This document shows, piece by piece, positions 1 to 64,000 of a stretch of 64,000 nucleotides of DNA; within the stretch, counting starts at the first letter, position 1; each line of letters begins with the position of its first letter. The notes beneath the pieces were generated by a model, which was given only the letters and a program-made list of their open reading frames with translations, was not told the DNA's origin and did not search any database. Both the position numbers and the translations under genes were made by a program. This DNA is from Candidatus Heimdallarchaeota archaeon. GTDB lineage: Archaea; Asgardarchaeota; Heimdallarchaeia; Heimdallarchaeales; Heimdallarchaeaceae. The stretch covers positions 32,001-96,000 of the forward strand of contig JAUVXV010000009.1 of assembly GCA_030603365.1 (NCBI GenBank). The letters are read 5' to 3'.

Positions 1-235
1 TACCTAGAATACTTTGAATATATTCTTCTGCTTCAGTTGCTGATACTTTCTTAATTAATCCAGCTTTACCTCTTCCACCTGAAAGAGATTGAGCTTTAGC
101 CATCATGATATCACTACCAAGTTCTTCAACAAAAGTTTTGATACTCTCTTCACTATCATAAGCTCTGAATTTTGGAACTGGTATCCCATTCTCTTTGAAT
201 AATTGTTTTCCCTCAATTTCATAAAGCATTGGCAT
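1..235 (-). CDS. sucC: Succinyl-CoA synthetase beta subunit-like ATP-grasp protein, N-terminal part (runs off the window start)
   Basis: Not in the ORF track. Manual translation from ATG at 235 (or 229) gives MPMLYEIEGKQLFKENGIPVP...AKAQSLSGGRGKAGLIK. LxEyegKxLF..GIPVP and KAQ..GGRGKAG are SucC/citryl-CoA synthetase hallmarks. Confidence 0.85.
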   Translation of the reverse strand, partial: MPMLYEIEGKQLFKENGIPVPKFRAYDSEESIKTFVEELGSDIMMAKAQSLSGGRGKAGLIKKVSATEAEEYIQSILG

Positions 236-345
236 ATTGTGACCAACTGGCTTTGATATCTTTTTAAGGTCTTTGAAGTGAGCTTGGATTTAGAAAATTA
301 AATGTCTGAAAATAAAGAAATGATGAAGGAAAAATATTGAAAAAG

Positions 346-651
346 TTATTTTTTAACCATTTCTACTCTTTTAGTTCTTGGATATGATAGAACCCATCTC
401 TTCCCACAATCGGGGCATGTCATCCTTAAATCAACTTTCTTAGAAGTTTTAGATGCCATTTTTGTTTGAGTGACTGGACGTTTACTGAATCTGCCTTGAT
501 TACCATAACCTCTTCTTGTGCGCTTTTCTCTTCTAGCCATTGCACTGTATCCACCTTTTCTTCTGGAAGATTTCTCTTGTTTTACTTTCATATTCTTATG
601 TTGTCCGCATTTTGGACAGTATTTGAACATTGTTTCTGGTATTTTGACCAT
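346..651 (-). CDS. rpl44e: 50S ribosomal protein L44e (eL42)
   Basis: MVKIP..YCPKC..H, RGYG, KKVDLRMTCPDCGK zinc ribbon, very basic. ATG at 651 preferred over GTG at 660. Confidence 0.93.
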   Translation of the reverse strand: MVKIPETMFKYCPKCGQHKNMKVKQEKSSRRKGGYSAMARREKRTRRGYGNQGRFSKRPVTQTKMASKTSKKVDLRMTCPDCGKRWVLSYPRTKRVEMVKK

Positions 652-715
652 TTGTGTCACTCATCCTTTTGCTATGGTTAGAGTTTTTATTTGTTTCCTT
701 TTTTGAGTTTATGAT

Positions 716-1030
716 TTAGATTTCTCTTAATGCTTGAATGTCTCTGAGATTTTGTATAGGAATGATTTGATAGGTTTTATTTGGTTGTGTTCTCCTGATG
801 CTCAATGGGAGAACTTTGGTTCTTAATTCTAATTCAGCTATAACCAGTGGAGACTTATTCTCCATATCTTCCATAGAGAATAAAACTGGAGCACCCATAC
901 TTAGCTGTAATGCACGAGCACCAACTATTCGGGCCCTTTCAAAACGAGTTAGACGATCTGGACCAATTTTTACTGTTTTTGAAACAATTTCCCTCTCTTC
1001 TTCATCCTCAACTGTACTAAGAGCCACCAT
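716..1030 (-). CDS. rpoK: DNA-directed RNA polymerase subunit K (Rpo6)
   Basis: [22 protein letters not shown]...[14 protein letters not shown] is the Rpo6/RPB6 signature. GGTGA precedes the start. Confidence 0.96.
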
Positions 1031-1370
1031 CAATCACCAAAACACGCCAAAGGCTACATCATTCAGACTTTACTTCATCTTAAAAATATTTAGTTATTGG
1101 GGAGAAATAATAGTCACAAACCCAACCCTTTATTGAATCTATTACTTAATCAAATAAGCAAAATCATAACGAAATTTTTTTAATGCCGACAAAAAAGCAA
1201 GAAAACAATCAAAATAAGGCGTAAGAAGCTTAAAAAGTCTAAATTTGTCTTGCATATCTGGAAAAACTTTAATAAGAATTTAACTCCAGACAACACAGAC
1301 AGAAGCAAGTCGAAAAGAAGACTTATTAAGTAACTACTAAAAGTAAAATAACTATACGGGATGTCAGTAC

Positions 1371-1934
1371 ATGAGCATGTTCGGGTCTTTTTCCTCATGG
1401 TTGAGAGCTAAGCTAAGTAGAGAGCAGAAGGCTAAGATATTGATATTAGGTTTAGATGCAGCAGGAAAGACCACTTTGACCCGATTTATGAGGTTTGGAA
1501 AATTTGCAGAAAATCTTACACCAACCATAGGACAGAATATTGAATCTTTTGAATTTGAAGGTTGGACAATTACTGCTATTGATGTTGCTGGTCAATCACA
1601 TTTCCGATTTTTGTGGGAGGCACATTATCCTGGTTGCAGCGCAGTTATCTTTGTCATTGATGCTGCAGACATAGAAAGGTTACCTGAAGCCAGAGATGTT
1701 CTAAAAACACATGTATTTAATAATCCGTATATGGAAAATGTCCCATCTTTGATTATGGCCAACAAACAGGACTTGCCTGGAGCCGTGGAAGCCCCCTTAC
1801 TCATTCAGATGTTGGGTCTTCATCTTGATTTGAAGGATCGTACTTTTGCTGTGTTTGATACAAGCATTCTCCATGGTAAAGGAATTAAAGAAGCATTCAT
1901 TTGGTTAGTAAATGAACTTGATACACATTTATAA
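1371..1934 (+). CDS. Arf/Sar-like small GTPase
   Basis: G1 GLDAAGKTT, G2 PTIG, G3 DVAGQ, FVIDAAD, G4 ANKQDL. N-terminal hydrophobic/basic helix. Confidence 0.93.
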   Translation: MSMFGSFSSWLRAKLSREQKAKILILGLDAAGKTTLTRFMRFGKFAENLTPTIGQNIESFEFEGWTITAIDVAGQSHFRFLWEAHYPGCSAVIFVIDAADIERLPEARDVLKTHVFNNPYMENVPSLIMANKQDLPGAVEAPLLIQMLGLHLDLKDRTFAVFDTSILHGKGIKEAFIWLVNELDTHL

Positions 1935-1965
1935 TAAAATTCTCGTTTTTATTCTAAACTGTTTT

Positions 1966-3234
1966 CTATTTCTCTTTAAGAGTAAAATTAGAAACAAATC
2001 CACCTGAATTGTTGTTTGAGATAGGATCAAAATAAATTGATGATGTCTCTAACTGATCCTTTACCCCTTCATATAAATCAGGCACTTCTCTTGAGGTTAA
2101 TTTCTTTTGTTTCTTTAATCGACTTACTACTTCTGAGAGTTTAGAATTATTGTAATATGCTTTACTCAACGCATTTTTGAAAACACCTTCATTTTCTAAG
2201 TAATCTATAGAGTGCGTCACATAGGTAATCTCTGTTTCTTTGAGTAAACATCTGTAAAGATTTGAAACTAGTTTATTCTGATTTTCTGCAAAATGCCTAA
2301 GTTTTCCATACATGAGATTAGATGAAAAGATTGGTATAACCGCAGTTCTGGAATTCTGGGGTTCTACATAAACAGATGTATATTTGGTTTCTTGTCGGTG
2401 GTTAACAAATCCTGAAAATGAGGATTTCTGAACTCTGATTGCTTTAGATTTGCTTCTTTCCAGGGTTTTGTTGACCGCTTTAACCTGCATATCATTTTGA
2501 GCTATTACAGTTATAGGTACTTTATTTTGAGTTAATTCAGCGATATAACTAGCTACATCTCCCTTATCATTTGACATTACAAGAATGTTATCCTTCATTC
2601 CTAAAGACATTGATTTAATCCCAATAACTTGAATAGGAGATAAAATGCTGAAAAATCCTCGTCTATATGTGCTCATTTCACCTAATGGAGGAGCATAAGC
2701 TAAAGATTCTTCAACCCTTACAATAGATCTTTGAGTAAGCGTTGATATCTCTGAACTATTTACTTCGGAGGTTCCCTTAGCTAAAACATTACTAGCACCA
2801 TCAACAACACAAACATAATCCCCCGAATTGAAATCATCGTACCGCATAACATTTGCTGTTTGAACATCTTTTCCTAGTGCAATCCCTGTAGATGATTCAT
2901 GATCAACTCTAACTGTAGGTAAATCATCTAAGTTATCATCAAACTCCCTATTTACTACTTCAACTTCAATGAAATCATCAAACAATTCATGTTTCTTTGC
3001 AATAAACTCACGTTCATCAAAAATCTCTAAAAGTGAATCAAAATCAATTCTGTTGGTATTTACTTGTACCCACAAAGAATTCATTGGTTTTCTAAGATGG
3101 TCAATTAATTTTAGTACATAATCTAGTCCAAAATCATGTAACCAATGTTCAAGAAGAGTCCCAGAGTAACTGAATTTTCTTATTAACTCATGGAATATTC
3201 CTGCTGATTCCTCAGATTCATTATTAGAGTTCAT
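1966..3234 (-). CDS. NSUN6/RsmB-like protein with PUA domain; catalytic motifs degenerate (probable pseudo-methyltransferase)
   Basis: VQVNTNRI N-terminal motif and PUA domain (VRVDH...ALGKDV...FNSGDYVCVVD...VLAKG). MTase-fold remnants EPQNS (cf. DAPCS), YVTHS..LENEGV (cf. YSTCS..EENE) and C-terminal GGFV. Confidence 0.8.
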   Translation of the reverse strand: MNSNNESEESAGIFHELIRKFSYSGTLLEHWLHDFGLDYVLKLIDHLRKPMNSLWVQVNTNRIDFDSLLEIFDEREFIAKKHELFDDFIEVEVVNREFDDNLDDLPTVRVDHESSTGIALGKDVQTANVMRYDDFNSGDYVCVVDGASNVLAKGTSEVNSSEISTLTQRSIVRVEESLAYAPPLGEMSTYRRGFFSILSPIQVIGIKSMSLGMKDNILVMSNDKGDVASYIAELTQNKVPITVIAQNDMQVKAVNKTLERSKSKAIRVQKSSFSGFVNHRQETKYTSVYVEPQNSRTAVIPIFSSNLMYGKLRHFAENQNKLVSNLYRCLLKETEITYVTHSIDYLENEGVFKNALSKAYYNNSKLSEVVSRLKKQKKLTSREVPDLYEGVKDQLETSSIYFDPISNNNSGGFVSNFTLKEK

Positions 3235-3350
3235 TGTAGTAAGAAAATTGCGGTTTTTAGCTTTAAGAATATTAGTACAACTGTGAAATCACATTGACTA
3301 CTAAACAAAAAGTTGAAAAAAGAGCTCTTTTTATTCAACCAGAGAATAGA

Positions 3351-3869
3351 ATGGAACCATCTACCATCGTGAGACAAGCTGAACTTGGAGATATTAATGA
3401 TATTATCAAGATAAATAGAAAATGTCTCCCTGAAAACTACTCATTTGATTTCTTCTATAGAATATTGACTGAGTTTGGCTTTGCTTGTGCCGTAGGAGTT
3501 CACAAAGGAGAAGTAGTTGGTTATCTTCTTTCAAGAGTTGAAAGACCATTTGCAACTTTTCTAGGTTTAAACCCCTCTAAAGGTCATGTTATTTCAATAG
3601 CAGTTCTTCCTGAGCATAGAAGAAAGGGTTTTGGTAGTAAAATCATGAAATATGGTATGAAAAAACTCATAGAGAATAATGTTGAAACCATATATCTTGA
3701 AGTAAGAGTATCGAATGTAGCTGCAGTTGAAATGTATAAGAGACTTGGATACTACATCAAAAGAGAATTCAAGCACTATTATCGTGATGGAGAATCAGCT
3801 TTAGTTATGGAGTGGGGAAAGAAACAAGCTAACGAGGAAAAACAAGAAGAAATGACTGAAAATAGTTGA
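3351..3869 (+). CDS. ard1: N-terminal acetyltransferase, Ard1/RimI family (GNAT)
   Basis: INRKCLPENY, KGHVISIAVLPEHRRKGFG, LEVRVSNVAAVEMY, HYYRDGE. The ORF track starts at 3294; ATG at 3351 is more likely. Confidence 0.9.
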   Translation: MEPSTIVRQAELGDINDIIKINRKCLPENYSFDFFYRILTEFGFACAVGVHKGEVVGYLLSRVERPFATFLGLNPSKGHVISIAVLPEHRRKGFGSKIMKYGMKKLIENNVETIYLEVRVSNVAAVEMYKRLGYYIKREFKHYYRDGESALVMEWGKKQANEEKQEEMTENS

Positions 3870-3970
3870 TTCTTTAATTTCTGAATCAATCTTTATTTAC
3901 ATTTTTCAATATCAATTTCTATGTAATAATATTCTATATATACTAAAAACTAAGACAATAAATTGTCATT

Positions 3971-6900
3971 ATGACCATCCATTATTTAGATGAACCATCG
4001 ACCTCAGCTTCCATTTATTCCTTCCTAGCTGATGAAATCAAAGACTGGTTTACATCTAAGTTTCCTGGTGGTTTTACCCCCCCTCAGCTGTTTGCGATAC
4101 CATCTATCCACGAAAGAAGAAACACTCTGATTTTTAGTTCTACAGGTTCAGGAAAAACATTTGCAGCTTTTTTTGCAGCGATTAATGAGCTTTTCATTGA
4201 AGCCAAAGATGGGACATTGAAAGATGAGATATATGTTCTCTATATATCTCCATTGAAGGCATTAGGTAATGATATCAGAAAAAACCTCGAAGAACCTCTG
4301 CAAGGAATTCAAGAATTAGCTGCTTCTAATAATCTAGTAACTCCAAAGATTCGAGTTGGAGTAAGAACAGGAGATACTACTCAAGCAGAAAGGACTCAGA
4401 TGTTAAGAAAACCTCCTCACATCTTGATAACAACTCCTGAAAGCTTAGGTCTTATCATTACTTCTCCTAAATTCTCTGAACATCTTAAGAGTGTTCGATG
4501 GATAGTTCTTGATGAGATTCATGAAGTTAGTTCCAATAAAAGAGGAGTCTTTCTCTCATTGTGTCTAGAATATCTACAACTGGAACTAGCTAATAAACAA
4601 ATTACTCGAATAGGCTTATCTGCAACCCAAGCTCCGATAGAAGAAATAGCACGATTTCTTGTAGGATTAGATGATAAAGGAAAAGAAAATGAATGTTATA
4701 TAGCTAATTTACCCCCGCAGAGAAAACTAGATTTGGAAGTGAAAAGTCCAGTTAACGACCTACTCCATACCCCCTATATTATGATTCAAGAGGGAATTTA
4801 CAATCTTCTATCTGATTTGATTCTAGATCATGAAACATCTATAATATTCACGAACACGCGTAAAGGTGCTGAAAGTGTTTCGTTCAAGCTTAAGGAATAT
4901 CTTGGGGATGAATATGCTCCTTCAATTGCTGTTCATCATTCTAGTCTCTCAAGAGAAATAAGATTAGATGTAGAGGACAGACTGAAGAATAATGAGTTAC
5001 TTGCAGCTGTTACATCAACTTCTTTAGAACTAGGTATAGATATTGGTAGCGTTGAATTAGTTGCTCAAATAGGTTCACCAAAAACTGTTGCTAAATATCT
5101 TCAGAGAGTAGGGAGAAGCGGGCATTCATTAGATCGAATTGCAAAAGGACGATTAATAACAACTGATAGAGATGATGCTATTGAATGTGCAGTTTTGACT
5201 AAGAGTGCATATAGCAGAGAAATAGATAAGGTTCAGATACCCCATGATTGTTTAGATGTTCTAGCACAATTTTTAGTAGGAATATCCTTAATGAAAAGAT
5301 GGAATGTTGATGAAGCTTATACCATGATAAGAAAATCATATAACTATCATTCTTTGGATTTTGACGATTACCTGAAGGTTTTGGAATATCTGGGAGGTTA
5401 TAATCTAGAAGTTGAGGAAAGAAAAATTTACAGAAAAATTTGGTATGATCACAAAGAAAATGCTTTTGGCAAGAAGAAAGGTTCACGATTAACATTTTAC
5501 ACCAATCTCGGAACGATCCCAGAAAATGCAGATTATAGAGTTGAATTGGAAACCTATAGAACAAGATTAGGTTCATTATCTGAAGGTTTCGTGGAAAGAT
5601 TAACCCCAGGAGATGTTTTTGTTTTAGGGAGTCACACATATCAGTTCAAGAGAACAGTGGGATCAAGGGTTGTAGTTTCTGAAGCCTTTGGTAAACGTCC
5701 AACTATACCGAATTGGGTAGGAGAAGAACTTCCTAGATCATATGAGCTATCACAACAAATAGGACGGTTCATTGAAGCTGTATCTCAAAAAATCCAAAAA
5801 GACGATGAAAATTCAGTTATTGAATGGATAGAAAGATCTTTTCAGGTAGACAATGTTATAGCTAAAACTGTTGTACAATATGTTAAAGAACAATTGATGT
5901 TTCTTAACATTACACCTAGTGCTAAGAAGCTGCTGATAGAATCTTTTATCGATCCACAAGGAAGGACGATTCTTGTTTTTCACGCTTATTACGGAAGAAG
6001 AGTAAACGATGCTCTTTCTCGAGCGTTTGCATATAAAATAGGAATTCATCTTGATTCAGACATAGGTTCAGCTGTCAATGATAATGGCTTCGTCTTAATG
6101 TTACCTGTTGATAAGATAATAGATACTTCTATCATACCTGACTTACTGACAGTTGACAATTTAGAAGATACGCTCAAACAAGCAATAATAAACACAGAGC
6201 TTTTCTTGACTCGATTTAGACATGTTGCCAATAGATCATTAATGATTTTAAGAAGAAGCAGAGAAAGACATATTCCTGTTTCTCGGCAAACAATGTATGC
6301 AAGAAGAATATTCACTACATTAAGAAACATGGATGATTTCTGTGTAATCAAAGAGACATATAGAGAAATACTTCGAGATTATATGGATTTAACCAACAGT
6401 CTAATAGTTCTAGATAAACTGCAGAAAGGTGATTTTGAGTATTCGATTACCCCCTTATCAGATATACCCAGTCCTTTTGCTCATGGAATAGTACTATTAG
6501 GTATTTCTGATATTGTTCAAATCTCTGATAGAAGTGCTTTATTGAGAGAGCTTCATCAGCAAGTTCTGGCAAAAGTATTTGGCAAAGAGGGAACAAAGGA
6601 GATTTTATTCAATGAAGAACTAGTTACAAGAATATTCAATAATCGTAGCTATAGAAATGAAGCTCTTCCTATATCGTCTATAAAGCAATTAAGATCTGCT
6701 ATAAAATCTTTAGCCCCTATAAAGTCATTAGAAAGCGTTCACCCAAGTATATATCATTTAAGTATAGGAGACCTAAAACAGATACAAAGTTGGTCTTTAG
6801 CTCTTCATAATTCTGGAGAATTTATTGAGATTTATGTCAGTAAAGGTGATAGACGTTCAATACCTATTAATGATTTTCATCTTTATTGGAACTTATATGT

Positions 6901-9697
6901 GAAAACCATAGAGAAAAGTGAAATTGAAGATAATATTCTTGAAATTCTAAAAGAAAAATACCCTCTGTCTCTTAACAAACTATCAGAGGAATTAGATCTA
7001 CCCATAAAAACTTTACAAGTTCATCTTGAAAAACTAGAAAGAGCTATGCTGATAGTAAGAACCGAGTATGAACTATATGGAGGAAGAGTTAGAAGCAAAA
7101 TTTCCTTAGCAGAAAACGTTATCCCAAACCAATTGATGAAGGAAGCTAAGAAACTCGATCCTGAAGAATGTCTGAAGAAGGTTCTATTGAAATTTTTGAA
7201 AGTCAACGGTCCTTCAACTTTACATCAAATACTTGAATTTTTACGAATAGAAGAAGAGAAAATTACACGTGCTCTGTCTGAATTACAAAGTCAAAATCGT
7301 GTGCTAAAAGGTAGAATCATTGAATCTTCCTTAGAAGATCAATATATTAGACTTGAAGATAGAGAGCTTCTTAGAAACTTAAGTAATCGTAAACCTGATT
7401 CAATTATACTTACTCCAGAAGAGCTTAATTTTATTCATTATCTCTTTGCAGTTGATGAATTTCTAAAAGCAAAATTGATTGGTAAAGAAAATGTTCTGAA
7501 TCTATTGAACAACTTCGGAACCTTAGAGGATTTGAGTTCTCTTTCAGTCCGTATCAAAGATTATGAAGTTGATTGGATAAGGGATTTAATCGAGAAGAAA
7601 GAAATTATCCAAGGAAGATTTAGTCATAGAAGACTTGCATATGTTAGTAGAGAGAGGTTTTCTCACTATTATGTTGTTTACAGAGAACCATTTAAGTTAA
7701 CTAAAGTTGAAGAAAAGATTATATCAACCATACGAAAATATGGACCTTTAACCAAAAGAGAAATCAAAGAACTCACAGATTTAACAGATGATATCGTACA
7801 GGAAAGTTTAATGATTCTAGATAAAACTCTCTATCTAGTAAGAAAGTCTGTTACAACTGAAATTTTTGTACCTCGTCAGTTTGTCCCAAATGTTTATGAT
7901 ATTTCTGAGAGATATGTAACTGTTGACAAGCTTCCTTCTTTTGATAAAAGTCAAGAATTTATCTTGTATCAATCAATCAAATCTCTCGGTCCAGTTTCAC
8001 TAATCGAACTTACCCATCTGGTTGGTTTCAGATATAGCGATACAGAAAAAATCATCAAAAGTCTTCTCACAAAAAATAAGATTATTGAGAAGAAGCTCAC
8101 TGAAAGAGAGACTAATTATTATATGACTAAAGAAAGATTTGATGAGATCGTAAAGGTAAAGACAGATCTAATCAATATAGCTTATAGTGAAGAAGAGCAA
8201 ATAGTCATCTTACCTAAGGATGATCCTTTCACCAAATTAGGAATGAGATTGCACTTACGAGATATTTATGGTGAAGGTCAGATAGATCCAATAATATTAG
8301 ACGGGGAGATGGTTGGTTCAATTGAATATCGGTTACACAGAGGACAATATCTTCAAATTTACGATTTAAAACTAAAAAATTCAATAATATATAATTCAAT
8401 CTTGTTGCAGAAAATAGCTGCAGAACTTGTAAGCTACACAAGAAAAATACATAGAGTACTCAGTTTTCAAATTGAAGATATCAATAGTAAATCAGTCCTA
8501 TCAAAAAGTAATCAGTTTATTAGAGAAACATTTGTGAAAACAGGTTTTAAGCTAATAAAAGATACATTAATTGGTGGAGATACTGTTACAAAGGTATTTT
8601 CACGAAGAACAATTGATAGAAACATTATGGAAAATCTTTGGTTGAAAAAGCAGAGTCCAACATTGAATACCGAGAATTTGTTACAAATGATTAATCATTT
8701 TGGATTCATAGAACTCAAAGAAATTGTATCAAGGTATCCAGAGAATATGGTTTCAATAATTATTTATCTTTTGAATCAGCTTCTGAAAAATAGAGATATT
8801 ATTTGCCAAAATAACATTTTTTATTCTATTCCATTTGCTAGATACAGGAAAAGTGGTTTAAGAACTAGAAGGAAGATGAAGGATGAATCAGCACAGATAT
8901 ACAATAGGATAAAGAAAGGAATTGCTAATAATCAGAACCTTCTGAATAGCTGGGAAGGAACAGCATCTACTTTTAAAGCTGCTCTGAAAATTCTTGAGGA
9001 AAACATGCTTATCGGTGTTGAATCTCTAAGTAATCTGTATGAACCCCAAGAGTATTGGGATATTGATAGGTTTATCCCAGAGATTGACAAAGATATTTCT
9101 GAAATTAGAAAGGAGTATATTTTTGATATCTTGGGAAGTTTTGGTATCGCTTCTGAGGAACAGATTTCTGCGCGAGCAGTAATTCCTGGAGTTATGACTA
9201 AAATTAAAATTAAAGAAGTTCTAGCTAGTTTAATTGATGAAGAAAAAATCATAGGTGGCAGGTTCGTCGAGAACGATACAAGATTTTTTTATATAACCCA
9301 AGAAAATTATGATGCCCTAATAATGTTTGAGAAGAAAGAAGATAGTAAAGTGGAATATTCGAAGAAAGAAGAAAGAGAAAGATATTACCTGCTTTACCCA
9401 AAAGATTTTGCTACTATTGTATTGAAAACTAATCTTTACGAACAGTTTGGGATATCAGATGATAATTATGTTGTTATACTTGATCAGAAAGTAGCTGCCC
9501 AATGTAATGTTGATAACATCAATCAAAAACGATTGATAGTGAAGAATGTTATATTAGCACCTTGGATACATGCAGATAGTTCTCTAAATTATGTAGTAAA
9601 TGCTATCGAAACAATCCCCACTCTTGAAAATATGACTGTCAATACTATTGTAGTTGAGAAGATAAATGGTATCCCATCACACTCGTTGGTGAAATAA
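3971..9697 (+). CDS. lhr: Lhr-family SF2 ATP-dependent helicase with a very long C-terminal extension of repeated winged-helix/AlkZ(HTH_42)-like modules (1908 aa)
   Basis: Q motif TPPQ, STGSGKT, ISPLKAL, DEIH, SAT, HHSS, SLELGIDIG, QRVGRSGH, NLGTIP and IPNWVGE make up the Lhr core (about aa 1-870). About 1000 further residues carry repeated GPxT/S wHTH units. Confidence 0.92.
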   Translation: MTIHYLDEPSTSASIYSFLADEIKDWFTSKFPGGFTPPQLFAIPSIHERRNTLIFSSTGSGKTFAAFFAAINELFIEAKDGTLKDEIYVLYISPLKALGNDIRKNLEEPLQGIQELAASNNLVTPKIRVGVRTGDTTQAERTQMLRKPPHILITTPESLGLIITSPKFSEHLKSVRWIVLDEIHEVSSNKRGVFLSLCLEYLQLELANKQITRIGLSATQAPIEEIARFLVGLDDKGKENECYIANLPPQRKLDLEVKSPVNDLLHTPYIMIQEGIYNLLSDLILDHETSIIFTNTRKGAESVSFKLKEYLGDEYAPSIAVHHSSLSREIRLDVEDRLKNNELLAAVTSTSLELGIDIGSVELVAQIGSPKTVAKYLQRVGRSGHSLDRIAKGRLITTDRDDAIECAVLTKSAYSREIDKVQIPHDCLDVLAQFLVGISLMKRWNVDEAYTMIRKSYNYHSLDFDDYLKVLEYLGGYNLEVEERKIYRKIWYDHKENAFGKKKGSRLTFYTNLGTIPENADYRVELETYRTRLGSLSEGFVERLTPGDVFVLGSHTYQFKRTVGSRVVVSEAFGKRPTIPNWVGEELPRSYELSQQIGRFIEAVSQKIQKDDENSVIEWIERSFQVDNVIAKTVVQYVKEQLMFLNITPSAKKLLIESFIDPQGRTILVFHAYYGRRVNDALSRAFAYKIGIHLDSDIGSAVNDNGFVLMLPVDKIIDTSIIPDLLTVDNLEDTLKQAIINTELFLTRFRHVANRSLMILRRSRERHIPVSRQTMYARRIFTTLRNMDDFCVIKETYREILRDYMDLTNSLIVLDKLQKGDFEYSITPLSDIPSPFAHGIVLLGISDIVQISDRSALLRELHQQVLAKVFGKEGTKEILFNEELVTRIFNNRSYRNEALPISSIKQLRSAIKSLAPIKSLESVHPSIYHLSIGDLKQIQSWSLALHNSGEFIEIYVSKGDRRSIPINDFHLYWNLYVKTIEKSEIEDNILEILKEKYPLSLNKLSEELDLPIKTLQVHLEKLERAMLIVRTEYELYGGRVRSKISLAENVIPNQLMKEAKKLDPEECLKKVLLKFLKVNGPSTLHQILEFLRIEEEKITRALSELQSQNRVLKGRIIESSLEDQYIRLEDRELLRNLSNRKPDSIILTPEELNFIHYLFAVDEFLKAKLIGKENVLNLLNNFGTLEDLSSLSVRIKDYEVDWIRDLIEKKEIIQGRFSHRRLAYVSRERFSHYYVVYREPFKLTKVEEKIISTIRKYGPLTKREIKELTDLTDDIVQESLMILDKTLYLVRKSVTTEIFVPRQFVPNVYDISERYVTVDKLPSFDKSQEFILYQSIKSLGPVSLIELTHLVGFRYSDTEKIIKSLLTKNKIIEKKLTERETNYYMTKERFDEIVKVKTDLINIAYSEEEQIVILPKDDPFTKLGMRLHLRDIYGEGQIDPIILDGEMVGSIEYRLHRGQYLQIYDLKLKNSIIYNSILLQKIAAELVSYTRKIHRVLSFQIEDINSKSVLSKSNQFIRETFVKTGFKLIKDTLIGGDTVTKVFSRRTIDRNIMENLWLKKQSPTLNTENLLQMINHFGFIELKEIVSRYPENMVSIIIYLLNQLLKNRDIICQNNIFYSIPFARYRKSGLRTRRKMKDESAQIYNRIKKGIANNQNLLNSWEGTASTFKAALKILEENMLIGVESLSNLYEPQEYWDIDRFIPEIDKDISEIRKEYIFDILGSFGIASEEQISARAVIPGVMTKIKIKEVLASLIDEEKIIGGRFVENDTRFFYITQENYDALIMFEKKEDSKVEYSKKEERERYYLLYPKDFATIVLKTNLYEQFGISDDNYVVILDQKVAAQCNVDNINQKRLIVKNVILAPWIHADSSLNYVVNAIETIPTLENMTVNTIVVEKINGIPSHSLVK

Positions 9698-12037
9698 ATG
9701 ACAATAACACAGTATTCCCTAACATTAGATCAGCTGGCTAAATATCTTGTAGAGAAACAAAATATAGACAGTGAGTATAAGGGTGTCAATTATAGCCATG
9801 CAATTGCTACAATTAACAATATTATTGTGTTCCAAGATATCGAATCACTGTTCATACGAATGAGGACTTATTCTTCGGGTCTTATCCATTCACTGATAAA
9901 AAACAAACATCTCGTACATGCTCCATTTAAAGAGGGAAAACTAGTTTATATCGGAAGAGAAAACCTACCTATTTTCAGTAAAATATATGTCAAAGATACA
10001 ATTCAATACAAAAAACCATTGACGAAAACTGTTCTAGAATTCCTTGAGGAAGAAGGTTCTTCAACACGTCAAAAAATAATAGAAAAATTCGAAATTTCAA
10101 AAGAAGATGTAATGGATATTCTTATTGAACTTCGAACAAACTTTCAAATCTTTATGTTTTATGATGGAACTTCATGGACAATATTTAGTAGTAAATTACT
10201 CCTAGCAGATTCTAAGATGAGCAAAGCCTCAGCCACTTCTGAACTTATTTTCACTGTTATCAAAAATTTTGGTCCTATAACTGTCCCTCAAATCATAAAA
10301 ATTCTAAATATGGGTGGAGGACGAGTAAGTACAAGTATTATCGAACTTTACGAAAATAAGAGACTTGTTAGAGGTAATTTTATAGAAAATTCAACATATG
10401 AAGCATTTTTAGCTTCTGATGAACTTGAATATTTACAATCCTATTTAGAAAATCTTTCACAGAAGCAAGAAAAGGTTCTAGAAATACTTCCAAATACAGA
10501 TCCCTTGGCTGAATATTGGTCTTCAGCTGATTTTCTGAATCTAGACGAGGTACAAGATGAATTAGTTCTATTTAATGGAAAACCAATTTGTTCCTTCGAA
10601 TATAAAGTAGATGGAGATAAATTACAGGTTTCTAATCTTGTTAAAACTGCTGAATTCACGAACCTTGAGGTTGAAATCAGAAACAAAATACAAGAGTTTG
10701 CAGAAAACAAAGGTAAAATTCTTGTCTTCCCAGAACTTCAATCAGAGTCCATAGAAAATCAATCAAAGATTTTAGCAGAAATTCTATCTAAAAGGGGTTA
10801 TCAAAAACGAACTTCAGGTTTAATATCACATATCACCGCTAAACCTCTAAGTGATGATGAAGACCAATTATTCTTTTTGAGAGATGTATTTCCACTTCTG
10901 TTAGATTTCCAATTCTTGAGTCCAAGATATAGTTTTTCTTCAAAAAAAGCTGTCGTAAATGGATTATCTTCATTAGGAGTACCTCTATCAACCAATTCTG
11001 TACTAACAAGAATTTCATCACATCAGAAGATAAGCTTTGATGATATGATTATTGATAAACAGATAGTCACTGGGAAATATGGTGCTTTTTACAGAGGAAA
11101 CATTGTATCAAACGATTATATGATGTTCGCCAAACTAAGTCCTCCAAGACACTATGGGGTATTGGAAGAAAGAGTTCTTAAACTAATTCAGCAAAAGGAG
11201 CGAATAAATTTCTCTCAACTTCAGTCTTCTTTGAACTTATCTAATCGTGTCTTATTATCTGCTCTGCAAAGATTGGAAATTGCTCATGAAATTGTTCAAA
11301 CAAAATCGGTTTCAAAGCAAATAGTTTGGGAACTAACCTCAAAATTCCTCAGTAAAACAAATGTGAAATCTGTTGATTCACAAAGAGAAGCTTGGTTAGA
11401 TGTTCTCTACCGCATTTTTTCAACTAACTTACCTTTGAGTATAACACAACTAGCAAATTTTACAGGTTTATCTAATACGCAGATAGAGGTGTATATCAAG
11501 GAATTAATTGCATCTAAAGGAATCATTTCTGGAAAATTCTTTGAAGATGTGAATGAGGTTCAATTTACATCAAAGGAAATTGAAAAGAAGATTATGGGTT
11601 ATATTTATCAAAAAGAAGAAGACCATATCTCTGAGGATGTTATTATAACCTATCTATCACGTAATGATCCTTTACTAACTCTATACAGAACATATCTCCT
11701 TAAACGATTTCGAATACGATCATTATTTTCAAGACCCTTACCAACAGAATATGGTGAAATAATTTTAATGAATGGAGAACCCATTGCAGCTTTACATGTA
11801 AAAAAAGCTGAAAAAATCGAGTTTGTAAACAATATCGAAATACTTCCAGAGTTCACCGACTCACACACTCTTATGCTAATACTTAGTTCAATTCAAGAAT
11901 ACCTAATCAAGACAAAAAAAGATCACGATAGGATATTGAGGATTAAGCAAATAAATGGCACATCTTTAACATCAGAAAGTGGTAAAGAATATGTCAATCT
12001 TTTAAATAATATGCACTTTGATTACCAGATTCTCTAA
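9698..12037 (+). CDS. Tandem winged-helix/AlkZ(HTH_42)-like repeat protein, paralogous to the Lhr C-terminal extension
   Basis: Two ~390-aa modules share SLxxR, wHTH (FGPITVPQI; NLPLSITQL), GxF (RGNFIE; SGKFFE), LPxxDP (ILPNTDP; YLSRNDP) and L.NG.PI motifs with the Lhr tail. ATG directly follows the Lhr TAA. Confidence 0.75.
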   Translation: MTITQYSLTLDQLAKYLVEKQNIDSEYKGVNYSHAIATINNIIVFQDIESLFIRMRTYSSGLIHSLIKNKHLVHAPFKEGKLVYIGRENLPIFSKIYVKDTIQYKKPLTKTVLEFLEEEGSSTRQKIIEKFEISKEDVMDILIELRTNFQIFMFYDGTSWTIFSSKLLLADSKMSKASATSELIFTVIKNFGPITVPQIIKILNMGGGRVSTSIIELYENKRLVRGNFIENSTYEAFLASDELEYLQSYLENLSQKQEKVLEILPNTDPLAEYWSSADFLNLDEVQDELVLFNGKPICSFEYKVDGDKLQVSNLVKTAEFTNLEVEIRNKIQEFAENKGKILVFPELQSESIENQSKILAEILSKRGYQKRTSGLISHITAKPLSDDEDQLFFLRDVFPLLLDFQFLSPRYSFSSKKAVVNGLSSLGVPLSTNSVLTRISSHQKISFDDMIIDKQIVTGKYGAFYRGNIVSNDYMMFAKLSPPRHYGVLEERVLKLIQQKERINFSQLQSSLNLSNRVLLSALQRLEIAHEIVQTKSVSKQIVWELTSKFLSKTNVKSVDSQREAWLDVLYRIFSTNLPLSITQLANFTGLSNTQIEVYIKELIASKGIISGKFFEDVNEVQFTSKEIEKKIMGYIYQKEEDHISEDVIITYLSRNDPLLTLYRTYLLKRFRIRSLFSRPLPTEYGEIILMNGEPIAALHVKKAEKIEFVNNIEILPEFTDSHTLMLILSSIQEYLIKTKKDHDRILRIKQINGTSLTSESGKEYVNLLNNMHFDYQIL

Positions 12038-12083
12038 TATACAAAGGAGATATCTTTTTTATTTACAAAGACAAAGTATTTCT

Positions 12084-12938
12084 ATGAAACGTCAAGCAGC
12101 ATATGCAGGTTCATTTTATGATGGACGAGAAAAAAATCTTATAGAATCAATAGAGAAATCTTTTAAGAGTTCTCTTGGACCTGAAAGTTTGCCTGAAGGT
12201 ATTAAATATCCTAACTCTCCTCAACCCTTCTTCTTGGTACCTCATGCTGGATACATGTATAGTGGTCCAGTAGCCGCTAGTAGTTATCTTGAAATGAGTA
12301 AATTTGCAGCTCCAGAGACAGTGATAATCCTTGGGCCTAATCATACGGGATTTGGTGCAGAAATTGGTGTTCCTGACAAAGTAACAGAGTGGGTTACACC
12401 TTTAGGTTCAGTTAAGGTCAATCATGAATTTATAGACAAATTGATGGAAATTAACAGCCTTGTTAGCAAAAGTGATTCTTCACATGTTAAAGAACATTCA
12501 ATTGAAGTACAACTGCCTTTTCTTCAATATATTCTAGAAGAACCCTTCCAAATAGTTCCAATTGCAATGAAGAATCAGAGTTATGATGCAAGTATGGTAC
12601 TGGGGGAGACAGTTGGAAAACTAATACAGAAAGAAAATGTTGTCGTTCTAGCAAGTAGTGACTTTACTCATTTTGAAACACATGAAAGAGCGAAGAATAA
12701 AGATTCTAAAGTTCTTGATGCTATTGAAAAAATGGATGCGAAATCAATGTATGACATAAAATTTAAGCTCAATGTAACTATGTGTGGATATGGTCCCATT
12801 GCTGCAACAATAGAAACTGCAAAGAAGACTGATCGAGTAAAAAGTAAGATACTAAATTATGCAACCTCTGGCGATGTTTCAGGAGATAGAAGTCAGGTAG
12901 TTGGGTATGGTTCTGCTATGTTTTATAAAGAAGATTAA
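12084..12938 (+). CDS. MEMO1-family protein (AmmeMemoRadiSam system protein B)
   Basis: RQAAYAGSFY, PHAGYMYSG, GPNHTG, EHSIEVQLPFLQ, ASSDFTH, MCGYGP, VVGY. ATG at 12084 preferred over 12018. Confidence 0.95.
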   Translation: MKRQAAYAGSFYDGREKNLIESIEKSFKSSLGPESLPEGIKYPNSPQPFFLVPHAGYMYSGPVAASSYLEMSKFAAPETVIILGPNHTGFGAEIGVPDKVTEWVTPLGSVKVNHEFIDKLMEINSLVSKSDSSHVKEHSIEVQLPFLQYILEEPFQIVPIAMKNQSYDASMVLGETVGKLIQKENVVVLASSDFTHFETHERAKNKDSKVLDAIEKMDAKSMYDIKFKLNVTMCGYGPIAATIETAKKTDRVKSKILNYATSGDVSGDRSQVVGYGSAMFYKED

Positions 12939-12990
12939 TGATTGTCCCCATAGAAACCAATATTAGCGCAATTAAACAATAACTACAAAA

Positions 12991-13527
12991 GTGATTCATT
13001 TGTCTAAGAGAAACTATATTACAAATAAGATCGTTCTAATAGGAGATGCAAGAGTTGGAAAGACCTCTCTAGTTAGAAGATTCGTTACTAATATGTTTGA
13101 TCCTTCCTATAAAATAACTCTGGGTACAACAATTATGAAAAAAGAACTTGAATATCTTACTAACAATGTGATACTAGCAATTTGGGACATTGGAGGACAA
13201 GAGGTTTTCAGACAAATTAGAAGTAAATACTTCTTTGGAAGTAAAGGGGCTCTTGCAATTTGTGATGCTTCTAACCTTGAATCTTATAACAATCTATCTT
13301 CTTGGGTTGAATCCTTCAGAAAAGAAGTTGGAGATAAACCTATCATTTTTCTAGCAAATAAATGTGACTTAAAGAATTTAGAAGTAACTGAAGAACATAT
13401 GAAGAAAATAGTGGAAACTTACAAAAATACAGAATTCATGTTTACTTCAGCGAAAGATGGAACTAATACTGAAAAAGCCTTTACTAATCTTACTAGACTC
13501 ATGGTCGAAGAAGAGGATATAATCTAA
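12991..13527 (+). CDS. Rab-like small GTPase
   Basis: KIVLIGDARVGKTSL, YKITLG, IWDIGGQE, NKCDL, TSAK. No C-terminal Cys tail. Confidence 0.93.
   Translation: MIHLSKRNYITNKIVLIGDARVGKTSLVRRFVTNMFDPSYKITLGTTIMKKELEYLTNNVILAIWDIGGQEVFRQIRSKYFFGSKGALAICDASNLESYNNLSSWVESFRKEVGDKPIIFLANKCDLKNLEVTEEHMKKIVETYKNTEFMFTSAKDGTNTEKAFTNLTRLMVEEEDII
13457..13527 (+). repeat. Direct repeat copy 1 (last 71 bp of the Rab-like gene)
   Basis: Ungapped alignment to 14734-14804 with 59/71 identities, counted by eye. Confidence 0.9.
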
Positions 13528-13627
13528 TTCTCAATCTAATTGAATTACAAATCAATTGAACAACTATCTTTTTATATTTCTTTGTGTACTTATAAATGAT
13601 TCATTAATTGAATCAGAGAGTGGAATT

Positions 13628-14692
13628 ATGAAGAAAAACAAAAATATAATTAGCCTACTTTTAGTTTTCTTAATGGTATCATTTAGTTTTATAGCAATAC
13701 AAGATTTAGTATCTAGCCGTATTAACCCTTGCAAATTTAAAGGTAGAGTAACGGATAACTATCTTAACTTCTATCTTGGGGGTGTCAAAGTGACCTGTAG
13801 AAAAGGAGGTATGATATACGATGTTGATTATACAGATGCTAATGGCTACTACGAAGTCTGGACAGATCCCTTGTTTTCAAATACATATGTAAACCTGATT
13901 TTTGAGTATTCAGGGTATAATACAAAAACAGTTGGCAAAACTGCAAAACCTGGAGAAACTATAACCTATAGTCCTAAACTAATACCCCCTTTGGATGCTG
14001 ATGGTTGTTACGAAACTCGGAAATTTAAGACTGAATTTGCAAATTTTGACACAACACATTGGCCGGATTATTACCCTCCGTTCTGGCATTCGGATTCAGA
14101 TTTTCTATCTATTTACGAATTGACAGAGATATATCAACCATCTACTGACACATTCAAGGTAAAATATTACGCTTATGTTGAATGGTGGGAATACTTAGAC
14201 GGATGGCCCAATAATGCATGGTTGATAAGAGTTGAAAGACTGGTAGATACTCTTGGAGGTATTTGGTCCAATTGGTTAACTGAAGACTATCTATGGGAAG
14301 AAGAATATTATTACGAAGAGACATATTATCATGACTATATTTGTTTCTATGGTGAAAGAAGTGAAACATATGATATTGTTGATCCCAGAGAATGGGGTGG
14401 TTTACGTCATGGTCTAGTATCACCCTACCTAGATGGATATCATTATCGATATACCTATATAACAGGTATCACCTTACGTGTTCACTTAGGCACACCTTAT
14501 CAATATCCAGCTCCATATGTTCCGTTACCTGATCAGACAGACCCAGACCAATATTTCTTTTACGCAAATGCGTACACTAAAATTACTTTGTTAGCTTACA
14601 CATCGCCAACCAATACATTGAAACCTTGGTTCTGGGGAGGAAGTATTTCACATACAAATCCTCTTTATGGACCGCGTATTTATACCCCTTAA
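13628..14692 (+). CDS. Secreted orphan protein with a carboxypeptidase-regulatory-like beta-sandwich and an aromatic-rich C-terminal domain
   Basis: Signal peptide MKKNKNIISLLLVFLMVSFSFIAI. KGRVTD...GGVKV...TDANGYY...SGYNT pattern. C-terminal half rich in Y, W and P. Confidence 0.65.
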   Translation: MKKNKNIISLLLVFLMVSFSFIAIQDLVSSRINPCKFKGRVTDNYLNFYLGGVKVTCRKGGMIYDVDYTDANGYYEVWTDPLFSNTYVNLIFEYSGYNTKTVGKTAKPGETITYSPKLIPPLDADGCYETRKFKTEFANFDTTHWPDYYPPFWHSDSDFLSIYELTEIYQPSTDTFKVKYYAYVEWWEYLDGWPNNAWLIRVERLVDTLGGIWSNWLTEDYLWEEEYYYEETYYHDYICFYGERSETYDIVDPREWGGLRHGLVSPYLDGYHYRYTYITGITLRVHLGTPYQYPAPYVPLPDQTDPDQYFFYANAYTKITLLAYTSPTNTLKPWFWGGSISHTNPLYGPRIYTP

Positions 14693-14723
14693 TAAACCTC
14701 TCTTCTATTTTTTTCTTTTTTTT
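14693..14723 (+). terminator. Archaeal oligo-T terminator
   Basis: Long pyrimidine/T tract immediately after the stop of 13628-14692. Confidence 0.55.
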
Positions 14724-14733
14724 CCTACAAAAT

Positions 14734-14804
14734 ATGAAACTAATGCTGAACAAGTCTTTACTAATCTTACTCGACTCATGGTTGAAGAATCGGACCTGAT
14801 CTAG
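14734..14804 (+). pseudogene. Direct repeat copy 2: orphan duplicate of the Rab-like gene 3' end
   Basis: Translates ETNAEQVFTNLTRLMVEESDLI*, against GTNTEKAFTNLTRLMVEEEDII* in the intact gene. The stop is in the same position and there is no upstream coding part. Confidence 0.85.
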
Positions 14805-14821
14805 CTTAAATTCTAAACCTC

Positions 14822-15289
14822 TTATATTTCATTTCTTAGAAGATATAGTGTGAGAGTAATTTCTCCTAAACATCCAAGTTCATTTAATTTTTCGAAGTAA
14901 ACTGCTTTACCCTTGTCTAATTCTTGTTTACTAAGCCCGGGTTCTGCTCCACCAAAGATGAGTAAGATGCTTTTCCCACTGTTATAGGATTTCGCAACTT
15001 CTTTATAATCAAATATTTCTTTTGAAAAAGGTTTTTTTATGAAGAGATAGATTTCATCAGGATGAACTAATTCGATAGCATCATCAATGCTTTGAAGATA
15101 AAGAAGATTGGCTTGTTTGGAATAAGCAAGTTTCTGAGCAATTGGAACACCTGTAGTGGCTGCGGTTCCTGCTGCTTTTGATAAGATAATATCTCTTGCC
15201 CCAAGTCCTAAGGCTATTTTAACGAATTCTCTACAGTGATTTAAGCTACTAAAATTATGAAGTTGAACGAAAATTTTTCCTGTACTCAT
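14822..15289 (-). CDS. DUF2122-family protein (SPOUT-like fold, often annotated RecB-family nuclease)
   Basis: IFVQLHNFSS...AAGTAATTGVP...DAIELVHPD...LIFGGAEPGLSKQELDKG matches this archaeal family as I recall it. Confidence 0.7.
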   Translation of the reverse strand: MSTGKIFVQLHNFSSLNHCREFVKIALGLGARDIILSKAAGTAATTGVPIAQKLAYSKQANLLYLQSIDDAIELVHPDEIYLFIKKPFSKEIFDYKEVAKSYNSGKSILLIFGGAEPGLSKQELDKGKAVYFEKLNELGCLGEITLTLYLLRNEI

Positions 15290-15386
15290 TTGATAATGTT
15301 TATGATTAGTAATAAAAAAAGCTAACTATCGAAACTTGAACCAAGTAAAAAAATTTTTAAAACTTACATATATGAAGAAGATAATT

Positions 15387-15461
15387 GCCCCGATAGTATA
15401 GCGGCTAGTATTGTGGATTGTGGCTCCATAGAGGCAGGTTCGAATCTTGCTCGGGGCACCA
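15387..15461 (+). tRNA. tRNA-His (GUG), CCA encoded
   Basis: Acceptor stem GCCCCGA/TCGGGGC, D arm GTATAGCGGCTAGTAT, anticodon stem GTGGA/TCCAT with loop TTGTGGC, T arm GCAGG-TTCGAAT-CTTGC, discriminator A plus CCA. AT-rich TATA-like box about 25-30 bp upstream. Confidence 0.96.
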
Positions 15462-15545
15462 CTTCTTTTTCTAAACAGCATTCTCAAGTAAATTAGGAAA
15501 GTTTAAAGCGGAGTAATTTTCAGTTTTAGATGTCGAAGTGATAAT

Positions 15546-16004
15546 ATGCCTTGGGTAGAAGAAGTTATTTTAGGAGGAACTTTTGACCATCTCCATCCTG
15601 GGCATAGGGCTCTTCTAGAAGCTGCTAAGAGTTTTGGATCATTTGTTCGAGTAGGGTTGACAACTGATGAGTTTGCTAAGAGTTTGAGGCGGAGTGATCC
15701 AAATATTGAACTAATGCAATCCTATAAAACTAGAGAAAAGAAACTAAATGAATATCTGATTTTCAGAAATTTTGAAAGATTTGAAATAGTTAAGATTGAT
15801 CATAGATACGGTTTTGCTTTGACAGCAGAACAAGCTGAAGGAATTGTAGTAACTGAGGAAACGTATCCAACAGCTGTTGATATAAACAAACTTCGTGCAT
15901 TAGAAGGGTTGGATCAATTCCTAATTTTAGTTATACCTTTTGTTTATGATGAATCAGGTATAATCATTAGCTCGAGAAGGATTAGACAACAGCTTGCTGA
16001 ATAA
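15546..16004 (+). CDS. coaD: Phosphopantetheine adenylyltransferase, archaeal/eukaryotic type
   Basis: GGTFDHLHPGH, VGLTTDEF, IVVTEET, INKLR..GL, ISSRRIR. Confidence 0.92.
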   Translation: MPWVEEVILGGTFDHLHPGHRALLEAAKSFGSFVRVGLTTDEFAKSLRRSDPNIELMQSYKTREKKLNEYLIFRNFERFEIVKIDHRYGFALTAEQAEGIVVTEETYPTAVDINKLRALEGLDQFLILVIPFVYDESGIIISSRRIRQQLAE

Positions 16005-16052
16005 GAAATCACAAACAAACTTAACCAAAGATTAGAGGAGTGATAACTAGGT

Positions 16053-16583
16053 TTAATCTCTATTTTCAATGCTTGTGAGTATCTGGTCACCCATTGCAAG
16101 AAATGCATCAGCGACATTTGTTCCATTTTTAGCAGAGGTTTCAATGAACCCTATGCAACCAGAATCTTCAGCAAATTTCTTACCTTCTTCAGTAGATACA
16201 TCTCGTAAATCTTCTAAATCGTTTTTATTACCAACAAGCATAAGCATAATGCGAGGACTTTCATTTTGAGCTTCTTGTATCCATGTCTTAAGATTTTCAA
16301 AAGATTGACGTCGAGTAATATCGTATGTTACAAGAGCTCCTAAACTGCCTTTGAAAAAGATTTGTCTCATTGAAGCAAAACGGTCCTGACCTGCAATATC
16401 CCACAATTGAAGGCATATTCTTGTGTCTTTGATTGTTTCAAATCTTGAATATGGTTCCATTCCTATTGTCATTAAATATCCAGCTTGGAATTTATTGTGG
16501 ATGAACCTTTGTACAAGACTTGTTTTCCCAACAGCCCCATCTCCAAGTAATAAAATCTTGAATGTATATTTGTAGCTAGTCAT
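16053..16583 (-). CDS. Rab-like small GTPase
   Basis: FKILLLGDGAVGKTSL, TIG, LQLWDIAGQDRF, YDIT, GNKNDL, ETSAK. Confidence 0.95.
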   Translation of the reverse strand: MTSYKYTFKILLLGDGAVGKTSLVQRFIHNKFQAGYLMTIGMEPYSRFETIKDTRICLQLWDIAGQDRFASMRQIFFKGSLGALVTYDITRRQSFENLKTWIQEAQNESPRIMLMLVGNKNDLEDLRDVSTEEGKKFAEDSGCIGFIETSAKNGTNVADAFLAMGDQILTSIENRD

Positions 16584-16779
16584 CTTGCTTTCAAAAACTT
16601 CTTACATTTATTGCTTATAATTATTTTGATGTTTCCCGCATTCAAGAGAGCTTTAATTTTGTTCTAATTCTCCGTCTATTTCAAGAGAAACAACCTTAAA
16701 ACGATTTTTTTGAAAGCTGTGATGTTTTCATGGGTTTGTGCATATTAACGAAACCTTTTAACATTGTTGAATTTTTTTC

Positions 16780-18729
16780 ATGTTAGTTCAAATGATTGAC
16801 CCAGATAATCTAGATTTCAAAGAATTAGGTTTTCATGCAGGACTAGAAGTACACCATCAAATACGTACAAAGAGAAAACTTTTTTGCAACTGTCCTCCAA
16901 TACTTGAAGAAGATCCTGAAAATATGGAATATAGTTTCTATAGATACTTCAGACCTGTTCTAGGGGAAATGGGAGATTTTGATCCTGGTATGCTAGTCGA
17001 ATTTGAAAAAGGGTATAAAGTTATTTACCTTGCAAATGAGAAAAATACTTGTACATATGAAATGGATGAGACTCCACCTTTCTTTCCAGATATGGAAGCT
17101 ATTGAAAAGGGGATCATTTTATCTGCATACTTCGATTGTTCTGCTTATGCTGAAGAGGTTGTTGTAAATAGGAAACAATATCTTGATGGTTCAATCACAA
17201 CTGGTTTTCAACGCACTTTTATCTCAGCTCGAGATGGTTGGGTTCCTGTAAATGGCAAAAAAGTCCGAATCACAAATGTGCATATTGAAGAAGATGCTGC
17301 TCGAAGAGTAAATTGGGATGACACTTCTAGTAGAACGGTTTACTTCAATCTTGATAGATTGGGTATGCCTTTGACTGAAATTATCACAGAATACACAGAT
17401 GTAGACACACCTGAAGAATTAATTGAAACAGCTAAGCAAATTGGAAGAGTTTTAAGAATAAGCAAAATAGGAATAAGAGGGTTGGGAGCAGCTAGACAAG
17501 ATGTAAATATAAGTATAACTGGGGGAGATAGGGTCGAGCTAAAGGGAGTACAAAATTTAGATCACTTTGACATAATGTGTCGTCATGAAGTTGTGCGACA
17601 GTACACTTTGATTGAGATCAAAGAAGAAATGCTGAAGAGAGAAATAAAAGAAGAGGATTTTGAACACACCTATGTTGATATTAGTCACCTCTTCAATGAT
17701 GACAAGAAATATTTTGCATCTATATTTCCAAAAATGAAGGGTCTTTTTGGATTAGAAGTTCAGCCAAATAAGGACTTTGGAGAAGAGATCTTTGAAAAGA
17801 GTATGTTAATTACTGGTCTTCCGAGGGCTAATCATTTCCACAGTGATGAATTGGATGAGAATGCTGTTAGGAAACGATCAAAATATCCAAGCAGTTTACC
17901 GATCAATAATGAAGTTATCACTAAAATTTTCACAATACTAAATCCAAAAGAGTCAGATGCTTTGATTATTATTGCAGGTCCAGAAAAAAGTGCAATACAT
18001 GCAATGAAAAAGGTTGTAGAACGAGTTAAAATGGCTTTAAAAGGTGTCCCTCAGGAAACTCGAAGGTATGTATATGACGGAAACTCTGAATTCTTGAGAG
18101 TGATTCATGGTAAAGATAGAATCTATCCTGATACTGATACTCCACCAGTAGTCATATCTCTAGAGAAAATTTTCGACATAATCGGTAAAATTGGAAAACG
18201 TCCTTGGGAAGTTTACGTTGAATTGAATGAAAAATATCAATTTGACCAAAACCATGTTGATTTGTTAATAAGGGATGAGAAACTTGATAAATTCTACAAC
18301 ATGGTTGATGATCTAGGTTTAGACGAACATTTAACCTACAGGCTTCTAATAGATCTACCTAGAGAAAAAAGAAGAAAAAACATTAAGATTACTGAAAAAT
18401 TAATTGAAAAACTTGCTCTGTTATTCTCTAATAATACAATTCTACTCGAACAACTAGAGTTAGTTCTCCCTATACTACTTGAAAATCCAAATATCAGTGA
18501 TGAGGAACTCAAAGTAAAAATAGGCTTCAAAGAAATAACATCTGAGCAATTAGATAAGATAATTGATAATCAGATAAAACTTTTTGGTAAAGATAATTTT
18601 GTTTCTTCAGAAGATAAAAAGCGCAATCTCCCAAGAATTGTTAATCAAGTTTTAAATGAATGTAATTATTCTATTAAAGGAGAACAAGTTGCGAATAAAA
18701 TAAATTCACTTTTGAAGGAGGTAATTTAA
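16780..18729 (+). CDS. gatE: Glu-tRNA(Gln) amidotransferase subunit E
   Basis: GLEVHHQI..KLFCNCP, RKQYLDGSITTGFQRT, IEEDAAR, LDRLGMPLTEI, ARQDVNISI, RVELKGVQ, GVPQETR, RIYPDTD. Confidence 0.95.
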   Translation: MLVQMIDPDNLDFKELGFHAGLEVHHQIRTKRKLFCNCPPILEEDPENMEYSFYRYFRPVLGEMGDFDPGMLVEFEKGYKVIYLANEKNTCTYEMDETPPFFPDMEAIEKGIILSAYFDCSAYAEEVVVNRKQYLDGSITTGFQRTFISARDGWVPVNGKKVRITNVHIEEDAARRVNWDDTSSRTVYFNLDRLGMPLTEIITEYTDVDTPEELIETAKQIGRVLRISKIGIRGLGAARQDVNISITGGDRVELKGVQNLDHFDIMCRHEVVRQYTLIEIKEEMLKREIKEEDFEHTYVDISHLFNDDKKYFASIFPKMKGLFGLEVQPNKDFGEEIFEKSMLITGLPRANHFHSDELDENAVRKRSKYPSSLPINNEVITKIFTILNPKESDALIIIAGPEKSAIHAMKKVVERVKMALKGVPQETRRYVYDGNSEFLRVIHGKDRIYPDTDTPPVVISLEKIFDIIGKIGKRPWEVYVELNEKYQFDQNHVDLLIRDEKLDKFYNMVDDLGLDEHLTYRLLIDLPREKRRKNIKITEKLIEKLALLFSNNTILLEQLELVLPILLENPNISDEELKVKIGFKEITSEQLDKIIDNQIKLFGKDNFVSSEDKKRNLPRIVNQVLNECNYSIKGEQVANKINSLLKEVI

Positions 18730-20121
18730 GTGTCAGAAACAAACAATGGAAATGAACCAGAAGGATATAGAGGCCCTCTTCGTGAAAGACTCATCAAAGA
18801 TAATATTCGAACTTGGAGTAAAGTGATAGTAAAAAAAGGTGATGCTTGCTACGAGGGTTTACTGCTTCCACGTAGTCAACATACAGATGATAATTATATC
18901 ACTCTCAAAGTGGATACAGGATATAACTTGGGAATATTAGTAGATGAGAAAACAATAGTTGAGGAAATAGGTTTTCAAAGAGGTCATTATGAATTACCTC
19001 ATGTGAAAGTTGAGTTTAAAGATGAATTCCCTAATGTTACTCTATTAGGAACTGGAGGAACAGTGGCATCCAGGCTTGATTATAGAACTGGGGCAGTTTT
19101 ACCAGCATTTACTCCTGATGAATTATTCTCAGCTGTTCCTGAACTGACATCGACGGTTAATCTTACTCCTAAAACACTTTACCAAATACTGAGTGAGAAT
19201 TTTAGACCTGAGTACTGGGTAAAAACAGCAGAAGCCATCGCTAAGGAAATAGAATCAGGGACAGATGGTATAATAATTGGTCATGGAACAGATACAATGT
19301 GTGTTACAGGTTGTGCTCTTTCATATTTCCTAAGAAATCTCCCCATACCAGTTGTTTTAGTAGGTAGTCAAAGAAGTTCAGACCGCCCTTCTTCAGATGG
19401 ACCTCGTAACATTCTCTATGCAGCTAAACTTTCAGGTTATGAGAATTTCTCTGAAGTTACGATATGTATGCATGGTACCCCTAGTGATAGCTATAATCTC
19501 ATTCATAGAGCAACTCGTTGTAGGAAAATGCATTCAGCTCGCAGGGACACTTTTCGAACTTTAAGTGATATTCCTTTAGGTAAGATAGATGATAGTGGTG
19601 TTACTTGGTTTAAGGATGATGTAAAACCTAGAACGCCTGTTGAAGATTTTTATTTAGATGCAAAAATAGATAGTCGTGTAGGTATGCTTTATTTCTATCC
19701 TGGTATGAATCCAGATTTGTTAGAATCCATGGTTGACCTAGGGTATCATGGAGTGGTTGTCATTGGTACTGGATTAGCTCATGTTGGAACTGATGTCTAT
19801 CCTGCTTTGGATAGGTGTCAAGAAGAAAAGATTCCTGTTGTTATGGTAGTCGAACCCTTGTATGGTTTTGCTCAACTGCGAGTTTATGAAACAGGAAGAG
19901 ACATGCTCGCCCGTGGTGTTATTGAAGGTGAAAATATGCTCCCTTCAGCTGCTTATACAAAACTAATCTGGACACTTGGACATACTAGGGATCTAGACGA
20001 AGTAAGGGAAATTATGCTTACACCTATAGCTGGAGAAATCACAAATAGAGAAAGCCCAAGAGGGTTCATGATAATGCAAGGAATCGAACCCGGAATAGAT
20101 CAAATACTAAAAAATCTTTAG
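18730..20121 (+). CDS. gatD: Glu-tRNA(Gln) amidotransferase subunit D
   Basis: LKVDTGYNLG N-terminal domain, GTGGTVASRLDYRTGAV, HGTDTM, GSQRSSDRPSSD, RKMHSARRD. Confidence 0.96.
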   Translation: MSETNNGNEPEGYRGPLRERLIKDNIRTWSKVIVKKGDACYEGLLLPRSQHTDDNYITLKVDTGYNLGILVDEKTIVEEIGFQRGHYELPHVKVEFKDEFPNVTLLGTGGTVASRLDYRTGAVLPAFTPDELFSAVPELTSTVNLTPKTLYQILSENFRPEYWVKTAEAIAKEIESGTDGIIIGHGTDTMCVTGCALSYFLRNLPIPVVLVGSQRSSDRPSSDGPRNILYAAKLSGYENFSEVTICMHGTPSDSYNLIHRATRCRKMHSARRDTFRTLSDIPLGKIDDSGVTWFKDDVKPRTPVEDFYLDAKIDSRVGMLYFYPGMNPDLLESMVDLGYHGVVVIGTGLAHVGTDVYPALDRCQEEKIPVVMVVEPLYGFAQLRVYETGRDMLARGVIEGENMLPSAAYTKLIWTLGHTRDLDEVREIMLTPIAGEITNRESPRGFMIMQGIEPGIDQILKNL

Positions 20122-20181
20122 AACCTCTGGTATTTTGTGGTATTCCAAAATGTTTTTGATTTCTATACATTCTTTCACTTA

Positions 20182-21534
20182 ATGCTCATTAACAACTATG
20201 ATATCCGTTTATTCTATAAATGTCCAATGCTACTTCAGCTTAACAAGTATGGTCCTGAGCACGAAAGAGATTTTCATCCTATTCTTGGAAGAAATAAGCA
20301 TCGTTCAAGAAAATCCGACCCTAGTAAAGAAGAAATAATAGCTAATACTGCAAAAACTCTACGAAAGATGGAGAATGGAGATTCTCCAATTAATCAGAGC
20401 TGGTTACACACAGAAGATTACATGACGAAAATTGATAGATTATATAAGGTTGAATCAAGTAGTGTTTTTGGTTCTTACAGTTATATAACAGCTTTCATGC
20501 GTAATGTAAAACATATCAGAAAAACTTTGATTATGGAAGGTGTGTTTAATACTATTATTCTTTCATCTATTCAACAAAACCAACCAGATTATTTTCAAAT
20601 TCTAAGAAAAGAAGATACTTTGACAATCAATGTTTCAGAATATCAAGAAGAATTGATGTCTGACCTAGAGAAAATAGAGCAAGTTTTAAACAAAGAAATA
20701 ACATTAACTCCAAATTATACCCGAAACTGTAGAGTATGTGAATGGAGAAAATATTGCAAACAATTGGCTGAAGATAGATTAGATTTGACTTTGATAAGTG
20801 GGATAGGTAAAATAATCAAGAAGCAATTAGAACAACAAAACATAGTTGATGTTCCTAGTCTAGCTCAAGCTAGTCTTTCTTCTATTGACCTAGAGAGTGT
20901 TAAACCGGAAGTTAAGGAATATTACATTCTTCAAGCACAATCACTAATGGATAAAAAAGAGAGAGTTCGAGATAACATAACCTTTCCTAAACGTAAATAC
21001 GAGCTATTTGTTGATGTTGAAGGATCTTCTCATCATAATTTTGTTTGGATTATTGGTTGTTTAGTAAGAGTGGATAATGAATATTATTACAAACATTTTA
21101 TTGCTGAATCACAGAAGAAAGAAAAAGAGATGTTCTCAGCTTTTATGAAATATGTTGAAAGTTTGAATAATGACTATACTTTATACCACTGGTCTCTTGC
21201 AGAACCTCAGTATTTTATGAACCTCGCGAAAAAATTCAAATTAGATACTTCTAATGTATCAAAACTTGTGGATAATTCATTTGATCTTTTTCCGATTTTT
21301 AAGAATAAAATTATCATACCTGTCTACACTTATACATTAAAAGAAGTAGCAAATTGGTTGGGTTTTGAATGGTTTGATCCATTGGTTGATGGAGCTACTA
21401 GTATAATTCTTTTTGATAAATGGTATATGCATAATGATAGAAAGTCGCTAGAAAAAGCAATTTCATACAATTCAGACGATTGTAAAGCTTTGCTTATCAC
21501 TAAGGATTATCTTACTAAACGACTAACATCTTAG
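20182..21534 (+). CDS. TM0106-family RecB-like/RNase H-like nuclease
   Basis: N-terminal FYKCP and CRVCEWRKYC, an HhH motif (LISGIG), and a C-terminal exonuclease domain (FVDVEG, FDLF, YTLKEVA..LGFEW, YNSDDC). ATG at 20182 preferred over 20137. Confidence 0.85.
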   Translation: MLINNYDIRLFYKCPMLLQLNKYGPEHERDFHPILGRNKHRSRKSDPSKEEIIANTAKTLRKMENGDSPINQSWLHTEDYMTKIDRLYKVESSSVFGSYSYITAFMRNVKHIRKTLIMEGVFNTIILSSIQQNQPDYFQILRKEDTLTINVSEYQEELMSDLEKIEQVLNKEITLTPNYTRNCRVCEWRKYCKQLAEDRLDLTLISGIGKIIKKQLEQQNIVDVPSLAQASLSSIDLESVKPEVKEYYILQAQSLMDKKERVRDNITFPKRKYELFVDVEGSSHHNFVWIIGCLVRVDNEYYYKHFIAESQKKEKEMFSAFMKYVESLNNDYTLYHWSLAEPQYFMNLAKKFKLDTSNVSKLVDNSFDLFPIFKNKIIIPVYTYTLKEVANWLGFEWFDPLVDGATSIILFDKWYMHNDRKSLEKAISYNSDDCKALLITKDYLTKRLTS

Positions 21535-21582
21535 TTATGTCGATGTCAAAACTGTTATTAAATCGTTTGAATCTCGGTTCTT

Positions 21583-22560
21583 ATGGCATCAGATGAATCA
21601 TATCATGCAGATTTAGGAATTATAGGAGGGGGAGTAGGGGGACTTGGTTGTGCAATTATTGCTGCATACAAGGGATTAACTGTATCAGTTTTTGAAGGAG
21701 GAAGATTAGGTGGAATTGTCACAACCTTATACGCTAGAAAACTCGTCGAAAATTATCCTGGAACCCCAAGTATTTTAGCTAAAAGACTAATAGATGAATT
21801 TGTAATTCAATCTCAAGAAGTAGAAGCTGAAATAATCAACGAAAGAGTTGTCAAAGTAACAAAGAAGGATGATATTCTCTCTGTTATAACAAATGAAAGT
21901 AGTTACAATTTTAGAAGCCTAGTTATTGCTACTGGCTCAAGACCTGCTGAATTAGGTGTTCCAGGTGAAAACAAATTTAAAAGAAAAGACCGAGGCTTAT
22001 ATAACTTCGTAACTGATCCTGATAGATTTAAAGGATGTACTGTTCTTGTAGTAGGTGGTGGAGACACTGCAATCGATGCAGTTCGAGCAATATCAGGGAT
22101 TGCTAAAAAGATCTATCTATGTCACAGAAGAGATAGTTTCAGAGCAGCTGAAACCACAGTACAAGAAATTGTAGACAATGATCTAGCAGAAATAATATAC
22201 TTACATCAATTGAAATCTTTGGAAGGTGAAGATAAACTCGAAAAAGCTGTACTTGAACAGGTTGAGACAAAAGAAGAAAAGACATTAGAAGTAGATAAAT
22301 GTGTTTTAGCTGTCGGGTTAAAAACAAGTCTGGAAATCTTTGAAGATATTGGACTTGAAACAGATGGAAAATATGTTCTTGTTGATAGAGAAATGAGAAC
22401 AAACATTCCTGGAGTTTTTGCTATAGGTGATATTGCTTCTAAGTATCAATTAATTGTAATAGCTGTAGCTCAAGGAGCCATTGCAGCACATAATGCTTTT
22501 GGTATGATAAGGAAACCATACTGGTATAAAGATGAAGAATGGCCAAAAGAAATATGCTAA
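21583..22560 (+). CDS. Thioredoxin-reductase-fold NAD(P)/FAD oxidoreductase lacking CxxC (ferredoxin-NADP reductase-like)
   Basis: IIGGGVGG, IATGS, VGGGDTAID, HRR, TNIPGVFAIGD. YNFVTDP sits where TrxR has CxxC. Confidence 0.85.
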   Translation: MASDESYHADLGIIGGGVGGLGCAIIAAYKGLTVSVFEGGRLGGIVTTLYARKLVENYPGTPSILAKRLIDEFVIQSQEVEAEIINERVVKVTKKDDILSVITNESSYNFRSLVIATGSRPAELGVPGENKFKRKDRGLYNFVTDPDRFKGCTVLVVGGGDTAIDAVRAISGIAKKIYLCHRRDSFRAAETTVQEIVDNDLAEIIYLHQLKSLEGEDKLEKAVLEQVETKEEKTLEVDKCVLAVGLKTSLEIFEDIGLETDGKYVLVDREMRTNIPGVFAIGDIASKYQLIVIAVAQGAIAAHNAFGMIRKPYWYKDEEWPKEIC

Positions 22561-22574
22561 ACACTTCTTCTCTC

Positions 22575-22647
22575 TTTTTCCATTTTCTTTTTATGTAAGA
22601 ACTACTTTTGTTTTTCCATTCACTTTTTATGCAAGTACTAATTTTTG
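22575..22647 (+). repeat. Imperfect tandem duplication of a 36-bp unit in an intergenic region
   Basis: TTTTTCCATTTTCTTTTTATGTAAGAACTACTTTTG then TTTTTCCATTCACTTTTTATGCAAGTACTAATTTTTG; about 30/36 identical. Confidence 0.7.
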
Positions 22648-22653
22648 TCTTTC

Positions 22654-23220
22654 ATGGATTTATTTTCAAGAATAGCAGGCAGTTATGATAAACTCATACG
22701 TGGTTTTGCCCTAGATTCGATTAAGGAATTTTTAAAACTAGAACCAGATAAATTGCTACTTGATTTAGGAGGGGGAACTGGACGTGTCTCTGTTGCCATA
22801 GATGAACAAGTAAATGGTTGTATTTTGCTTGATAGATCGTTTGAAATGTTACAACAAGCGTCAAAGAAATCGAGAACTTTGTATTTAGTTCAAGGTGTCG
22901 GTGAAAATCTTCCCTTCAAGTACGGTACTATACCTCAGATGTTTGCTAATGATACATTGCACCATATTAGACAACAACGTGAAACACTCTCTGAATGCTA
23001 CCAGGCTTTGAGTTATGATGGTAAAATGATTATAAGAGAGTATGATCCTAAATATTGGAAAACGAAATTTCTCATTTTCTTTGAAAAGGTTCTATTATTT
23101 GGAAGCACTTTTCTCTCTCCCCAACAACTAGAAGATATTTGTCTAAATCTTGGATTTTCAGTAGATTGGCAGCGTTTATCAAAGTCTACTTATTTGCTAA
23201 ATGCTAAAAAATCAAATTAA
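22654..23220 (+). CDS. Class I SAM-dependent methyltransferase (UbiE-like)
   Basis: FSRIAGSYD, LLDLGGGTG, LDRSFEML, ENLPF, LHHI. Alternative TTG start at 22645. Confidence 0.85.
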   Translation: MDLFSRIAGSYDKLIRGFALDSIKEFLKLEPDKLLLDLGGGTGRVSVAIDEQVNGCILLDRSFEMLQQASKKSRTLYLVQGVGENLPFKYGTIPQMFANDTLHHIRQQRETLSECYQALSYDGKMIIREYDPKYWKTKFLIFFEKVLLFGSTFLSPQQLEDICLNLGFSVDWQRLSKSTYLLNAKKSN

Positions 23221-23921
23221 AGAAGAAATAGGAGATACAGTGCTAGTGTAACAGAAGATGGTAGCGTTATATTATCTATGAAACTAAAACTCAATGCTTC
23301 TACTATCATACTTATAACTGCTACTACAATAATTTTCCACCAAACACCTGGCCATCCAAGCATTGAATTTACTGCTAAAGCAATAGTAATACCTAACAAA
23401 GAACCAAAAAGTACTCCTAATGATCCCTCTAAACTTTTTTCGGAGAGAATCTTGTATTTTATACTTCCAAATGGTTTTCCAATTAGTTCTCCTAAACCAT
23501 CTCCTAGACTTACAGTTAGATAAGCTGCTGTGAATACGAATAGATTATCTTGGAAAAACCAAAGTATCAACAACATTACTGCTCCCATTAACGTGGAATT
23601 TATGAATAGTTCCCACGGTGAATTGTCATTTCTAGAACATAGAAAGAATATTCTTTGTAAAATACGAATCTGAGGTATTAGTGAAAAGAGTAGAAGAGTT
23701 CCAATAGTGATAATTAAAGCCAAAAATAAATCAAAAATGTTTGTAAACAAATATGGAATAAAAGCAGCAACAGTGTTAAGTATCGTATGTCCTATTTTTC
23801 TTATTTGCCATCTCTCTAACCCCATTAATTTTAGAATGAATACCACATTAACAGTTGCTAACATAATTACTACTGCTATGCTTATTATGGCCCAATCAAG
23901 ATTTGTTGTGCTAAATTCCAT
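23217..23921 (-). CDS. Polyprenol (dolichol/phytol) kinase-family membrane protein
   Basis: RKIGH, SLGDGLGELIGKPFG, KSLEGSLG, DNITLP; multiple TM helices. Confidence 0.85.
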   Translation of the reverse strand: MEFSTTNLDWAIISIAVVIMLATVNVVFILKLMGLERWQIRKIGHTILNTVAAFIPYLFTNIFDLFLALIITIGTLLLFSLIPQIRILQRIFFLCSRNDNSPWELFINSTLMGAVMLLILWFFQDNLFVFTAAYLTVSLGDGLGELIGKPFGSIKYKILSEKSLEGSLGVLFGSLLGITIALAVNSMLGWPGVWWKIIVVAVISMIVEALSFSFIDNITLPSSVTLALYLLFLL

Positions 23922-23941
23922 GTCTTAACTCAATCCCACAT

Positions 23942-24484
23942 TTAAGGCTTACATAGTAATTCTATCATCTTCATATCGAAGAAAGCATGAGAATGAACTG
24001 GTTTGATAACCCATGCAGTGTCTGCCCCCCTTCCTGTTCCTCCAATTGCAATGAGATTATCCAGAGTTATAACTCCTGCATCAGCTGCCATAGCAACTAT
24101 TTCTGCACAAACCTTGGTTCCTTGTCCAAAAATACGGAGTGTCTCTGCCATTATCTCTGTTGTCATCCAGGTTCCATGTTTTTTACGGATGGCCCGGTCA
24201 ACTCCAGCCAGAACATGAGTAGCTGTAACAACTGTAACGCCTTTATTTTCTAATTCCTCTATGATCTCTTGTGGAATTTCCATTTCTCCTGGTTCCCTAA
24301 ATCCTGCTTGATGTGTTACAACTATTAATTTAACTCCTTTAATTGTATTAGCAGCGCTTATTGCTGTCTTTCCTGATGTTGTAGCGACAATGACTTGATT
24401 AATATCACCCTTCTCAATTCTCTTCATAACTAAAGAAAAAACTTCATCTGAATAATCACCAGGTTTTGAGAAATGAACTGTCAT
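23942..24484 (-). CDS. Pyruvate kinase C-terminal-like (MTH1675-family) protein
   Basis: IVATTSGKTA, VVTHQAGF, FGQGTKVCAEI..MAADAG, IGGTGRGADTA. Confidence 0.85.
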   Translation of the reverse strand: MTVHFSKPGDYSDEVFSLVMKRIEKGDINQVIVATTSGKTAISAANTIKGVKLIVVTHQAGFREPGEMEIPQEIIEELENKGVTVVTATHVLAGVDRAIRKKHGTWMTTEIMAETLRIFGQGTKVCAEIVAMAADAGVITLDNLIAIGGTGRGADTAWVIKPVHSHAFFDMKMIELLCKP

Positions 24485-24628
24485 AAGATGAATTTATGAA
24501 ACTAATTTATAATTTTTTAGCAATGAGGTTGAGATTTTTTTATTACAATCTTTAAAAATTCAGATCTTTTTCAAAAAAAAACTAATTTCTTAAAAAAATT
24601 TATAGATGATTAAACATTTAGTAAGTTA

Positions 24629-25036
24629 ATGAGTGTTACATTTCAGCTTGATCAAGGAAAAGTGAATGCTGTTCTAATCAGCTCAAGAAAGATAATGCTC
24701 AACAAAGGACAAGTAGAGATTTTTGAGAAACTACTTGATTGTATAACCAATGTTTTACCTAGTTTGAATAGACAAACCCTAGATGCTGTTCTCAAACACT
24801 CTTGTAGAGATTGGGAGAAAGAAAAAGTTCGACCAATCAATGAATTTAGATTCATACATGCAAATGAAAGAATGAAGGCATTTGATGAGATTCTAGTTCA
24901 GCTCTTTTTACGTTTAAGAGAACTGCTTATAGATTCATTGAATGCAGAAACAGTATCATTTCTACGATCTGCTGCTCTCACAAACTACAAGGATTTCCTT
25001 GAAGCAGAAGGCTATGTCGTAGATTACCAACCTTAG
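24629..25036 (+). CDS. Hypothetical protein
   Basis: 135-aa ORF filling the gap, with ATG start and host-like composition. No family recognised. Confidence 0.65.
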   Translation: MSVTFQLDQGKVNAVLISSRKIMLNKGQVEIFEKLLDCITNVLPSLNRQTLDAVLKHSCRDWEKEKVRPINEFRFIHANERMKAFDEILVQLFLRLRELLIDSLNAETVSFLRSAALTNYKDFLEAEGYVVDYQP

Positions 25037-25110
25037 ATAGGTTTTTCTCCTAAAATTTCTCGACAAAAAATAAATACTAGTTATTTCTTCGATGGTTATT
25101 AGGTGTTTAT

Positions 25111-27729
25111 ATGAAAAGAAGAATGTTATTGTCCATAATTTTTGGTTTACTATTAATTTTCATAACAAGTTCTGCTATTTCTCTCACAACAGCTGATGTA
25201 TCCTTAGAACTACTTGTTGTTGGAGATGAAATTGATGATCACTTCATGCAAAGACTGGAATTGGACCCTCAATTCATCATAACAAACGACACTGAAGTTG
25301 GAACTGACTTGAGCAGTTATGATTCAGTTTTACTTTATGATTATATACCAAATACAGCTGAAATTAGTCTTTTAACATCCTTTTCAGGTGGTATTGCAAT
25401 ATTTGTATATAAGAATCTTGCGACAAATGCTTCTGTGCTGGAATCATTAGGATTAGCTTCCACCAATACAGGAGTTATTTCAACTAGTGTCTCTTTACCA
25501 ATCCCTGCTAATGACTCGCTAGTTCATCCAATTCTTGATGATATACCTTGGAATTCAGTTCCTACAATAACCAATTATACAACGATACAACTTGAAGGTA
25601 CCATTTTAGTACAAACTTCCTCAGCTAGTGATGATCCTGATCTTGCTCTTATTAGTACAACTGATAACAATAGATTAATTGCTTTCAATATGATTCCTAA
25701 TTTTTCAGTAAATCCTGAATTAATTGAGTGGCCGTATTTCAATTATATGTTGTATCTGACCATCATGACAATTAATAGTGAAGATACTGTAACATATGGG
25801 AATTGGGATTATGCTCCTGTTCCCCATGCAACTGAAACTATTATTCTAGGAGTATCAGTTGTGCTGACTATAGGGGTAACTGTTGTAGGTTTTGTTTTCT
25901 TCAAGAAATATTCTAAGAAGAATCCAATCAAGCAACAAGATCTAAAAGAGATGAGCAAAGATGAAAAATCTGGAAAATGGGAACAAGTGGGGATGCATCG
26001 GCAATTAGGAGGATTCTTAGTTCAGTTATTTGCTGGATTACTGATTATTTTACCCAATGCTGTAATGTCTGCATTAGTTTTCCCCTTACTGATTTTGCCA
26101 AGTCCTCAAGCCGTAGGATTCTATGATTTTACAATTAAGTTCTTCGAAGCTCTTTGGTTATTCTTTGATTTTGGAACGTCTATAGTTCTAGTAAAATTCT
26201 TCAGTGAGCACAGAGTTAAAAGACCTGAGCATGCAATAAAGTATGTTCAGCTGTTTGTTTGGTTCCAAATGTTATCTGGAATTGCTCAATTATTCCTAAT
26301 ATCATTTCTCGGATCCATGATATTCCCACAAACTTTTCTCGCTCATATGTCGTGGTTATTTGTAACGCATGCATTCTTCCAATGGCCAGCTTTCTTCTTG
26401 GTATTTATGTACCTATTCCAAGCTATGAACAGAATAGATTTCTTTCAAATTCTCAACTTGCTTCTTTACGCAGTTTTCAATATAACGATACAATATCTAA
26501 TGATTATATTGTTCAGAGGTACACTTGGAAAGAATCCTATATTTGGAGATGGTTTAGCGGGGGCAATAGGTTATAGTGTAGGTTTTTACGTTATCCAAGT
26601 AGTCTCGTTCATAGTTGGTCTTTTGATGTTCAAAAGATTAGGATTTTCACTAAAAACGATTTTCCGGATTGATTTCACGTGGGCAGAAGTGAAAGAAGCT
26701 TTGAAATTTGGTACAAAGTGGATGATGGGTGCGATTTTACCACCTTTGGGTTGGTTTATTCAATTATTCCTCCTATCAAAATTCCTTCCCAACTATACTC
26801 AACAACAAGGATTTTTCTCAATAGCTTGGAATTTTGCTATGATAGTTATGCTAGTTGGACTATTTGCCAGTGGGTTCTTACCCGCAATATCGGAATCTTA
26901 TCATGCTAAGAAACCTGCTTTAACACGATACTATACGGTTAGCTCTCTCAAATGGAGTGCTTACTTTGATTGGTATCTAGTAGCAGCGCTAGCAGCTGTA
27001 GGATGGAGATTTATCGTAGGTGGAGCAGGTTCAGAATGGCAACCAGCTTCAGTTCTTATCATCTGGTTTTTGATCTTCCATTCAATCGGTTACTTCTCAT
27101 GGTTAGGTGATTGGATGTTTGCAGGATCAGATAGACCAGGTTGGGCTGCGATAAGCTGGGTTATTGAACAAGTGATTCGAACAGGATTATTAGCGGTTTT
27201 CATACCTCTACATTTGTTCTTCGAACAAACTTTTGGATCGCCAATGATAGCGATTATGTTTGCCTACTTCCCAGCTCTAATCATCAAAAACATCTTCATG
27301 TGGTGGCAAATTCGCAAGAATGAATATTTCAAATTCAAGTGGAAAGATCTGTACTGGCAAGGAATAATAGCTCCTCTCATATCAGCTGGAATTCTCTTTG
27401 GAATTCTTGAAGGATTGTTCCAACTGATTTGGCAAGGCGAAATAATAACTTCTGTTGTGATTTTGCTTATAGGTACGCTCTTAGGGCTCTATCTTTATTC
27501 ATTCATAGCAAGTTTCTTTGGTGCTTTCGATGAGAATACCTTGGGCGAACTCAAACAAGCAACTGAAATGGCTGGAGGGTTTAAGTTCATGGCTAAACCT
27601 CTTTATAAATTGACAGAATGGGGAGCTAAAATATCTCCATTCCATAATAAATTCAAGATATCAATTTTTGAAGAGGCAACTTTAGAAGCTCAACAACTTA
27701 CAGAAGAAAAAGCCCAACTAGTTATCTAA
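25111..27729 (+). CDS. MOP/MATE-like (oligosaccharide flippase-like) polytopic membrane protein with an N-terminal extracellular domain
   Basis: Signal peptide, ~215-aa acidic extracellular domain, TM plus basic linker, then about 14 TM helices with FDFGTS..LVKFFSE and FLPAISESY motifs typical of polysaccharide exporters. Confidence 0.7.
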   Translation: MKRRMLLSIIFGLLLIFITSSAISLTTADVSLELLVVGDEIDDHFMQRLELDPQFIITNDTEVGTDLSSYDSVLLYDYIPNTAEISLLTSFSGGIAIFVYKNLATNASVLESLGLASTNTGVISTSVSLPIPANDSLVHPILDDIPWNSVPTITNYTTIQLEGTILVQTSSASDDPDLALISTTDNNRLIAFNMIPNFSVNPELIEWPYFNYMLYLTIMTINSEDTVTYGNWDYAPVPHATETIILGVSVVLTIGVTVVGFVFFKKYSKKNPIKQQDLKEMSKDEKSGKWEQVGMHRQLGGFLVQLFAGLLIILPNAVMSALVFPLLILPSPQAVGFYDFTIKFFEALWLFFDFGTSIVLVKFFSEHRVKRPEHAIKYVQLFVWFQMLSGIAQLFLISFLGSMIFPQTFLAHMSWLFVTHAFFQWPAFFLVFMYLFQAMNRIDFFQILNLLLYAVFNITIQYLMIILFRGTLGKNPIFGDGLAGAIGYSVGFYVIQVVSFIVGLLMFKRLGFSLKTIFRIDFTWAEVKEALKFGTKWMMGAILPPLGWFIQLFLLSKFLPNYTQQQGFFSIAWNFAMIVMLVGLFASGFLPAISESYHAKKPALTRYYTVSSLKWSAYFDWYLVAALAAVGWRFIVGGAGSEWQPASVLIIWFLIFHSIGYFSWLGDWMFAGSDRPGWAAISWVIEQVIRTGLLAVFIPLHLFFEQTFGSPMIAIMFAYFPALIIKNIFMWWQIRKNEYFKFKWKDLYWQGIIAPLISAGILFGILEGLFQLIWQGEIITSVVILLIGTLLGLYLYSFIASFFGAFDENTLGELKQATEMAGGFKFMAKPLYKLTEWGAKISPFHNKFKISIFEEATLEAQQLTEEKAQLVI

Positions 27730-27748
27730 TCTTTTTCTTTTTTCTTTT

Positions 27749-28231
27749 TTATTTTCTTGTTTTTTTTGCAGCAATTATTGTTCTTATTATCCAACTCTCA
27801 ATATTCGAATCTCTCTCCAATTCATTACAATAATCCCAATGTTCACCAGCAATTAATCCCATCAAAGATATTTTTTTGAAAGCTCTAGGTTTCTTAGGAG
27901 TAGCAGTAAAAAGAAAGAGTAATCTAGCAGCTTTTTTCTTTAAGTCTTTTTTATCGAAATCTACCTCTAAAGGTATTTCTTCATCTTGAAGTGTTATAGC
28001 TACTTCAGTAGCTTCAATGTTTAATGTAGCAAATTTGGTTAAAGCTAATAAAGAGTAATTTCTAATCCAATCCATTCGGGATGAAGTAAAAGCATGAGTA
28101 TAAAGAGACGCTAAACAACCATTACGAATCAATTCGTGTAACGCTTCTCTTCTTGCATCGTCACCTGCTGAAGGAGTAGAAACAATCCTATCAAATGAAC
28201 TACAATCCATTGAAATAAAATTCCCACCCAA
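27749..28231 (-). CDS. Hypothetical helical protein
   Basis: 160-aa ORF filling the gap. No family recognised. Confidence 0.6.
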   Translation of the reverse strand: MGGNFISMDCSSFDRIVSTPSAGDDARREALHELIRNGCLASLYTHAFTSSRMDWIRNYSLLALTKFATLNIEATEVAITLQDEEIPLEVDFDKKDLKKKAARLLFLFTATPKKPRAFKKISLMGLIAGEHWDYCNELERDSNIESWIIRTIIAAKKTRK

Positions 28232-28295
28232 TTAAATAAACTTTGAGAAAAGGATGATTGAGAAAACTTTTAACTATCTTCTAGGTTCAACACTC

Positions 28296-28814
28296 ATGGA
28301 TTCCGTTACACATGGAAGTGTATCTGTTCTTATAGGTCTTATATTTGTTCAGTTCTATTATGTACCTATTTGGCTTCTTCTAATTGTGTTAGTTGTATTT
28401 GGAATCTTAGTTGATTATGATCATGTTTTCTACTATAAAAGAAAAAATCCTGAGATTAAGCTTTGGAATATCATTCAGTTAATAGAGATGTATTTCAAAT
28501 CTATTGATGAAAGAGATGAATTCATTTATCATACTTGGATCCATGAACCATTCGGAGTAATGGTTGTAGGAGGATTAAGTTTTCTGATATTTGGATTTAC
28601 CCCATACTGGTATCTAGCAATACTTTCAACAAGTGTATTTGCAGGACATTATTTGTTGGATTTAGTGTCTGGTAAAATGAAACCATTAGCTCCTTTCTCT
28701 AATAAAGTAGTGATTGATTTGAAGATTCTCCCTGCCAATTCTTTCATTATTATGTCAATAACTCTAGCAGCATTTATAACAGGTTTAATCATATATTTTG
28801 TGCTAGTTCTGTAG
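28296..28814 (+). CDS. Membrane-bound metal-dependent hydrolase (YdjM-like)
   Basis: MDSVTHG, LVDYDH, HTWIH, GHYLLD and PLAPFS motifs with TM segments. ATG at 28296 preferred. Confidence 0.75.
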   Translation: MDSVTHGSVSVLIGLIFVQFYYVPIWLLLIVLVVFGILVDYDHVFYYKRKNPEIKLWNIIQLIEMYFKSIDERDEFIYHTWIHEPFGVMVVGGLSFLIFGFTPYWYLAILSTSVFAGHYLLDLVSGKMKPLAPFSNKVVIDLKILPANSFIIMSITLAAFITGLIIYFVLVL

Positions 28815-28859
28815 CTTTTATCGATAAAGTTTTTGAATTTCAAAGTAATATGTACCTTA

Positions 28860-31256
28860 ATGTCTTCAGATTTGGTTGGTAAAGTACCTTTTTGGATGGC
28901 TAAATTTGCCATTAACAAAGTTATACGTAAAAAAATGATGCAGAATAACGAAGTAGTTCTGCCTAAAGATGATAGTAAATGGGAGAAACTAGGAGAAATA
29001 TCTAGTTTTAAAGCTAAGAAGTATAGTCTCGATTTAGGTCTAGAAAAAGGTGAACTTAGGATAACTTCATTGGAAAATGGAATTTTACAAATACAAGCAT
29101 CAAAAAAACTGGAAGAAATTCCTAAAACTAATGCTGTAGTTCTTAAAAGTAAAACAGTTCCTTCGTTCGTTGTTGAAAAGAACGATGACATAATCTCTGT
29201 TCGTCAAGAAGTAGGAAGTATTACTTTTGCCTCTATTGAAATTGATAAACAGAATTCGAAAATTACTTTCAAAGATGGTTTTGGTTTTGGAATATTTAAT
29301 GAAGAGTTTCCAAGCTTTCATGAAGATGGATGGTATAAAACCATTAAACATCCAGAAGTTTCCTGTGAGAACCATTATGGGTTTGGGGCAAAAGCTGGTC
29401 CTTTAGATAAGAAGGGGGAGACCATCTCTTTCTGGAATACAGACTCTTTTGCTTATGATACAGATGATTCAAAACTGTATCAATCTCAACCAATTCAAAT
29501 AATATTACGTCCTAATGGATTCTGCTATGCCTTAATTTATGATAATCCTATCAGAAGTCAAATTATCATAGGTGATGAACATGGCTGCTCCTCAGAATAC
29601 TATGTAGCGGGAGGAGGTATAAACTATTACTTAATTGTTGGACCAACAGTGAAAAAAGTCCTTACAAAAATACACAAACTGCTAGGTAAACCTCCTCTTC
29701 CTCCAATTTCCGCACTGGGACATCATCAAAGTCGTTGGTCTTATTATCCAGAATCAGAAGTTAGAGCATTAGCTGACGAGTTTCGAACAAGAAAAATCCC
29801 ATGTGATTATATTCATCTTGACATCGATTATATGGATGGATATAGGGTTTTCACTTGGGATAAAGAGAAATTCCCCAATCCAAAAAAACTTGCTAGCGAT
29901 TTATTTAAGCAAGGTTTTCGCTTGATGACGATGATTGATCCTGGAGTTAAGGTAGACCCCAACTACAAAATATGTAAAGAAGGAATCAAAGGAAAACACT
30001 TTTGTTTGAATCCTGATGGTTCTCTTTATACAGGACCTGTATGGCCTGGGGACTGCCATTTTCCTGATTTTACACAAGCACTAACAAGGGAATGGTTTGG
30101 TAGTCATTTCAAAGCTTTAACTAATGTTGGAATTAGAGGGTTTTGGATAGATATGAATGAACCTTCAGTTTTCAATGAAAAAGGAACAATTGATGATGAT
30201 GTTATTCACCCTGGTGCAGGAGAAGAAAAAACTCACAAAGAAATTCACAATCAATATGGTCACTTAATGGCTCAAGCAACATATGAGGGATTACAAAAAT
30301 TACTTCCTAATAGTCGTATTTACATCAATTCTCGGTCAGCTTATTTAGGAACACACAGATATGCAGGAACTTGGACTGGAGACAATAATGCAGAATGGAA
30401 TCATCTTCAAATTTCTATTCCAATGTTATTGAATATGGCTGTTTCAGGACAGCTGATGATTGGTCCTGATATAGGCGGTTTTGCAGGTAAACCCTCATCT
30501 GAGCTTCTGACTAGATGGTATCAAGCTGGTTGTCTTTATCCATATTTCAGAAATCATACAATAAACAAAAAATGCTCCCAAGAACCTTGGGTATTCGGAA
30601 AGAAAACAGAAGAGATAATTCGAAAAACGATACAACTTCGTTATTCCCTAATGGTATACATCTATAATGCAGTTCGTCAAACCTGCTTAACGGGAGTTCC
30701 TGCCTTCAGAGCTTTATGGATTGATTATCCAAACGATCCTGTCGTATATATGAAAGAATGGGCGGAAACAGAATATTTATTCGGTAATAATCTTCTTGTA
30801 GCACCAATTTTAAAGAGAGGAAGGCGCAAACGAGAAGTGTATCTCCCTTCAGGAAAATGGTATAGTTTTTGTGGTGAAATGGTTTTTGAAGGAGGTAAGG
30901 TACATGAGATTTCAGTGCCTTTAGAAATGACACCTATTTTTGTTAAGGAGGGGTCAATAATTCCATACATTAGTGAAAACATTCAGCATACTGGAGAGAT
31001 ACAGGCTACTGAAATATCACTTCGCATTTATCCTAAAGATTCTGAAGCGAAGGTAGCTATTTATCTGGATGACGGTGAAACCTTGAATTTTGAAAATGGA
31101 GATTATGAAATAGCACATGTTGAAGCAGAAAGAAGAGCACAGGATACATGGTACATTCACGTTATAAGAGAAGGTAAAAAGAAGAAATTCATTGAGATAG
31201 GAGAAATTTCTATATTTGGTGAAGAAAAATCTAATTATCTCCTGTTTGAGAAATAA
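28860..31256 (+). CDS. Glycoside hydrolase family 31 (alpha-glucosidase)
   Basis: HQSRWSY, LDIDYM, IDPGVK, WIDMNEP (nucleophile), WTGDN (acid/base), GPDIGGF, YFRNH, YLPSGKWY. Confidence 0.95.
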   Translation: MSSDLVGKVPFWMAKFAINKVIRKKMMQNNEVVLPKDDSKWEKLGEISSFKAKKYSLDLGLEKGELRITSLENGILQIQASKKLEEIPKTNAVVLKSKTVPSFVVEKNDDIISVRQEVGSITFASIEIDKQNSKITFKDGFGFGIFNEEFPSFHEDGWYKTIKHPEVSCENHYGFGAKAGPLDKKGETISFWNTDSFAYDTDDSKLYQSQPIQIILRPNGFCYALIYDNPIRSQIIIGDEHGCSSEYYVAGGGINYYLIVGPTVKKVLTKIHKLLGKPPLPPISALGHHQSRWSYYPESEVRALADEFRTRKIPCDYIHLDIDYMDGYRVFTWDKEKFPNPKKLASDLFKQGFRLMTMIDPGVKVDPNYKICKEGIKGKHFCLNPDGSLYTGPVWPGDCHFPDFTQALTREWFGSHFKALTNVGIRGFWIDMNEPSVFNEKGTIDDDVIHPGAGEEKTHKEIHNQYGHLMAQATYEGLQKLLPNSRIYINSRSAYLGTHRYAGTWTGDNNAEWNHLQISIPMLLNMAVSGQLMIGPDIGGFAGKPSSELLTRWYQAGCLYPYFRNHTINKKCSQEPWVFGKKTEEIIRKTIQLRYSLMVYIYNAVRQTCLTGVPAFRALWIDYPNDPVVYMKEWAETEYLFGNNLLVAPILKRGRRKREVYLPSGKWYSFCGEMVFEGGKVHEISVPLEMTPIFVKEGSIIPYISENIQHTGEIQATEISLRIYPKDSEAKVAIYLDDGETLNFENGDYEIAHVEAERRAQDTWYIHVIREGKKKKFIEIGEISIFGEEKSNYLLFEK

Positions 31257-31261
31257 AGATT

Positions 31262-31969
31262 TTAATCAAGAAATTGCCTAGCACTTCGCCAAGTAATTTT
31301 CTTGAAAGCTTCTCCATATTTTACGTAACCTATCCTACCAATCATCAGCATACCAGATATTTTGTATGCTCTAACTGGCCATTCACCATAAGCTTCTTCG
31401 TATACATCAAAGAATTCCATGATTCTATCTTGTTGATGTGTTACATCTACAAATACACAATTATCTAAAGCTGAATCTAATCCAATGTATGGAGTATAAA
31501 GACTAACGGGTTTTCTGTTTGGCTCAAAATTATCTTCTTCACTGTTGTATCTTGCATAGGAAATTGCATCAAGAGTTATATCATAGGTATAGCGGTGATC
31601 AGGATGTCCTGTACCAATGTTAGAAGATTTTCCCCATGTAATTATAATGTCAGGTTTAAGCTGTTTGAATATCTTAGCTAATTTCTTAGCATTCTCAACA
31701 GAAGGAAAGACCCCTGAATCAGGTAAATCTAATAATCTATATTGTGCACCAACGATTTTCTCTATTTTATTGACATGTCCTTGTCTCACAAGCATGATCT
31801 CTTCATGGGTGCCTTTAATTGAAGATGCATTTTCCCCATGTGTTAGAAGAATCACATATACTTTATCTCCTCTGTCACTGTGGTTCATTAAAGTCCCCAC
31901 AGCTCCTGCTTCATCATCAGGATGTGCAAAAACTGCAACAACATTTAATAGAGTGTGTTCTTTAGTCAT
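31262..31969 (-). CDS. PIG-L/LmbE family N-acetylglucosaminyl deacetylase
   Basis: VFAHPDDE, LTHGE, LDLPD, GHPDH, EAF. Confidence 0.92.
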   Translation of the reverse strand: MTKEHTLLNVVAVFAHPDDEAGAVGTLMNHSDRGDKVYVILLTHGENASSIKGTHEEIMLVRQGHVNKIEKIVGAQYRLLDLPDSGVFPSVENAKKLAKIFKQLKPDIIITWGKSSNIGTGHPDHRYTYDITLDAISYARYNSEEDNFEPNRKPVSLYTPYIGLDSALDNCVFVDVTHQQDRIMEFFDVYEEAYGEWPVRAYKISGMLMIGRIGYVKYGEAFKKITWRSARQFLD

Positions 31970-32028
31970 GCATTACATTATTATCATGTAATTAAAAAAA
32001 CAACTGTTTTACAAAAAAGAAAGATGGG

Positions 32029-33534
32029 TTAGTCTAGCCCATATAAGTAAGAATATTTCTCTTGCAAAAACTCAATCAGATATTTTGGACTGGGATACTC
32101 GCCTGTAACTATCTTAACTAATTCTGGAGGATCATAAAGGTTACCTCTCTTTTGAACATTCTCCGATATCCAATCTGTAAGAACATTAACTTCACCTTTT
32201 TCTAACCTTGTATCCCAATCTGGGATGTCTTGTATTAATTTTGCAAAGAATTGAGCACCATAAACATTTCCTAATGTGTATGTTGGGAAGTAACCAAATG
32301 AACCTCCACTCCAATGTATATCCTGTAGAACTCCATCACTAACGTTTTCCACATCTACACCTAGCATATCTTTCATTTTTGTGACCCATATTTCAGGAAG
32401 ATTATCCAAGTTAACTTTACCATCGAACATATCTCTTTCAAGTTCAAAACGAAGGATAATATGAAGATTATATGTAACTTCATCTGCTTCAACTCTAATT
32501 AGAGATGGCTCGACTTTGTTGATTGCGCGAATAAAGTCATCGTATTGAATATCTGCAAAAATGTCCCCTGTTAATTTCTTGAATCTATCAAGATAGAACC
32601 ACCAGAAAGATTTACTCCTACCAAGAATATTTTCATAAAACCTTGATTGAGATTCATGTATTCCCATCGAGCAATAGTTACCAACTGGTTGATAATGTAA
32701 TTCTTTATCCAAATTCTGATCATAACAACCATGACCACCCTCGTGCATTACTGCAAAAAGAGAACTTGTGAAATCATTGATGTTATACCTTGTTGTGATC
32801 CTGACATCATCATAGTCACCTGTAGTAAAAGGATGGGCTGCAACATCCAATCTTCCTCTTTCTAGGTCATAACTTAAAAGCTTCATAACATCGTTAGCCA
32901 ACTCTTTTTGGATTTCTAATGGCACTTCTCTAGTCATCAGTGAGTAATCTGGTTTGATTTCTGAACCCTGACACTTTTGTATTAGTTCAACAGTCGCTTC
33001 TTTGAGAGGATTGAATATCTCATTATATTTCTCACGATTCATTCCAGGTTCATATAAATCAAGAAGAACATCATATGATGGTAAATCAGGATTCAAATAA
33101 TTTGCATATTTTTGAGTCATTTCAAACATAATTTTCAAATGAGGTTTAAATGTTTCAAAATCATTGTTTGATCTTGCTTCTTTCCACTTTTCTGTAGATA
33201 TAACCGATGCTCTGGTGTATTCTGCTACGAAATCAGATGGTAGTTTGGTTTGCCGATCATACTCTCTTTGAATGAGGTAGATGTTTCTTTTTTCTATGTC
33301 TGAAAGCTTATCATAATCAGGATGTTCTTGAATCTCCTTGAGAAGTTTACCAATTTCTGAATCTGTTAGTTTTCCATGAGCAAGTTTTGCGATAAATGCT
33401 TGCTGTTCACTTCTTTGGATAACTCCTCCTTTGGGCATCATAACTTCAGTATCCCAACCTAGGAGCATTGCAATCTGTCCAATAACTTGTATTTCCTTAG
33501 TTTTTTCTAAGAGAATATCATATCTCTCTTTCAT
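32029..33534 (-). CDS. Carboxypeptidase, M32 (Taq) family
   Basis: LLGWD, HPF, DVRITTRY, HEGGH, HESQS, IRVEADE, QDIHW, GYFPTYTLG. Confidence 0.96.
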   Translation of the reverse strand: MKERYDILLEKTKEIQVIGQIAMLLGWDTEVMMPKGGVIQRSEQQAFIAKLAHGKLTDSEIGKLLKEIQEHPDYDKLSDIEKRNIYLIQREYDRQTKLPSDFVAEYTRASVISTEKWKEARSNNDFETFKPHLKIMFEMTQKYANYLNPDLPSYDVLLDLYEPGMNREKYNEIFNPLKEATVELIQKCQGSEIKPDYSLMTREVPLEIQKELANDVMKLLSYDLERGRLDVAAHPFTTGDYDDVRITTRYNINDFTSSLFAVMHEGGHGCYDQNLDKELHYQPVGNYCSMGIHESQSRFYENILGRSKSFWWFYLDRFKKLTGDIFADIQYDDFIRAINKVEPSLIRVEADEVTYNLHIILRFELERDMFDGKVNLDNLPEIWVTKMKDMLGVDVENVSDGVLQDIHWSGGSFGYFPTYTLGNVYGAQFFAKLIQDIPDWDTRLEKGEVNVLTDWISENVQKRGNLYDPPELVKIVTGEYPSPKYLIEFLQEKYSYLYGLD

Positions 33535-33658
33535 GATTATCAACAATAGTGTTTGTAATTCATCTCGAAAAAAGACTGATAAATATTTGGTAATAACATA
33601 AGTCGAATGGCATATTATTTTCTAAAACTATAAAAGTGCAGTTGTACATTAAACTATT

Positions 33659-35980
33659 ATGCAGATTTCTGGTAAGTTAAAAGGAACTTTAGTTCTATTT
33701 ATAATCATAGCAGCTTCACCTTTTCTGTTTGTACAAGGTCAAACTGTGAATGAACAAAGTATCTCACTCAATGCAGGTCCAAAAGATTGGACTGTTCTTA
33801 TTTATTTGTGTGGAGATAATAATCTAGAATACTTCGCATTCGAAGACCTTAATGAAATGGAAGCAGCTGGAGGAACAACTGCAGATGTAAACATCGTTGT
33901 TATGTTTGACAGATGCGAGTATGAGTACGAAACACCTGAATACCCCAATGACTGGTCTGAAACAAGATACTATACAATAGTAGGTGATAGCAATACCTAT
34001 TCTTTCACTTCTCCAATGAACGTTTCTTTGGGAGAAGTAAATATGGGTGACCCCCAAAGTTTAGATGATTTTATCGATTGGGGGTTAACAAACTATCCGT
34101 CTGACAAAACAGCTTTGATTCTTTGGGATCACGGTAATGGGTTAGATGGAGTATGTTGGGATGAAGATAATGGTGATGATAATTTACTCATTGATGAAAT
34201 CTCTACAGCTTTGGATGGTTATTATTTTGATTTCTTAGGTTTTGATGCATGTCATATGGGGCAATTTGAAGTAATGTATGAACTTCAGGAATATTGTGAG
34301 ATTTACACAGCGAGTATGTTAAATGAACCTGGTGCAGGTTGGGACTATTATAATACTCTCTCATCACTTATTGCTAATCCAAGTATGGATGCAAGTGAAC
34401 TAGCACAAAATGTATGTGAAGATTATGTCCAATATTATTCAGGATATGACGTTGATGTTACGCTAAGTGCTTATAATACATCCGCGTTTACAGATGTAGA
34501 TAATCTTGTAGATGATTTTGTTCTTTCGATGGATGCATATCTAGATGTAGATGTTGCAGATGTTTTTGAAGCAAGAATTAGTGCTTATAGCGACCTATTT
34601 CCAGATACAATGTGTGATATCGAGGAGTTTTTTGATAATATACAAACCATTCCAGACCCTAGCTTAAATGCAGCTGCGAGTGCATTGAGCACTAGATTAG
34701 ATGAACTTCTTGTAGTGTCAGAATCTAGTTTTACTTTAAATCCTTATGGTATGTGGATATTCATTCCTGCAGTTCCGTATCATTACTTCAATGACTTTTA
34801 TATATATGCGAATCAAAGCATTGTCAACAGTTATTATAACAACTATTATGACTTAGATTTTGTTATCAATACAGATTGGGATAATTTCTTATATAAATGG
34901 AAAGAAGAATTGGAAATATTCCTGCCAGAGGTATCAACTAGTACCCCAGTAACTGATACTTTACCTGTTGGAACTTATACTTATCTACATGCGAATCTAC
35001 CAGACCCAGGTGCAGGTAATGCGTATCTAGCAACCCTTACAATGGATTTCACAGCTGATTATGATCTCTATGCTTGGTCAGAAGAATATCATTTTGGACT
35101 TCCTAATGGATTTGAACTTATTGGTCAGAATCCAATTGACACACCTGAGTCTCTCCTCATGGTAATCAATGGTCCTGTGCATGTGTTTTTCCTAATTCAT
35201 GCGTTCGATGGGTTTGGTGATTATACACTACAATTAGAGTTAGTTGAATATAGTGATGATGCTTTTGAAGAGAATGATGATTTCTTGAGTGCAGCTCCTA
35301 TAGAAACAAATACGGTATATGACTTGGTTTCAAATGATGTGGATTTCTTCTCTGTTGAGCTTACTGCTTTTATCGAGGTGGAAATCTTTCTAAACTTCAA
35401 TTACGATGTTGTTGATTTAGATTTATACTTGTTTGCTGATGAGGATACTATGCTTGATTGGAGCGAAGAATATACTAACAATGAATACATAAATTATATT
35501 CCAAGCTATACAGGTACATACTATATTCAAGTGAATTACTATACAGGTGCAATAGGTGAAGATTACACTTTAGAAATTGCAGAATCTGAAGGTCCGGTTG
35601 TTACGTCTCTATCTCACACCCCCTATACACCAGAATCAGGAGAAACTATTACGGTTACCTGTAATATCTATTCCATTTATGATCTGGTTGAAGTAACTCT
35701 AACTTTGAGCTATGATAGTGGTGCATGGGTATACTTTACCATGACTATATCGGGTTCCTCTTACTCTGTTTCTTTCACCCCACCTGATGGTACAGAGATT
35801 GTTCAATATTATGTCTATGTAGAAGATAATCAAGGTAACTTCGATGAAAGTCAGGTGAAAAATATTGGTGTTGAGTCAGGTTCTACAGCATTTGTGACTT
35901 TTCCATGGTTCTTAATGCCTCTGTTACTACTTGGATTGACCATTGCCAATCGTTTACTTATTTCAAAGAAAAGAAAATAA
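33659..35980 (+). CDS. Secreted, membrane-anchored clostripain-like cysteine peptidase (C11) with PPC-like domains
   Basis: WTVLIYLCGDNNL, NMGDP, ILWDHGNG (catalytic His), GFDAC (catalytic Cys). DDAFEEND, DLDLYL and GTYYIQV mark the PPC-like domain. C-terminal TM plus KKRK. Confidence 0.9.
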   Translation: MQISGKLKGTLVLFIIIAASPFLFVQGQTVNEQSISLNAGPKDWTVLIYLCGDNNLEYFAFEDLNEMEAAGGTTADVNIVVMFDRCEYEYETPEYPNDWSETRYYTIVGDSNTYSFTSPMNVSLGEVNMGDPQSLDDFIDWGLTNYPSDKTALILWDHGNGLDGVCWDEDNGDDNLLIDEISTALDGYYFDFLGFDACHMGQFEVMYELQEYCEIYTASMLNEPGAGWDYYNTLSSLIANPSMDASELAQNVCEDYVQYYSGYDVDVTLSAYNTSAFTDVDNLVDDFVLSMDAYLDVDVADVFEARISAYSDLFPDTMCDIEEFFDNIQTIPDPSLNAAASALSTRLDELLVVSESSFTLNPYGMWIFIPAVPYHYFNDFYIYANQSIVNSYYNNYYDLDFVINTDWDNFLYKWKEELEIFLPEVSTSTPVTDTLPVGTYTYLHANLPDPGAGNAYLATLTMDFTADYDLYAWSEEYHFGLPNGFELIGQNPIDTPESLLMVINGPVHVFFLIHAFDGFGDYTLQLELVEYSDDAFEENDDFLSAAPIETNTVYDLVSNDVDFFSVELTAFIEVEIFLNFNYDVVDLDLYLFADEDTMLDWSEEYTNNEYINYIPSYTGTYYIQVNYYTGAIGEDYTLEIAESEGPVVTSLSHTPYTPESGETITVTCNIYSIYDLVEVTLTLSYDSGAWVYFTMTISGSSYSVSFTPPDGTEIVQYYVYVEDNQGNFDESQVKNIGVESGSTAFVTFPWFLMPLLLLGLTIANRLLISKKRK

Positions 35981-36002
35981 TCCTTTCTTTTTTTCTTTTT
36001 TC
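35981..36002 (+). terminator. Oligo-T terminator
   Basis: TCCTTTCTTTTTTCTTTTTT directly after the stop codon. Confidence 0.5.
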
Positions 36003-36053
36003 GCAGTTAAACAAAAATATATACTAGTGAAAAAGATTAGTTTTTAGATTGCA

Positions 36054-36950
36054 ATGCTCAAAATTCTAGGTATTGATGAAAATAAGTGCATTAAGTGTGA
36101 AAAATGTATTCCTTCTTGTAGTGTTAAACTATTCAATGTTATTAGAGAAACCAATATGGAGAAAAGAATCGAATTTAACGATCCTCTAAGATTCTGTTTC
36201 CGATGTGGTCATTGTATTGCTGTTTGTCCCACTGAAGCAATTCTCTATGAAGGAGCTGATCTACCTTATAATTTTAAAGAAGCAAAAAAACCTTCAGAAA
36301 TCATTTCTTATGAAAATCTTATGAAACTTATGAGGAGCCGAAGGTCTATAAGAATCTATAAAGAAGAATCATTATCTGAAGACTTGATAGATCAAATACT
36401 AGAATCTATGAGATACTCATTAAGTGCAAGCAATCGTCAAAACAGAAGATATTTAGTAATAACAAATAGAAACGACATTCGTTATCTCTCAGATCAAGTT
36501 TCAAAATTGATGGTTAAAGCGAAAAGACTTCTGGTATTCAAATATCTAGCAGTTCCTTTTACCAGCGGATTAGTCAGACGAAGATTACTAAATCCTAAAA
36601 CCAAAATCAGTATAAATAGATTTTTAGAAGCAAGAAAAAGAGGAGAAGATCGAATCTTCTTCAATGCACCTTGTGTTATTATCCTGCATGCACCACCATA
36701 TTCAAAGATGACAGCATCTGATTCCGCTATAGCTATTTCACATGGTATGCTAGCAGCGCAATCACTTGGTTTGGGAACCTGTTGGATAGGTTTTGCACAA
36801 GAATACCTTTGGAGAAGTAAAAAGACAAGAAAGGAATTGGGGATTCCAAAAAAGAACAATGTTTATGGTGTCTTTATTATAGGTCATCCTGATATAGAAT
36901 ATTTAAGAGCTCCACCAAGACGTGAAGCAAAAGTTGAATGGAAAAAATAG
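36054..36950 (+). CDS. Nitroreductase with an N-terminal 2x[4Fe-4S] ferredoxin domain
   Basis: CIKCEKCIPSC and CFRCGHCIAVCP, RRSIR, SASNRQ, AQSLGLGTCWIG. Confidence 0.93.
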   Translation: MLKILGIDENKCIKCEKCIPSCSVKLFNVIRETNMEKRIEFNDPLRFCFRCGHCIAVCPTEAILYEGADLPYNFKEAKKPSEIISYENLMKLMRSRRSIRIYKEESLSEDLIDQILESMRYSLSASNRQNRRYLVITNRNDIRYLSDQVSKLMVKAKRLLVFKYLAVPFTSGLVRRRLLNPKTKISINRFLEARKRGEDRIFFNAPCVIILHAPPYSKMTASDSAIAISHGMLAAQSLGLGTCWIGFAQEYLWRSKKTRKELGIPKKNNVYGVFIIGHPDIEYLRAPPRREAKVEWKK

Positions 36951-36966
36951 TCTTAAAAAACCTACT

Positions 36967-37428
36967 TTACTCCTTTTTCACCTTTGTTTCTCCAGTTTTC
37001 AGGTTAAATGTATATATGTCTCTAAACTGTGGGATTTGAACACTTAGTTTTTCTAAATCAATTTTGTAAAGGAAGAATCTTGGATCTTCTGTAGATTCCC
37101 AAAATCCATCGAACCAAGGAATTGCACCAGCTACATCCATTTTAATAACTGAATCATCTATCAATAAAGCTTTTCCAGTTCCCCTAATAGTACTCATTTT
37201 TTCTTCATCATGAGGATTAATGGCAAATTCAACATTAACATTATTCTCTATTTGTCTGATTTTATCTCTCCCTGCAACACTCACAAACCAGCAAGCATCT
37301 TTATGATAAATCAATGCCATTGGTCTTACTCTAGGATATTTGCCATCAATTGTTGCTAGATACATTAAGGGTTGCTTCTTCAGGTAATCAATAACGTCTT
37401 CCAGCTTCATATTGATTATTTCATTCAA
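36967..37428 (-). CDS. Pyridoxamine 5'-phosphate oxidase-like FMN-binding protein
   Basis: YLATIDGKYPRVRPM, KIRQIENNVNVE, IRGTGKA. Confidence 0.85.
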   Translation of the reverse strand: MNEIINMKLEDVIDYLKKQPLMYLATIDGKYPRVRPMALIYHKDACWFVSVAGRDKIRQIENNVNVEFAINPHDEEKMSTIRGTGKALLIDDSVIKMDVAGAIPWFDGFWESTEDPRFFLYKIDLEKLSVQIPQFRDIYTFNLKTGETKVKKE

Positions 37429-37490
37429 GCAGATATATCTTTTTTCGTTAGAGGAAAGTGTTTTTTAAATTGAAAACTAAGAATATAATC

Positions 37491-37889
37491 ATGTCTGACG
37501 ATAGAGAATATCCAATATCGATTAAAAATATCTATTTTCAAGTCAAAGTAACAGATTTAGAGAGAGCAAAGAAATTCTATGAAGATATATTTAATTTTGA
37601 GGTATCTTGGTATATGGGACCTGAAGCTGGTTGGTGCGAATTCTTCCTTCCAAATAAGGTGGCAAGACTAGGATTGAACCTAGTTGAAGAGGATCATGAA
37701 TATCTCCCAAACTCAGGTGTTCTAACATTCGATGTACCTGATCTTGAAACAACAAAAAAATATCTTGAGGATAAAGGTATAGAAACAACTGATATTGTTG
37801 ACCTACCTAAGATGGTTTCATACTTCAACTTCAAAGATTCCGAAGGTAACTCAATTCAAATTATTAGTGAACCCAGGATAAATGATTAA
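37491..37889 (+). CDS. VOC/glyoxalase-family protein
   Basis: VTDLERAKKFYEDIF, FDVPDL, FKDSEGNSIQI. ATG at 37491 preferred. Confidence 0.9.
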   Translation: MSDDREYPISIKNIYFQVKVTDLERAKKFYEDIFNFEVSWYMGPEAGWCEFFLPNKVARLGLNLVEEDHEYLPNSGVLTFDVPDLETTKKYLEDKGIETTDIVDLPKMVSYFNFKDSEGNSIQIISEPRIND

Positions 37890-38109
37890 TCTTCTCTCTA
37901 AAATTTTTTCTTTAGCTAGAAAAAATATCTAGATAATTCTCCGTTTTTCTATATTTCTAGTTTTTAAGCTGTCAGAACGTTCTAGACGCCGGTAGTATCC
38001 CGACAAAAAGCGAATTGTCTTCGTATTACTTTCGTAAGATTTTCATCTAGATAAAGAACCCAAATGGATAAAGTTTATTATTGACATTTCTTATTTTTGA
38101 TTGGTAATA

Positions 38110-38970
38110 ATGACGTTTTCAATAGTTGCATATGATTCTGAAAAGAAAGAATGGGGGGTTGCTGTTCAATCAAAGTTTATAGCTGTAGGAAGTATAGTTC
38201 CTTGGGGAAAAGCAAACGCTGGAGTTGTTGCAACACAAGCTTGGGCTAACACTAGTTATGGTCCAAAAGGTTTGGCACTTCTTGAACAGGGACTAACAGC
38301 AGAAGAGGTTTTGAATATTCTTACTAAACAAGATGAAAAAAGAGAGCATCGTCAAATAGGTATTGTAGATTCATATGGAAACGCAGTATCTTTCACTGGT
38401 TCAAAATGTTTCGATTGGGCAGGACATATAGTAGGTGAGAACTATGCATGTCAAGGAAACATACTTGTTTCAGAGGATACTGTTTTAGCTATGTCTCAAG
38501 CTTTCAGAGAAACTGAAGGGGATCTTGTGGACAAACTTCTAGCAGCTTTAGAAGCCGGACAAGAAGCAGGTGGAGATAGCAGAGGGAAACAATCAGCAGC
38601 TGTTATGGTATTCAAAGAGAAAGGAGCATATGATGGGAGAATGGATAAATTAGTTGATATTAGAGTTGATGATCATGAACATCCAATCAAAGAACTTCGA
38701 AGAGTGTTTGAATTATTTGATCTTTCTCTCCTCAAAAGAGATAATCCTAAGGATAAAGTGAAACTTGCTGGTGATGTATTGAAAACTGTAATAGAAGTTC
38801 TCAAGAAAGATGGTTTCTATGAAGGAGAGATAGATACCAAACTAGATGAAGAGACTAAGAAAGCTTTGAAAGATTGGATGCATACAAATAACTTCGAAGT
38901 GAAAGAGAGGGAAGATAACTACATGTGGGGAGCTGTTTATAGATATATAGAAAAAAGAGAAGAAGAATAG
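38110..38970 (+). CDS. DUF1028-family Ntn-hydrolase-like protein with a C-terminal PG-binding-like domain
   Basis: MTFSIVA..WGVAVQSKFIAVG, ATQA, GNIL, AGGDSRGKQSAA, DIRVDDH. Confidence 0.9.
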   Translation: MTFSIVAYDSEKKEWGVAVQSKFIAVGSIVPWGKANAGVVATQAWANTSYGPKGLALLEQGLTAEEVLNILTKQDEKREHRQIGIVDSYGNAVSFTGSKCFDWAGHIVGENYACQGNILVSEDTVLAMSQAFRETEGDLVDKLLAALEAGQEAGGDSRGKQSAAVMVFKEKGAYDGRMDKLVDIRVDDHEHPIKELRRVFELFDLSLLKRDNPKDKVKLAGDVLKTVIEVLKKDGFYEGEIDTKLDEETKKALKDWMHTNNFEVKEREDNYMWGAVYRYIEKREEE

Positions 38971-38982
38971 TGGTAGAAAGAA

Positions 38983-40626
38983 TTAGTTATTTTTCTTTCT
39001 TCTATATTGTATTATTGTAAGTGTCGCAATTAAGAATGCACCTAATATTCCTAAAACTGGGTAGGGTGTATCATCGGTATTTGCTGGTGTTGTTGGTTCT
39101 GTTTGTTCTACATAAGGTTCATAGTCATCATTGGATTCTAAGTCTATTCCTAAAAGAAACTCAATCGTGTTATATACAAGATAAACATTGTCTCTATTTA
39201 TATTACCATAGTCAAAGTTTGACCAAATAGTTGCTCCGAAAACTGCTAAGGAAGATGAACCATTTACTTCTACTCCTGCAAGAGGGATGATATCTCCTCC
39301 AATATCATCATTGACCATGTCATAGATTACATCTGGTGGTGGAGATGCTTCATCTGTTTGATAGAAGTATTCTTCTCCATACATAGTCCAATGAACATTA
39401 TCTGACCCAGTTTCAGAGTACAGAGAGCTTGGTGAAAAATATTGGATTCGTCTTGTTAGGTTTTCAGTAATATATGCTATTTCTGGATCAAAGTTGTAGT
39501 TTCCAGTATAACAATACCAGTTTTTGTAATATTCTGGATCCGCTGATGTAGTATAAATATTATCGTCATTTACCCTGATATCTGAACCAATTGCAGTCAA
39601 TAGGGTGTTCATAGCATCAAAATTTACATCCCATGTAAAATCTCCTCTACTGCTTAAAATAAGATGTCCTCCTGCTTGATACCAATTTGAAATAACTGTT
39701 AATTCTTCTGTAGTGAAACTAGTGGTTGTTACAGGAGCACAGATAACTACTAAATCAACACCTGCAAGAATGGTTGTATTAAACTCAGCATCATTGTAAA
39801 TTACCTTCACTACATCGCGATCTAGGGTATCAACGAAAGATTTCACCTCATCAGTTGACGCATAATCATTCTCATGAGCTCTATCTATAAGAATTTTAGC
39901 AACATCTGGAGCTTCAGTTATTGCTGGTGGTGTTAAAGTAGACAAGGTGTAGTTCCAAACAGCATTTACGGCACCAATTGCTCTTCCTAATTGCTCTTCA
40001 GTAATAGCTTTGATAGTAGAATTAGAAATAACAACATCACTAGTATCTCCATCTGGGTAAGCATCTCTTATTGTCCAATAGTAATTATAAGCATACGTAG
40101 CACAATCAATGATGAACTCTGTAGTATTAGAAATAACTCCAAAATCATAGGGAGTGATATTTAAACTATCTAGATTATAGTTTATGTCTGTTTCATACGC
40201 AGAGTGTCCAGGCCAAGAATCATATGTGTGAACTGGAATGTTGATATCTGCAGTATAATGAGAAATTATTCCTAAGAAAAAGAAAACATTATCCCATTCT
40301 TCATTGAGTGCCAAATCTCTAATTTCACCAACCATTTCTGTTACTTTCCAAGGAGCATTATGTTCTCCACTTACTGGATAGTAAAGATGATTGTCCCAAT
40401 CCTGAAGGACTTGATCCGGATAAGTACTCCCACCAATAATTTCTGGGGAGAAATAATCAAACACTGTTTCCCAACTTACATCTACGATATTTATAGCTTC
40501 ATAACCAATGCGTTGATGTGTTATAATTCCCCAACCTTGAACAAATTCGTCATTTTGGATGTTTAAGAGAACAGGACTAACAATTAATATCAATGTGATA
40601 AGTACTGAAAACTTTCTTCTATTCAT
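38983..40626 (-). CDS. Secreted Zn-dependent phospholipase C/P1-nuclease-fold domain fused to a GATase-like (GIFT/DUF4350-like) domain, with a C-terminal TM anchor
   Basis: After the signal peptide: WGIITH, YPD, DNH, SHYTAD..PVH, HSAYE (tri-Zn ligand pattern). Then KILIDRAHEN...LAGVDLVVI...GGHLIL. Ends in a Pro/Thr linker, TM and RRKK. Confidence 0.75.
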   Translation of the reverse strand: MNRRKFSVLITLILIVSPVLLNIQNDEFVQGWGIITHQRIGYEAINIVDVSWETVFDYFSPEIIGGSTYPDQVLQDWDNHLYYPVSGEHNAPWKVTEMVGEIRDLALNEEWDNVFFFLGIISHYTADINIPVHTYDSWPGHSAYETDINYNLDSLNITPYDFGVISNTTEFIIDCATYAYNYYWTIRDAYPDGDTSDVVISNSTIKAITEEQLGRAIGAVNAVWNYTLSTLTPPAITEAPDVAKILIDRAHENDYASTDEVKSFVDTLDRDVVKVIYNDAEFNTTILAGVDLVVICAPVTTTSFTTEELTVISNWYQAGGHLILSSRGDFTWDVNFDAMNTLLTAIGSDIRVNDDNIYTTSADPEYYKNWYCYTGNYNFDPEIAYITENLTRRIQYFSPSSLYSETGSDNVHWTMYGEEYFYQTDEASPPPDVIYDMVNDDIGGDIIPLAGVEVNGSSSLAVFGATIWSNFDYGNINRDNVYLVYNTIEFLLGIDLESNDDYEPYVEQTEPTTPANTDDTPYPVLGILGAFLIATLTIIQYRRKKNN

Positions 40627-40726
40627 ATATTTCAATATTCAAGTTTTAGACTTGTTTTTAATCTTAGCTAAATGAGCAATAAACATTGAAACTAATTCTT
40701 ATATTAGATAAGTTTCTCGAAACCAT

Positions 40727-41170
40727 ATGAGACTTCCAATTCAAGTGTTAGTTTATCCTGTCAAACCAAAAGATGAGTCATGGGAGTATCTTCTGTTGAA
40801 AAGAACTGAAGATAGAGGTGGTTTTTGGCAAGGAGTAACTGGACATACGGAAGGTAGGGAAAGTATTGAACAAGCAGCATCTAGAGAATTACTCGAAGAA
40901 ACAGGTTTCATACCAAGTTTTTTGATGAAGACTGATTTCTCATATACTATTCCTCTTAAAGACTTAGATAAGGAGAACTACCCAGAAGGTACAGAAGAAT
41001 TGGATGAGTATGTTTTTGTAGCTCGTATCAATCAAGATGATCTCCCAAGTATTGATTCATTGGAGCACACTGAATGGAAATGGTGTTCATATGATGAAGC
41101 AATAAGTTTACTATATTGGGATACTAATAAACAAGCTTTGGAATACATAAAAAAATTCTTAGAAGAATAA
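40727..41170 (+). CDS. NUDIX hydrolase (NudB-like)
   Basis: LLLKR, FWQGVTG..E..E..AASRELLEETG Nudix box, EHTEWKW. Confidence 0.92.
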   Translation: MRLPIQVLVYPVKPKDESWEYLLLKRTEDRGGFWQGVTGHTEGRESIEQAASRELLEETGFIPSFLMKTDFSYTIPLKDLDKENYPEGTEELDEYVFVARINQDDLPSIDSLEHTEWKWCSYDEAISLLYWDTNKQALEYIKKFLEE

Positions 41171-41178
41171 ATCGAATA

Positions 41179-41652
41179 TTATTCTTCTTTTTGCTTAAAT
41201 GATCCAATTATTTGTGTTGCTCTATATCCTGTAAAGAGCATTGCTAGAAACATTACAGCAATAGCAAAACTCACTGCTACTGTTTCGGAAATTAGAAAAA
41301 AGAAAAGTATAGTGATGACTAAACTCATAGCTACGAAGCCTGAAGCTATTCCAAGGGAGGGGATTAGCCAACCTCTGAAGACATAAATCTCTGTTAATAT
41401 ACCTATCTTCAAACTGCGGAGTTTTTCATATTCTTCTTCAAGGAAATATTTATTGTTTTTTGCCCGTCCTAAGAGTCCCAGCTGTTCCAATCGTTGAAGA
41501 TGGTACTGGGCATGACTTGCTGTTTTCAAACCTAAGTTTCTATGTGTTTCTCTAACACCAATATCTTTCCCTTTCTTAAGAGCATAAACAAATACTCTCA
41601 ACGCAGTTCCAGTCAAAGCGGAGATTATATCTTCAGTTTGTTCAGTCATCAC
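41179..41652 (-). CDS. Membrane-tethered winged-helix transcriptional regulator
   Basis: LTGTALRVF...IGVRETHRNLGLKTASHAQYHLQRLEQLGLL...KY wHTH followed by two TM helices. Confidence 0.8.
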   Translation of the reverse strand: MMTEQTEDIISALTGTALRVFVYALKKGKDIGVRETHRNLGLKTASHAQYHLQRLEQLGLLGRAKNNKYFLEEEYEKLRSLKIGILTEIYVFRGWLIPSLGIASGFVAMSLVITILFFFLISETVAVSFAIAVMFLAMLFTGYRATQIIGSFKQKEE

Positions 41653-41661
41653 TTAAACCTT

Positions 41662-42360
41662 CTATGTGTAGGGGTCAAAAAGTGCAGCCATAGCTTGTAC
41701 GTAGTCATCAAATGCGCTTTCAGGAGATAATACAGCAGCACCAATCATATTCATATTTGCATCGAAATTTCCAGTCCAAGTTGTTGATTGAAATAGTATC
41801 AAAGATTCCATATTGACAAATAGAAAGATAGCTGTACCATTATCTAAGTACAATTCTGTAACCCATTTCATATTTGGCGATTCTCCTCCTGCTTCATATG
41901 GAGGTAATCCCCATGTTCCTAGGTATTCAGTATTATTTATTGAATCAAACAAAGCTTGTGCAACTCCACCAACTTCTTCTTTAGAGATACTAAAGTTGAT
42001 TTCTTCATAAGGGTCGATTAAGGTTGCTGTTGTATTCCAGTAATAATCTTCTGCTGTTCCAATGCGTTCAAATGAAGACCAAATCATTCGGTCATCGATG
42101 AATCCTGAAGCATTACCTCCTATTTCCATATACAGTACATTAGGTATTGCACCAAGAAGAGATGATGCTAATCTACTTGAATATGGTTCTGAAGGGTCTC
42201 CATTGGGTGGTGTGGTTCCATTAGGGAGAGTAAAATAAACACTAACTCCTACAACAGATCCTACCACTATTGCGGCTCCAAGACCAATTGCAAACCACTT
42301 TAAGAAACTGCCTCTAAGTCCTTTAGAGATTGTTTTTCCTAATAGTTTTTCTTCACTCAT
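41662..42360 (-). CDS. Single-pass membrane protein with an extracellular domain, unknown function
   Basis: N-terminal TM, Pro-rich linker and acidic domain with NxT/S sequons. It ends 10 bp before the regulator gene. Confidence 0.7.
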   Translation of the reverse strand: MSEEKLLGKTISKGLRGSFLKWFAIGLGAAIVVGSVVGVSVYFTLPNGTTPPNGDPSEPYSSRLASSLLGAIPNVLYMEIGGNASGFIDDRMIWSSFERIGTAEDYYWNTTATLIDPYEEINFSISKEEVGGVAQALFDSINNTEYLGTWGLPPYEAGGESPNMKWVTELYLDNGTAIFLFVNMESLILFQSTTWTGNFDANMNMIGAAVLSPESAFDDYVQAMAALFDPYT

Positions 42361-42554
42361 TTTTTTTCACCGAAGTTTTTTAACTTCAGAAGATACTTGC
42401 ACAAAGACACTTTTAATAAAATGTTTTGTACGCCTATTAAAAAATGTTGTACAAACCCTTGAACAGTTCCACTTTTTTTCTTCTATTCCCGAGTAATAGT
42501 CAGATAAAAACTGTTTTAATTGGTTTTTCCTTTTTTCTATCGAACGTGATTTAA

Positions 42555-44036
42555 ATGATTGTTGATTTCAAGAAGATTCAAATTAATGAATTTGACATCC
42601 CTTTGGTTCTAGTAGGAGTACTAGAAGAAGCAAAAGGTGATGTCTTTATTTCTGATATAAACGAAGAAGCAGGAAATGTAGTTGAATTAGGGGATTTTAA
42701 AGGAAAGAACGGTGATCTCTCTCTAATTTATACAAAAGGAACTATATCTCCAAAAAGACTTCTTCTAATCGGTTTAGGAAAACAAGAAAAGCTTACAGTA
42801 GAAACTGTTAGAGAAGCCGTTGGTGATGCATCCAGAAAAGCTCGTGATTTAGACGTTAAGAAACTAGGTATCTATCTTGATTCCTTTGCACGAGATAAAT
42901 TAGAATTGACAGAAACTACTGAAGCATTAGTCCAAGGCATTATTATGGGAAGTTTTCAGAATATTGTATATAGAACTAAAAATCTAGATAAATATAAGAA
43001 AATCGAGGAATTAATTATTTTTAGTCCTGATGCAGATGAAATTGTTTTGAAACAAGGGATTGAAAGCGGTAAGATTATAGCTGATGCAGTTAATTTCTGC
43101 AGAGAACTAGCTTGGGGACCTGCAAACTATATCACACCTACCAAACTCGCTAATGAAGCTCTTCGACTTGAGAAGGACTTAGGTATTAAAACTACAGTTT
43201 TCGAAAGAGAACAAGCAAAAGAAATAGGTCTAACAAGTTTCCTAGCTGTCGCCCAAGGAACTAAGGAACCTCCAAAATTCATTATCATGGAACATGGTGC
43301 TAATAAAGAAGGAGTGGAGACAGTAGCATTAATTGGAAAAGCTATCACTTTTGATAGCGGTGGTATCAGTATAAAACCAGGTCAAAACATGGAAAAGATG
43401 AAAGCAGATATGACTGGTGGTGCAGTTGTTGTTGCTGTAATGGAAGCAGTTGCCAAACTAGATTTAGATCTACATGTAGTGGGTGTTGTTCCCGCAACAG
43501 ATAATATGCCTTCTGGAACAGCTTATCATCCTGGTGATATAATTACTAGTTATAGTGGTTTAACTATTGAAGTTATAAATACAGATGCTGAAGGAAGAAT
43601 GATACTTAATGATGCTTTAACATATGCTGCTAAGCATTATAAACCAAAAGCAATGTTTGATTTCGCTACATTAACTGGTGCAATGATGATTGCTTTAGGA
43701 GAACACGCAATTGGTTACTTCTCAAATCATGATTTCGTCGTAGATAAGCTTGAAGAAGCATCAAACACAAGTGGAGAAAGAGTCTGGAGAATGCCATTAT
43801 GGGAAGTCTATGATGAACAACTCAAAAGTGATGTTGCTGACTTTAAGCACACTGGTGGTCGTCCTGGTGGTTCAATTACAGCTGCAAGATTCTTAAGCCA
43901 ATTTACACTTGATGTTCCATGGGCTCACTTAGATATTGCTGGTACAATGGAACAAAGTAGCGATAAGCATTATAATCCAAAAGGAAGCAAGGGACCTGGT
44001 GTTCGTGTTATCCTTGATGTTTTAAGAAATTGGTAG
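42555..44036 (+). CDS. pepA: Leucyl aminopeptidase (M17)
   Basis: GKAITFDSGGISIKP, MKADMTGG, NTDAEGR, ATLTGA, WAHLDIAG. Confidence 0.96.
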   Translation: MIVDFKKIQINEFDIPLVLVGVLEEAKGDVFISDINEEAGNVVELGDFKGKNGDLSLIYTKGTISPKRLLLIGLGKQEKLTVETVREAVGDASRKARDLDVKKLGIYLDSFARDKLELTETTEALVQGIIMGSFQNIVYRTKNLDKYKKIEELIIFSPDADEIVLKQGIESGKIIADAVNFCRELAWGPANYITPTKLANEALRLEKDLGIKTTVFEREQAKEIGLTSFLAVAQGTKEPPKFIIMEHGANKEGVETVALIGKAITFDSGGISIKPGQNMEKMKADMTGGAVVVAVMEAVAKLDLDLHVVGVVPATDNMPSGTAYHPGDIITSYSGLTIEVINTDAEGRMILNDALTYAAKHYKPKAMFDFATLTGAMMIALGEHAIGYFSNHDFVVDKLEEASNTSGERVWRMPLWEVYDEQLKSDVADFKHTGGRPGGSITAARFLSQFTLDVPWAHLDIAGTMEQSSDKHYNPKGSKGPGVRVILDVLRNW

Positions 44037-44068
44037 AGATAATTCTATCTCTTTTTCATCTTTTTTTA
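44035..44068. terminator. Hairpin plus T-tract between convergent pepA and nitroreductase genes
   Basis: AGAGAT-AATTCT-ATCTCT inverted repeat followed by T runs. Confidence 0.45.
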
Positions 44069-44680
44069 TTCATACCATTTTGTTACTTCCTCTATCGTAA
44101 ATCTTGGCTCTCTTTCAGGTTGTTCATCTGGATAACCAAGTGCAATTGCTGCAATCAAAGGACTAGAATAACCTACTTGCATACCAGTCTTCTCTCCAAA
44201 TTCCACGAGATTAGATCTCATTTCTGATTCTTCAACTTTAATTTTTAATAGCTGAAGTATTGCTTGTTCAACAAAAAGAACATCATTTATCCACACAGTA
44301 CCTAATCCCATACTATGTGCTTTCAATAGCATATTTTGTATAGCTGCCGACACTGATTGTATTTCTGGACCTATTCCTCCCCATTCACATGTTTGTAAAA
44401 CTAGAATAACAACTGGTGCCTTATCCATAATATTGTAAGAATTATGGGTTGAAGCCATTAAAGGAATTTTAGGAAGTTTTTCTATTGTTTCTCTACATGT
44501 TTGAACAAGTCTTGCCTTTGCTTCCCCTTGAAAAACATGGAATCTCCATTGAACTCTGTTCTTAGCTGAAGGTGCTCTATTTCCTGCATCTAAAATATCA
44601 ATTATCTGTTCTTTCGTTAAAGGTTTATCCTTATACTTTCTTATAGATCTTCTATTCTTGATAACTTCATCAATATCCAT
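44066..44680 (-). CDS. Nitroreductase-family protein
   Basis: MDIDEVIKNRRSIRKY, APSAKN, AIQNMLLKAHSMGLGTVW, ALGYP. ATG at 44680 preferred. Confidence 0.92.
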   Translation of the reverse strand: MDIDEVIKNRRSIRKYKDKPLTKEQIIDILDAGNRAPSAKNRVQWRFHVFQGEAKARLVQTCRETIEKLPKIPLMASTHNSYNIMDKAPVVILVLQTCEWGGIGPEIQSVSAAIQNMLLKAHSMGLGTVWINDVLFVEQAILQLLKIKVEESEMRSNLVEFGEKTGMQVGYSSPLIAAIALGYPDEQPEREPRFTIEEVTKWYE

Positions 44681-44738
44681 AGGATAAGAAATAAGATTCC
44701 GAAATAAAAAACTTTTCTGACTACTTCTATTCAAGCAT

Positions 44739-45287
44739 TCAAACCTTATTGTGTTCTATTTCTTTAATTTCATCAGTATGATTAACTGTTTGAATTCTAT
44801 TTACTCCTTCAAACTTATGTATAAGTTTCACCACTTCTTCAGGAACACTATCTTTCCATTTCCCCCCATGAATCATCATATTTCTAATCTCCTTTCCACT
44901 ATATTCAGTTCTATTAACAAGGGGGATTTCTCTAACTTCTTTGTTAGCTAGTTTAGAAAACAGCTGTTGCACTAATGGATTATTTGAAAAAACAACATTA
45001 AATGCAGGTACTAAATCAATAACATTAGCAGCCCAAATGGTATTTCTATTAATATCTGGTATTGCTGTAATAAAGGTCTTATTAATATCGAATCTTTTTC
45101 TGACTAGTGATGTAAGCATTTCCAATCTCTCTCCTCCTGTAAAAGGATTCTTTATTGAATATGCTTTTTCTCCACTTCCAATAAGGATTATAATTTCATC
45201 TATGTCTGGTTGTTCAAGAATATACTCAATTGCATGAATGTGACCATTGTGAGGAGGGTTAAAACGACCTAGGTATAAAGCTCTCAT
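44739..45287 (-). CDS. nadM: Nicotinamide-nucleotide adenylyltransferase
   Basis: MRALYLGRFNPPHNGH, IGS, NPFTGGERLEM, SNNPLV, SGKEIR, WKDSVP. Confidence 0.93.
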   Translation of the reverse strand: MRALYLGRFNPPHNGHIHAIEYILEQPDIDEIIILIGSGEKAYSIKNPFTGGERLEMLTSLVRKRFDINKTFITAIPDINRNTIWAANVIDLVPAFNVVFSNNPLVQQLFSKLANKEVREIPLVNRTEYSGKEIRNMMIHGGKWKDSVPEEVVKLIHKFEGVNRIQTVNHTDEIKEIEHNKV

Positions 45288-45343
45288 TTCATAACAATCT
45301 AATTTACTCAATAATATATCTTTGTGCAAAGGGTAATTGTTTC

Positions 45344-46150
45344 CTATTCAATATGATAATTATCTTCTGATTTGTGTATTAAACCATCCTTTTTCATTTT
45401 CACTAAAATGGTATCTAATTGTTTTTTAGAACATTTTAAGTAATTGATTAATTCTTTAGAAGTAGCTTTCTTGTTTTCCAGAAGATACTTGAGGATTTGG
45501 CCTCTTCTTTCTCTATCTGATCCTTTGAATTTAGGCTGTTTAGTTGTAGGTTCTATTCCTGTAGCGGATACAGTAAGATGAATTGCACCATAATCCATCA
45601 GAGCATTGTGCCAATCTCTAGATTTTCCTTGAGGAAGAAGCTGTTCTGCTATTAGAAAAAGTTCCTTCTCACTCATATCTTCAGTTGCAAATCTTTCTGC
45701 AATAAGAATTCTCCTGATATTCGTATCAACTGTTGCAAAATTCATATTGAAAGCGAATATCAAAATAGAATTTGCTGAATAGTTTCCAATCCCTTTGAGT
45801 TTTTGAAGTTCTTGTGGAGTTTTGGGAAATTCTTTCAATTTAATTAGTGTTTGAGCAGCTTCTTGCAGCCACAAAGCTCTGCGATTGTAACCTAAACCTG
45901 ACCAAACAGAAAGCAATTCAGATTTTGGTGCTCTTGTAAGCGATTTTACATTTGGGTATTTTTGTATGAATTCAGTAAATTTCTCAGTAACTCTAGAGGC
46001 TTGAGTTTGTTGTAGCATTATTTCAGAAACCAGTATTTTGTAGGGTTCTTCAGTTTCTCTCCAAGGGAATTTTCTCTTATTTTCTTTCCACCAAGAAAAG
46101 ATTTTTTCTTGGAATTGTGTAATCTTTTTTTCGGAAATATAAGAGTTCAT
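45344..46150 (-). CDS. mutY: A/G-specific adenine glycosylase, MutY-like (no Fe-S cluster, C-terminal wHTH)
   Basis: FPWR..PYKILVSEIMLQQT, WSGLGYNRRA, LKGIGNY (HhH), VDTN, ALMDYGA. Confidence 0.85.
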   Translation of the reverse strand: MNSYISEKKITQFQEKIFSWWKENKRKFPWRETEEPYKILVSEIMLQQTQASRVTEKFTEFIQKYPNVKSLTRAPKSELLSVWSGLGYNRRALWLQEAAQTLIKLKEFPKTPQELQKLKGIGNYSANSILIFAFNMNFATVDTNIRRILIAERFATEDMSEKELFLIAEQLLPQGKSRDWHNALMDYGAIHLTVSATGIEPTTKQPKFKGSDRERRGQILKYLLENKKATSKELINYLKCSKKQLDTILVKMKKDGLIHKSEDNYHIE

Positions 46151-46266
46151 TAACTTTTCCTCTATGATTTAATGCAAATCTATTGTAGAATCTTTAAAAG
46201 TGTTTTTAGCAAATAATAATTAATAGAATCACATTATTTATTTTTAATCTCAGATGGGCGAGACTA

Positions 46267-47091
46267 ATGAGTGATAAGTATGCAAAAGATTTAGATTATA
46301 AAAACAATTCAAACACTTGCGTTCTTATTTTCCATGGATTTTCTGGAACTCCTCTAGATCTGAAAAATCTTGCAGAACAGTTAGCAGATGAACAACTAGA
46401 TGTTTACGTCCCCCTTCTCCCATATCATGGTGTGGATTATGAGCATTTAGCTGACATCAATTTGGAAGAGTTTTTTACTTGGGGTCAGGAGCTTATAAAA
46501 GAAAAACGAAAGGAATATCAACAATTGATTGTTATCGGTATTTCTATTGGGGCTGCACTTTCATATTTATCTGAAATAAACAACCCGATGGTAGATGCTT
46601 TAATAGGAATCAGTTCCACTGGTATTTTTTCTCTAGGAATGAAAATGTTCGCTTTCATCTCTCGATTTATTAAAATCAGATTTGTTCCGTATGATCCAAT
46701 ACATGATTTTGAGGAGAAATACTTTGATAAAGAATATCTTTGCTGGAAAGAAGAAAATTTTCCTAAGATGCCAATGGAGGTTTTTATAGATGCAGTACGA
46801 CAATCAAAGCACTTCAAACATGATGCTAGCAAAATTACTGCACCTTTGTTAATAATAAACGGTTCAAAAGATCCTTCTGCCAGCAATAAAACCTTGCCTT
46901 ACTATATTAAGAAAGCAAAATCTAGGATTAAGAGAGGAGTTATTATCAAAGGTGGCAGACATGTCATCTTGAATTCAAAATTCCATGAACAATTAGTAGA
47001 CGAAATTAAGAGTTTCATAAAACTAGTTCTTGATAACCTTACAGATGATTCTTTTCAAGTTAATGAGATAAAAACTATCTCACTAAAATAG
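46267..47091 (+). CDS. Alpha/beta-hydrolase carboxylesterase
   Basis: FHGFSG, LPYHG, GISIG nucleophile elbow, GSKD, GRH. Confidence 0.9.
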   Translation: MSDKYAKDLDYKNNSNTCVLIFHGFSGTPLDLKNLAEQLADEQLDVYVPLLPYHGVDYEHLADINLEEFFTWGQELIKEKRKEYQQLIVIGISIGAALSYLSEINNPMVDALIGISSTGIFSLGMKMFAFISRFIKIRFVPYDPIHDFEEKYFDKEYLCWKEENFPKMPMEVFIDAVRQSKHFKHDASKITAPLLIINGSKDPSASNKTLPYYIKKAKSRIKRGVIIKGGRHVILNSKFHEQLVDEIKSFIKLVLDNLTDDSFQVNEIKTISLK

Positions 47092-47167
47092 TGAGAATAC
47101 TAATGTGTCTAGTTTGACACAATAAGTATTAATATTGTTTTTACGTTAACTTAAACAACAAATAATT

Positions 47168-49363
47168 GTGATGAGAATGAAAATTTTAAAAAACAAAAAA
47201 ATTATGATAATTAGTTCAACCATAATTGTAGTTCTAGTAGCAACAAATTTGGCAATATTTTTACCAAGAGTTAACAATCCTGGAAGAACCTTGGACTGGA
47301 ACCCTGAACCTTTACTTGAAGGAACAGCATCAACGTTTGAAGTAAAGAATTCTGTAGTTACAAGCTTTGGTTCCTATACACCGGCGAATTTGGACTATAC
47401 TCCATCTATTGTTCCAACTGAAATAGCTGATAATTTGGCAAATGTCAATTTACAGGGACTTCAAGTCTCTCCAGAGATTGAGGAAATGCTAGAAATTTAT
47501 GGATTTGCTATAGTAGATGAGGGGGATGAAGATATTTATGCCATTTATTCTGACTTGGAAAGTCCTAAATTCATTACTACTGACTTATGTTTACACGCTT
47601 ATCACGTTCTCTATGATATTAGCCTTAGAGTTCTAGAAGGAGAACGATTCTTCTATGATTTTGAAACTATGTTGCTAACACTTAGAGATGCTCAAATAGC
47701 TTTGAATGGATCAATTTCTGAACCTGTTGTTCATGATGCATTAAACAAAAACGTAGCCTATCTTTCAGTAATGCTTTATCTTATCAATGAAACAAATACA
47801 ATCCCTGCTGAAGTAGAAACACTTACTCAAACAGAACTCGATTTGATAAATGCAACTGAAAGAGCACCATCTGTTATTTTTGGTTATGACGAAGATTATA
47901 CCCAATATATTGTTAGAGGACATTATACTCGTAATGAGATTCTAGCAAACTACTTTAGAGCCATGATGTATGCTGGAAGAATGGGGTTCCTCCTCCAGAG
48001 TCCAATGGGAGACCCAGCTATGGGTATAGAACATACAAGGATGGCACTTCTATTATTGTCTAGTTTTAATTCTTCCATATCCACAGATACTGTTTGGGAT
48101 TATTGGGATCGGATATACGAACCAACTGTATTCTATGTTGGATCAAGTGATGATCTAACCCCTGCAGAATATTATGGCCTCTGGCAGGATTTAGGAGCTC
48201 CAGAAGGAAATGGTCTTGCTCCTGAGAGTTTCATTGAGAGTTTTATTGAAGAAGCAAAAACCTATCGGAAACCCTTGATTAATTCGATGTTTATTTTCGA
48301 AACTGAAGATTCTGAAAATGTTACCCAAGGTTTCAGATTGATGGGACAAAGATTCATTCCTGATTCTTACATCTTCCAACAATTAGTTCATACTAAGGTA
48401 GATGGAAGACTCATGCCTACTGGTTTAGATGTCTTTTCTGTTTTCGGAAGTCCCAGAGCAGATTATTATATGGAAAATGAAAGCTTAAGTTATCTTGATT
48501 ATGATGATCAAATATTCAAACTCCGAGAAGAATTCGGAAATTTGACAGAATATGATTGGACACAAAATCTGTATTGGTTATGGCTGTACTCACTATTTCC
48601 ATTACTTGCGCCAGTATCTGAAGGTTATCCTGGATTCATGTTAAGTGATGCTTGGTCAGATAAAGCCTTAATGACTTCATCTGCATCTTGGGCAGAATTA
48701 AGACACGATACAATTTTGTACGCTAAACAATCCTATACCCTTGAAACTTCAATGCCTGAGATTAGAAAAGGATATGTTGAACCCTATCCTGAAGTTTATG
48801 CAAGATTAGCAAGTTTAGTTAGGCTTATGCAATCAGGTTTGGAAGAACGAGATCTATTCTTTGGTAGTTTCAGTAGTAAATTACTATATATTGCTGAGAT
48901 ATTTGATAGACTTGTTGAACTTAGTATCAAAGAATTGGAAAATATACCACTTTCCATCGCTGATATTGATTACATAAATACTGTTGCTATTCTAATTGAA
49001 GAAGCCGCAAGCTTCCATGATCCTGACGCAGAAGATTGGGTGAGTGAAGCAGATGATAGAATGGCTGTAATAGCAGATGTACATACAGATCCTAATACAG
49101 GAAATGTTCTAGAAGTAGCATCAGGAGATCCTTTTGTAATATACGTAGTTGTTCAAGATGAGGATGGAAATCTTAGATTAGCTAGAGGAGGAACTTTCTC
49201 TTATTATGAATTCCATCACCCAATGGTTGATAGATTAACTGATGAAGGTTGGCAGGAAATGTTAGATACTAATCCTCCACCTTTACCTGAATGGATGTTA
49301 AGCTCACTACCTTTAGTGAATAGTGCACCATCGCTGATTTTTCATGCAAGAAGAGAGGACTAA
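47168..49363 (+). CDS. DUF3160-family membrane-anchored extracellular protein
   Basis: N-terminal TM. FITTD..LHAYH, RGHYT..YFRAMMY.GR, MGQRFIPDS, SWAELRHDTILYAKQ, GYVEP, IADVHT, G..FSYYEF. Confidence 0.85.
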   Translation: MMRMKILKNKKIMIISSTIIVVLVATNLAIFLPRVNNPGRTLDWNPEPLLEGTASTFEVKNSVVTSFGSYTPANLDYTPSIVPTEIADNLANVNLQGLQVSPEIEEMLEIYGFAIVDEGDEDIYAIYSDLESPKFITTDLCLHAYHVLYDISLRVLEGERFFYDFETMLLTLRDAQIALNGSISEPVVHDALNKNVAYLSVMLYLINETNTIPAEVETLTQTELDLINATERAPSVIFGYDEDYTQYIVRGHYTRNEILANYFRAMMYAGRMGFLLQSPMGDPAMGIEHTRMALLLLSSFNSSISTDTVWDYWDRIYEPTVFYVGSSDDLTPAEYYGLWQDLGAPEGNGLAPESFIESFIEEAKTYRKPLINSMFIFETEDSENVTQGFRLMGQRFIPDSYIFQQLVHTKVDGRLMPTGLDVFSVFGSPRADYYMENESLSYLDYDDQIFKLREEFGNLTEYDWTQNLYWLWLYSLFPLLAPVSEGYPGFMLSDAWSDKALMTSSASWAELRHDTILYAKQSYTLETSMPEIRKGYVEPYPEVYARLASLVRLMQSGLEERDLFFGSFSSKLLYIAEIFDRLVELSIKELENIPLSIADIDYINTVAILIEEAASFHDPDAEDWVSEADDRMAVIADVHTDPNTGNVLEVASGDPFVIYVVVQDEDGNLRLARGGTFSYYEFHHPMVDRLTDEGWQEMLDTNPPPLPEWMLSSLPLVNSAPSLIFHARRED

Positions 49364-49472
49364 TTTCTTCTCCCTTTCTCTTTTTTTATTTTTATTCTAA
49401 CATATTGTTTATAATTGAATTTACTTATAATCAAGTTTAAGCATCACAGAAAAATCAGTTGAGGAATTTCAT

Positions 49473-50132
49473 TTGGACAAAAATGAGTTTTTATCCAATG
49501 TTCAGAAAAAAGTTGGTAATTTCAGGGATTTAGCTGTATTCAATCAAAGTTATATTCGTCCCAATGTTATCTACCGTTCTTCTTCACCAATTCCTCATCA
49601 GTCACCTGAGCTTCTTGAAGAATTTAAAGAACTAGGGATAAACAGTATTATTGATCTGAGATCAGCTATTGAGATAGGCCATGCTACCTATGATGATGAT
49701 TTTTTGAAAACTATCAATTATTATTGGGTACATATCGATATCTCTATACCTCCTGATGTGATACTGAGAGAAGGACAAAGTGAACTTACATTTTACAAGC
49801 AATTTTGTTGGTACACCTTATTTTATAATAAACAACAGATTAGAAGAGTATTCGATATTCTTTCTCGTTCAGAGAACTTGGCAACAGTTATTCATTGTCA
49901 TGCAGGTCGAGATAGAACTGGAGTAATATCTAGCTTAATTTTATTGCTTCTAAATGCTCCTGAACCGAATATCATCCAAGATTATCTCGCAACAGATGAA
50001 TTTACTCTAAGTGAAGATATTGAATACATTGTTGGTGAGATTAACAAGCTAGGTGGGATTATGGAATACTTAGTCAGTTGTGGTTTACAGGAGGAAACTT
50101 TGGAAGGAATGATTGAACAACTCCGTCCTTAA
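49473..50132 (+). CDS. Tyrosine/dual-specificity protein phosphatase (PtpB/IphP-like)
   Basis: NFRDL, IYRS, IIDLRS, IHCHAGRDRTG (CX5R), IIQDY. Confidence 0.9.
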   Translation: MDKNEFLSNVQKKVGNFRDLAVFNQSYIRPNVIYRSSSPIPHQSPELLEEFKELGINSIIDLRSAIEIGHATYDDDFLKTINYYWVHIDISIPPDVILREGQSELTFYKQFCWYTLFYNKQQIRRVFDILSRSENLATVIHCHAGRDRTGVISSLILLLLNAPEPNIIQDYLATDEFTLSEDIEYIVGEINKLGGIMEYLVSCGLQEETLEGMIEQLRP

Positions 50133-50206
50133 ATTAAGTGAAACTGTTTTCATATTCCAAAAGAGTTATTTGATACTTATTCTAATCCTACATATCGTTG
50201 TTCTAA

Positions 50207-51592
50207 ATGGATTTGAAAAGAATGAATGATGCTGTAAATGAGAGTGTGATTCTAGTTGATGAAAATATCCTATCCTATCCAGTTATAACATCAAAAATGA
50301 AAGTTATTCTTCTGCTTATATCTGCATTTGGTACTGCAGCTAGAATGATTGGACGAATGTTTGTAGAAATGTATGCTGTGGTTATTGGTTCTTCTAAAAC
50401 TGCTATTTCATTGATTACTTCAATTAGGAATTTGATTACATTAGCTTTTCAATCCTCTTTTGGAAGAATATCTGATTTCTTGGGAAGAAAAGTCATGATT
50501 CTCATTGGTCTTTTTGGAGCAGGGATCTCTCTAGCCTTATTCCCATTAATACGAAACCAGTGGGTTTTGGTAGTAGGAGTATTCTTTTTTTCTCTTTGTT
50601 TTGCAATTTATAACCCCTCTTTCACAGCTTTGATTGGCGATTTGACAAAAAAAGAAAACAGAGCAGGATTATTTAGTCTCTTAACACTTGTGGGTTCTCT
50701 AGCTTCTTTTATAGGACTTCTTCTTATAGGTGAATTGAGTGATTTAGTTCAACCTCATTTAACTCAATACAGTCATATACATCTGTCTTCAATGGGGGAT
50801 TTAATTCTTTCTTATACCAAATTTGGGTATGGGTTTGAATCTGATTTTTTGAGTGTTTTTCAGCACAATCAGTATTCGGTTATCCTTTATTTAGCAGCAT
50901 GTCTCTTCATCATTACTGGAATAATCAGTGTCCTCTTAACTGATCCACCTACTGAAAAATTAGCAGAGAGATCTGTCCTTTCCTTTACACCATTGAAGGA
51001 AAACAAAAGATTCAGACGTTTTGTAATCGTTGGTTCAACAATGGGTTTTGTTATGTCTCTTGGTTGGCCTATCTTTCCATTTGTGAGAGTTAACTATGCA
51101 ACACCGAAAGAGAATACTTGGATATGGGCTACATTTAGTATTGTTATGATGCTTACACTTCTTATAACAAGACCTTTTATAGATAAAATGAAAAGAAAAT
51201 GGGCATTGTTCATTGGTCGTTGTTTTATGTTTTTCATACCTTTGAATCTAGCTTTAACAGCGATGTATCTGCCAACTTGGTGGTTTATGGCGATAGGTGC
51301 AGGAATTAGCGGATTTGGTAATTCATTTTATTTTGTTGCAGAAAGCAGTTATGCTCTAGATTGTGCTCCTGAGAAAGAAAAAGGTACTTACACAGGTTTG
51401 TTTTATCTATTTCTTGGGATAGCAACTTTCTTCGGATCATTATTATCTGGACTTCTAGCTGATTTGGTAGAAAATTATCTAGGAGAACTTAATACAATAA
51501 TTTTATTCTTATGGATAATAACAGGAGCAAGATTCTTAGCTTCTTTTGGTTTTCTCTTTCTAAAAGAACCGATGAACACCAGGAATGGTTGA
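50207..51592 (+). CDS. MFS transporter
   Basis: GRISDFLGRK motif A; about 12 TM helices. Confidence 0.92.
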   Translation: MDLKRMNDAVNESVILVDENILSYPVITSKMKVILLLISAFGTAARMIGRMFVEMYAVVIGSSKTAISLITSIRNLITLAFQSSFGRISDFLGRKVMILIGLFGAGISLALFPLIRNQWVLVVGVFFFSLCFAIYNPSFTALIGDLTKKENRAGLFSLLTLVGSLASFIGLLLIGELSDLVQPHLTQYSHIHLSSMGDLILSYTKFGYGFESDFLSVFQHNQYSVILYLAACLFIITGIISVLLTDPPTEKLAERSVLSFTPLKENKRFRRFVIVGSTMGFVMSLGWPIFPFVRVNYATPKENTWIWATFSIVMMLTLLITRPFIDKMKRKWALFIGRCFMFFIPLNLALTAMYLPTWWFMAIGAGISGFGNSFYFVAESSYALDCAPEKEKGTYTGLFYLFLGIATFFGSLLSGLLADLVENYLGELNTIILFLWIITGARFLASFGFLFLKEPMNTRNG

Positions 51593-51749
51593 AATTTTTG
51601 TAATTCAAGCCCTCAATGGATATTAAAGAGTAAAAGAACCAGTAAATTCTTGCCTTGGTTTACAAAGAAGAAATGAGAGAATAATTCTATCTCTTCCTTC
51701 TCTATCTTGCGTATTCGAAAAGTAATTAAATACTTGAGATGGATATATT

Positions 51750-52028
51750 TTGTCGGAAATGTTCTTTAGAAAAACCCCCCAACCAAATTATAGACGCGAA
51801 GAATCTTCAGAAACTGATACAGATACGCATCTTAAAGGACATTATTTTAGACACTCTCTCGAACTAAGGGAATTGGAATTTCAATCCCAAGAATATCAAA
51901 AGTTAGCTGAACGATTGATAAGGGAAGGACAGCTTGGACCTGTTAATGAAATTAACAGAGAAAGAGCTAAATGTAATGCAAGGATTACTGAGTTGAGAGA
52001 ACTTTTACTCAAGATGCAAGGTGTGTAA
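51750..52028 (+). CDS. Hypothetical small helical/coiled-coil protein
   Basis: 92-aa charged ORF in a gap. No family recognised. Confidence 0.5.
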   Translation: MSEMFFRKTPQPNYRREESSETDTDTHLKGHYFRHSLELRELEFQSQEYQKLAERLIREGQLGPVNEINRERAKCNARITELRELLLKMQGV

Positions 52029-52105
52029 AATCTTTTTAATTGCATATGTTTATAATTATTCTTGCTCAATGAAGTTTCAGAATTAAAAATTGAGTGATGA
52101 TAAAT

Positions 52106-53299
52106 ATGAGTATAGGATTTTGCACCCATTGTGGTGCCCGACTTGCTGAGCAAGCTGATTTCTGTAATAATTGTGGCGCACAGATTGAGATGATTAATGG
52201 AGTTCCGGCTGCAAAGCCAATAAAAACTGATCCTTATCCGGATTCAGCTCCTCCAACACAACCTGTCACCTCTGCTCAAACTTATGTTCCACCCAAGGGA
52301 CCTAGACCTATAAAGCAGCGTCCTAAGATAATTGGTTTTGCTGTTGGAGCAATCTTTCTAATAACCATACCTTTTATTGTCTTTGCTGCACTTGGTTTCT
52401 TGAATTTCACTCTTATTGGAACATTGGATTTTGAGGTTGATTCTTTTGCTGAAACTAATGTAATTCTAGATATTGATAATGACGTTGGTTCAGTTGAAAT
52501 ATATTATGACCCCACCCTTACTAATCTTTTTGAAGCAACTCTGGATGTTTGGGGAAGACCTGGATCGGAAATAGCTGATGCTGTTAATTTTGAACTTACG
52601 AATTATACTGTAGATGCTATTACAGTTAGTTTTGTATCTGGAGATAGAGTTTTCTGGTACTGGGATAAGCAAACCTTCAACTACGATATTGTAATATATA
52701 TCCATCCAACCGCAGTTGTAGATTATGATATAGATGCAGGAACTGGGTCGATATCATTAGACACAGATTCAGAAGATAATCTTGTAATAGAGAATATTTT
52801 CTTAAATTCAGGTACAGGTACACTTACTTTAGATATGGCAGGTTCAGTAAACAGTTCTGTTGAAGATTTGTACATCAATACTGGTACTGGCAGTATAAAT
52901 GCTAATTTAGGTACTTCAACAAGTTTGAACACTTCTGAAGTACTAATACAAACAGGAACTGGAACCATTACTTTTGCTTATGAGGATCTAATTGTTAATG
53001 GTGACATAACATGGGTTTTGGATACTGGTACAGGTTCCATTTATATGGATATCACACAAAATGTGGTGTTGCCCTTTCCTTATGAAACAATTATTCTAGC
53101 TGAATCAGGTACAGGAAGCATTAGTTTAGCTTTAACCTTAGACTCTTCAATAGGGTATAGTGTTACAGCTACTACTGGTACAGGATCGATTAATGTTTTT
53201 GGTTCTGAAAATGATTATGAATCTGCAAACTATGATACAGCTGACAATATCTATACTATTATACTTGATACTGGAACAGGAAGTATAACAGCTACCTAA
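52106..53299 (+). CDS. Zinc-ribbon / TM / DUF4097-like beta-repeat protein
   Basis: FCTHCG..FCNNCG, Pro-rich linker, TM, then about 8 xTGTGSI repeats. Confidence 0.8.
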   Translation: MSIGFCTHCGARLAEQADFCNNCGAQIEMINGVPAAKPIKTDPYPDSAPPTQPVTSAQTYVPPKGPRPIKQRPKIIGFAVGAIFLITIPFIVFAALGFLNFTLIGTLDFEVDSFAETNVILDIDNDVGSVEIYYDPTLTNLFEATLDVWGRPGSEIADAVNFELTNYTVDAITVSFVSGDRVFWYWDKQTFNYDIVIYIHPTAVVDYDIDAGTGSISLDTDSEDNLVIENIFLNSGTGTLTLDMAGSVNSSVEDLYINTGTGSINANLGTSTSLNTSEVLIQTGTGTITFAYEDLIVNGDITWVLDTGTGSIYMDITQNVVLPFPYETIILAESGTGSISLALTLDSSIGYSVTATTGTGSINVFGSENDYESANYDTADNIYTIILDTGTGSITAT

Positions 53300-53303
53300 G
53301 AAT

Positions 53304-53331
53304 AAGGGATAATTCCCTTTTTACTTATTTT
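53304..53331. terminator. Hairpin plus T-tract between convergent genes
   Basis: AAGGGA-TAAT-TCCCTT followed by T runs. Confidence 0.5.
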
Positions 53332-53763
53332 TTATAATTTATCGATTAATTCTTTTGCAATGAGACTTGCTGTTTCAACTGCTTGATCACAGCTTGCTTT
53401 TCTTTTGGGATGATCCACATCTATTGAACCATCTGGCAAGAAGAAATCTTTCAAAATTTCTCTACAATAGAGCGTTCCATTTTTTTCCATAAATTTATCT
53501 TTAAATGCCCTAAACACTTCCTTCTTCTTTTCATCTTCAATATTCTTCTCGACTAGTAATGTACTTATTGCTGCTAACGCTCCTGTAACTGCACCACAAA
53601 TAGATCTCTCTCCAGTTCCACCTCCAAATGGCAATAAAGCTTTATCTAAAATCTCTGAAAGATTTTGATAATTATAATAATCCAAAATCCCTCTAGCAGC
53701 TGCTCTAGCGCAATTAAAATCATTTTCCCAATATTTCCTAGTCTCGTCAACAATATTCTTCAT
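53332..53763 (-). CDS. C-GCAxxG-C-C family putative redox protein
   Basis: FNCARA, FGGG..SICGAVTGA, LYCREI, SCDQAV. Confidence 0.88.
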   Translation of the reverse strand: MKNIVDETRKYWENDFNCARAAARGILDYYNYQNLSEILDKALLPFGGGTGERSICGAVTGALAAISTLLVEKNIEDEKKKEVFRAFKDKFMEKNGTLYCREILKDFFLPDGSIDVDHPKRKASCDQAVETASLIAKELIDKL

Positions 53764-53812
53764 TCTAACAGAGTGCTATATGCTTGTTCTTTAAGAATTT
53801 CTGAATGGATAT

Positions 53813-53899
53813 TTAAAAAATAGGTTCTCCACAACTATTACAAAACTCAGATCCCTCTTCTAGTTTTTTTCCACAATGGATGCAAAAGCTTGGTTCCAT
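53813..53899 (-). CDS. Zinc-ribbon microprotein (28 aa; 55 aa if started at the ATG at 53980)
   Basis: Below the ORF-track cutoff. Manual translation MEPSFCIHCGKKLEEGSEFCNSCGEPIF*. TATA-like CTATATAT about 30 bp upstream. Confidence 0.7.
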   Translation of the reverse strand: MEPSFCIHCGKKLEEGSEFCNSCGEPIF

Positions 53900-53966
53900 A
53901 TTATCACAAACAAATAAAAGAACCTCTTCATATATAGTGCTTTCAGAATCAAGGATCTTTTCTAAT

Positions 53967-54581
53967 TCAATCGTTTTCATGTGATAAATGATTAGTATCG
54001 TTGAATTTTATTATGTTTATTTTTCCATTTGGGTATAATTTTATATGAGAAACGGAGCATGGTTCTACATAAAAATCCCAATAATGAGAAGGATGGGTTT
54101 CTGTTAAGTATACAAATATCAAGTTAATAGCAGCTCCATGACTTACCAAAACGACTTTCTCCTCTTCTTGTTCCCTTAATCTTAGAAATAGTCTATGAAT
54201 CCTATCTAATACTTGATAAAAAGTTTCTCCACCTGGAATTAAAACATCATTAGGGTTAGTTTTCCATTTTTCCATTAATGCCCTATGAAAAACATCACTG
54301 CCTTTTTTTCCTTCCCAATCACCAAAAGAAATATCCAGAAGATATGGTTCTTCTATAAATCGAGCTTTGTCTTGATGGCTTTTTATCTCTTCAGCTGTAA
54401 CTTTAGCCCGTGATAACCTGCTGTAATAGATTACATCTACAGGAATTTTGGATAATACTTCTCCTACTTCTTTAGCATGCTGAACTCCTAGTTCTGACAA
54501 TGAAACGTCTACTCTACCTCTAATTCGTTCCTCCCCTAAATTAAATGCTGTTTCTCCATGTCTGACAATATAGATTTCCAT
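53967..54581 (-). CDS. Histidine phosphatase (phosphoglycerate mutase family)
   Basis: YIVRHGET, SRLSRA, FGDWEG, PGGET, VSHG. Confidence 0.93.
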   Translation of the reverse strand: MEIYIVRHGETAFNLGEERIRGRVDVSLSELGVQHAKEVGEVLSKIPVDVIYYSRLSRAKVTAEEIKSHQDKARFIEEPYLLDISFGDWEGKKGSDVFHRALMEKWKTNPNDVLIPGGETFYQVLDRIHRLFLRLREQEEEKVVLVSHGAAINLIFVYLTETHPSHYWDFYVEPCSVSHIKLYPNGKINIIKFNDTNHLSHEND

Positions 54582-54647
54582 TTTTTACCACAAAATTTGT
54601 CTTTTAGGACGAAACAATATTATAGTTCTTGAATATTTCTCAATTAG

Positions 54648-55484
54648 ATGCATGAATTCATGAATAAAGAATGGATGAATGATTATGAGAAAAACTATTC
54701 TCTCTATAAGAAGGAATGGGATTTCCATTATCAGCAAATAAGCGATTTTATTCACTCTTGTTTACCTCATAGAGTTAGTCACTGGGGTTTTATAGGCGTA
54801 ACTAATACTATCCCTGAAATTGATTCAAGAATATTGCATAGAATCTCAAAAATCACTCTTTTAGACATAAATGATGAAGCTTTAAAACGGGCAAGAATCC
54901 ATCTAGCTTCCGTATTTGAATTTCCTAATGTTGTGGTTCAGAGGTTTGATAATACTTGTGGTTTAATGGAACAGATATTAGATGTTTTTACTCAATCTGA
55001 CAACCAAGAGACATCTGAAAAGAAACTATTAGAATATCTAAATGATATAGAAATTTCAAAGGATTTAGTATATCCAAACTCCCAGGAAAACAACAGAAAG
55101 TATGATTTTATTACTCATCTGGGTATAATGGACTACTATCTAATGCCAGTATTCACCAAATATTGTTCTTCTTTTCAAAAGAATAATGATGAATTCTATC
55201 AAGTAATGAAGAAACTCAATGATTTTTCTGTTAGAATCTCTTTAGGATTTTTACATCATATGCTGGATAAAAATGGACAACTTATTATCTCCACTCCAAT
55301 TTCAAGAGCACCTGAAGGAGATCCGTGTAACCGTTCTCTATTTTGGTTAACACCTATTGAAGATATAATAGAGGAAAGTGGATTCATAATACAAAATAGA
55401 ACATCACATAAGTGGGATGAATTTCCTGTTGAAGGGGGACATTTCCATCAAATATTGAATGTTTCTTGTGTAAAAAAGAGATAA
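54648..55484 (+). CDS. Hypothetical protein, possible divergent class I SAM-methyltransferase fold
   Basis: ITLLDINDEAL, YDFI and MLDKNGQLII resemble MTase motifs, but the GxG motif is absent. Confidence 0.55.
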   Translation: MHEFMNKEWMNDYEKNYSLYKKEWDFHYQQISDFIHSCLPHRVSHWGFIGVTNTIPEIDSRILHRISKITLLDINDEALKRARIHLASVFEFPNVVVQRFDNTCGLMEQILDVFTQSDNQETSEKKLLEYLNDIEISKDLVYPNSQENNRKYDFITHLGIMDYYLMPVFTKYCSSFQKNNDEFYQVMKKLNDFSVRISLGFLHHMLDKNGQLIISTPISRAPEGDPCNRSLFWLTPIEDIIEESGFIIQNRTSHKWDEFPVEGGHFHQILNVSCVKKR

Positions 55485-55495
55485 GAGAGGAGTAA

Positions 55496-55517
55496 TATGA
55501 GAGTGTGAACTCCCATA
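55496..55517. terminator. Stem-loop between convergent genes
   Basis: TATGAGAGT-GTGA-ACTCCCATA: 9-bp stem with one mismatch and a GNRA-type loop. Confidence 0.45.
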
Positions 55518-55519
55518 CT

Positions 55520-56587
55520 TCAAGCAACTTTATTTCTCCTAAAGACCAAAACTAAACCAGTTAATATCAAGAAGCTTATTGCTGAAACAATCAGAAGCTC
55601 ATTTTGAGACACTAAGGGGAGATTTACCCAAGAACCTATTAGTGGATCAATTGTTGGTGAGTCTAATCCTGTTAATATGCCAGATAAGCCAATTTTTGGA
55701 TCATGAATGATATCACTTCCTCTCGGATAGTTAAAATACATTCTGTAGTCTTCTCCATCGTATTCCAGAGGAGTTACTTTTACTTCATATTCAACATCAT
55801 CTACTGTTACTGTTTCTATCCAAGAGAAGAATCCACTGTAATCGGCTAGATTTACTTCTATCTCGTGTTCATCATCCGAATAACCATATTCTTCATCTTC
55901 TGTCTCTTCATCATCTTCATAATCAACATCTAGTTCAGACTCGAGTTCTACTTTGAGAGCTAGTTGTGTGTCAAGCTCATCATAATCAAAATCATGAATA
56001 CCGATGTCTATTTTCATCTGAGTAGGAGCTATAACAACTCCAGAAATATTTGCAAAATCACCTGTAATATAAAGTGTAGAAGTAAATATGTCATCTGTTG
56101 TTTCGATAAAGAAAACATGAACTGTTTCATTATCAATTGTTTCAGTAGTATAGATTATAGGCTTGAAATCATCAAGTTCGAGGGTTTTAATCACATCATC
56201 TGATGCATTATAAATCCCATCTGAACTGAGATCTCTAAATTCAATGATTTCAGTGAACCTCACTTCGAATTCTATTTCAGTTTCTAGCGTATCATTGTCC
56301 TCTTCAAACTCTAATTCAATCACTAAACCATCTGACCCAACTGTAACCTGAATCTGGAATTCATTGTCTATACCGTTATTTTCTATTGAAGACGAGATTG
56401 TGACTTCATATGGAGCATATTCAATATCGACTTCTCTCCTATTTTCATCTTCAGTTTCATCATCTATTCCATCTTCATCTTCATCTTCATGTGCGGTTAC
56501 TGGCAAGTAAAGAAATGCAGAAAACACTAAAACTACTATTAATCCTCCTAAGAATAGTTTTTGTTTGTTTAGTAGTTTCGATTTCAT
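55520..56587 (-). CDS. Acidic secreted, C-terminally anchored surface protein (paralog A)
   Basis: Signal peptide, D/E-rich N-terminus, YPRGSDIIHDPKIG, C-terminal TM plus RRNK. Confidence 0.8.
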   Translation of the reverse strand: MKSKLLNKQKLFLGGLIVVLVFSAFLYLPVTAHEDEDEDGIDDETEDENRREVDIEYAPYEVTISSSIENNGIDNEFQIQVTVGSDGLVIELEFEEDNDTLETEIEFEVRFTEIIEFRDLSSDGIYNASDDVIKTLELDDFKPIIYTTETIDNETVHVFFIETTDDIFTSTLYITGDFANISGVVIAPTQMKIDIGIHDFDYDELDTQLALKVELESELDVDYEDDEETEDEEYGYSDDEHEIEVNLADYSGFFSWIETVTVDDVEYEVKVTPLEYDGEDYRMYFNYPRGSDIIHDPKIGLSGILTGLDSPTIDPLIGSWVNLPLVSQNELLIVSAISFLILTGLVLVFRRNKVA

Positions 56588-56647
56588 TTTTCTGTCACCA
56601 GATTTCTGCTTAATCCTATTTTATATAGAGTAAATAAATAGCTTAGC

Positions 56648-56685
56648 TTATAATATTCTGTAGTTTTAATTATAATTTTCTGTAG
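56648..56685. promoter_or_regulatory. Two operator-like 16-bp boxes, 22 bp apart, upstream of paralog A
   Basis: TTATAATATTCTGTAG (56648) and TTATAATTTTCTGTAG (56670). Confidence 0.6.
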
Positions 56686-56727
56686 AATCATGTTCTAACG
56701 TCCTAAAAAGAAAAAAAAGAAGAGATA

Positions 56728-57774
56728 TTATCTCTTAAATCTTTTACGAAAGACTAAAACTAAACTAGTAAGTGTTAGTATAGTAGCAGCTGATATGATT
56801 AGTAAATTGTTATCTCCTAAGAAGGAAGTATTAATCTGAAGTAGGTTAGATACACCAATTTTAGGATCATGAATGATTTCTGTACCTCTTGGATAGTTTA
56901 GATACATTTTGTTCTCTTCCAAAACCATTTCTAAAGGAGTAACTTTAACATCTACTTCTACACCATCGACCATTGCTGTTTCAATCCAAGAGAAGAATCC
57001 AGCATATTGCTCTAAACTAATTTCTATTTCCAGTTCATCTTCTGCATGGCCATATTCTTCATCTTCAGTCTCATCATCTTCCTCATAATCGACTTCTTGT
57101 TCTGATTCAAATTGAACTTTAAGTGCTAGTTGAGTATCAAGTTCAGTATAATTGAAGTTATGAATCCCCACATCTACCTTCACTTGCGTTGGAGCTACTA
57201 TAACACCTTCAATATCAGCAAATTCACCTGTGGCATAAAGAGTAGCAGTAAATACTTTATCTGTAGTTTCAACAAACAGAACATGTACTGTTGCATTGTT
57301 TATTATTTCGACTGTATATTGAATGGGTTTGAAATCATCTAGTTTTAACACTTGAATTACCTCGTCTGAATCATTATAGATTCCATCTGCATTGAGATCT
57401 CTAAATTCAACAATTTCTCTGATTTTAACTTGAAATTCTATCTCTGTTTCAACTGTGTCGTTGTCTTCCTCAAATTCTAATTCAAGTATTAGACCATCAG
57501 ACCCAACTTTAACCTGAACTTGGAATTCATTTTCTATTCCATTATTTTGTATCGAAGATTCTATCTGTACTTCATAATCAGAATATTCAACATGAACTTC
57601 TCGTTCGTTTTCATCTTCTATTCCATCTTCTATTCCATCATCATCTTCATCATCACCATCACTGTCTGCTAAAGCAGGCATGTACATGAAAGATGAGATG
57701 ACTAATATTGCTACTAAACCACTCAAAAGCAGTTTTTGTTTGTATTTCAGTTGTGCTTTCATTGTTTTGAACAC
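56728..57774 (-). CDS. Acidic secreted, C-terminally anchored surface protein (paralog B)
   Basis: Collinear with and highly similar to 55520-56587 (VGSDGL, EFEEDNDT, DDFKPI, VVIA/VIVAPTQ, ELDTQLALKV, GFFSWIET, IIHDPKIG). Confidence 0.8.
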   Translation of the reverse strand: MFKTMKAQLKYKQKLLLSGLVAILVISSFMYMPALADSDGDDEDDDGIEDGIEDENEREVHVEYSDYEVQIESSIQNNGIENEFQVQVKVGSDGLILELEFEEDNDTVETEIEFQVKIREIVEFRDLNADGIYNDSDEVIQVLKLDDFKPIQYTVEIINNATVHVLFVETTDKVFTATLYATGEFADIEGVIVAPTQVKVDVGIHNFNYTELDTQLALKVQFESEQEVDYEEDDETEDEEYGHAEDELEIEISLEQYAGFFSWIETAMVDGVEVDVKVTPLEMVLEENKMYLNYPRGTEIIHDPKIGVSNLLQINTSFLGDNNLLIISAATILTLTSLVLVFRKRFKR

Positions 57775-57823
57775 CTTTTTTCTTGTGGCTTAAATTGCTG
57801 AAACGCTCAATAAATAGATTAAC

Positions 57824-57883
57824 TTATTCCGAATTGTAGTTCGGGCTACAAAATGAGGTATATTTAACTACACTTTTCTGTAG
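57824..57883. promoter_or_regulatory. Three operator-like boxes (CTACA-N6-TGTAG type), 22-bp phasing, upstream of paralog B
   Basis: TTATTCCGAATTGTAG (57824), CTACAAAATGAGGTAT (57846), CTACACTTTTCTGTAG (57868). Confidence 0.55.
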
Positions 57884-57924
57884 GAACAAAGTTTTACAAT
57901 CTCTAACTAATTTTCTTAATATGT

Positions 57925-58758
57925 TTACAAAAGAATGAAAATGAGGGTGAAAATTTGAGCATAACTTACAATCATAGCAATAAGTGCAGATTTCTCAACT
58001 GAAAGCTCTTTTATTTCTCCAACTGCAGTAATTATAATCAAGAAACTCCAGATTTGAAAAACTCCATGAAGAATTAGAAGCACTATTGATGGCACAACTA
58101 TTGCTGTTCCACTAGCCCAACCTATGATGCCAACAATCACTGTAAATAGAAATGAAGGTAAGAAAATTAGATTTGTTACGTTGATCAATGGAAATGTATT
58201 CTTATTTTTCTTGAAAGCGAATCTACTTAGAATTTCTGTGAAACCTGCGATAAATATCCAACTTCCAAGAAGACTGATATAACCAAGCCACAGAGGAACT
58301 TCATAGGAGATAACGAAGTTTCCAACAATAAGTATTTTACTTCCCCATCCAATGAACACACTTATTCCTGCTAGAATAACAAATTCAATTAATGCATGAA
58401 CAGGATTTTTTGCAAAGAATCTAATCAATGGAGCTAGACTAAATTTCCATATGCTGAATACTTTAGGTTTTTCAGTTTCTTCAAAAACCTCATATTCTGG
58501 TTTTTCCTTGCCCTTGAGGATATTTAGAGCTTTTACGCCATCTTCTGATAAGAAATACTTCTTATTATCCCCTTGATATACGAACTGTTTCATCTGACGA
58601 AGATGATGATAAAGAGGACCAGATTTAAGCTCGAAAGTTTCTGTAAGGTCAGTATATGTCGCTCCCCCTATTTCTTCAATGAACTCAAGAATCCTTCTCC
58701 TAATTGGATTAGAAAGAGCAGTAAACAATGCTTCTTCAATTTTAGAATCTTGAGACAT
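57925..58758 (-). CDS. ArsR-like wHTH regulator fused to a multi-TM (Yip1-like) membrane domain
   Basis: LFTALSNPIRRRILEFI...TYTDL...SGPLYHHLRQM...YFLSEDG, then about 6 TM helices. Alternative GTG start at 58770. Confidence 0.82.
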   Translation of the reverse strand: MSQDSKIEEALFTALSNPIRRRILEFIEEIGGATYTDLTETFELKSGPLYHHLRQMKQFVYQGDNKKYFLSEDGVKALNILKGKEKPEYEVFEETEKPKVFSIWKFSLAPLIRFFAKNPVHALIEFVILAGISVFIGWGSKILIVGNFVISYEVPLWLGYISLLGSWIFIAGFTEILSRFAFKKNKNTFPLINVTNLIFLPSFLFTVIVGIIGWASGTAIVVPSIVLLILHGVFQIWSFLIIITAVGEIKELSVEKSALIAMIVSYAQIFTLIFILL

Positions 58759-58771
58759 ATCTATCAACACT

Positions 58772-58787
58772 ATGTAATATTTTGTAG
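58772..58787. promoter_or_regulatory. Operator-like box upstream of the wHTH-TM regulator
   Basis: ATGTAATATTTTGTAG, 13/16 identical to the 56648 box. Confidence 0.4.
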
Positions 58788-58810
58788 TCTCTCATAATAT
58801 TTAGACTTTT

Positions 58811-61800
58811 TCAATCACCGAAATTGCAGAAAGATAATAGCTCTGTAAGTCCCAATCTTTCTAATTCTTCTCCTCTAGGACATCCAGTTTCAGGATTATA
58901 ATTCCTATACTCATACCATTCTTTTAGCTGGATTTGAATATCTGGAGAATTACCTTCTGTTGGACCATCTAGTCTTTGTCTCATGACATTGGGTAGAACT
59001 TGAAGTTCAGGTTTCCACCCCAGTCTTAGATTAATGATTCGTTTAAGAGCGTAAATTCTATCTCCTAATAGAATTAAGTCTTTGGATGTATATGATTTGT
59101 TAACTGCCATTCCAAGCAAATCTGCTACTAACGGAGCTGGGGGATTATAAAAAACGCATATGGTCATTGCATTATACAATTGCCTATAGCTTTGAAGATT
59201 GGCCATTTGTTTTGCTATTCCACTGCTTTCAAATCTACTATCTGGCAAATTATCTATCCCTATTTCAGGAAAAGTTGCTCCTTGCTGTACAAGGTAAGCA
59301 TCACCATTATTATGGCATGCTCCTCTTGGACTTGTAAGATACTGAATTGCCCATCCACTAAATGCTCTTGGGTCATGGAATGGTGCTTCTAATCCAGCAA
59401 CTTGTGGAGCTATTGCTGTATAAAGGTAATTTTCTGCCAAAACCTTACTACCTTCTGCTAATAAGTTCCCTATACCTTCACGTTTAGTAATCATATCAAG
59501 CAAAGTAAGTAATGTATCTGCGTTCCCAAAACTCAAATCTAGTTCTTCAGGTAATGCTTCAGAAGGGATATAATTCTTAGATACAAGATCAAGCAGTACT
59601 CCGATAGTTGTACCAGCAGAAATTGTATCCATACCATAATCATTTGCTCTGTAAGTTGCAAATGATACAGCTTCTAAATCTCCTATTTTCAGATTTGTCC
59701 CAAATGCTCCTAATGTTTCATATTCAGGACCCTTAGTTCGAGGAAGTTTATACTTCCCTTCTGGTATTTCGATGATCCTGCCACATCCAATCGGACAACG
59801 ATAACATGCATATCTTCCTACAAGTATAGTTTCCTTAATAGAAGCTCCAGAAAGATTAGATGCTTCATCAAACTTAGATTCAGACCAATTACGTATTGGC
59901 AAATCTCCATACATGTCTATTGCAACATCGAGATAACCAGCAGTACCAAGTTCTTTAGTGAGTTCAACCATAAAATCTTCTTTTATTGATTCATATGCTT
60001 CTCTTGATTTTTCTTTAAACTCTTTAGGTAATAGAAATTCTTTGTTTGATCCTTTTACAACTATTGCTTTTAGTTTTTTTGATCCCATTACGGCTCCTAG
60101 ACCAGTTCTTCCAACTGCTCTACCTTCATCATTCATAATAGAAGCATATTTCACAAGATTTTCTCCAGCTTGACCTATACACGCAATCTTGAATTTTCTG
60201 TCTCCAAGTTCATCTAGAATCTTTTCATGAGTAGCAAATGTTCCTAATCCCCAAAGCTCCGATGCATCTCTGATTTCTACCTTATCATCTTCAATCAGAA
60301 GATAAACAGGCTTATCTGACGCTCCTTCAAGGATTATGCTATCATATCCTGCAAATTTTAATTCAGGACCAAAATTTCCTCCTGAGTTTGCTTCACCCCA
60401 GAATCCTGTTAATGGTGAACGAGAACAAACTGTAAATCTTCCCGCACAAGAAGTGGGCAAACCTGTCAGGGGTCCAGTCATAAAGATTAAGATATTTTCA
60501 GGTGATAGAGCATCAACATTTCTTGTATTCAAAAATTTGAAATAATAATGTGCACCTAATCCACTTCCACCTACAAAATCCTTTGCCGCATCCATATCTA
60601 GTGGTTCTGTTGAAGATGTGTGATTTGAGAGATTTACCTTAAGTACTAAGTTCCGATAGCCTCCTCTCACAAAATCAGCCATTTCATAAAACATGGATTC
60701 TATTGTTTCATTTGATAATTCTCTTGGATTGACTAAAGATCCTGTGTCATTGAGTGCAAAATCACAGAGAAGTTCCATATTTTCCTGTAGTTGAGAATAG
60801 GTGACTCCAAAATCCTTCAGAGTTGTTTTTAATCCGATATCTGTAATTAATTCTTCTACTTTTAGTACTAGTTTTTCTGCTCCTTCTCTCGGTGAATCGA
60901 ACTCGATTCCGATTGCATGAGCTATCTCTGAATAGTGTTGAGCAGTTTTTTCTTCTTCCAGACAGAATTTCATCATGTGAGGTAGAGCAACAGCAATTAT
61001 CTCTCCATGAGGTATATTTAATATCGCACCTGCTGAATGAGCTAAAGAATGGGTTCCTCCAATTTGACTATTCCCAATAGCTATTCCTGCCATAGTAGCA
61101 GCATTGTGCATTTTTTCTCTATAATCAAAATTATTTCCCTCTTTCACTACTTTTGGAAGATATTCAAATACATGTTTAATAGCTTGAATAGCCATAGCAT
61201 CCGCAAAGTCATTCTTCCAGTCTATTGTATATGCTTCAATTGCATGGGCTAAAACATCCATCCCTGTTGAAGCGGTTAAACCTGGTGGAAGTTTGATAGT
61301 TAGTGAAGGATCAACAATGTCAATATCAGGAATTAAATCTCTATGAGCTAGACTCAATTTCTGTTTAGTTTCAGGATCTGTTATAATTATTGCCCAATTT
61401 GCATCTGAACCTGTTCCACTTGTCGTGGGGATTGTTATCAATCTAGCTTTATTTCGTAAAGGTAAAGGATCTTCAGGAAAAACGCTGTCTATACTCATAT
61501 CAGGATTTTCATAGAATACCCAGATTGATTTCGCACAGTCAATTACTGATCCTCCTCCGATTGCAACTATCCAGTCCACTTCTTCCTTCTGAGCTAGATC
61601 AGCACCTGCTTTAGCCATTGGTATAGATGGTTCATAATCAACTTGATCAAATATTGTTATCTTGAATTCATTTTCTTCTAAAAAACTAATAGCCTTTTGA
61701 GGAATACCTAAGTCTAGAAGAACTTTATCAGTTACAATAAGTGCACTTTTACCCTTAATTTCTTTTAATTCATCTAGTGAATCTTCCCCGAAAACTATTT

Positions 61801-61825
61801 TTCGTGGAGCACAATAAAACCACAT
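58811..61825 (-). CDS. Fusion of an iron-containing alcohol dehydrogenase (N-terminal ~381 aa) and a W/Mo aldehyde:ferredoxin oxidoreductase (C-terminal ~623 aa)
   Basis: ADH part: IGGGSVID, PTTSGTGS, DVLAHAIE, HSLAH, PHG. AOR part: GGY..VLKVNLS, SPLTG, AGYD, IGQAGENLV, GRTGLGAVMGSKKLKAI, CYRCPIGC, GPEYET, NDYGMDTIS, RGACH, ICVF. Single uninterrupted frame. Alternative TTG start at 61831. Confidence 0.93.
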   Translation of the reverse strand: MWFYCAPRKIVFGEDSLDELKEIKGKSALIVTDKVLLDLGIPQKAISFLEENEFKITIFDQVDYEPSIPMAKAGADLAQKEEVDWIVAIGGGSVIDCAKSIWVFYENPDMSIDSVFPEDPLPLRNKARLITIPTTSGTGSDANWAIIITDPETKQKLSLAHRDLIPDIDIVDPSLTIKLPPGLTASTGMDVLAHAIEAYTIDWKNDFADAMAIQAIKHVFEYLPKVVKEGNNFDYREKMHNAATMAGIAIGNSQIGGTHSLAHSAGAILNIPHGEIIAVALPHMMKFCLEEEKTAQHYSEIAHAIGIEFDSPREGAEKLVLKVEELITDIGLKTTLKDFGVTYSQLQENMELLCDFALNDTGSLVNPRELSNETIESMFYEMADFVRGGYRNLVLKVNLSNHTSSTEPLDMDAAKDFVGGSGLGAHYYFKFLNTRNVDALSPENILIFMTGPLTGLPTSCAGRFTVCSRSPLTGFWGEANSGGNFGPELKFAGYDSIILEGASDKPVYLLIEDDKVEIRDASELWGLGTFATHEKILDELGDRKFKIACIGQAGENLVKYASIMNDEGRAVGRTGLGAVMGSKKLKAIVVKGSNKEFLLPKEFKEKSREAYESIKEDFMVELTKELGTAGYLDVAIDMYGDLPIRNWSESKFDEASNLSGASIKETILVGRYACYRCPIGCGRIIEIPEGKYKLPRTKGPEYETLGAFGTNLKIGDLEAVSFATYRANDYGMDTISAGTTIGVLLDLVSKNYIPSEALPEELDLSFGNADTLLTLLDMITKREGIGNLLAEGSKVLAENYLYTAIAPQVAGLEAPFHDPRAFSGWAIQYLTSPRGACHNNGDAYLVQQGATFPEIGIDNLPDSRFESSGIAKQMANLQSYRQLYNAMTICVFYNPPAPLVADLLGMAVNKSYTSKDLILLGDRIYALKRIINLRLGWKPELQVLPNVMRQRLDGPTEGNSPDIQIQLKEWYEYRNYNPETGCPRGEELERLGLTELLSFCNFGD

Positions 61826-61857
61826 AATCAAATATTAAAAAAGGTAGAATAAAAATG

Positions 61858-62277
61858 TTATAGAAATTCTGTTGGAACTTTCTGTGCTGAATTAACCAAT
61901 TCTTTTGCAGCTTTGGTTGCTCGCATGACTTTTCCTTTGTCACCAACAAGTTTGAATTTTCTAGTAAGGATTCCTTTGATTGGATCTAATTCTCCATTAA
62001 TTACTTTCAACCAATTAGAATAGGTACCTTTATACTCAAATTCAGTTTTAGGTCCTTCTTGTCCTTCCTCAAAATAATCCACACTTCTACAATCGCCATG
62101 CCAGAGGTCAAGATAATATGTGTGTTGTTTATCTAGTTTATCATCTGGTTCGATTACAAATAGAAAGTCACCTTCCCACGTTTTAGCTGCTTCCTTGTAG
62201 TCTGGTGAGTTGTTAAGAACTTCCATGAATTTTTCTATCCATTCTCTACTTGGAAATTTTGCTGTCATCATAAACAC
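61858..62277 (-). CDS. SCP2 sterol/lipid-binding domain protein
   Basis: FPSREW..LN..YKEAAKTWEGDF, YLDLWHGDC, GTYSNW..VINGELDPIKGIL..KFKLVGD. Confidence 0.88.
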   Translation of the reverse strand: MFMMTAKFPSREWIEKFMEVLNNSPDYKEAAKTWEGDFLFVIEPDDKLDKQHTYYLDLWHGDCRSVDYFEEGQEGPKTEFEYKGTYSNWLKVINGELDPIKGILTRKFKLVGDKGKVMRATKAAKELVNSAQKVPTEFL

Positions 62278-62386
62278 CGTTCATTTAATGTTATTGCTGT
62301 TGCTTCTTAGCTTGTTTTTAAATATTATTTAATGCAAATATAATACTTTAAGAATCATCTAGAAATCTTGAAGTATTGGATTAGAT

Positions 62387-62719
62387 ATGACTTCTGATAT
62401 ACCTGATTGGATTAAAGAGTGGATACAAAAAGATAGATTAGTGCGAAACAAATTCAAGATAAGTCACAAGTATGTGAGTCACCCCAAAAGAATCCAATTC
62501 ATGAAAGGGGAAAAAGATGACCAAGACAATTGGATTTCTTTCAAGTATATGATTATTTCAACTAAATATGGCAAATATTGGGTAAGGTACACTAACGGAT
62601 TGTATGAGTGTTCTTGCCCTTTTTTCAAACATCGAGGTATTTGTTCCCATATCTTTGGGGTATGTCAAGTTACAAATGTCTGGCCTGACAAAGAATTACT
62701 TTTTCCTTCGAAAATTTAG
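62387..62719 (+). CDS. SWIM zinc-finger protein
   Basis: KYWVRY...YECSCPFFKHRGICSHI (CxC...CxH). Confidence 0.85.
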   Translation: MTSDIPDWIKEWIQKDRLVRNKFKISHKYVSHPKRIQFMKGEKDDQDNWISFKYMIISTKYGKYWVRYTNGLYECSCPFFKHRGICSHIFGVCQVTNVWPDKELLFPSKI

Positions 62720-62765
62720 ATATGTTGATAAGAGATGAATGTTATACTGTAACTAAGGTGGTTTC

Positions 62766-63545
62766 TTGGCGCAACTCTTAGGGATTTGCAGTGAAGATGA
62801 AATAGAAATAGATTTTGAGTTTAAAGGTTCAGCAGGATATGGCGACAAAAATCCTGATGGTTGGGGATATGCCTACTCCAAAAAAGATTATTGGGTAATT
62901 GATAAAGAACCTTTTGAGGAAAATCAATTTGACAAAAAGGAATTTTCATTACGCTTTCCTGCAAATTTTTTCAGTAATTTACTCATTTCTCATATTCGAT
63001 TTGCTTCAAAAGGAAGAAAGACTCTAGAAAATACTCACCCTTTTACTCAAGAGTTATTTGATAAAAAATGGATTTTTGCTCATTCAGGTCATCTCCGAAT
63101 GTACAGACATGTTCTAGAAAGTTCAGACTATCTCACTCCAAAAGGAGAAACAGATTCAGAAGAAGCATTCTGCTCGATTCTTGGAGAAGTAAAATCTTTG
63201 GGTCGTTTAGCTGCAGATAAAGAAATTGCTAAACGTGTTGAGAGAACCGCTGTTGAATTAACTAACCAAGGTGGATTAAATTTCCTTCTTTCCGATAGAG
63301 ACAAGATGTTTGCGTATTATTCTGGATATAAATCACTTTATTTTGCAGAACTTCGTCCCCCCCATGAGATTAATATTGTGGGAGAGAATAATCAGCTCTG
63401 GTTTACCCTTTTTGTAAAAGACCAAGATGTCCAAATTAGCATTGTTGCTTCTGAACCTGTAATTCCTGATATTCATTGGAAGGAACTTGATGTTAAAACT
63501 CTTTACACTTTTAAAAGTGGCAAAAGGTACAAATTTGTAATGTAG
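62766..63545 (+). CDS. Class II glutamine amidotransferase-fold protein (YafJ/EgtC-like), catalytic Cys absent
   Basis: NPDGWG, SHIRFAS, NTHPF, FAHSG, GETDSE, LNFLLSD, VASEP. N-terminus is MAQLLG instead of MCxLLG. Confidence 0.85.
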   Translation: MAQLLGICSEDEIEIDFEFKGSAGYGDKNPDGWGYAYSKKDYWVIDKEPFEENQFDKKEFSLRFPANFFSNLLISHIRFASKGRKTLENTHPFTQELFDKKWIFAHSGHLRMYRHVLESSDYLTPKGETDSEEAFCSILGEVKSLGRLAADKEIAKRVERTAVELTNQGGLNFLLSDRDKMFAYYSGYKSLYFAELRPPHEINIVGENNQLWFTLFVKDQDVQISIVASEPVIPDIHWKELDVKTLYTFKSGKRYKFVM

Positions 63546-63590
63546 GTTATTACTTATTCTTATTCAAACTCAAGTAATTTCTAAAATCCT

Positions 63591-64000
63591 TCATTGCATC
63601 AAGAGTTGCATTGCATCTAGATGCTTTCTTAATTCAGTTATCAAATTTGGAGAATGAGTATTTTTGTTGGTTTGCATATCTAAGTATGTTGAATTCTTAA
63701 TTAAACTAACAATCTTTCTTGTTTCCTCGATATTGTGCATTTTGTCAAGTTCTGCCCCAAATATGATGGTGTTTTGTTCGATTTGCTCATATAGATCGTA
63801 ATGCTCTCTCATTGAATGCTTTGCAACATTTTTCCATTTTTTCGCATTAGCTTCTTCTAGCAATCTAAGATATCTCTTAGCATGTTCTTCACTTTCAGAT
63901 TTCTTAGTTATCAACCAGGAACGGAGAAGTGGTTTGATTATAGTCAGTACAAAAGGAGGTGTGAATGGAATCATGTATCTAGTACCTTTAGGTAGAGCAA
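63591..64000 (-). CDS. C-terminal part of a probable alpha/beta-hydrolase-fold protein (runs off the window end)
   Basis: The frame stays open to the window edge (ALPKGTRYMIPF...). TIIFGAELDKMH and NKNTH resemble the acid and His regions. Confidence 0.55.
   Translation of the reverse strand, partial: ALPKGTRYMIPFTPPFVLTIIKPLLRSWLITKKSESEEHAKRYLRLLEEANAKKWKNVAKHSMREHYDLYEQIEQNTIIFGAELDKMHNIEETRKIVSLIKNSTYLDMQTNKNTHSPNLITELRKHLDAMQLLMQ

Follow-up and report, generated by a model that had tools for sequence, protein, structure and literature searches.

The role of the AlkZ-like domain in Lhr helicases is debated between oligomerisation, lesion recognition and glycosylase activity, and the mycobacterial (tetramer, occluded DNA surface) and E. 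coli (uracil glycosylase) reports are hard to reconcile. The window analysed here, a stretch of 64,000 nucleotides from a Candidatus Heimdallarchaeota archaeon, belongs to one of the archaeal lineages closest to eukaryotes and holds a giant Lhr gene directly followed by a gene for a protein with AlkZ-like modules and no motor. What might such a partner contribute to the helicase? The partner ORF begins on the base after the Lhr stop, as the earlier note on this DNA had read, and the features are laid out as follows.

3971..9697, + strand: giant Lhr helicase gene (P0001), 1908-aa ORF
3971..6595, + strand: Lhr-Core (residues 1-875) with RecA1, RecA2, WH1 and domain 4; Pfam matches at residues 36-837
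6596..7405, + strand: linker and partial module T1 (Lhr residues 876-1145); beta-hairpin and two winged helices, without barrel
7406..8590, + strand: module T2 (Lhr residues 1146-1540), complete AlkZ/YcaQ fold
8591..9694, + strand: module T3 (Lhr residues 1541-1908), additional, more diverged AlkZ-like module
9688..9692, + strand: Shine-Dalgarno-like GGTGA within the final Lhr codons (Leu-Val-Lys-stop), 5 nt ahead of the partner ATG
9698..12037, + strand: partner gene (P0002), 779-aa ORF; two complete AlkZ/YcaQ-fold modules, without motor
9698..10852, + strand: module ParN (partner residues 1-385)
10853..12034, + strand: module ParC (partner residues 386-779)

P0001 is an Lhr helicase by its Lhr-Core. 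Its Pfam matches are DEAD, Helicase_C, WH_Lhr, DEAD_assoc, AlkZ-like and AlkZ-rel, and the core domains lie in the expected order (DEAD, Helicase_C, Lhr winged helix, DEAD_assoc as domain 4) with E-values of 1e-15 to 1e-49, every one past its cut-off. NCBIfam PRK13767 is matched with 1062 bits (cut-off 849), the SF2 motifs GSGKT, DEIH, SAT and QRVGRSGH are intact, and the core shares 70-91% identity with its orthologues. DEAD_assoc matches in the genome are confined to this gene, which is the sole Lhr of this genome.

The tail of Lhr consists of two winged helices and then an AlkZ-like unit of three winged helices and a barrel, as in the bacterial 'bLhr-HTH' type, and passes the Pfam gathering cut-offs for AlkZ-like (28.0 vs 25.9) and AlkZ-rel (31.8 vs 26.5). 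The partner stays under the cut-off for AlkZ-like (PF06224; 20.7 vs 25.9 bits). PDB searches with the partner sequence and with a partner profile returned only chance winged-helix matches, so that its link to AlkZ comes from fold comparison only. The structure model of the partner (pLDDT 85) has two modules of the HTH_42/AlkZ-YcaQ fold, C-shaped, with three winged helices and, at the C-terminal end, a beta-barrel, in about 370-410 aa. The match of the modules to HTH_42/AlkZ, for which the earlier note had asked, was obtained as a complete fold by structure comparison; T3 is placed with the other modules by its order of secondary-structure elements and its profile alignment to ParC. Profiles of ParN, ParC and T2 matched stand-alone Heimdall AlkZ-like proteins at 91-98%.

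The motifs on which the repeat had first been proposed (GRFSHRRLAYV, APFKEGKLVYI, ILPKDDP, LLYPKDF, ILPNTDP, YLSRNDP, IILDGE, LFNGK and LMNGE) were all found in the translations. By BLASTP, Lhr 1168-1527 matched ParN with E 1e-14 and ParC with E 1e-11, ParN matched ParC with E 6e-5, and T2 matched T1 and T3 with E 5e-6 and 1e-4, respectively. Profile-profile alignments, each over about 325-340 columns, gave 99.1% for T2-ParN, 98.1% for ParN-ParC, 97.6% for T2-ParC and 96.7% for T3-ParC (342 columns by hhalign, compared with 60.6% for T3 vs T2). Judged from these comparisons, the repeat is well beyond chance expectation. The proposed number of about five modules held for four complete ones (T2, T3, ParN and ParC), whereas the fifth, T1, is partial: at about Lhr 915-1145 it comprises the hairpin and a pair of winged helices, lacks the C-terminal barrel, and is the counterpart of WH2-WH3 in the bacterial Lhr C-terminal domain. 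T2 is the best-conserved module of the tail; T3 keeps its secondary-structure elements in the T2 order and stops directly after the barrel, without the terminal helix segment. The net charge and pI of each module gave no clear DNA-binding signal.

AlkZ/YcaQ enzymes have a catalytic motif on the strand that precedes the SLxxR helix, either (Q/H)-phi-(Q/D) or (H/Q)-phi-(S/T)-(D/E), and every module lacks it. At this position ParN has F-Q-D-x-E (its Q and D vary), T2 has L-E-D-L, ParC has G-[IV]-P-L and T3 is variable. The registers were set by alignment to stand-alone Heimdall proteins, 11 YcaQ-like and 19 AlkZ-like; hhalign with E. coli YcaQ or E. coli Lhr-CTD as single sequences gave signals too weak for this purpose. 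In the profile alignments Q, E or S occupies the first position, the second residue is missing and the loop after the motif is shorter by 6 residues, while stand-alone AlkZ/YcaQ genes of the same genomes retain Q[IL]D or GLH[AS]T. These observations weaken the earlier hint of glycosylase activity. Motif loss leaves catalysis possible, since uracil glycosylase activity was reported for the E. coli Lhr-CTD, which lacks the QxQ motif (PMC10953399).

One may also consider that the partner (and perhaps T2 or T3 as well) acts as a DNA glycosylase with a non-canonical site, sharing a pathway with Lhr (unhooking or excision, then unwinding) without a stable complex. The complete fold and the E. coli report would fit this, as would the LPxxDP signature, which is kept in all four modules and is family-wide in HTH_42, occurring also in YcaQ and the stand-alone AlkZ-likes. 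The first catalytic position is mostly Gln in ParN and mostly Glu in T2, but orthologues also show other residues there (Q to L/K/S, E to A), and the missing second residue and the shortened loop also argue against an active site. Furthermore, E. coli Asp-1536 (GLDWG, near the C-terminus) corresponds to SGL-I in ParN and TL-I-GG in T2, and T3 lacks the segment, so that the position is not conserved by this by-eye alignment, hhalign against the lone E. coli sequence being too weak for the register. With canonical stand-alone YcaQ-like (Q-L-D) and AlkZ-like genes already present in the genome, we regard this reading as unlikely.

The junction of the two genes reads ...TTGGTGAAATAA followed directly by ATG, and the form TTGGTGA(A/T)(A/T)TAA-ATG is kept in most of the 24 orthologous junctions; in one locus (L024) an 8-nt overlap takes the place of the abutting stop and ATG. 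The partner ATG is in frame with Lhr here (9698-3971 = 5727 = 3 x 1909) and in most close relatives. This frame, together with another Asgard family in which a 2344-aa Lhr has a third full module fused, could suggest that the pair is effectively one fusion of about 2690 aa, made by readthrough of the in-frame TAA or recently split into two genes. The Lhr stop codon is, however, retained in all 24 full junctions, and the partner has its own ATG and Shine-Dalgarno-like element. Distant pairs are out of frame, overlap by 4 and 22 nt or lie 43-146 nt apart, and no protein of about 2690 aa was found among 1.84 billion representatives. A single polypeptide is accordingly very improbable. One split Lhr (L045; an 846-aa core and a 1046-aa tail gene), considered as evidence for tails in trans, was rejected as an assembly artefact because its junction contains a 10-N scaffold gap.

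Homologues of the partner form 34 clusters, each of about 780 aa, from Heimdall MAGs and labelled 'hypothetical', and one source (JGI) names a homologue 'GbsR (MarR family)'. This name, a Pfam HTH_24 match, weak MarR matches and the segment GLSNTQxE, which resembles a recognition helix and is invariant, would be expected of a multi-winged-helix transcription regulator (MarR/GbsR-like) of lhr or of a damage regulon. The winged helices nevertheless sit within two complete AlkZ-type folds, an architecture of DNA-damage enzymes rather than repressors, in a 779-aa protein without a ligand-binding domain whose gene lies downstream of, and is coupled to, its supposed target. A regulatory role is thus highly doubtful.

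The synteny with long Lhr that had been set as a check is strict: the genes are adjacent in 29 of 29 Heimdallarchaeaceae loci (those with upstream DNA) and in six of six distant relatives, where the flanking genes differ. Within the Heimdallarchaeaceae this is weak evidence by itself, since the entire neighbourhood is colinear. Among 83 Heimdallarchaeia genomes the partner is restricted to three long-Lhr (>1600 aa) families, being present in 30/30 genomes of f1, 1/1 of f2 and 10/12 of f4; only these families have Lhr ORFs of 1640-1941 aa. In the core-only-Lhr families (f3, f5, f6 and f7; Lhr of about 940-1018 aa) no partner match was found in 36 of 39 genomes, and the remaining three gave only winged-helix matches of about 55-80 residues. 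The profile of the close family, applied phylum-wide with two candidates scored per genome, did not pick up the divergent partners in sister families, which a second profile built from distant partners recovered. The co-occurrence represents one or few evolutionary events rather than many independent ones.

Taken together, we favour, with a probability of roughly 55%, the reading that the two genes are one unit in which a co-translated, probably non-catalytic partner adds DNA-binding and assembly modules to the helicase in trans. Lhr is a 3'-5' SF2 helicase whose tail comprises a bacterial-type Lhr C-terminal domain (T1 and T2) and the additional AlkZ-fold module T3. The partner would be translated from the Lhr mRNA by translational coupling and act as an accessory subunit of two AlkZ-fold modules. 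By analogy with the mycobacterial Lhr tetramer, the modules, without the AlkZ/YcaQ active site, are most likely surfaces for DNA binding and assembly, and the partner may supply them to a DNA-repair helicase complex with crosslinked DNA, stalled forks or RNA:DNA as its substrates. Anatomy, fold, motif loss, coupling signals, synteny and co-occurrence are observed here; the complex as such, with its stoichiometry and substrate, is what we infer.

Bacterial Lhr (M. smegmatis, 1507 aa, PDB 5V9X for the core and 7LHL for the C-terminal domain; E. coli, 1538 aa) is among the nearest systems for comparison. In M. smegmatis the homologous C-terminal domain nucleates the tetramer and the putative DNA surface is occluded (PMC8053096), and bacterial full-length Lhr is encoded by a single gene that lacks a conserved neighbour (PMC8301817). 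The Heimdall system differs in that Lhr carries T3 as a second full module in cis, with two further modules on a separate coupled gene, and whereas bacterial Lhr are homo-tetramers, the Heimdall pair is known here from genes and single-chain models. It is possible, and we propose it only tentatively, that one Lhr and one partner chain form a 'pseudo-tetramer' in which T2, T3, ParN and ParC rebuild the bacterial four-module cylinder with one motor. If so, internal duplication and a trans subunit would have replaced a homo-oligomer and left the modules free to specialise, e.g. one in lesion or branch recognition and others in assembly.

The AlkZ/YcaQ (AlkX) interstrand-crosslink DNA glycosylases (HTH_42 superfamily; PDB 5UUJ, 9ZD6) share the fold but are monomeric enzymes of about 370-410 aa, unlike the tandem or helicase-fused Heimdall modules with their lost motif and shorter loop. 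An AlkZ-like C-terminal extension is also known in archaeal aLhr2 of Methanomassiliicoccales, where one HTH_42 domain and no module-only neighbour were reported by Hajj et al. (2021); their set contained only a few Asgard aLhr2 sequences, for which neither tails nor a partner were described (PMC8301817). Literature searches found no description of Lhr with a module-only partner, in agreement with the earlier note, and the pair, which is kept across the order of this archaeon, thus appears undescribed, while long HTH_42-bearing Lhr itself is already known. In other Asgard families, long Lhr proteins of 1898-2353 aa (such as P0038, 2344 aa) likewise combine core, T1 and multiplied AlkZ-like modules; they have two or three full modules, every one in cis (the third fused in the P0038 type). 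In the one such context examined (L035) an HD-domain gene and no partner follows Lhr, which suggests that the trans subunit is not obligatory for long Lhr.

The Heimdall pair may be seen as a natural dissection of the role of the AlkZ-like domain, because the domain is multiplied, placed partly on a separate subunit, deprived of the canonical site throughout and kept in three Heimdallarchaeia families. It speaks for roles in scaffolding and DNA handling, and as a two-protein system it allows motor and modules to be mixed in vitro. In the module tree T2, T3, ParN and ParC form four distinct clades (deep branching among them with SH-aLRT of 80-93 and long branches), each containing all three lineages, which indicates that the module set is old and has been maintained.

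Two adjoining genes make up the system.

3971-9697, forward strand: Lhr helicase ORF, 1908 aa (ORF call, Pfam, NCBIfam)
9698-12037, forward strand: partner ORF, 779 aa (ORF call)

Matches to DEAD, Helicase_C, WH_Lhr and DEAD_assoc (residues 36-837, Pfam) and to PRK13767 (1062 bits, NCBIfam) identify the 1908-aa product as an Lhr helicase. Its tail of about 1030 aa carries weak, yet above-threshold, Pfam matches to AlkZ-like (982-1111) and AlkZ-rel (1202-1292), and the partner has nothing in Pfam besides a sub-threshold AlkZ-like match (20.7 bits) and generic winged-helix matches. The partner ATG directly abuts the Lhr TAA (9697/9698), just as the earlier note had read it. This junction, ...TTGGTGA(A/T)(A/T)TAA followed by ATG, is kept among Heimdallarchaeaceae orthologues, with an SD-like GGTGA 5 nt 5′ of the partner ATG, within the final Leu-Val-Lys codons of Lhr; in one lineage a ATGATTGA overlap replaces it. 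Lhr length is nearly constant among Heimdallarchaeaceae loci (1906-1908 aa). In this family Lhr and partner share a reading frame across the junction, as would be the case if the two were a single protein, by readthrough or split, but this is highly improbable since the junction of more distant pairs is not in frame and no form of about 2690 aa occurs among 1.84 billion representatives.

The earlier note had proposed one module repeated about five times over both proteins. The repeat is real across the Lhr tail and the partner: in BLASTP, Lhr 1168-1527 matches the N-terminal partner module ParN (1-395; E 1e-14) and the C-terminal ParC (E 1e-11), ParN matches ParC (E 6e-5), and of the successive tail modules T1 matches T2 (E 5e-6) and T2 matches T3 (E 1e-4). 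Orthologue profiles aligned end to end corroborate this (T2-ParN 99.1%, ParN-ParC 98.1%, T2-ParC 97.6%, T3-ParC 96.7%). The count holds for T2, T3, ParN and ParC, which are complete, and not for T1, whose profile covers just the first ~60% of a module.

The likeness of the partner to AlkZ/YcaQ and to the Lhr C-terminal domain is borne out by structure prediction. The partner model (22 orthologues, pLDDT 85) consists of two similar halves separated by a disordered linker (376-389), and among solved structures Foldseek matches it best to the C-terminal domain of M. smegmatis Lhr (7LHL), DNA-bound YcaQ/AlkX (9ZD6) and AlkZ (5UUJ), with E about 1e-10 to 1e-11. That the partner is a MarR-like regulator is very doubtful. 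In the Lhr tail model (17 orthologues, pLDDT 72.6) T1 is a hairpin and two winged helices without a barrel, and T2 and T3 are two full modules, T3 being a predicted AlkZ-like module as judged only from profile similarity and secondary structure. The bacterial Lhr C-terminal domain consists of WH2-WH3, then WH4-6 and a barrel (PMC8053096), and T1 and T2 together are a domain of this type. Compared with it, the Heimdall Lhr has one further module (T3) and the partner brings two more.

AlkZ/YcaQ enzymes need (Q/H)x(Q/D) or (H/Q)x(S/T)(D/E) on the strand preceding the SLxxR helix (PMC9040887, PMC13303869), which in E. coli YcaQ is Q45-I-D47, and stand-alone AlkZ-family genes of Heimdallarchaeia retain Q[IL]D or GLH[AS]T. 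At this site ParN reads F-Q-D-x-E-S (in orthologues Q varies to L/K/S and D to E/H), T2 reads L/I-E-D-L-S-S (E to A once, D to E/N), ParC reads G-[IV]-P-L and T3 varies. Aligned to the stand-alone families (91-98%), the ParN, ParC and T2 profiles show Q, E and S where the enzymes have their first catalytic residue, lack the second and have a loop 6 residues shorter. Based on these readings and alignments, the canonical active site has been lost from the modules, a likeness to bacterial Lhr, which also lacks it. The LPxxDP Asp is conserved in T2, T3, ParN and ParC, and the motif is a general HTH_42 signature (VLSPFDP in YcaQ, LLPDLDP in the stand-alone genes). Aligned only by eye, the modules show no conservation at the site of Asp-1536 of E. 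coli Lhr, and the segment around it is missing from T3. The modules could still hold a non-canonical active site, and a partner that shares a pathway with Lhr as a non-canonical glycosylase is possible, if unlikely. The window's genome has two stand-alone AlkZ-family genes (L042, G000:C9:77591-80935; L041, G000:C16:53730-57626), a 414-aa YcaQ-like one with canonical Q-L-D and a 392-aa AlkZ-like one reading GGLHSTSQ; candidate canonical crosslink glycosylases therefore exist outside the Lhr pair.

The partner profile matches 52 of 1.84 billion representatives, and the homologues form 34 unnamed clusters, all of about 780 aa and all from Heimdall MAGs. The ~1908-aa Lhr lies directly 5′ in 29/29 loci with upstream DNA (30 genome loci), both closed Ca. 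Heimdallarchaeum genomes included. This adjacency alone carries little weight because the entire neighbourhood is colinear in the family (Arf, NSUN6-like, GNAT, Lhr, partner, Memo, Ras). About 25 Heimdallarchaeaceae genomes largely keep the gene order of the window at 1371-20121 (Arf GTPase, NSUN6-like/PUA, GNAT, Lhr, partner, Memo, Ras GTPase, DUF2122 nuclease, cytidylyltransferase, GatE). The Memo-like gene (12018-12938), which from its TTG start overlaps the final 20 nt of the partner, lies 3′ of it in most Heimdallarchaeaceae and not in distant pairs. In two relatives the partner reads as broken (G050:C2:57191-59382 and G013:C140:4301-6625), in one into ORFs of 534 and 255 aa and in the other by one in-frame TAA, which may reflect either sequencing error or decay.

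Distant relatives argue more strongly for a unit. Six divergent proteins of two modules each (704-814 aa; 14-44% identity to one of them for the five alignable to it) all lie directly 3′ of a long Lhr (1916, 1946, 1723, at least 1640, 1752 and 1806 aa) among otherwise unrelated flanking genes, so the expected synteny with long Lhr was found in 6/6 distant pairs as well as 29/29 Heimdallarchaeaceae loci. By source name, proteins of this sort belong to Kariarchaeaceae and other Heimdallarchaeota. Among 83 Heimdallarchaeia genomes the partner is present in families f1 (30/30), f2 (1/1) and f4 (10/12), the only families with an Lhr ORF of 1640-1941 aa. No partner match was found in 36/39 genomes of the other families (f3, f5, f6 and f7; Lhr about 940-1018 aa), and the remaining three gave just winged-helix matches of ~55-80 residues. 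The association is without exception, yet represents few independent events. In the module tree T2, T3, ParN and ParC form four separate clades, each containing Heimdallarchaeaceae, L031/L032-type and Kari-type rows, which makes the four-module set older than these lineages; Kari-type Lhr C-terminal regions are sister to the T3 clade proper, and the deeper branching order of the four clades is unsettled in this tree.

The most plausible reading of the pair's anatomy, fold, motif loss, coupling signals, synteny and co-occurrence, at a probability of roughly 0.55, is that coupled translation of one mRNA would yield, besides an active helicase, a subunit that has no motor and consists of two pseudo-glycosylase modules. 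Helicase and subunit would then associate by module-module contacts like those building the mycobacterial C-terminal-domain tetramer, and the repair of crosslinked or stalled-fork substrates would gain further surfaces for DNA binding and assembly. The features just listed are shown by the analysis; that a complex forms, its stoichiometry and the substrates it acts on are what we infer.

Long Lhr with an HTH_42 tail is a known kind, of which the Heimdall pair is a variant. A single HTH_42 domain is known from some archaeal aLhr2 (PMC8301817), and no description of multiplied modules or a module-only partner was found in the literature, including that phylogeny, to which few Asgard sequences were available. 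Long Lhr of other Asgard families (1898-2353 aa) have two or three full modules in cis, and no adjoining partner was detected. A 2344-aa example (P0038, L035:1044-8078) has T1 and three full AlkZ-like modules, the last scoring much higher against Pfam AlkZ-like, and in the one context read an HD-domain gene follows in the partner's place; three genomes (G002-G004) have ORFs of this kind (2247-2353 aa). In the 1938-aa Lhr P0055 a LAGLIDADG-containing intein interrupts the helicase region (about 369-863), and the tail of this protein is two T1-like winged-helix units, not full modules. An apparent two-gene long Lhr at L045:4693-11141 is due only to a 10-N scaffold gap. Upstream of it lie a 575-aa multi-winged-helix protein and a metallophosphoesterase gene, a known neighbour of core-only Lhr.

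Follow-up and report, generated by a model that had tools for sequence, protein, structure and literature searches.

An extra guanosine at the 5' end (G-1) marks the histidine tRNA in almost all life. According to reviews, archaeal tRNA-His has C at the discriminator position (C73), and the change to A73 is placed early in eukaryotes (PMC3245924). In the eukaryotic Thg1 pathway A73 is accompanied by the lack of an encoded G-1 (PMC3245924), the guanosine being added after transcription without a template. The systems known so far to function without G-1 are alphaproteobacterial or protist. Caulobacter crescentus and related Alphaproteobacteria have a single A73 tRNA-His with no G-1 (Yuan et al. 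2011, PMC3064791), coupled to a histidyl-tRNA synthetase (HisRS) lineage unlike that of their relatives, and changes to the anticodon there cause 91- to 1000-fold losses (PMC3064791). The HisRS of Trypanosoma brucei is likewise G-1-independent, and a role for the anticodon has been reported for both this enzyme and that of Acanthamoeba (PMC4338351). The HisRS of Nanoarchaeum equitans tolerates A73 but still needs G-1 (PMC10100707).

The gene described here lies in a window of 64,000 nucleotides (the whole stretch of DNA that was analysed) from a Candidatus Heimdallarchaeota archaeon. The host is a member of the Heimdallarchaeaceae, and its HisRS shares 70% identity with the enzyme of Heimdallarchaeota AB_125 (G080) of the same genus. 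The tRNA-His(GUG) gene is intact (Table 1; Rfam 55.3 bits, E 2e-11), with an acceptor stem of 7 bp (GCCCCGA/TCGGGGC) and a variable loop of 4 nt. A73, the T preceding G1, the short variable loop and the encoded CCA had all been pointed out in a first-pass annotation, and each is confirmed by the sequence, ARAGORN and Rfam. Of the 42 ARAGORN calls for the genome (3.65 Mb, 89% complete) it is the sole tRNA-His; a second, canonical C73 copy was sought and is not found among these calls.

Table 1. Features of the tRNA-His locus and of nearby genes, in window positions
Feature	Position	Strand	Source or remark
TATA-like box TTTTTAAAA	15354..15362	+	Sequence; putative promoter element
Position -1: T, no encoded G-1	15386..15386	+	Sequence
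tRNA-His(GUG), intronless, CCA encoded; G1 at 15387	15387..15461	+	ARAGORN; Rfam RF00005
GTG anticodon	15420..15422	+	ARAGORN
A73 discriminator	15458..15458	+	Sequence, Rfam; C73 in canonical archaeal tRNA-His
Encoded CCA	15459-15461	+	
T-rich tract after CCA	15463..15472	+	Sequence; likely archaeal transcription terminator
Lhr-type helicase with AlkZ-like winged-helix tail, 1908 aa	3971-9697	+	
Separate AlkZ-like winged-helix protein, 779 aa	9698-12037	+	Next after the Lhr-type helicase
Ras/Rab-family small GTPase	12991-13527	+	Flanks the tRNA region
Tyr/Trp-rich protein, 378 aa	13556-14692	+	Probably secreted; no Pfam match
Ras/Rab-family small GTPase	16053-16583	-	Flanks the tRNA region

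The TATA-like box is directly preceded by an A-rich stretch and starts 33 nt before G1, which implies a short 5' leader to be trimmed. In 10 of 13 Heimdallarchaeaceae members compared, a similar box precedes G1 by 31-37 nt, with varying spacing. RNase P RNA is present in the genome (163.5 bits). The neighbours of the gene (DUF2122, a cytidylyltransferase-family gene and the Ras-family GTPases) show no apparent functional link to it. The encoded CCA is not special to tRNA-His, as nearly all tRNA genes of the genome have it, and T is also the commonest base at -1 among the other tRNAs (20/41). All four tRNA-Ser genes of this genome carry T73; the usual serine discriminator is G73. Several tRNA genes of the genome have introns at non-standard positions, leading to ARAGORN miscalls.

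The tRNA body is identical to a canonical G-1:C73 Asgard tRNA-His at 56 of 72 positions, which indicates a true histidine orthologue. An origin from tRNA-Glu, to which 52 of 75 positions are identical, is not favoured in comparison. The G1-C72, C2-G71 and C3-G70 pairs and A73 are common to both tRNA-Glu of the genome, and a tRNA-His could not be told apart by its acceptor end alone. The D arm GTATAGTGGTTAGTA and the loop TTGTGGC, which had been likened to those of human tRNA-His, vary within the family and are not diagnostic, since they are also present in ordinary G-1:C73 Asgard tRNA-His.

Asgard families are given by code in what follows. The Heimdallarchaeaceae are f1, f2 includes Kariarchaeum (Kariarchaeaceae), and f6 includes JABLTI01 and presumably represents the Gerdarchaeales. 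Family f16 is Hermodarchaeia-type, named by clustering with Hermodarchaeota-named proteins, and f26 (Promethearchaeaceae) includes two cultured members, P. syntrophicum MK-D1 and Ca. L. ossiferum. Family f5 includes B3_Heim, a genome of the Hodarchaeota clade (PMC8813620).

A73 is found in all 49 tRNA-His genes read from four families of Heimdallarchaeia (29 in f1, 7 in f2, 2 in f4 and 11 in f6). All but one of these lack an encoded G-1 (48/49); the exception has G at -1. Across the 29 Heimdallarchaeaceae genomes position -1 is T in 22, A in 5, C in 1 and G in 1, and the mature sequence of the host tRNA-His is identical in six other genomes of the genus. The order Hodarchaeales, by contrast with these families, has G-1:C73 in 18/18 tRNA-His (16 in f5 and 2 in f28, which we infer to belong here from its C73 state and its GTDB listing). 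Outside the class, G-1:C73 is present in ~40 f10 genomes and also in members of f8, f9, f13, f17, f18, f20, f23, f25, f27, f31 and f32. A73 without G-1 recurs in f16 (10/10), in f26 (8/8, MK-D1 and L. ossiferum included) and in G342 (f33). No tRNA-His was recovered in G092 (f3), AB_125 or G158.

Beyond the Asgard archaea, all recognisable tRNA-His of ~280 genomes from four phyla carry C73 among the matches listed, in a sample (at least 65 Thermoproteota, ~91 Halobacteriota, 117 from a phylum resembling Thermococci and relatives, and 11 small-genome archaea) that consists of kin rather than independent genomes, is without Thermoplasmatota, Nanobdellota, Micrarchaeota and Methanobacteria, and was searched with a pattern that detects mainly intronless tRNA-His and is blind to G73. 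The possibility that A73 is common in archaea at large, raised in the first-pass annotation, is thus not borne out among these matches.

The context and form of the gene differ among the A73 families. In f16 (L261-L270, L071) the gene for the A73 tRNA-His immediately precedes hisS, in the same orientation, in 10/10 genomes and often has two or three introns. The last two bases of its leader are usually GT and could pair with A73 and C74; GTGCCGGG is repeated just 5' of the tRNA in several of these genomes. In the Promethearchaeaceae (L351, which is MK-D1; L338, which is L. ossiferum; L354; L355) tRNA-His has A73 and no G-1 and starts with A1-U72, as in MK-D1, or with G1-G2, as if a former G-1:C73 pair had been shifted into the 1:72 position. 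The gene is within a few kb of hisS where this was checked. In the Gerdarchaeales (L206, L207, L347) hisS is ~0.1-10 kb from tRNA-His on the same contig, near a gene for an aromatic amino acid lyase (histidine ammonia-lyase family, PF00221).

The hisS gene of the host is located outside the window (G000:C3:71009-72505) and encodes 499 aa. Close relatives of this HisRS (E<1e-95) are found only in f1, f2, f4, f6 and f16, whereas the other Asgard families tested give E>1e-41. The enzymes of these five families form one clade in quick trees (SH-aLRT 98-99), and every member whose tRNA-His was read carries A73. One clade sequence labelled Bathyarchaeia (P0114) is treated as a mislabel and attributed to a genome of the Gerdarchaeales family (G204:C43). 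Viral contigs contain no clade HisRS, only matches of 27-35%. The HisRS of G092 (L299), from the same order as the host, is very divergent and falls outside the clade.

Several positions around the G-1 pocket are altered in the clade. Arginines of the T. thermophilus R115/R122 type bind the G-1 phosphate (Tian 2015, PMC4357726); in the host enzyme they are replaced by T117 and K124. Position 115 is T in 55/56 clade enzymes versus 1/118 outside, and position 122 is K in 44/56 versus R in 118/118 outside. Loss of R115 alone is not diagnostic, because many C73 lineages also replace it (by E, N, Q or P). The RGG motif of the pocket is REE in the host, but this motif is variable elsewhere too. The insertion segment, which forms the acceptor-stem clamp, is 166-177 aa long in the clade versus 82-133 aa outside, with one outside exception. 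In a structural model (pLDDT 85.6 for the whole protein, 91.5 for the domain) the ~60 extra residues are helices; in a fold search ~100 of the 163 residues of the domain align to HisRS-family domains, and the extra helices have no clear match. In the Promethearchaeaceae (L351, L338, L354, L355) the motif-2 Gln of HisRS is missing, and the loop of the G-1 pocket carries a short insert.

When N73 is mapped on a tree of 49 Asgard HisRS for which it is known, A73 needs three changes (shuffled mean 15.6). They correspond to the Heimdallarchaeaceae-type clade, to MK-D1 and its group together with G342, and to the pair of G220 and G230. Hermodarchaeia are placed next to Gerdarchaeales with 91% support under LG+G4; this position is not resolved under a mixture model. 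Eukaryotic HisRS was compared by profile scores against the PDB rather than placed in the tree, and on this measure the host enzyme scores 239 bits to T. acidophilum HisRS, 182 to that of Trypanosoma and 123 to human HARS. The fold search gives the same top order, T. acidophilum and then trypanosomal HisRS. The C73-lineage enzymes of Hodarchaeales and f10 score higher to human HARS (219 and 213 bits) than does the host, and MK-D1 HisRS scores 98. The Hodarchaeales enzyme with 219 bits is of an RDGP type (L211, L212, L309), and a HisRS related to it goes with an A73 tRNA-His in two f26 genomes (L291, L292).

Thg1 (PF04446) is found in none of the 83 genomes of the class, the host included, nor in 19 f16 and 14 f26 genomes. 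Two of the 83 are closed A73 genomes of the Heimdallarchaeaceae, Ca. Heimdallarchaeum endolithica and one matching H. aukensis. The same search is positive in 16 of 400 Asgard genomes overall and in the M. acetivorans control. An internal control, G009 (f14), combines T-1 and C73 with a Thg1, as expected for templated addition. An HMM built from 14 Asgard Thg1-like proteins and run unfiltered on all six frames of the host genome returns only a P-loop protein at 16.6 bits. This match, on contig C17 (E 0.005), was rejected; it is P-loop kinase-like, aligns outside the catalytic motifs and is near the reversed-sequence background.

The best reading of these observations is a tRNA-His/HisRS pair that is independent of G-1, probably reads the anticodon, and is convergent with those of Caulobacter and trypanosomes. 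This reading is considered likely, although several points count against it. Q117 (E. coli Q118), which is linked to the reading of C73, is kept in 56/56 clade enzymes; K at 122 is a conservative replacement, and 12 clade enzymes keep Arg; and U-1, the majority base at -1, could pair with A73. The last point is central to the quite unlikely alternative that RNase P cuts at -1 and leaves the encoded U-1 paired with A73, for a HisRS that still recognises an additional 5' nucleotide with its phosphate, irrespective of the base. U-1:A73 lengthens the stem in the predicted fold, -1 is T not only in most of the family but in all 10 Hermodarchaeia-type genomes, and the HisRS of A. pernix accepts A-1 and C-1 (PMC9976931). 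However, an unpairable A is found at -1 in the five Heimdallarchaeaceae noted above, 4/7 Kariarchaeaceae, 2/2 f4 and 7/11 Gerdarchaeales. T at this position also matches the genome background, and the arginines that would hold the phosphate are altered. Of the two alternatives offered in the first-pass annotation, a G-1-independent HisRS agrees with the distinct clade and its altered arginines, while untemplated addition of G-1 finds no counterpart in the Thg1 search. Such addition, by an unrecognised Thg1-like or an unrelated enzyme, would fit a gene pattern that is that of Thg1-using eukaryotes (PMC3245924), and HisRS does retain Q117 and the remainder of motif 2, in a genome that is incomplete. 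It is nonetheless rated very unlikely, as no Thg1 occurs in the class, closed A73 genomes included, and as archaeal Thg1-like proteins copy a template and would place U, not G, opposite A73 (PMC3245924, PMC3061083).

The annotation had further suggested that this would be an RNA-level eukaryotic signature. On such a view A73 without G-1 would have been inherited from the Asgard ancestor of eukaryotes, with C73 in Hodarchaeales and others secondary, or would have been acquired by eukaryotes from this branch. A73 is confined to Asgard archaea within the archaeal sample and occurs in the class nearest eukaryotes (PMC12222021). The proposal is not supported. C73 is retained, in nearly all cases together with G-1, by Hodarchaeales, which is the order most commonly put beside eukaryotes, and by the other Asgard families read. 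Human HARS is nearer to the C73 lineages than to either A73 lineage scored, and A73 takes three separate changes on the HisRS tree. Most eukaryotes still use G-1, so the common feature amounts to one base. Published placements put eukaryotes next to Hodarchaeales or next to Heimdallarchaeia as a whole (PMC12222021), and convergence is the simpler explanation under both placements given the C73 of Hodarchaeales and most other Asgard archaea. Common origin of the eukaryotic and Asgard A73 therefore seems highly improbable. A metagenome assembly that is 89% complete could contain errors of sequencing or assembly, or the gene could be a second copy without function. The chance of this is negligible, as A73 is present in 29/29 family tRNA-His, two from closed genomes, with no C73 tRNA-His found in any of these genomes, and the identical sequence is found in six other genomes of the genus. 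The A73 state could also be an intermediate, with either a non-Thg1 untemplated addition of G-1 or a eukaryotic A73 rule that goes back to an Asgard stage without G-1, older than eukaryotic Thg1; this is unlikely.

Comparison with the described systems shows partial agreement with each. The canonical archaeal system shares the orthologous tRNA body and RNase P RNA, and differs in C73 and in having either an encoded G-1 or a Thg1-like protein that adds it from a template. The eukaryotic pathway depends on a Thg1 that is lacking in the host lineage, and the HisRS of the host is not of the human type. The Caulobacter-type pair has G1-U72 where the host tRNA has G1-C72, and Gly in motif 2 in place of Gln118 (PMC4338351), which is Gln in all clade enzymes. 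Its host is a bacterium rather than an archaeon, and dependence on the anticodon is only predicted here. As in T. brucei and Acanthamoeba castellanii (Rao and Jackman 2015, PMC4338351), there is no true Thg1, the 1:72 pair is Watson-Crick and the Caulobacter-type Gly is missing. The trypanosomal HisRS is the second-closest solved structure, but its identity of just ~25% is insufficient for close kinship. T. brucei has U73, and its HisRS keeps R122 and is without the 60-residue addition. Class 2 of Rao and Jackman, that of the G-1-independent pairs, is characterised by the lack of both an encoded G-1 and Thg1, as is found here; a mature tRNA without G-1, its charging in that form and reading of the anticodon are predicted, with the motif-2 changes and the acceptor end common to tRNA-Glu as indirect support.

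In the G-1-independent reading, the gene would be the housekeeping tRNA-His of this archaeon, transcribed with a short leader. In the absence of a G-1:C73 pair, RNase P would cut at +1, its standard site. G-1 would not be added, and the mature tRNA would begin at G1. It would be charged by a lineage-specific HisRS that does not need G-1. Since the acceptor end equals that of tRNA-Glu, the GUG anticodon and the shape of the backbone probably provide the identity. By analogy with the enzymes of Caulobacter and trypanosomes, the anticodon is likely to be the main element when G-1 is missing, and the extra insertion-domain helices might conceivably add backbone contacts. The A73 state probably had a single origin in the branch of Heimdallarchaeaceae, Kariarchaeaceae and Gerdarchaeales. 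The Hermodarchaeia have it too, probably through joint transfer of tRNA and synthetase in either direction, and it appears to have arisen separately with other HisRS types in the Promethearchaeaceae. Asgard A73 would thus be convergent with eukaryotic A73 and not derived from a common ancestor. A literature search, with most subscription papers outside its reach, found nothing on Asgard tRNA-His identity, and the G-1-less A73 state is apparently undescribed for archaea.

Whole archaeal lineages have A73 with neither an encoded G-1 nor Thg1, on three separate Asgard HisRS lineages. The switch from C73 to A73 has happened more than once, in step with the type of synthetase, and is no single eukaryotic innovation; caution is warranted in scoring A73 as a eukaryotic signature. 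The same tRNA-His state is available in two cultured species, P. syntrophicum MK-D1 and Ca. L. ossiferum, and the tRNA-His/HisRS pair is a candidate orthogonal histidine pair, a role already demonstrated for that of Caulobacter (PMC3064791). The pattern suggests that tRNA-His is recognised here by a rule so far undescribed for archaea, and not that the trait has a common origin with that of eukaryotes.

Follow-up and report, generated by a model that had tools for sequence, protein, structure and literature searches.

The pairing of an aldehyde:ferredoxin oxidoreductase (AOR) with an alcohol dehydrogenase (ADH) is, to our knowledge, the only known ATP-free route by which unactivated carboxylic acids are reduced to alcohols, and it is used to make ethanol from syngas. 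The two-enzyme form of this route has been described in Moorella, Clostridium autoethanogenum, Thermoanaerobacter X514, and engineered Pyrococcus furiosus; the acid-aldehyde step is catalyzed reversibly by AOR with ferredoxin as partner (E0' −520 to −560 mV), and the aldehyde-alcohol step by an ADH that works with NAD(P)H (PMC10816221). AdhE, which forms spirosomes in Escherichia coli, joins an iron-dependent ADH (Fe-ADH) to a CoA-acylating aldehyde dehydrogenase (ALDH), and two insertions in its ADH part, loops 2 and 3, seal the AdhE channel (PMC7080775). In the open-access literature, we found no report of a natural ADH/AOR fusion, and a survey of molybdoprotein fusions gives no AOR fusion.

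We analyzed a 64,000-nucleotide stretch (the window) of a contig from Candidatus Heimdallarchaeota archaeon, in which one gene encodes an Fe-ADH followed by an AOR. An earlier note on this DNA knew of no characterized protein of the same architecture, and we likewise found none in the open-access literature. Compared with the two-enzyme route, the enzyme families are the same, and the predicted interconversion of acid, aldehyde, and alcohol likewise needs no CoA and draws on ferredoxin and NAD(H); by analogy, the fusion would carry the known AOR-ADH route in one chain. It differs in being a single polypeptide, in having a co-encoded SCP2-fold protein, and in belonging to a host without pterin-cofactor synthesis. 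With AdhE it shares the Fe-ADH subfamily (39-41% identity to the ADH halves of AdhE) and a short linker between Fe-ADH and a partner acting at the aldehyde level, whereas the partner is a pterin/Fe-S AOR instead of a CoA-acylating ALDH, the ADH is N-terminal, and there are no channel-sealing loops. The AOR half is 36-38% identical to the tungsten AORs 1AOR (P. furiosus), 9G7J (C. autoethanogenum), and 9MQX chain D. It has the same Fe-S, pterin, and catalytic residues as the single-subunit tungsten AORs, from which the fusion departs by its N-terminal ADH and by an Asn standing first in both pterin motifs.

The fusion gene and its two halves

A single open frame of 1006 codons spans positions 58811-61831 on the minus strand, as annotated and as the earlier note described it. 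Since every homologue starts at a Met that aligns with the ATG at 61825, the openness of the frame stands, while its length is probably to be shortened to 1004 aa, which places the ADH-AOR fusion gene at 58811-61825 (minus strand). Residue numbers given here are counted from the 1006-aa frame.

The Fe-ADH (group III) half occupies positions 60677-61825 (minus strand) and the AOR half, a predicted W/Mo-bis-pyranopterin and [4Fe-4S] enzyme, positions 58811-60664 (minus strand). Four Pfam domains score far over their cut-offs: Fe-ADH (aa 9-175, 149.9 bits), ADH_Fe_C (aa 186-381, 169.9 bits), AFOR_N (aa 396-594, 272 bits), and AFOR_C (aa 610-995, 335 bits). In the AlphaFold model of the whole chain (mean pLDDT 93.9, pTM 0.79), the ADH half superposes on 6scg, 8zwd, and 1rrm with TM scores of 0.91-0.93, and the AOR half shows the three-domain fold of the solved AOR family, including the three tungsten enzymes named above, with TM scores of 0.93-0.94. 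The top PDB match of the ADH half is 3zdr, the ADH domain of AdhE; none of the structure matches listed is a solved chain covering both halves.

The residues expected of each family are retained. The ADH metal ligands D192, H196, H261, and H275 are conserved in the fused sequences of the alignment, together with the GGGS cofactor loop (G92-S95) and D35, which presumably selects NAD as the cofactor. Invariant in the AOR half are the [4Fe-4S] ligands C676, C679, C683, and C892, the pterin contacts R465, N482, R571, and D735, and the catalytic residues E703/E705 and H840. The pterin motif previously read as DxxGxD is in fact NxxGxD (N730-D735), and in the distal motif Asn887 stands ahead of Cys892; both are invariant variants within the clade. 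Both halves are under purifying selection, with dN/dS values of 0.05-0.13 in ADH and 0.07-0.17 in AOR. By every testable feature, each half reads as a member of its own family. The earlier proposal that one frame holds Fe-ADH and AOR, each of them complete, is borne out by the Pfam and fold matches and by 16 other fused clusters, and the conservation of both catalytic sets agrees with its view of a single-chain, CoA-independent ADH/AOR.

No CoA-acylating ALDH domain (PF00171) was found in the fusion by Pfam, and its match to NF010378 reaches 313 bits against a cut-off of 951, over the ADH part only. Because it has neither an ALDH domain nor the sealing loops, the protein does not, judged by its domains, belong among the AdhE enzymes.

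The junction and the reality of the fusion

The junction (60659-60688, minus strand; aa 382-391) consists of about five residues where split relatives have a stop codon and a ribosome-binding stretch, and it is modeled as ordered (pLDDT about 88-91). It includes M384 (nucleotide 60682), which had been considered as a possible start of a separate AOR. This residue corresponds to the penultimate position of the separate ADH in split relatives and is missing from one fused orthologue; no ribosome-binding motif was found upstream of it, and the fused orthologues have no conserved in-frame start codon at the AOR boundary. For these reasons a translation restart at M384 is unlikely and was rejected; the residue belongs to the last ADH helix.

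The 16 other full-length fused clusters are 69-89% identical to the protein studied here, and those that carry names are mostly assigned to Heimdallarchaeota or Heimdallarchaeaceae. Within the Heimdallarchaeia genus to which the window belongs, the junction is open in 14 of 25 genomes, three more hold fragments that end short of it, and no orthologue was found in the remaining eight, which are 86-92% complete. Since the junction is open across many independent assemblies, the fusion is real and not an assembly accident.

Evolutionary origin and recurrence of the fusion

In the sister genus, a further Heimdallarchaeia family, Thorarchaeia, and other Asgard families, scp2, adh, and aor form a three-gene operon in which ADH and AOR are split; in the sister genus, a TAG is followed immediately by the AOR frame. 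Pyrrolysine read-through of the in-frame TAG of split relatives was ruled out, and the codon is taken as a true stop, because no PylRS was found in 83 genomes of the class. Most Asgard lineages have their ADH and AOR genes apart. When ADH matches from 400 genomes of the phylum were ranked, this genus alone contributed frames of about 1000 codons to the best 150.

In a tree of the concatenated halves, 18 fused sequences group as a single clade (98/94), with split forms as its sister and outgroups; the Asgard fusion therefore arose once, from a split SCP2-ADH-AOR operon. A tree of the ADH alone left fusion and fission as origins unresolved; fission was ruled out by the nesting of the fused clade among split operons in the concatenated tree. 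Contig L137, which falls within the fused clade, carries a TAG, a new ATG, and a short duplication, the last of which provides a ribosome-binding motif. Grouping the fused sequences without L137 was rejected by the AU test (p 0.005), and this contig represents a secondary re-split, which is seen in one sample.

The earlier note had suggested a search for the architecture across genomes. A HMMER scan over 1.8 billion representatives recovered three more fusions: P0240 and P0275, both ADH-AOR, and P0349 from Deltaproteobacteria/Ca. Tharpellaceae, in which the order is reversed (AOR-ADH). All three have the same domain pair in one chain, are about 35% identical to the Asgard fusion, and branch far from its clade in the concatenated tree, which indicates independent origins; by this phylogeny, fusion of ADH and AOR took place three or more times and in either order. 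In the loci examined, fusions of the P0240, P0275, and P0349 types have no SCP2 neighbor, and the reverse-order fusion adjoins DUF1329, BNR, and MMPL genes. For P0285, neither BLAST nor Pfam backed a reading of its AOR tail as a fusion to SCP2.

Genomic neighborhood

The first gene of the operon (61858-62277, minus strand) is separated by 26 nt from the annotated fusion frame downstream of it and encodes an SCP2-fold lipid-binding protein (PF02036, 39.3 bits against a cut-off of 21.3, E=8.5e-10) that matches the Thermus SCP2 structures 2cx7 and 1wfr (E~2e-15; 2cx7, E=2.2e-15). SCP2 precedes ADH at nearly every locus, fused or split, across several Asgard families, P0122 of Hodarchaeota is an SCP2-ADH fusion, and some loci add an acyl-related ChsH2-type OB-fold protein or an NMO-family flavoprotein. 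A weak, putative TATA-like box was read at 62317-62322 (minus strand) upstream of scp2, in an intergenic region shared with a divergent SWIM-finger gene; a scan for sigma-70 promoters gave matches at chance level only. Directly downstream of the fusion lies a gene for an ArsR-like HTH and membrane-domain protein (57925-58770, minus strand). It is found there in most loci of the genus and not in split relatives, and for that reason it probably stands outside the core module.

Supply of the pterin cofactor

The 25 genomes of the genus and four neighboring genera gave no MoaA, MoaC, or MoeA, which were present in controls and in other families of the order. MoaE, TupA, WtpA, and FdhD were not found in this genome (89% complete), and its MoCF_biosynth match, a candidate MogA/MoaB, reads as a CinA-type protein. 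The same genome encodes seven AOR-family proteins, the fusion included, as well as formate dehydrogenase and xanthine dehydrogenase, next to which lie a MobA-like and a MocA-like gene, respectively. About 310 prokaryotes are known to carry orphan molybdoproteins, a class that still lacks an explanation (PMC6147048).

A possible means of uptake is a membrane-anchored protein (G000 C13:37706-38731) whose model (pLDDT 69) matches both sulfite oxidase and PruR, a protein that binds pterin. Its homologues occur in 48 of the 62 genomes of the class that lack MoeA and in 0 of the 21 that have it, and the contrast repeats inside two families. This pattern is suggestive of a PruR-fold protein that replaces the synthesis pathway and is a candidate for uptake of the cofactor, the correlated genomes being related rather than independent. 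With the whole genus devoid of genes for pterin-cofactor synthesis, the AOR half is likely to work with an imported cofactor.

Discussion

We propose that the fusion is a covalently linked version of an older module made up of three genes, SCP2, ADH, and AOR. At the Fe site, alcohol and NAD+ would be interconverted with aldehyde and NADH; at the W/Mo-pterin site, aldehyde, water, and oxidized ferredoxin would be interconverted with carboxylate and reduced ferredoxin. The substrates may be hydrophobic, such as alcohols and aldehydes of medium or long chain or of isoprenoid type; SCP2 would probably ferry them to the fusion, and the pterin cofactor would probably be imported ready-made. The tether would fix a 1:1 stoichiometry and keep the aldehyde low by proximity, with no sealed tunnel; we assume that the protein dimerizes through its ADH half. 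Judged from sequence, it is very likely that both activities are present, and the balance tips toward a hydrophobic substrate, since SCP2 precedes or is fused to ADH and other loci carry acyl-related genes. We give roughly an even chance to the whole of this reading, a CoA-independent, NAD- and ferredoxin-linked converter of alcohol, aldehyde, and acid that takes hydrophobic substrates from SCP2, and it is the best one we have. A version with more parts, in which one chain interconverts long-chain or isoprenoid acids and alcohols independently of ATP and CoA, is fed by SCP2, hands the aldehyde over directly from one site to the other (the tungsten site linked to ferredoxin, the iron site to NAD) in a manner unlike that of AdhE, and uses a scavenged pterin cofactor, appears improbable; if true, it would run on a cofactor from neighboring microbes.

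The overall reaction with NAD and ferredoxin is estimated to lie near equilibrium, so its direction would be set by the cell. Net oxidation of alcohol or aldehyde to acid with reduction of ferredoxin is slightly likelier than net reduction, and the genome encodes small ferredoxins and two NiFe hydrogenases as candidate electron partners. Its beta-oxidation set is single-copy and scattered (one acyl-CoA dehydrogenase, one enoyl-CoA hydratase, one 3-hydroxyacyl-CoA dehydrogenase, and two AMP-binding ligases), which makes bulk feeding on fatty acids doubtful; salvage or detoxification and the bulk use of lipids are equally likely.

The earlier note saw in this protein an analogue of AdhE that channels a reactive aldehyde. 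A true analogue would have a closed channel and would mainly reduce acid to alcohol as an electron sink, and several observations fit it: the linker is very short and ordered, the whole-chain pTM of 0.79 exceeds 0.61, the fraction of the chain length taken up by the larger half, and hints at a preferred domain arrangement, the two families were apparently fused repeatedly and in both orders, and the ADH half is nearest to the ADH domains of AdhE. However, loops 2 and 3 are absent from the fusion (9 and 12 residues shorter), as they are from split relatives; neither half has insertions specific to the fusion relative to split relatives, the consistent differences from the nearest split forms being confined to about 14 ADH and 8 AOR positions. 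Because these loops and insertions are missing, L137 was re-split within the fused clade, and many Asgard lineages remain unfused, a simple tether is favored over an evolved tunnel; an AdhE-like sealed aldehyde channel is not supported by the sequences, and we regard the AdhE analogue as unlikely. A role in the disposal of aldehydes from peptide fermentation, in which branched-chain or aromatic aldehydes would be oxidized by AOR or reduced by ADH according to redox state with SCP2 only loosely linked, seems equally doubtful to us. Such a role has been put forward for AOR in Pyrococcus and Aromatoleum, AORs are usually of broad specificity (PMC10816221), and the lipid-degradation set of this genome is minimal; yet SCP2 stays beside the ADH/AOR pair in several Asgard families and is fused to ADH in one lineage, and six other AOR-family genes of the genome could serve the same end.

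Lack of the synthesis genes throughout the genus, of the four further genes in this genome, and the precedent of orphan molybdoproteins would suit an AOR half that works without the pterin, for example as a scaffold or Fe-S relay, or that is empty most of the time, the organism being unable to make the cofactor. Against this stand invariant pterin-contact and catalytic residues under purifying selection, three retained families of pterin enzymes with nucleotide-adding maturases, and a candidate pterin-binding surface protein in place of the pathway, which together render the idea very improbable. Least probable is an artifact or a functional split, with a stop codon lost by sequencing error or translation restarting at the internal Met: sister genera do carry an in-frame TAG at the equivalent place, but the junction is open in the 14 genomes and the 16 other clusters, M384 derives from ADH and has no ribosome-binding motif upstream, and a conserved start at the AOR boundary is missing.

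The Asgard ADH-AOR fusion is real and unstudied, and its architecture recurs. Its fused, split, and re-split relatives provide a ready comparison for asking whether tethering speeds the route or limits the loss of aldehyde. The SCP2-ADH-AOR operon, common in Asgard archaea, is a candidate pathway for lipid alcohols. Finally, pterin synthesis has been lost across the genus while pterin enzymes are kept under selection, which makes the scavenging of this cofactor by prokaryotes testable.

Neighborhood and variants of the ADH-AOR fusion gene

The scp2 gene and the gene fusing Fe-ADH to aldehyde:ferredoxin oxidoreductase (AOR) are separated by a T-rich gap (window positions 61832-61857), and T-richness of this gap is found at most loci of the genus. 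The gap could act as a partial archaeal terminator, which would result in SCP2 being made in excess over the enzyme. Two tandem paralogous proteins, very acidic and with hydrophobic segments at their termini, are encoded on the minus strand of the window (55520-56587 and 56728-57774), neither of which gave a Pfam match. At many loci of the genus, a homolog of these proteins comes after the HTH gene located directly downstream of the fusion.

On one contig inside the fused clade, the fusion has been divided again secondarily (L137:1150-1215) via a stop codon, a short duplication, which supplies a ribosome-binding motif, and a new ATG.

A Hodarchaeota contig encodes an SCP2-Fe-ADH fusion (P0122; L045:864-2528), with another SCP2 gene ahead of it and an AOR after it. 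Further AOR fusion partners comprise a GNAT domain (P0229), a hexulose-phosphate-synthase-like barrel (P0287), and an unassigned 160-residue tail (P0285). At L082:1-7934, DUF1329, BNR-repeat, and MMPL genes directly precede a reverse-order AOR-ADH fusion; such a combination of genes is frequently linked to hydrophobic-compound uptake. A heliorhodopsin gene adjoins the bacterial-looking ADH-AOR fusion P0275/P0386 (L081 and L138).

Pterin-cofactor synthesis and possible acquisition

Canonical molybdopterin synthesis genes were not found in the genome holding the window (G000) or in the 24 same-genus genomes searched, despite retention of genes for AOR, formate dehydrogenase, and xanthine dehydrogenase; MoeA is absent from 62 of the 83 genomes of the class. 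The closed genome G007 carries a compact cofactor cluster (L093:10149-13775), read as moaC, moaA, MOSC-like, a single moeA, and moaB-like genes, which may represent a pathway gained back. This cluster is embedded among genes with orthologs on contig C14 of G000.

G000 also encodes a membrane-anchored PruR/sulfite-oxidase-fold protein (L128:7707-8732, corresponding to C13:37706-38731), whose homolog in genome G001 (L121) sits within an ECF-type transporter cluster. Across the class, this protein and MoeA are mutually exclusive. We consider it a candidate pterin-cofactor capture protein.
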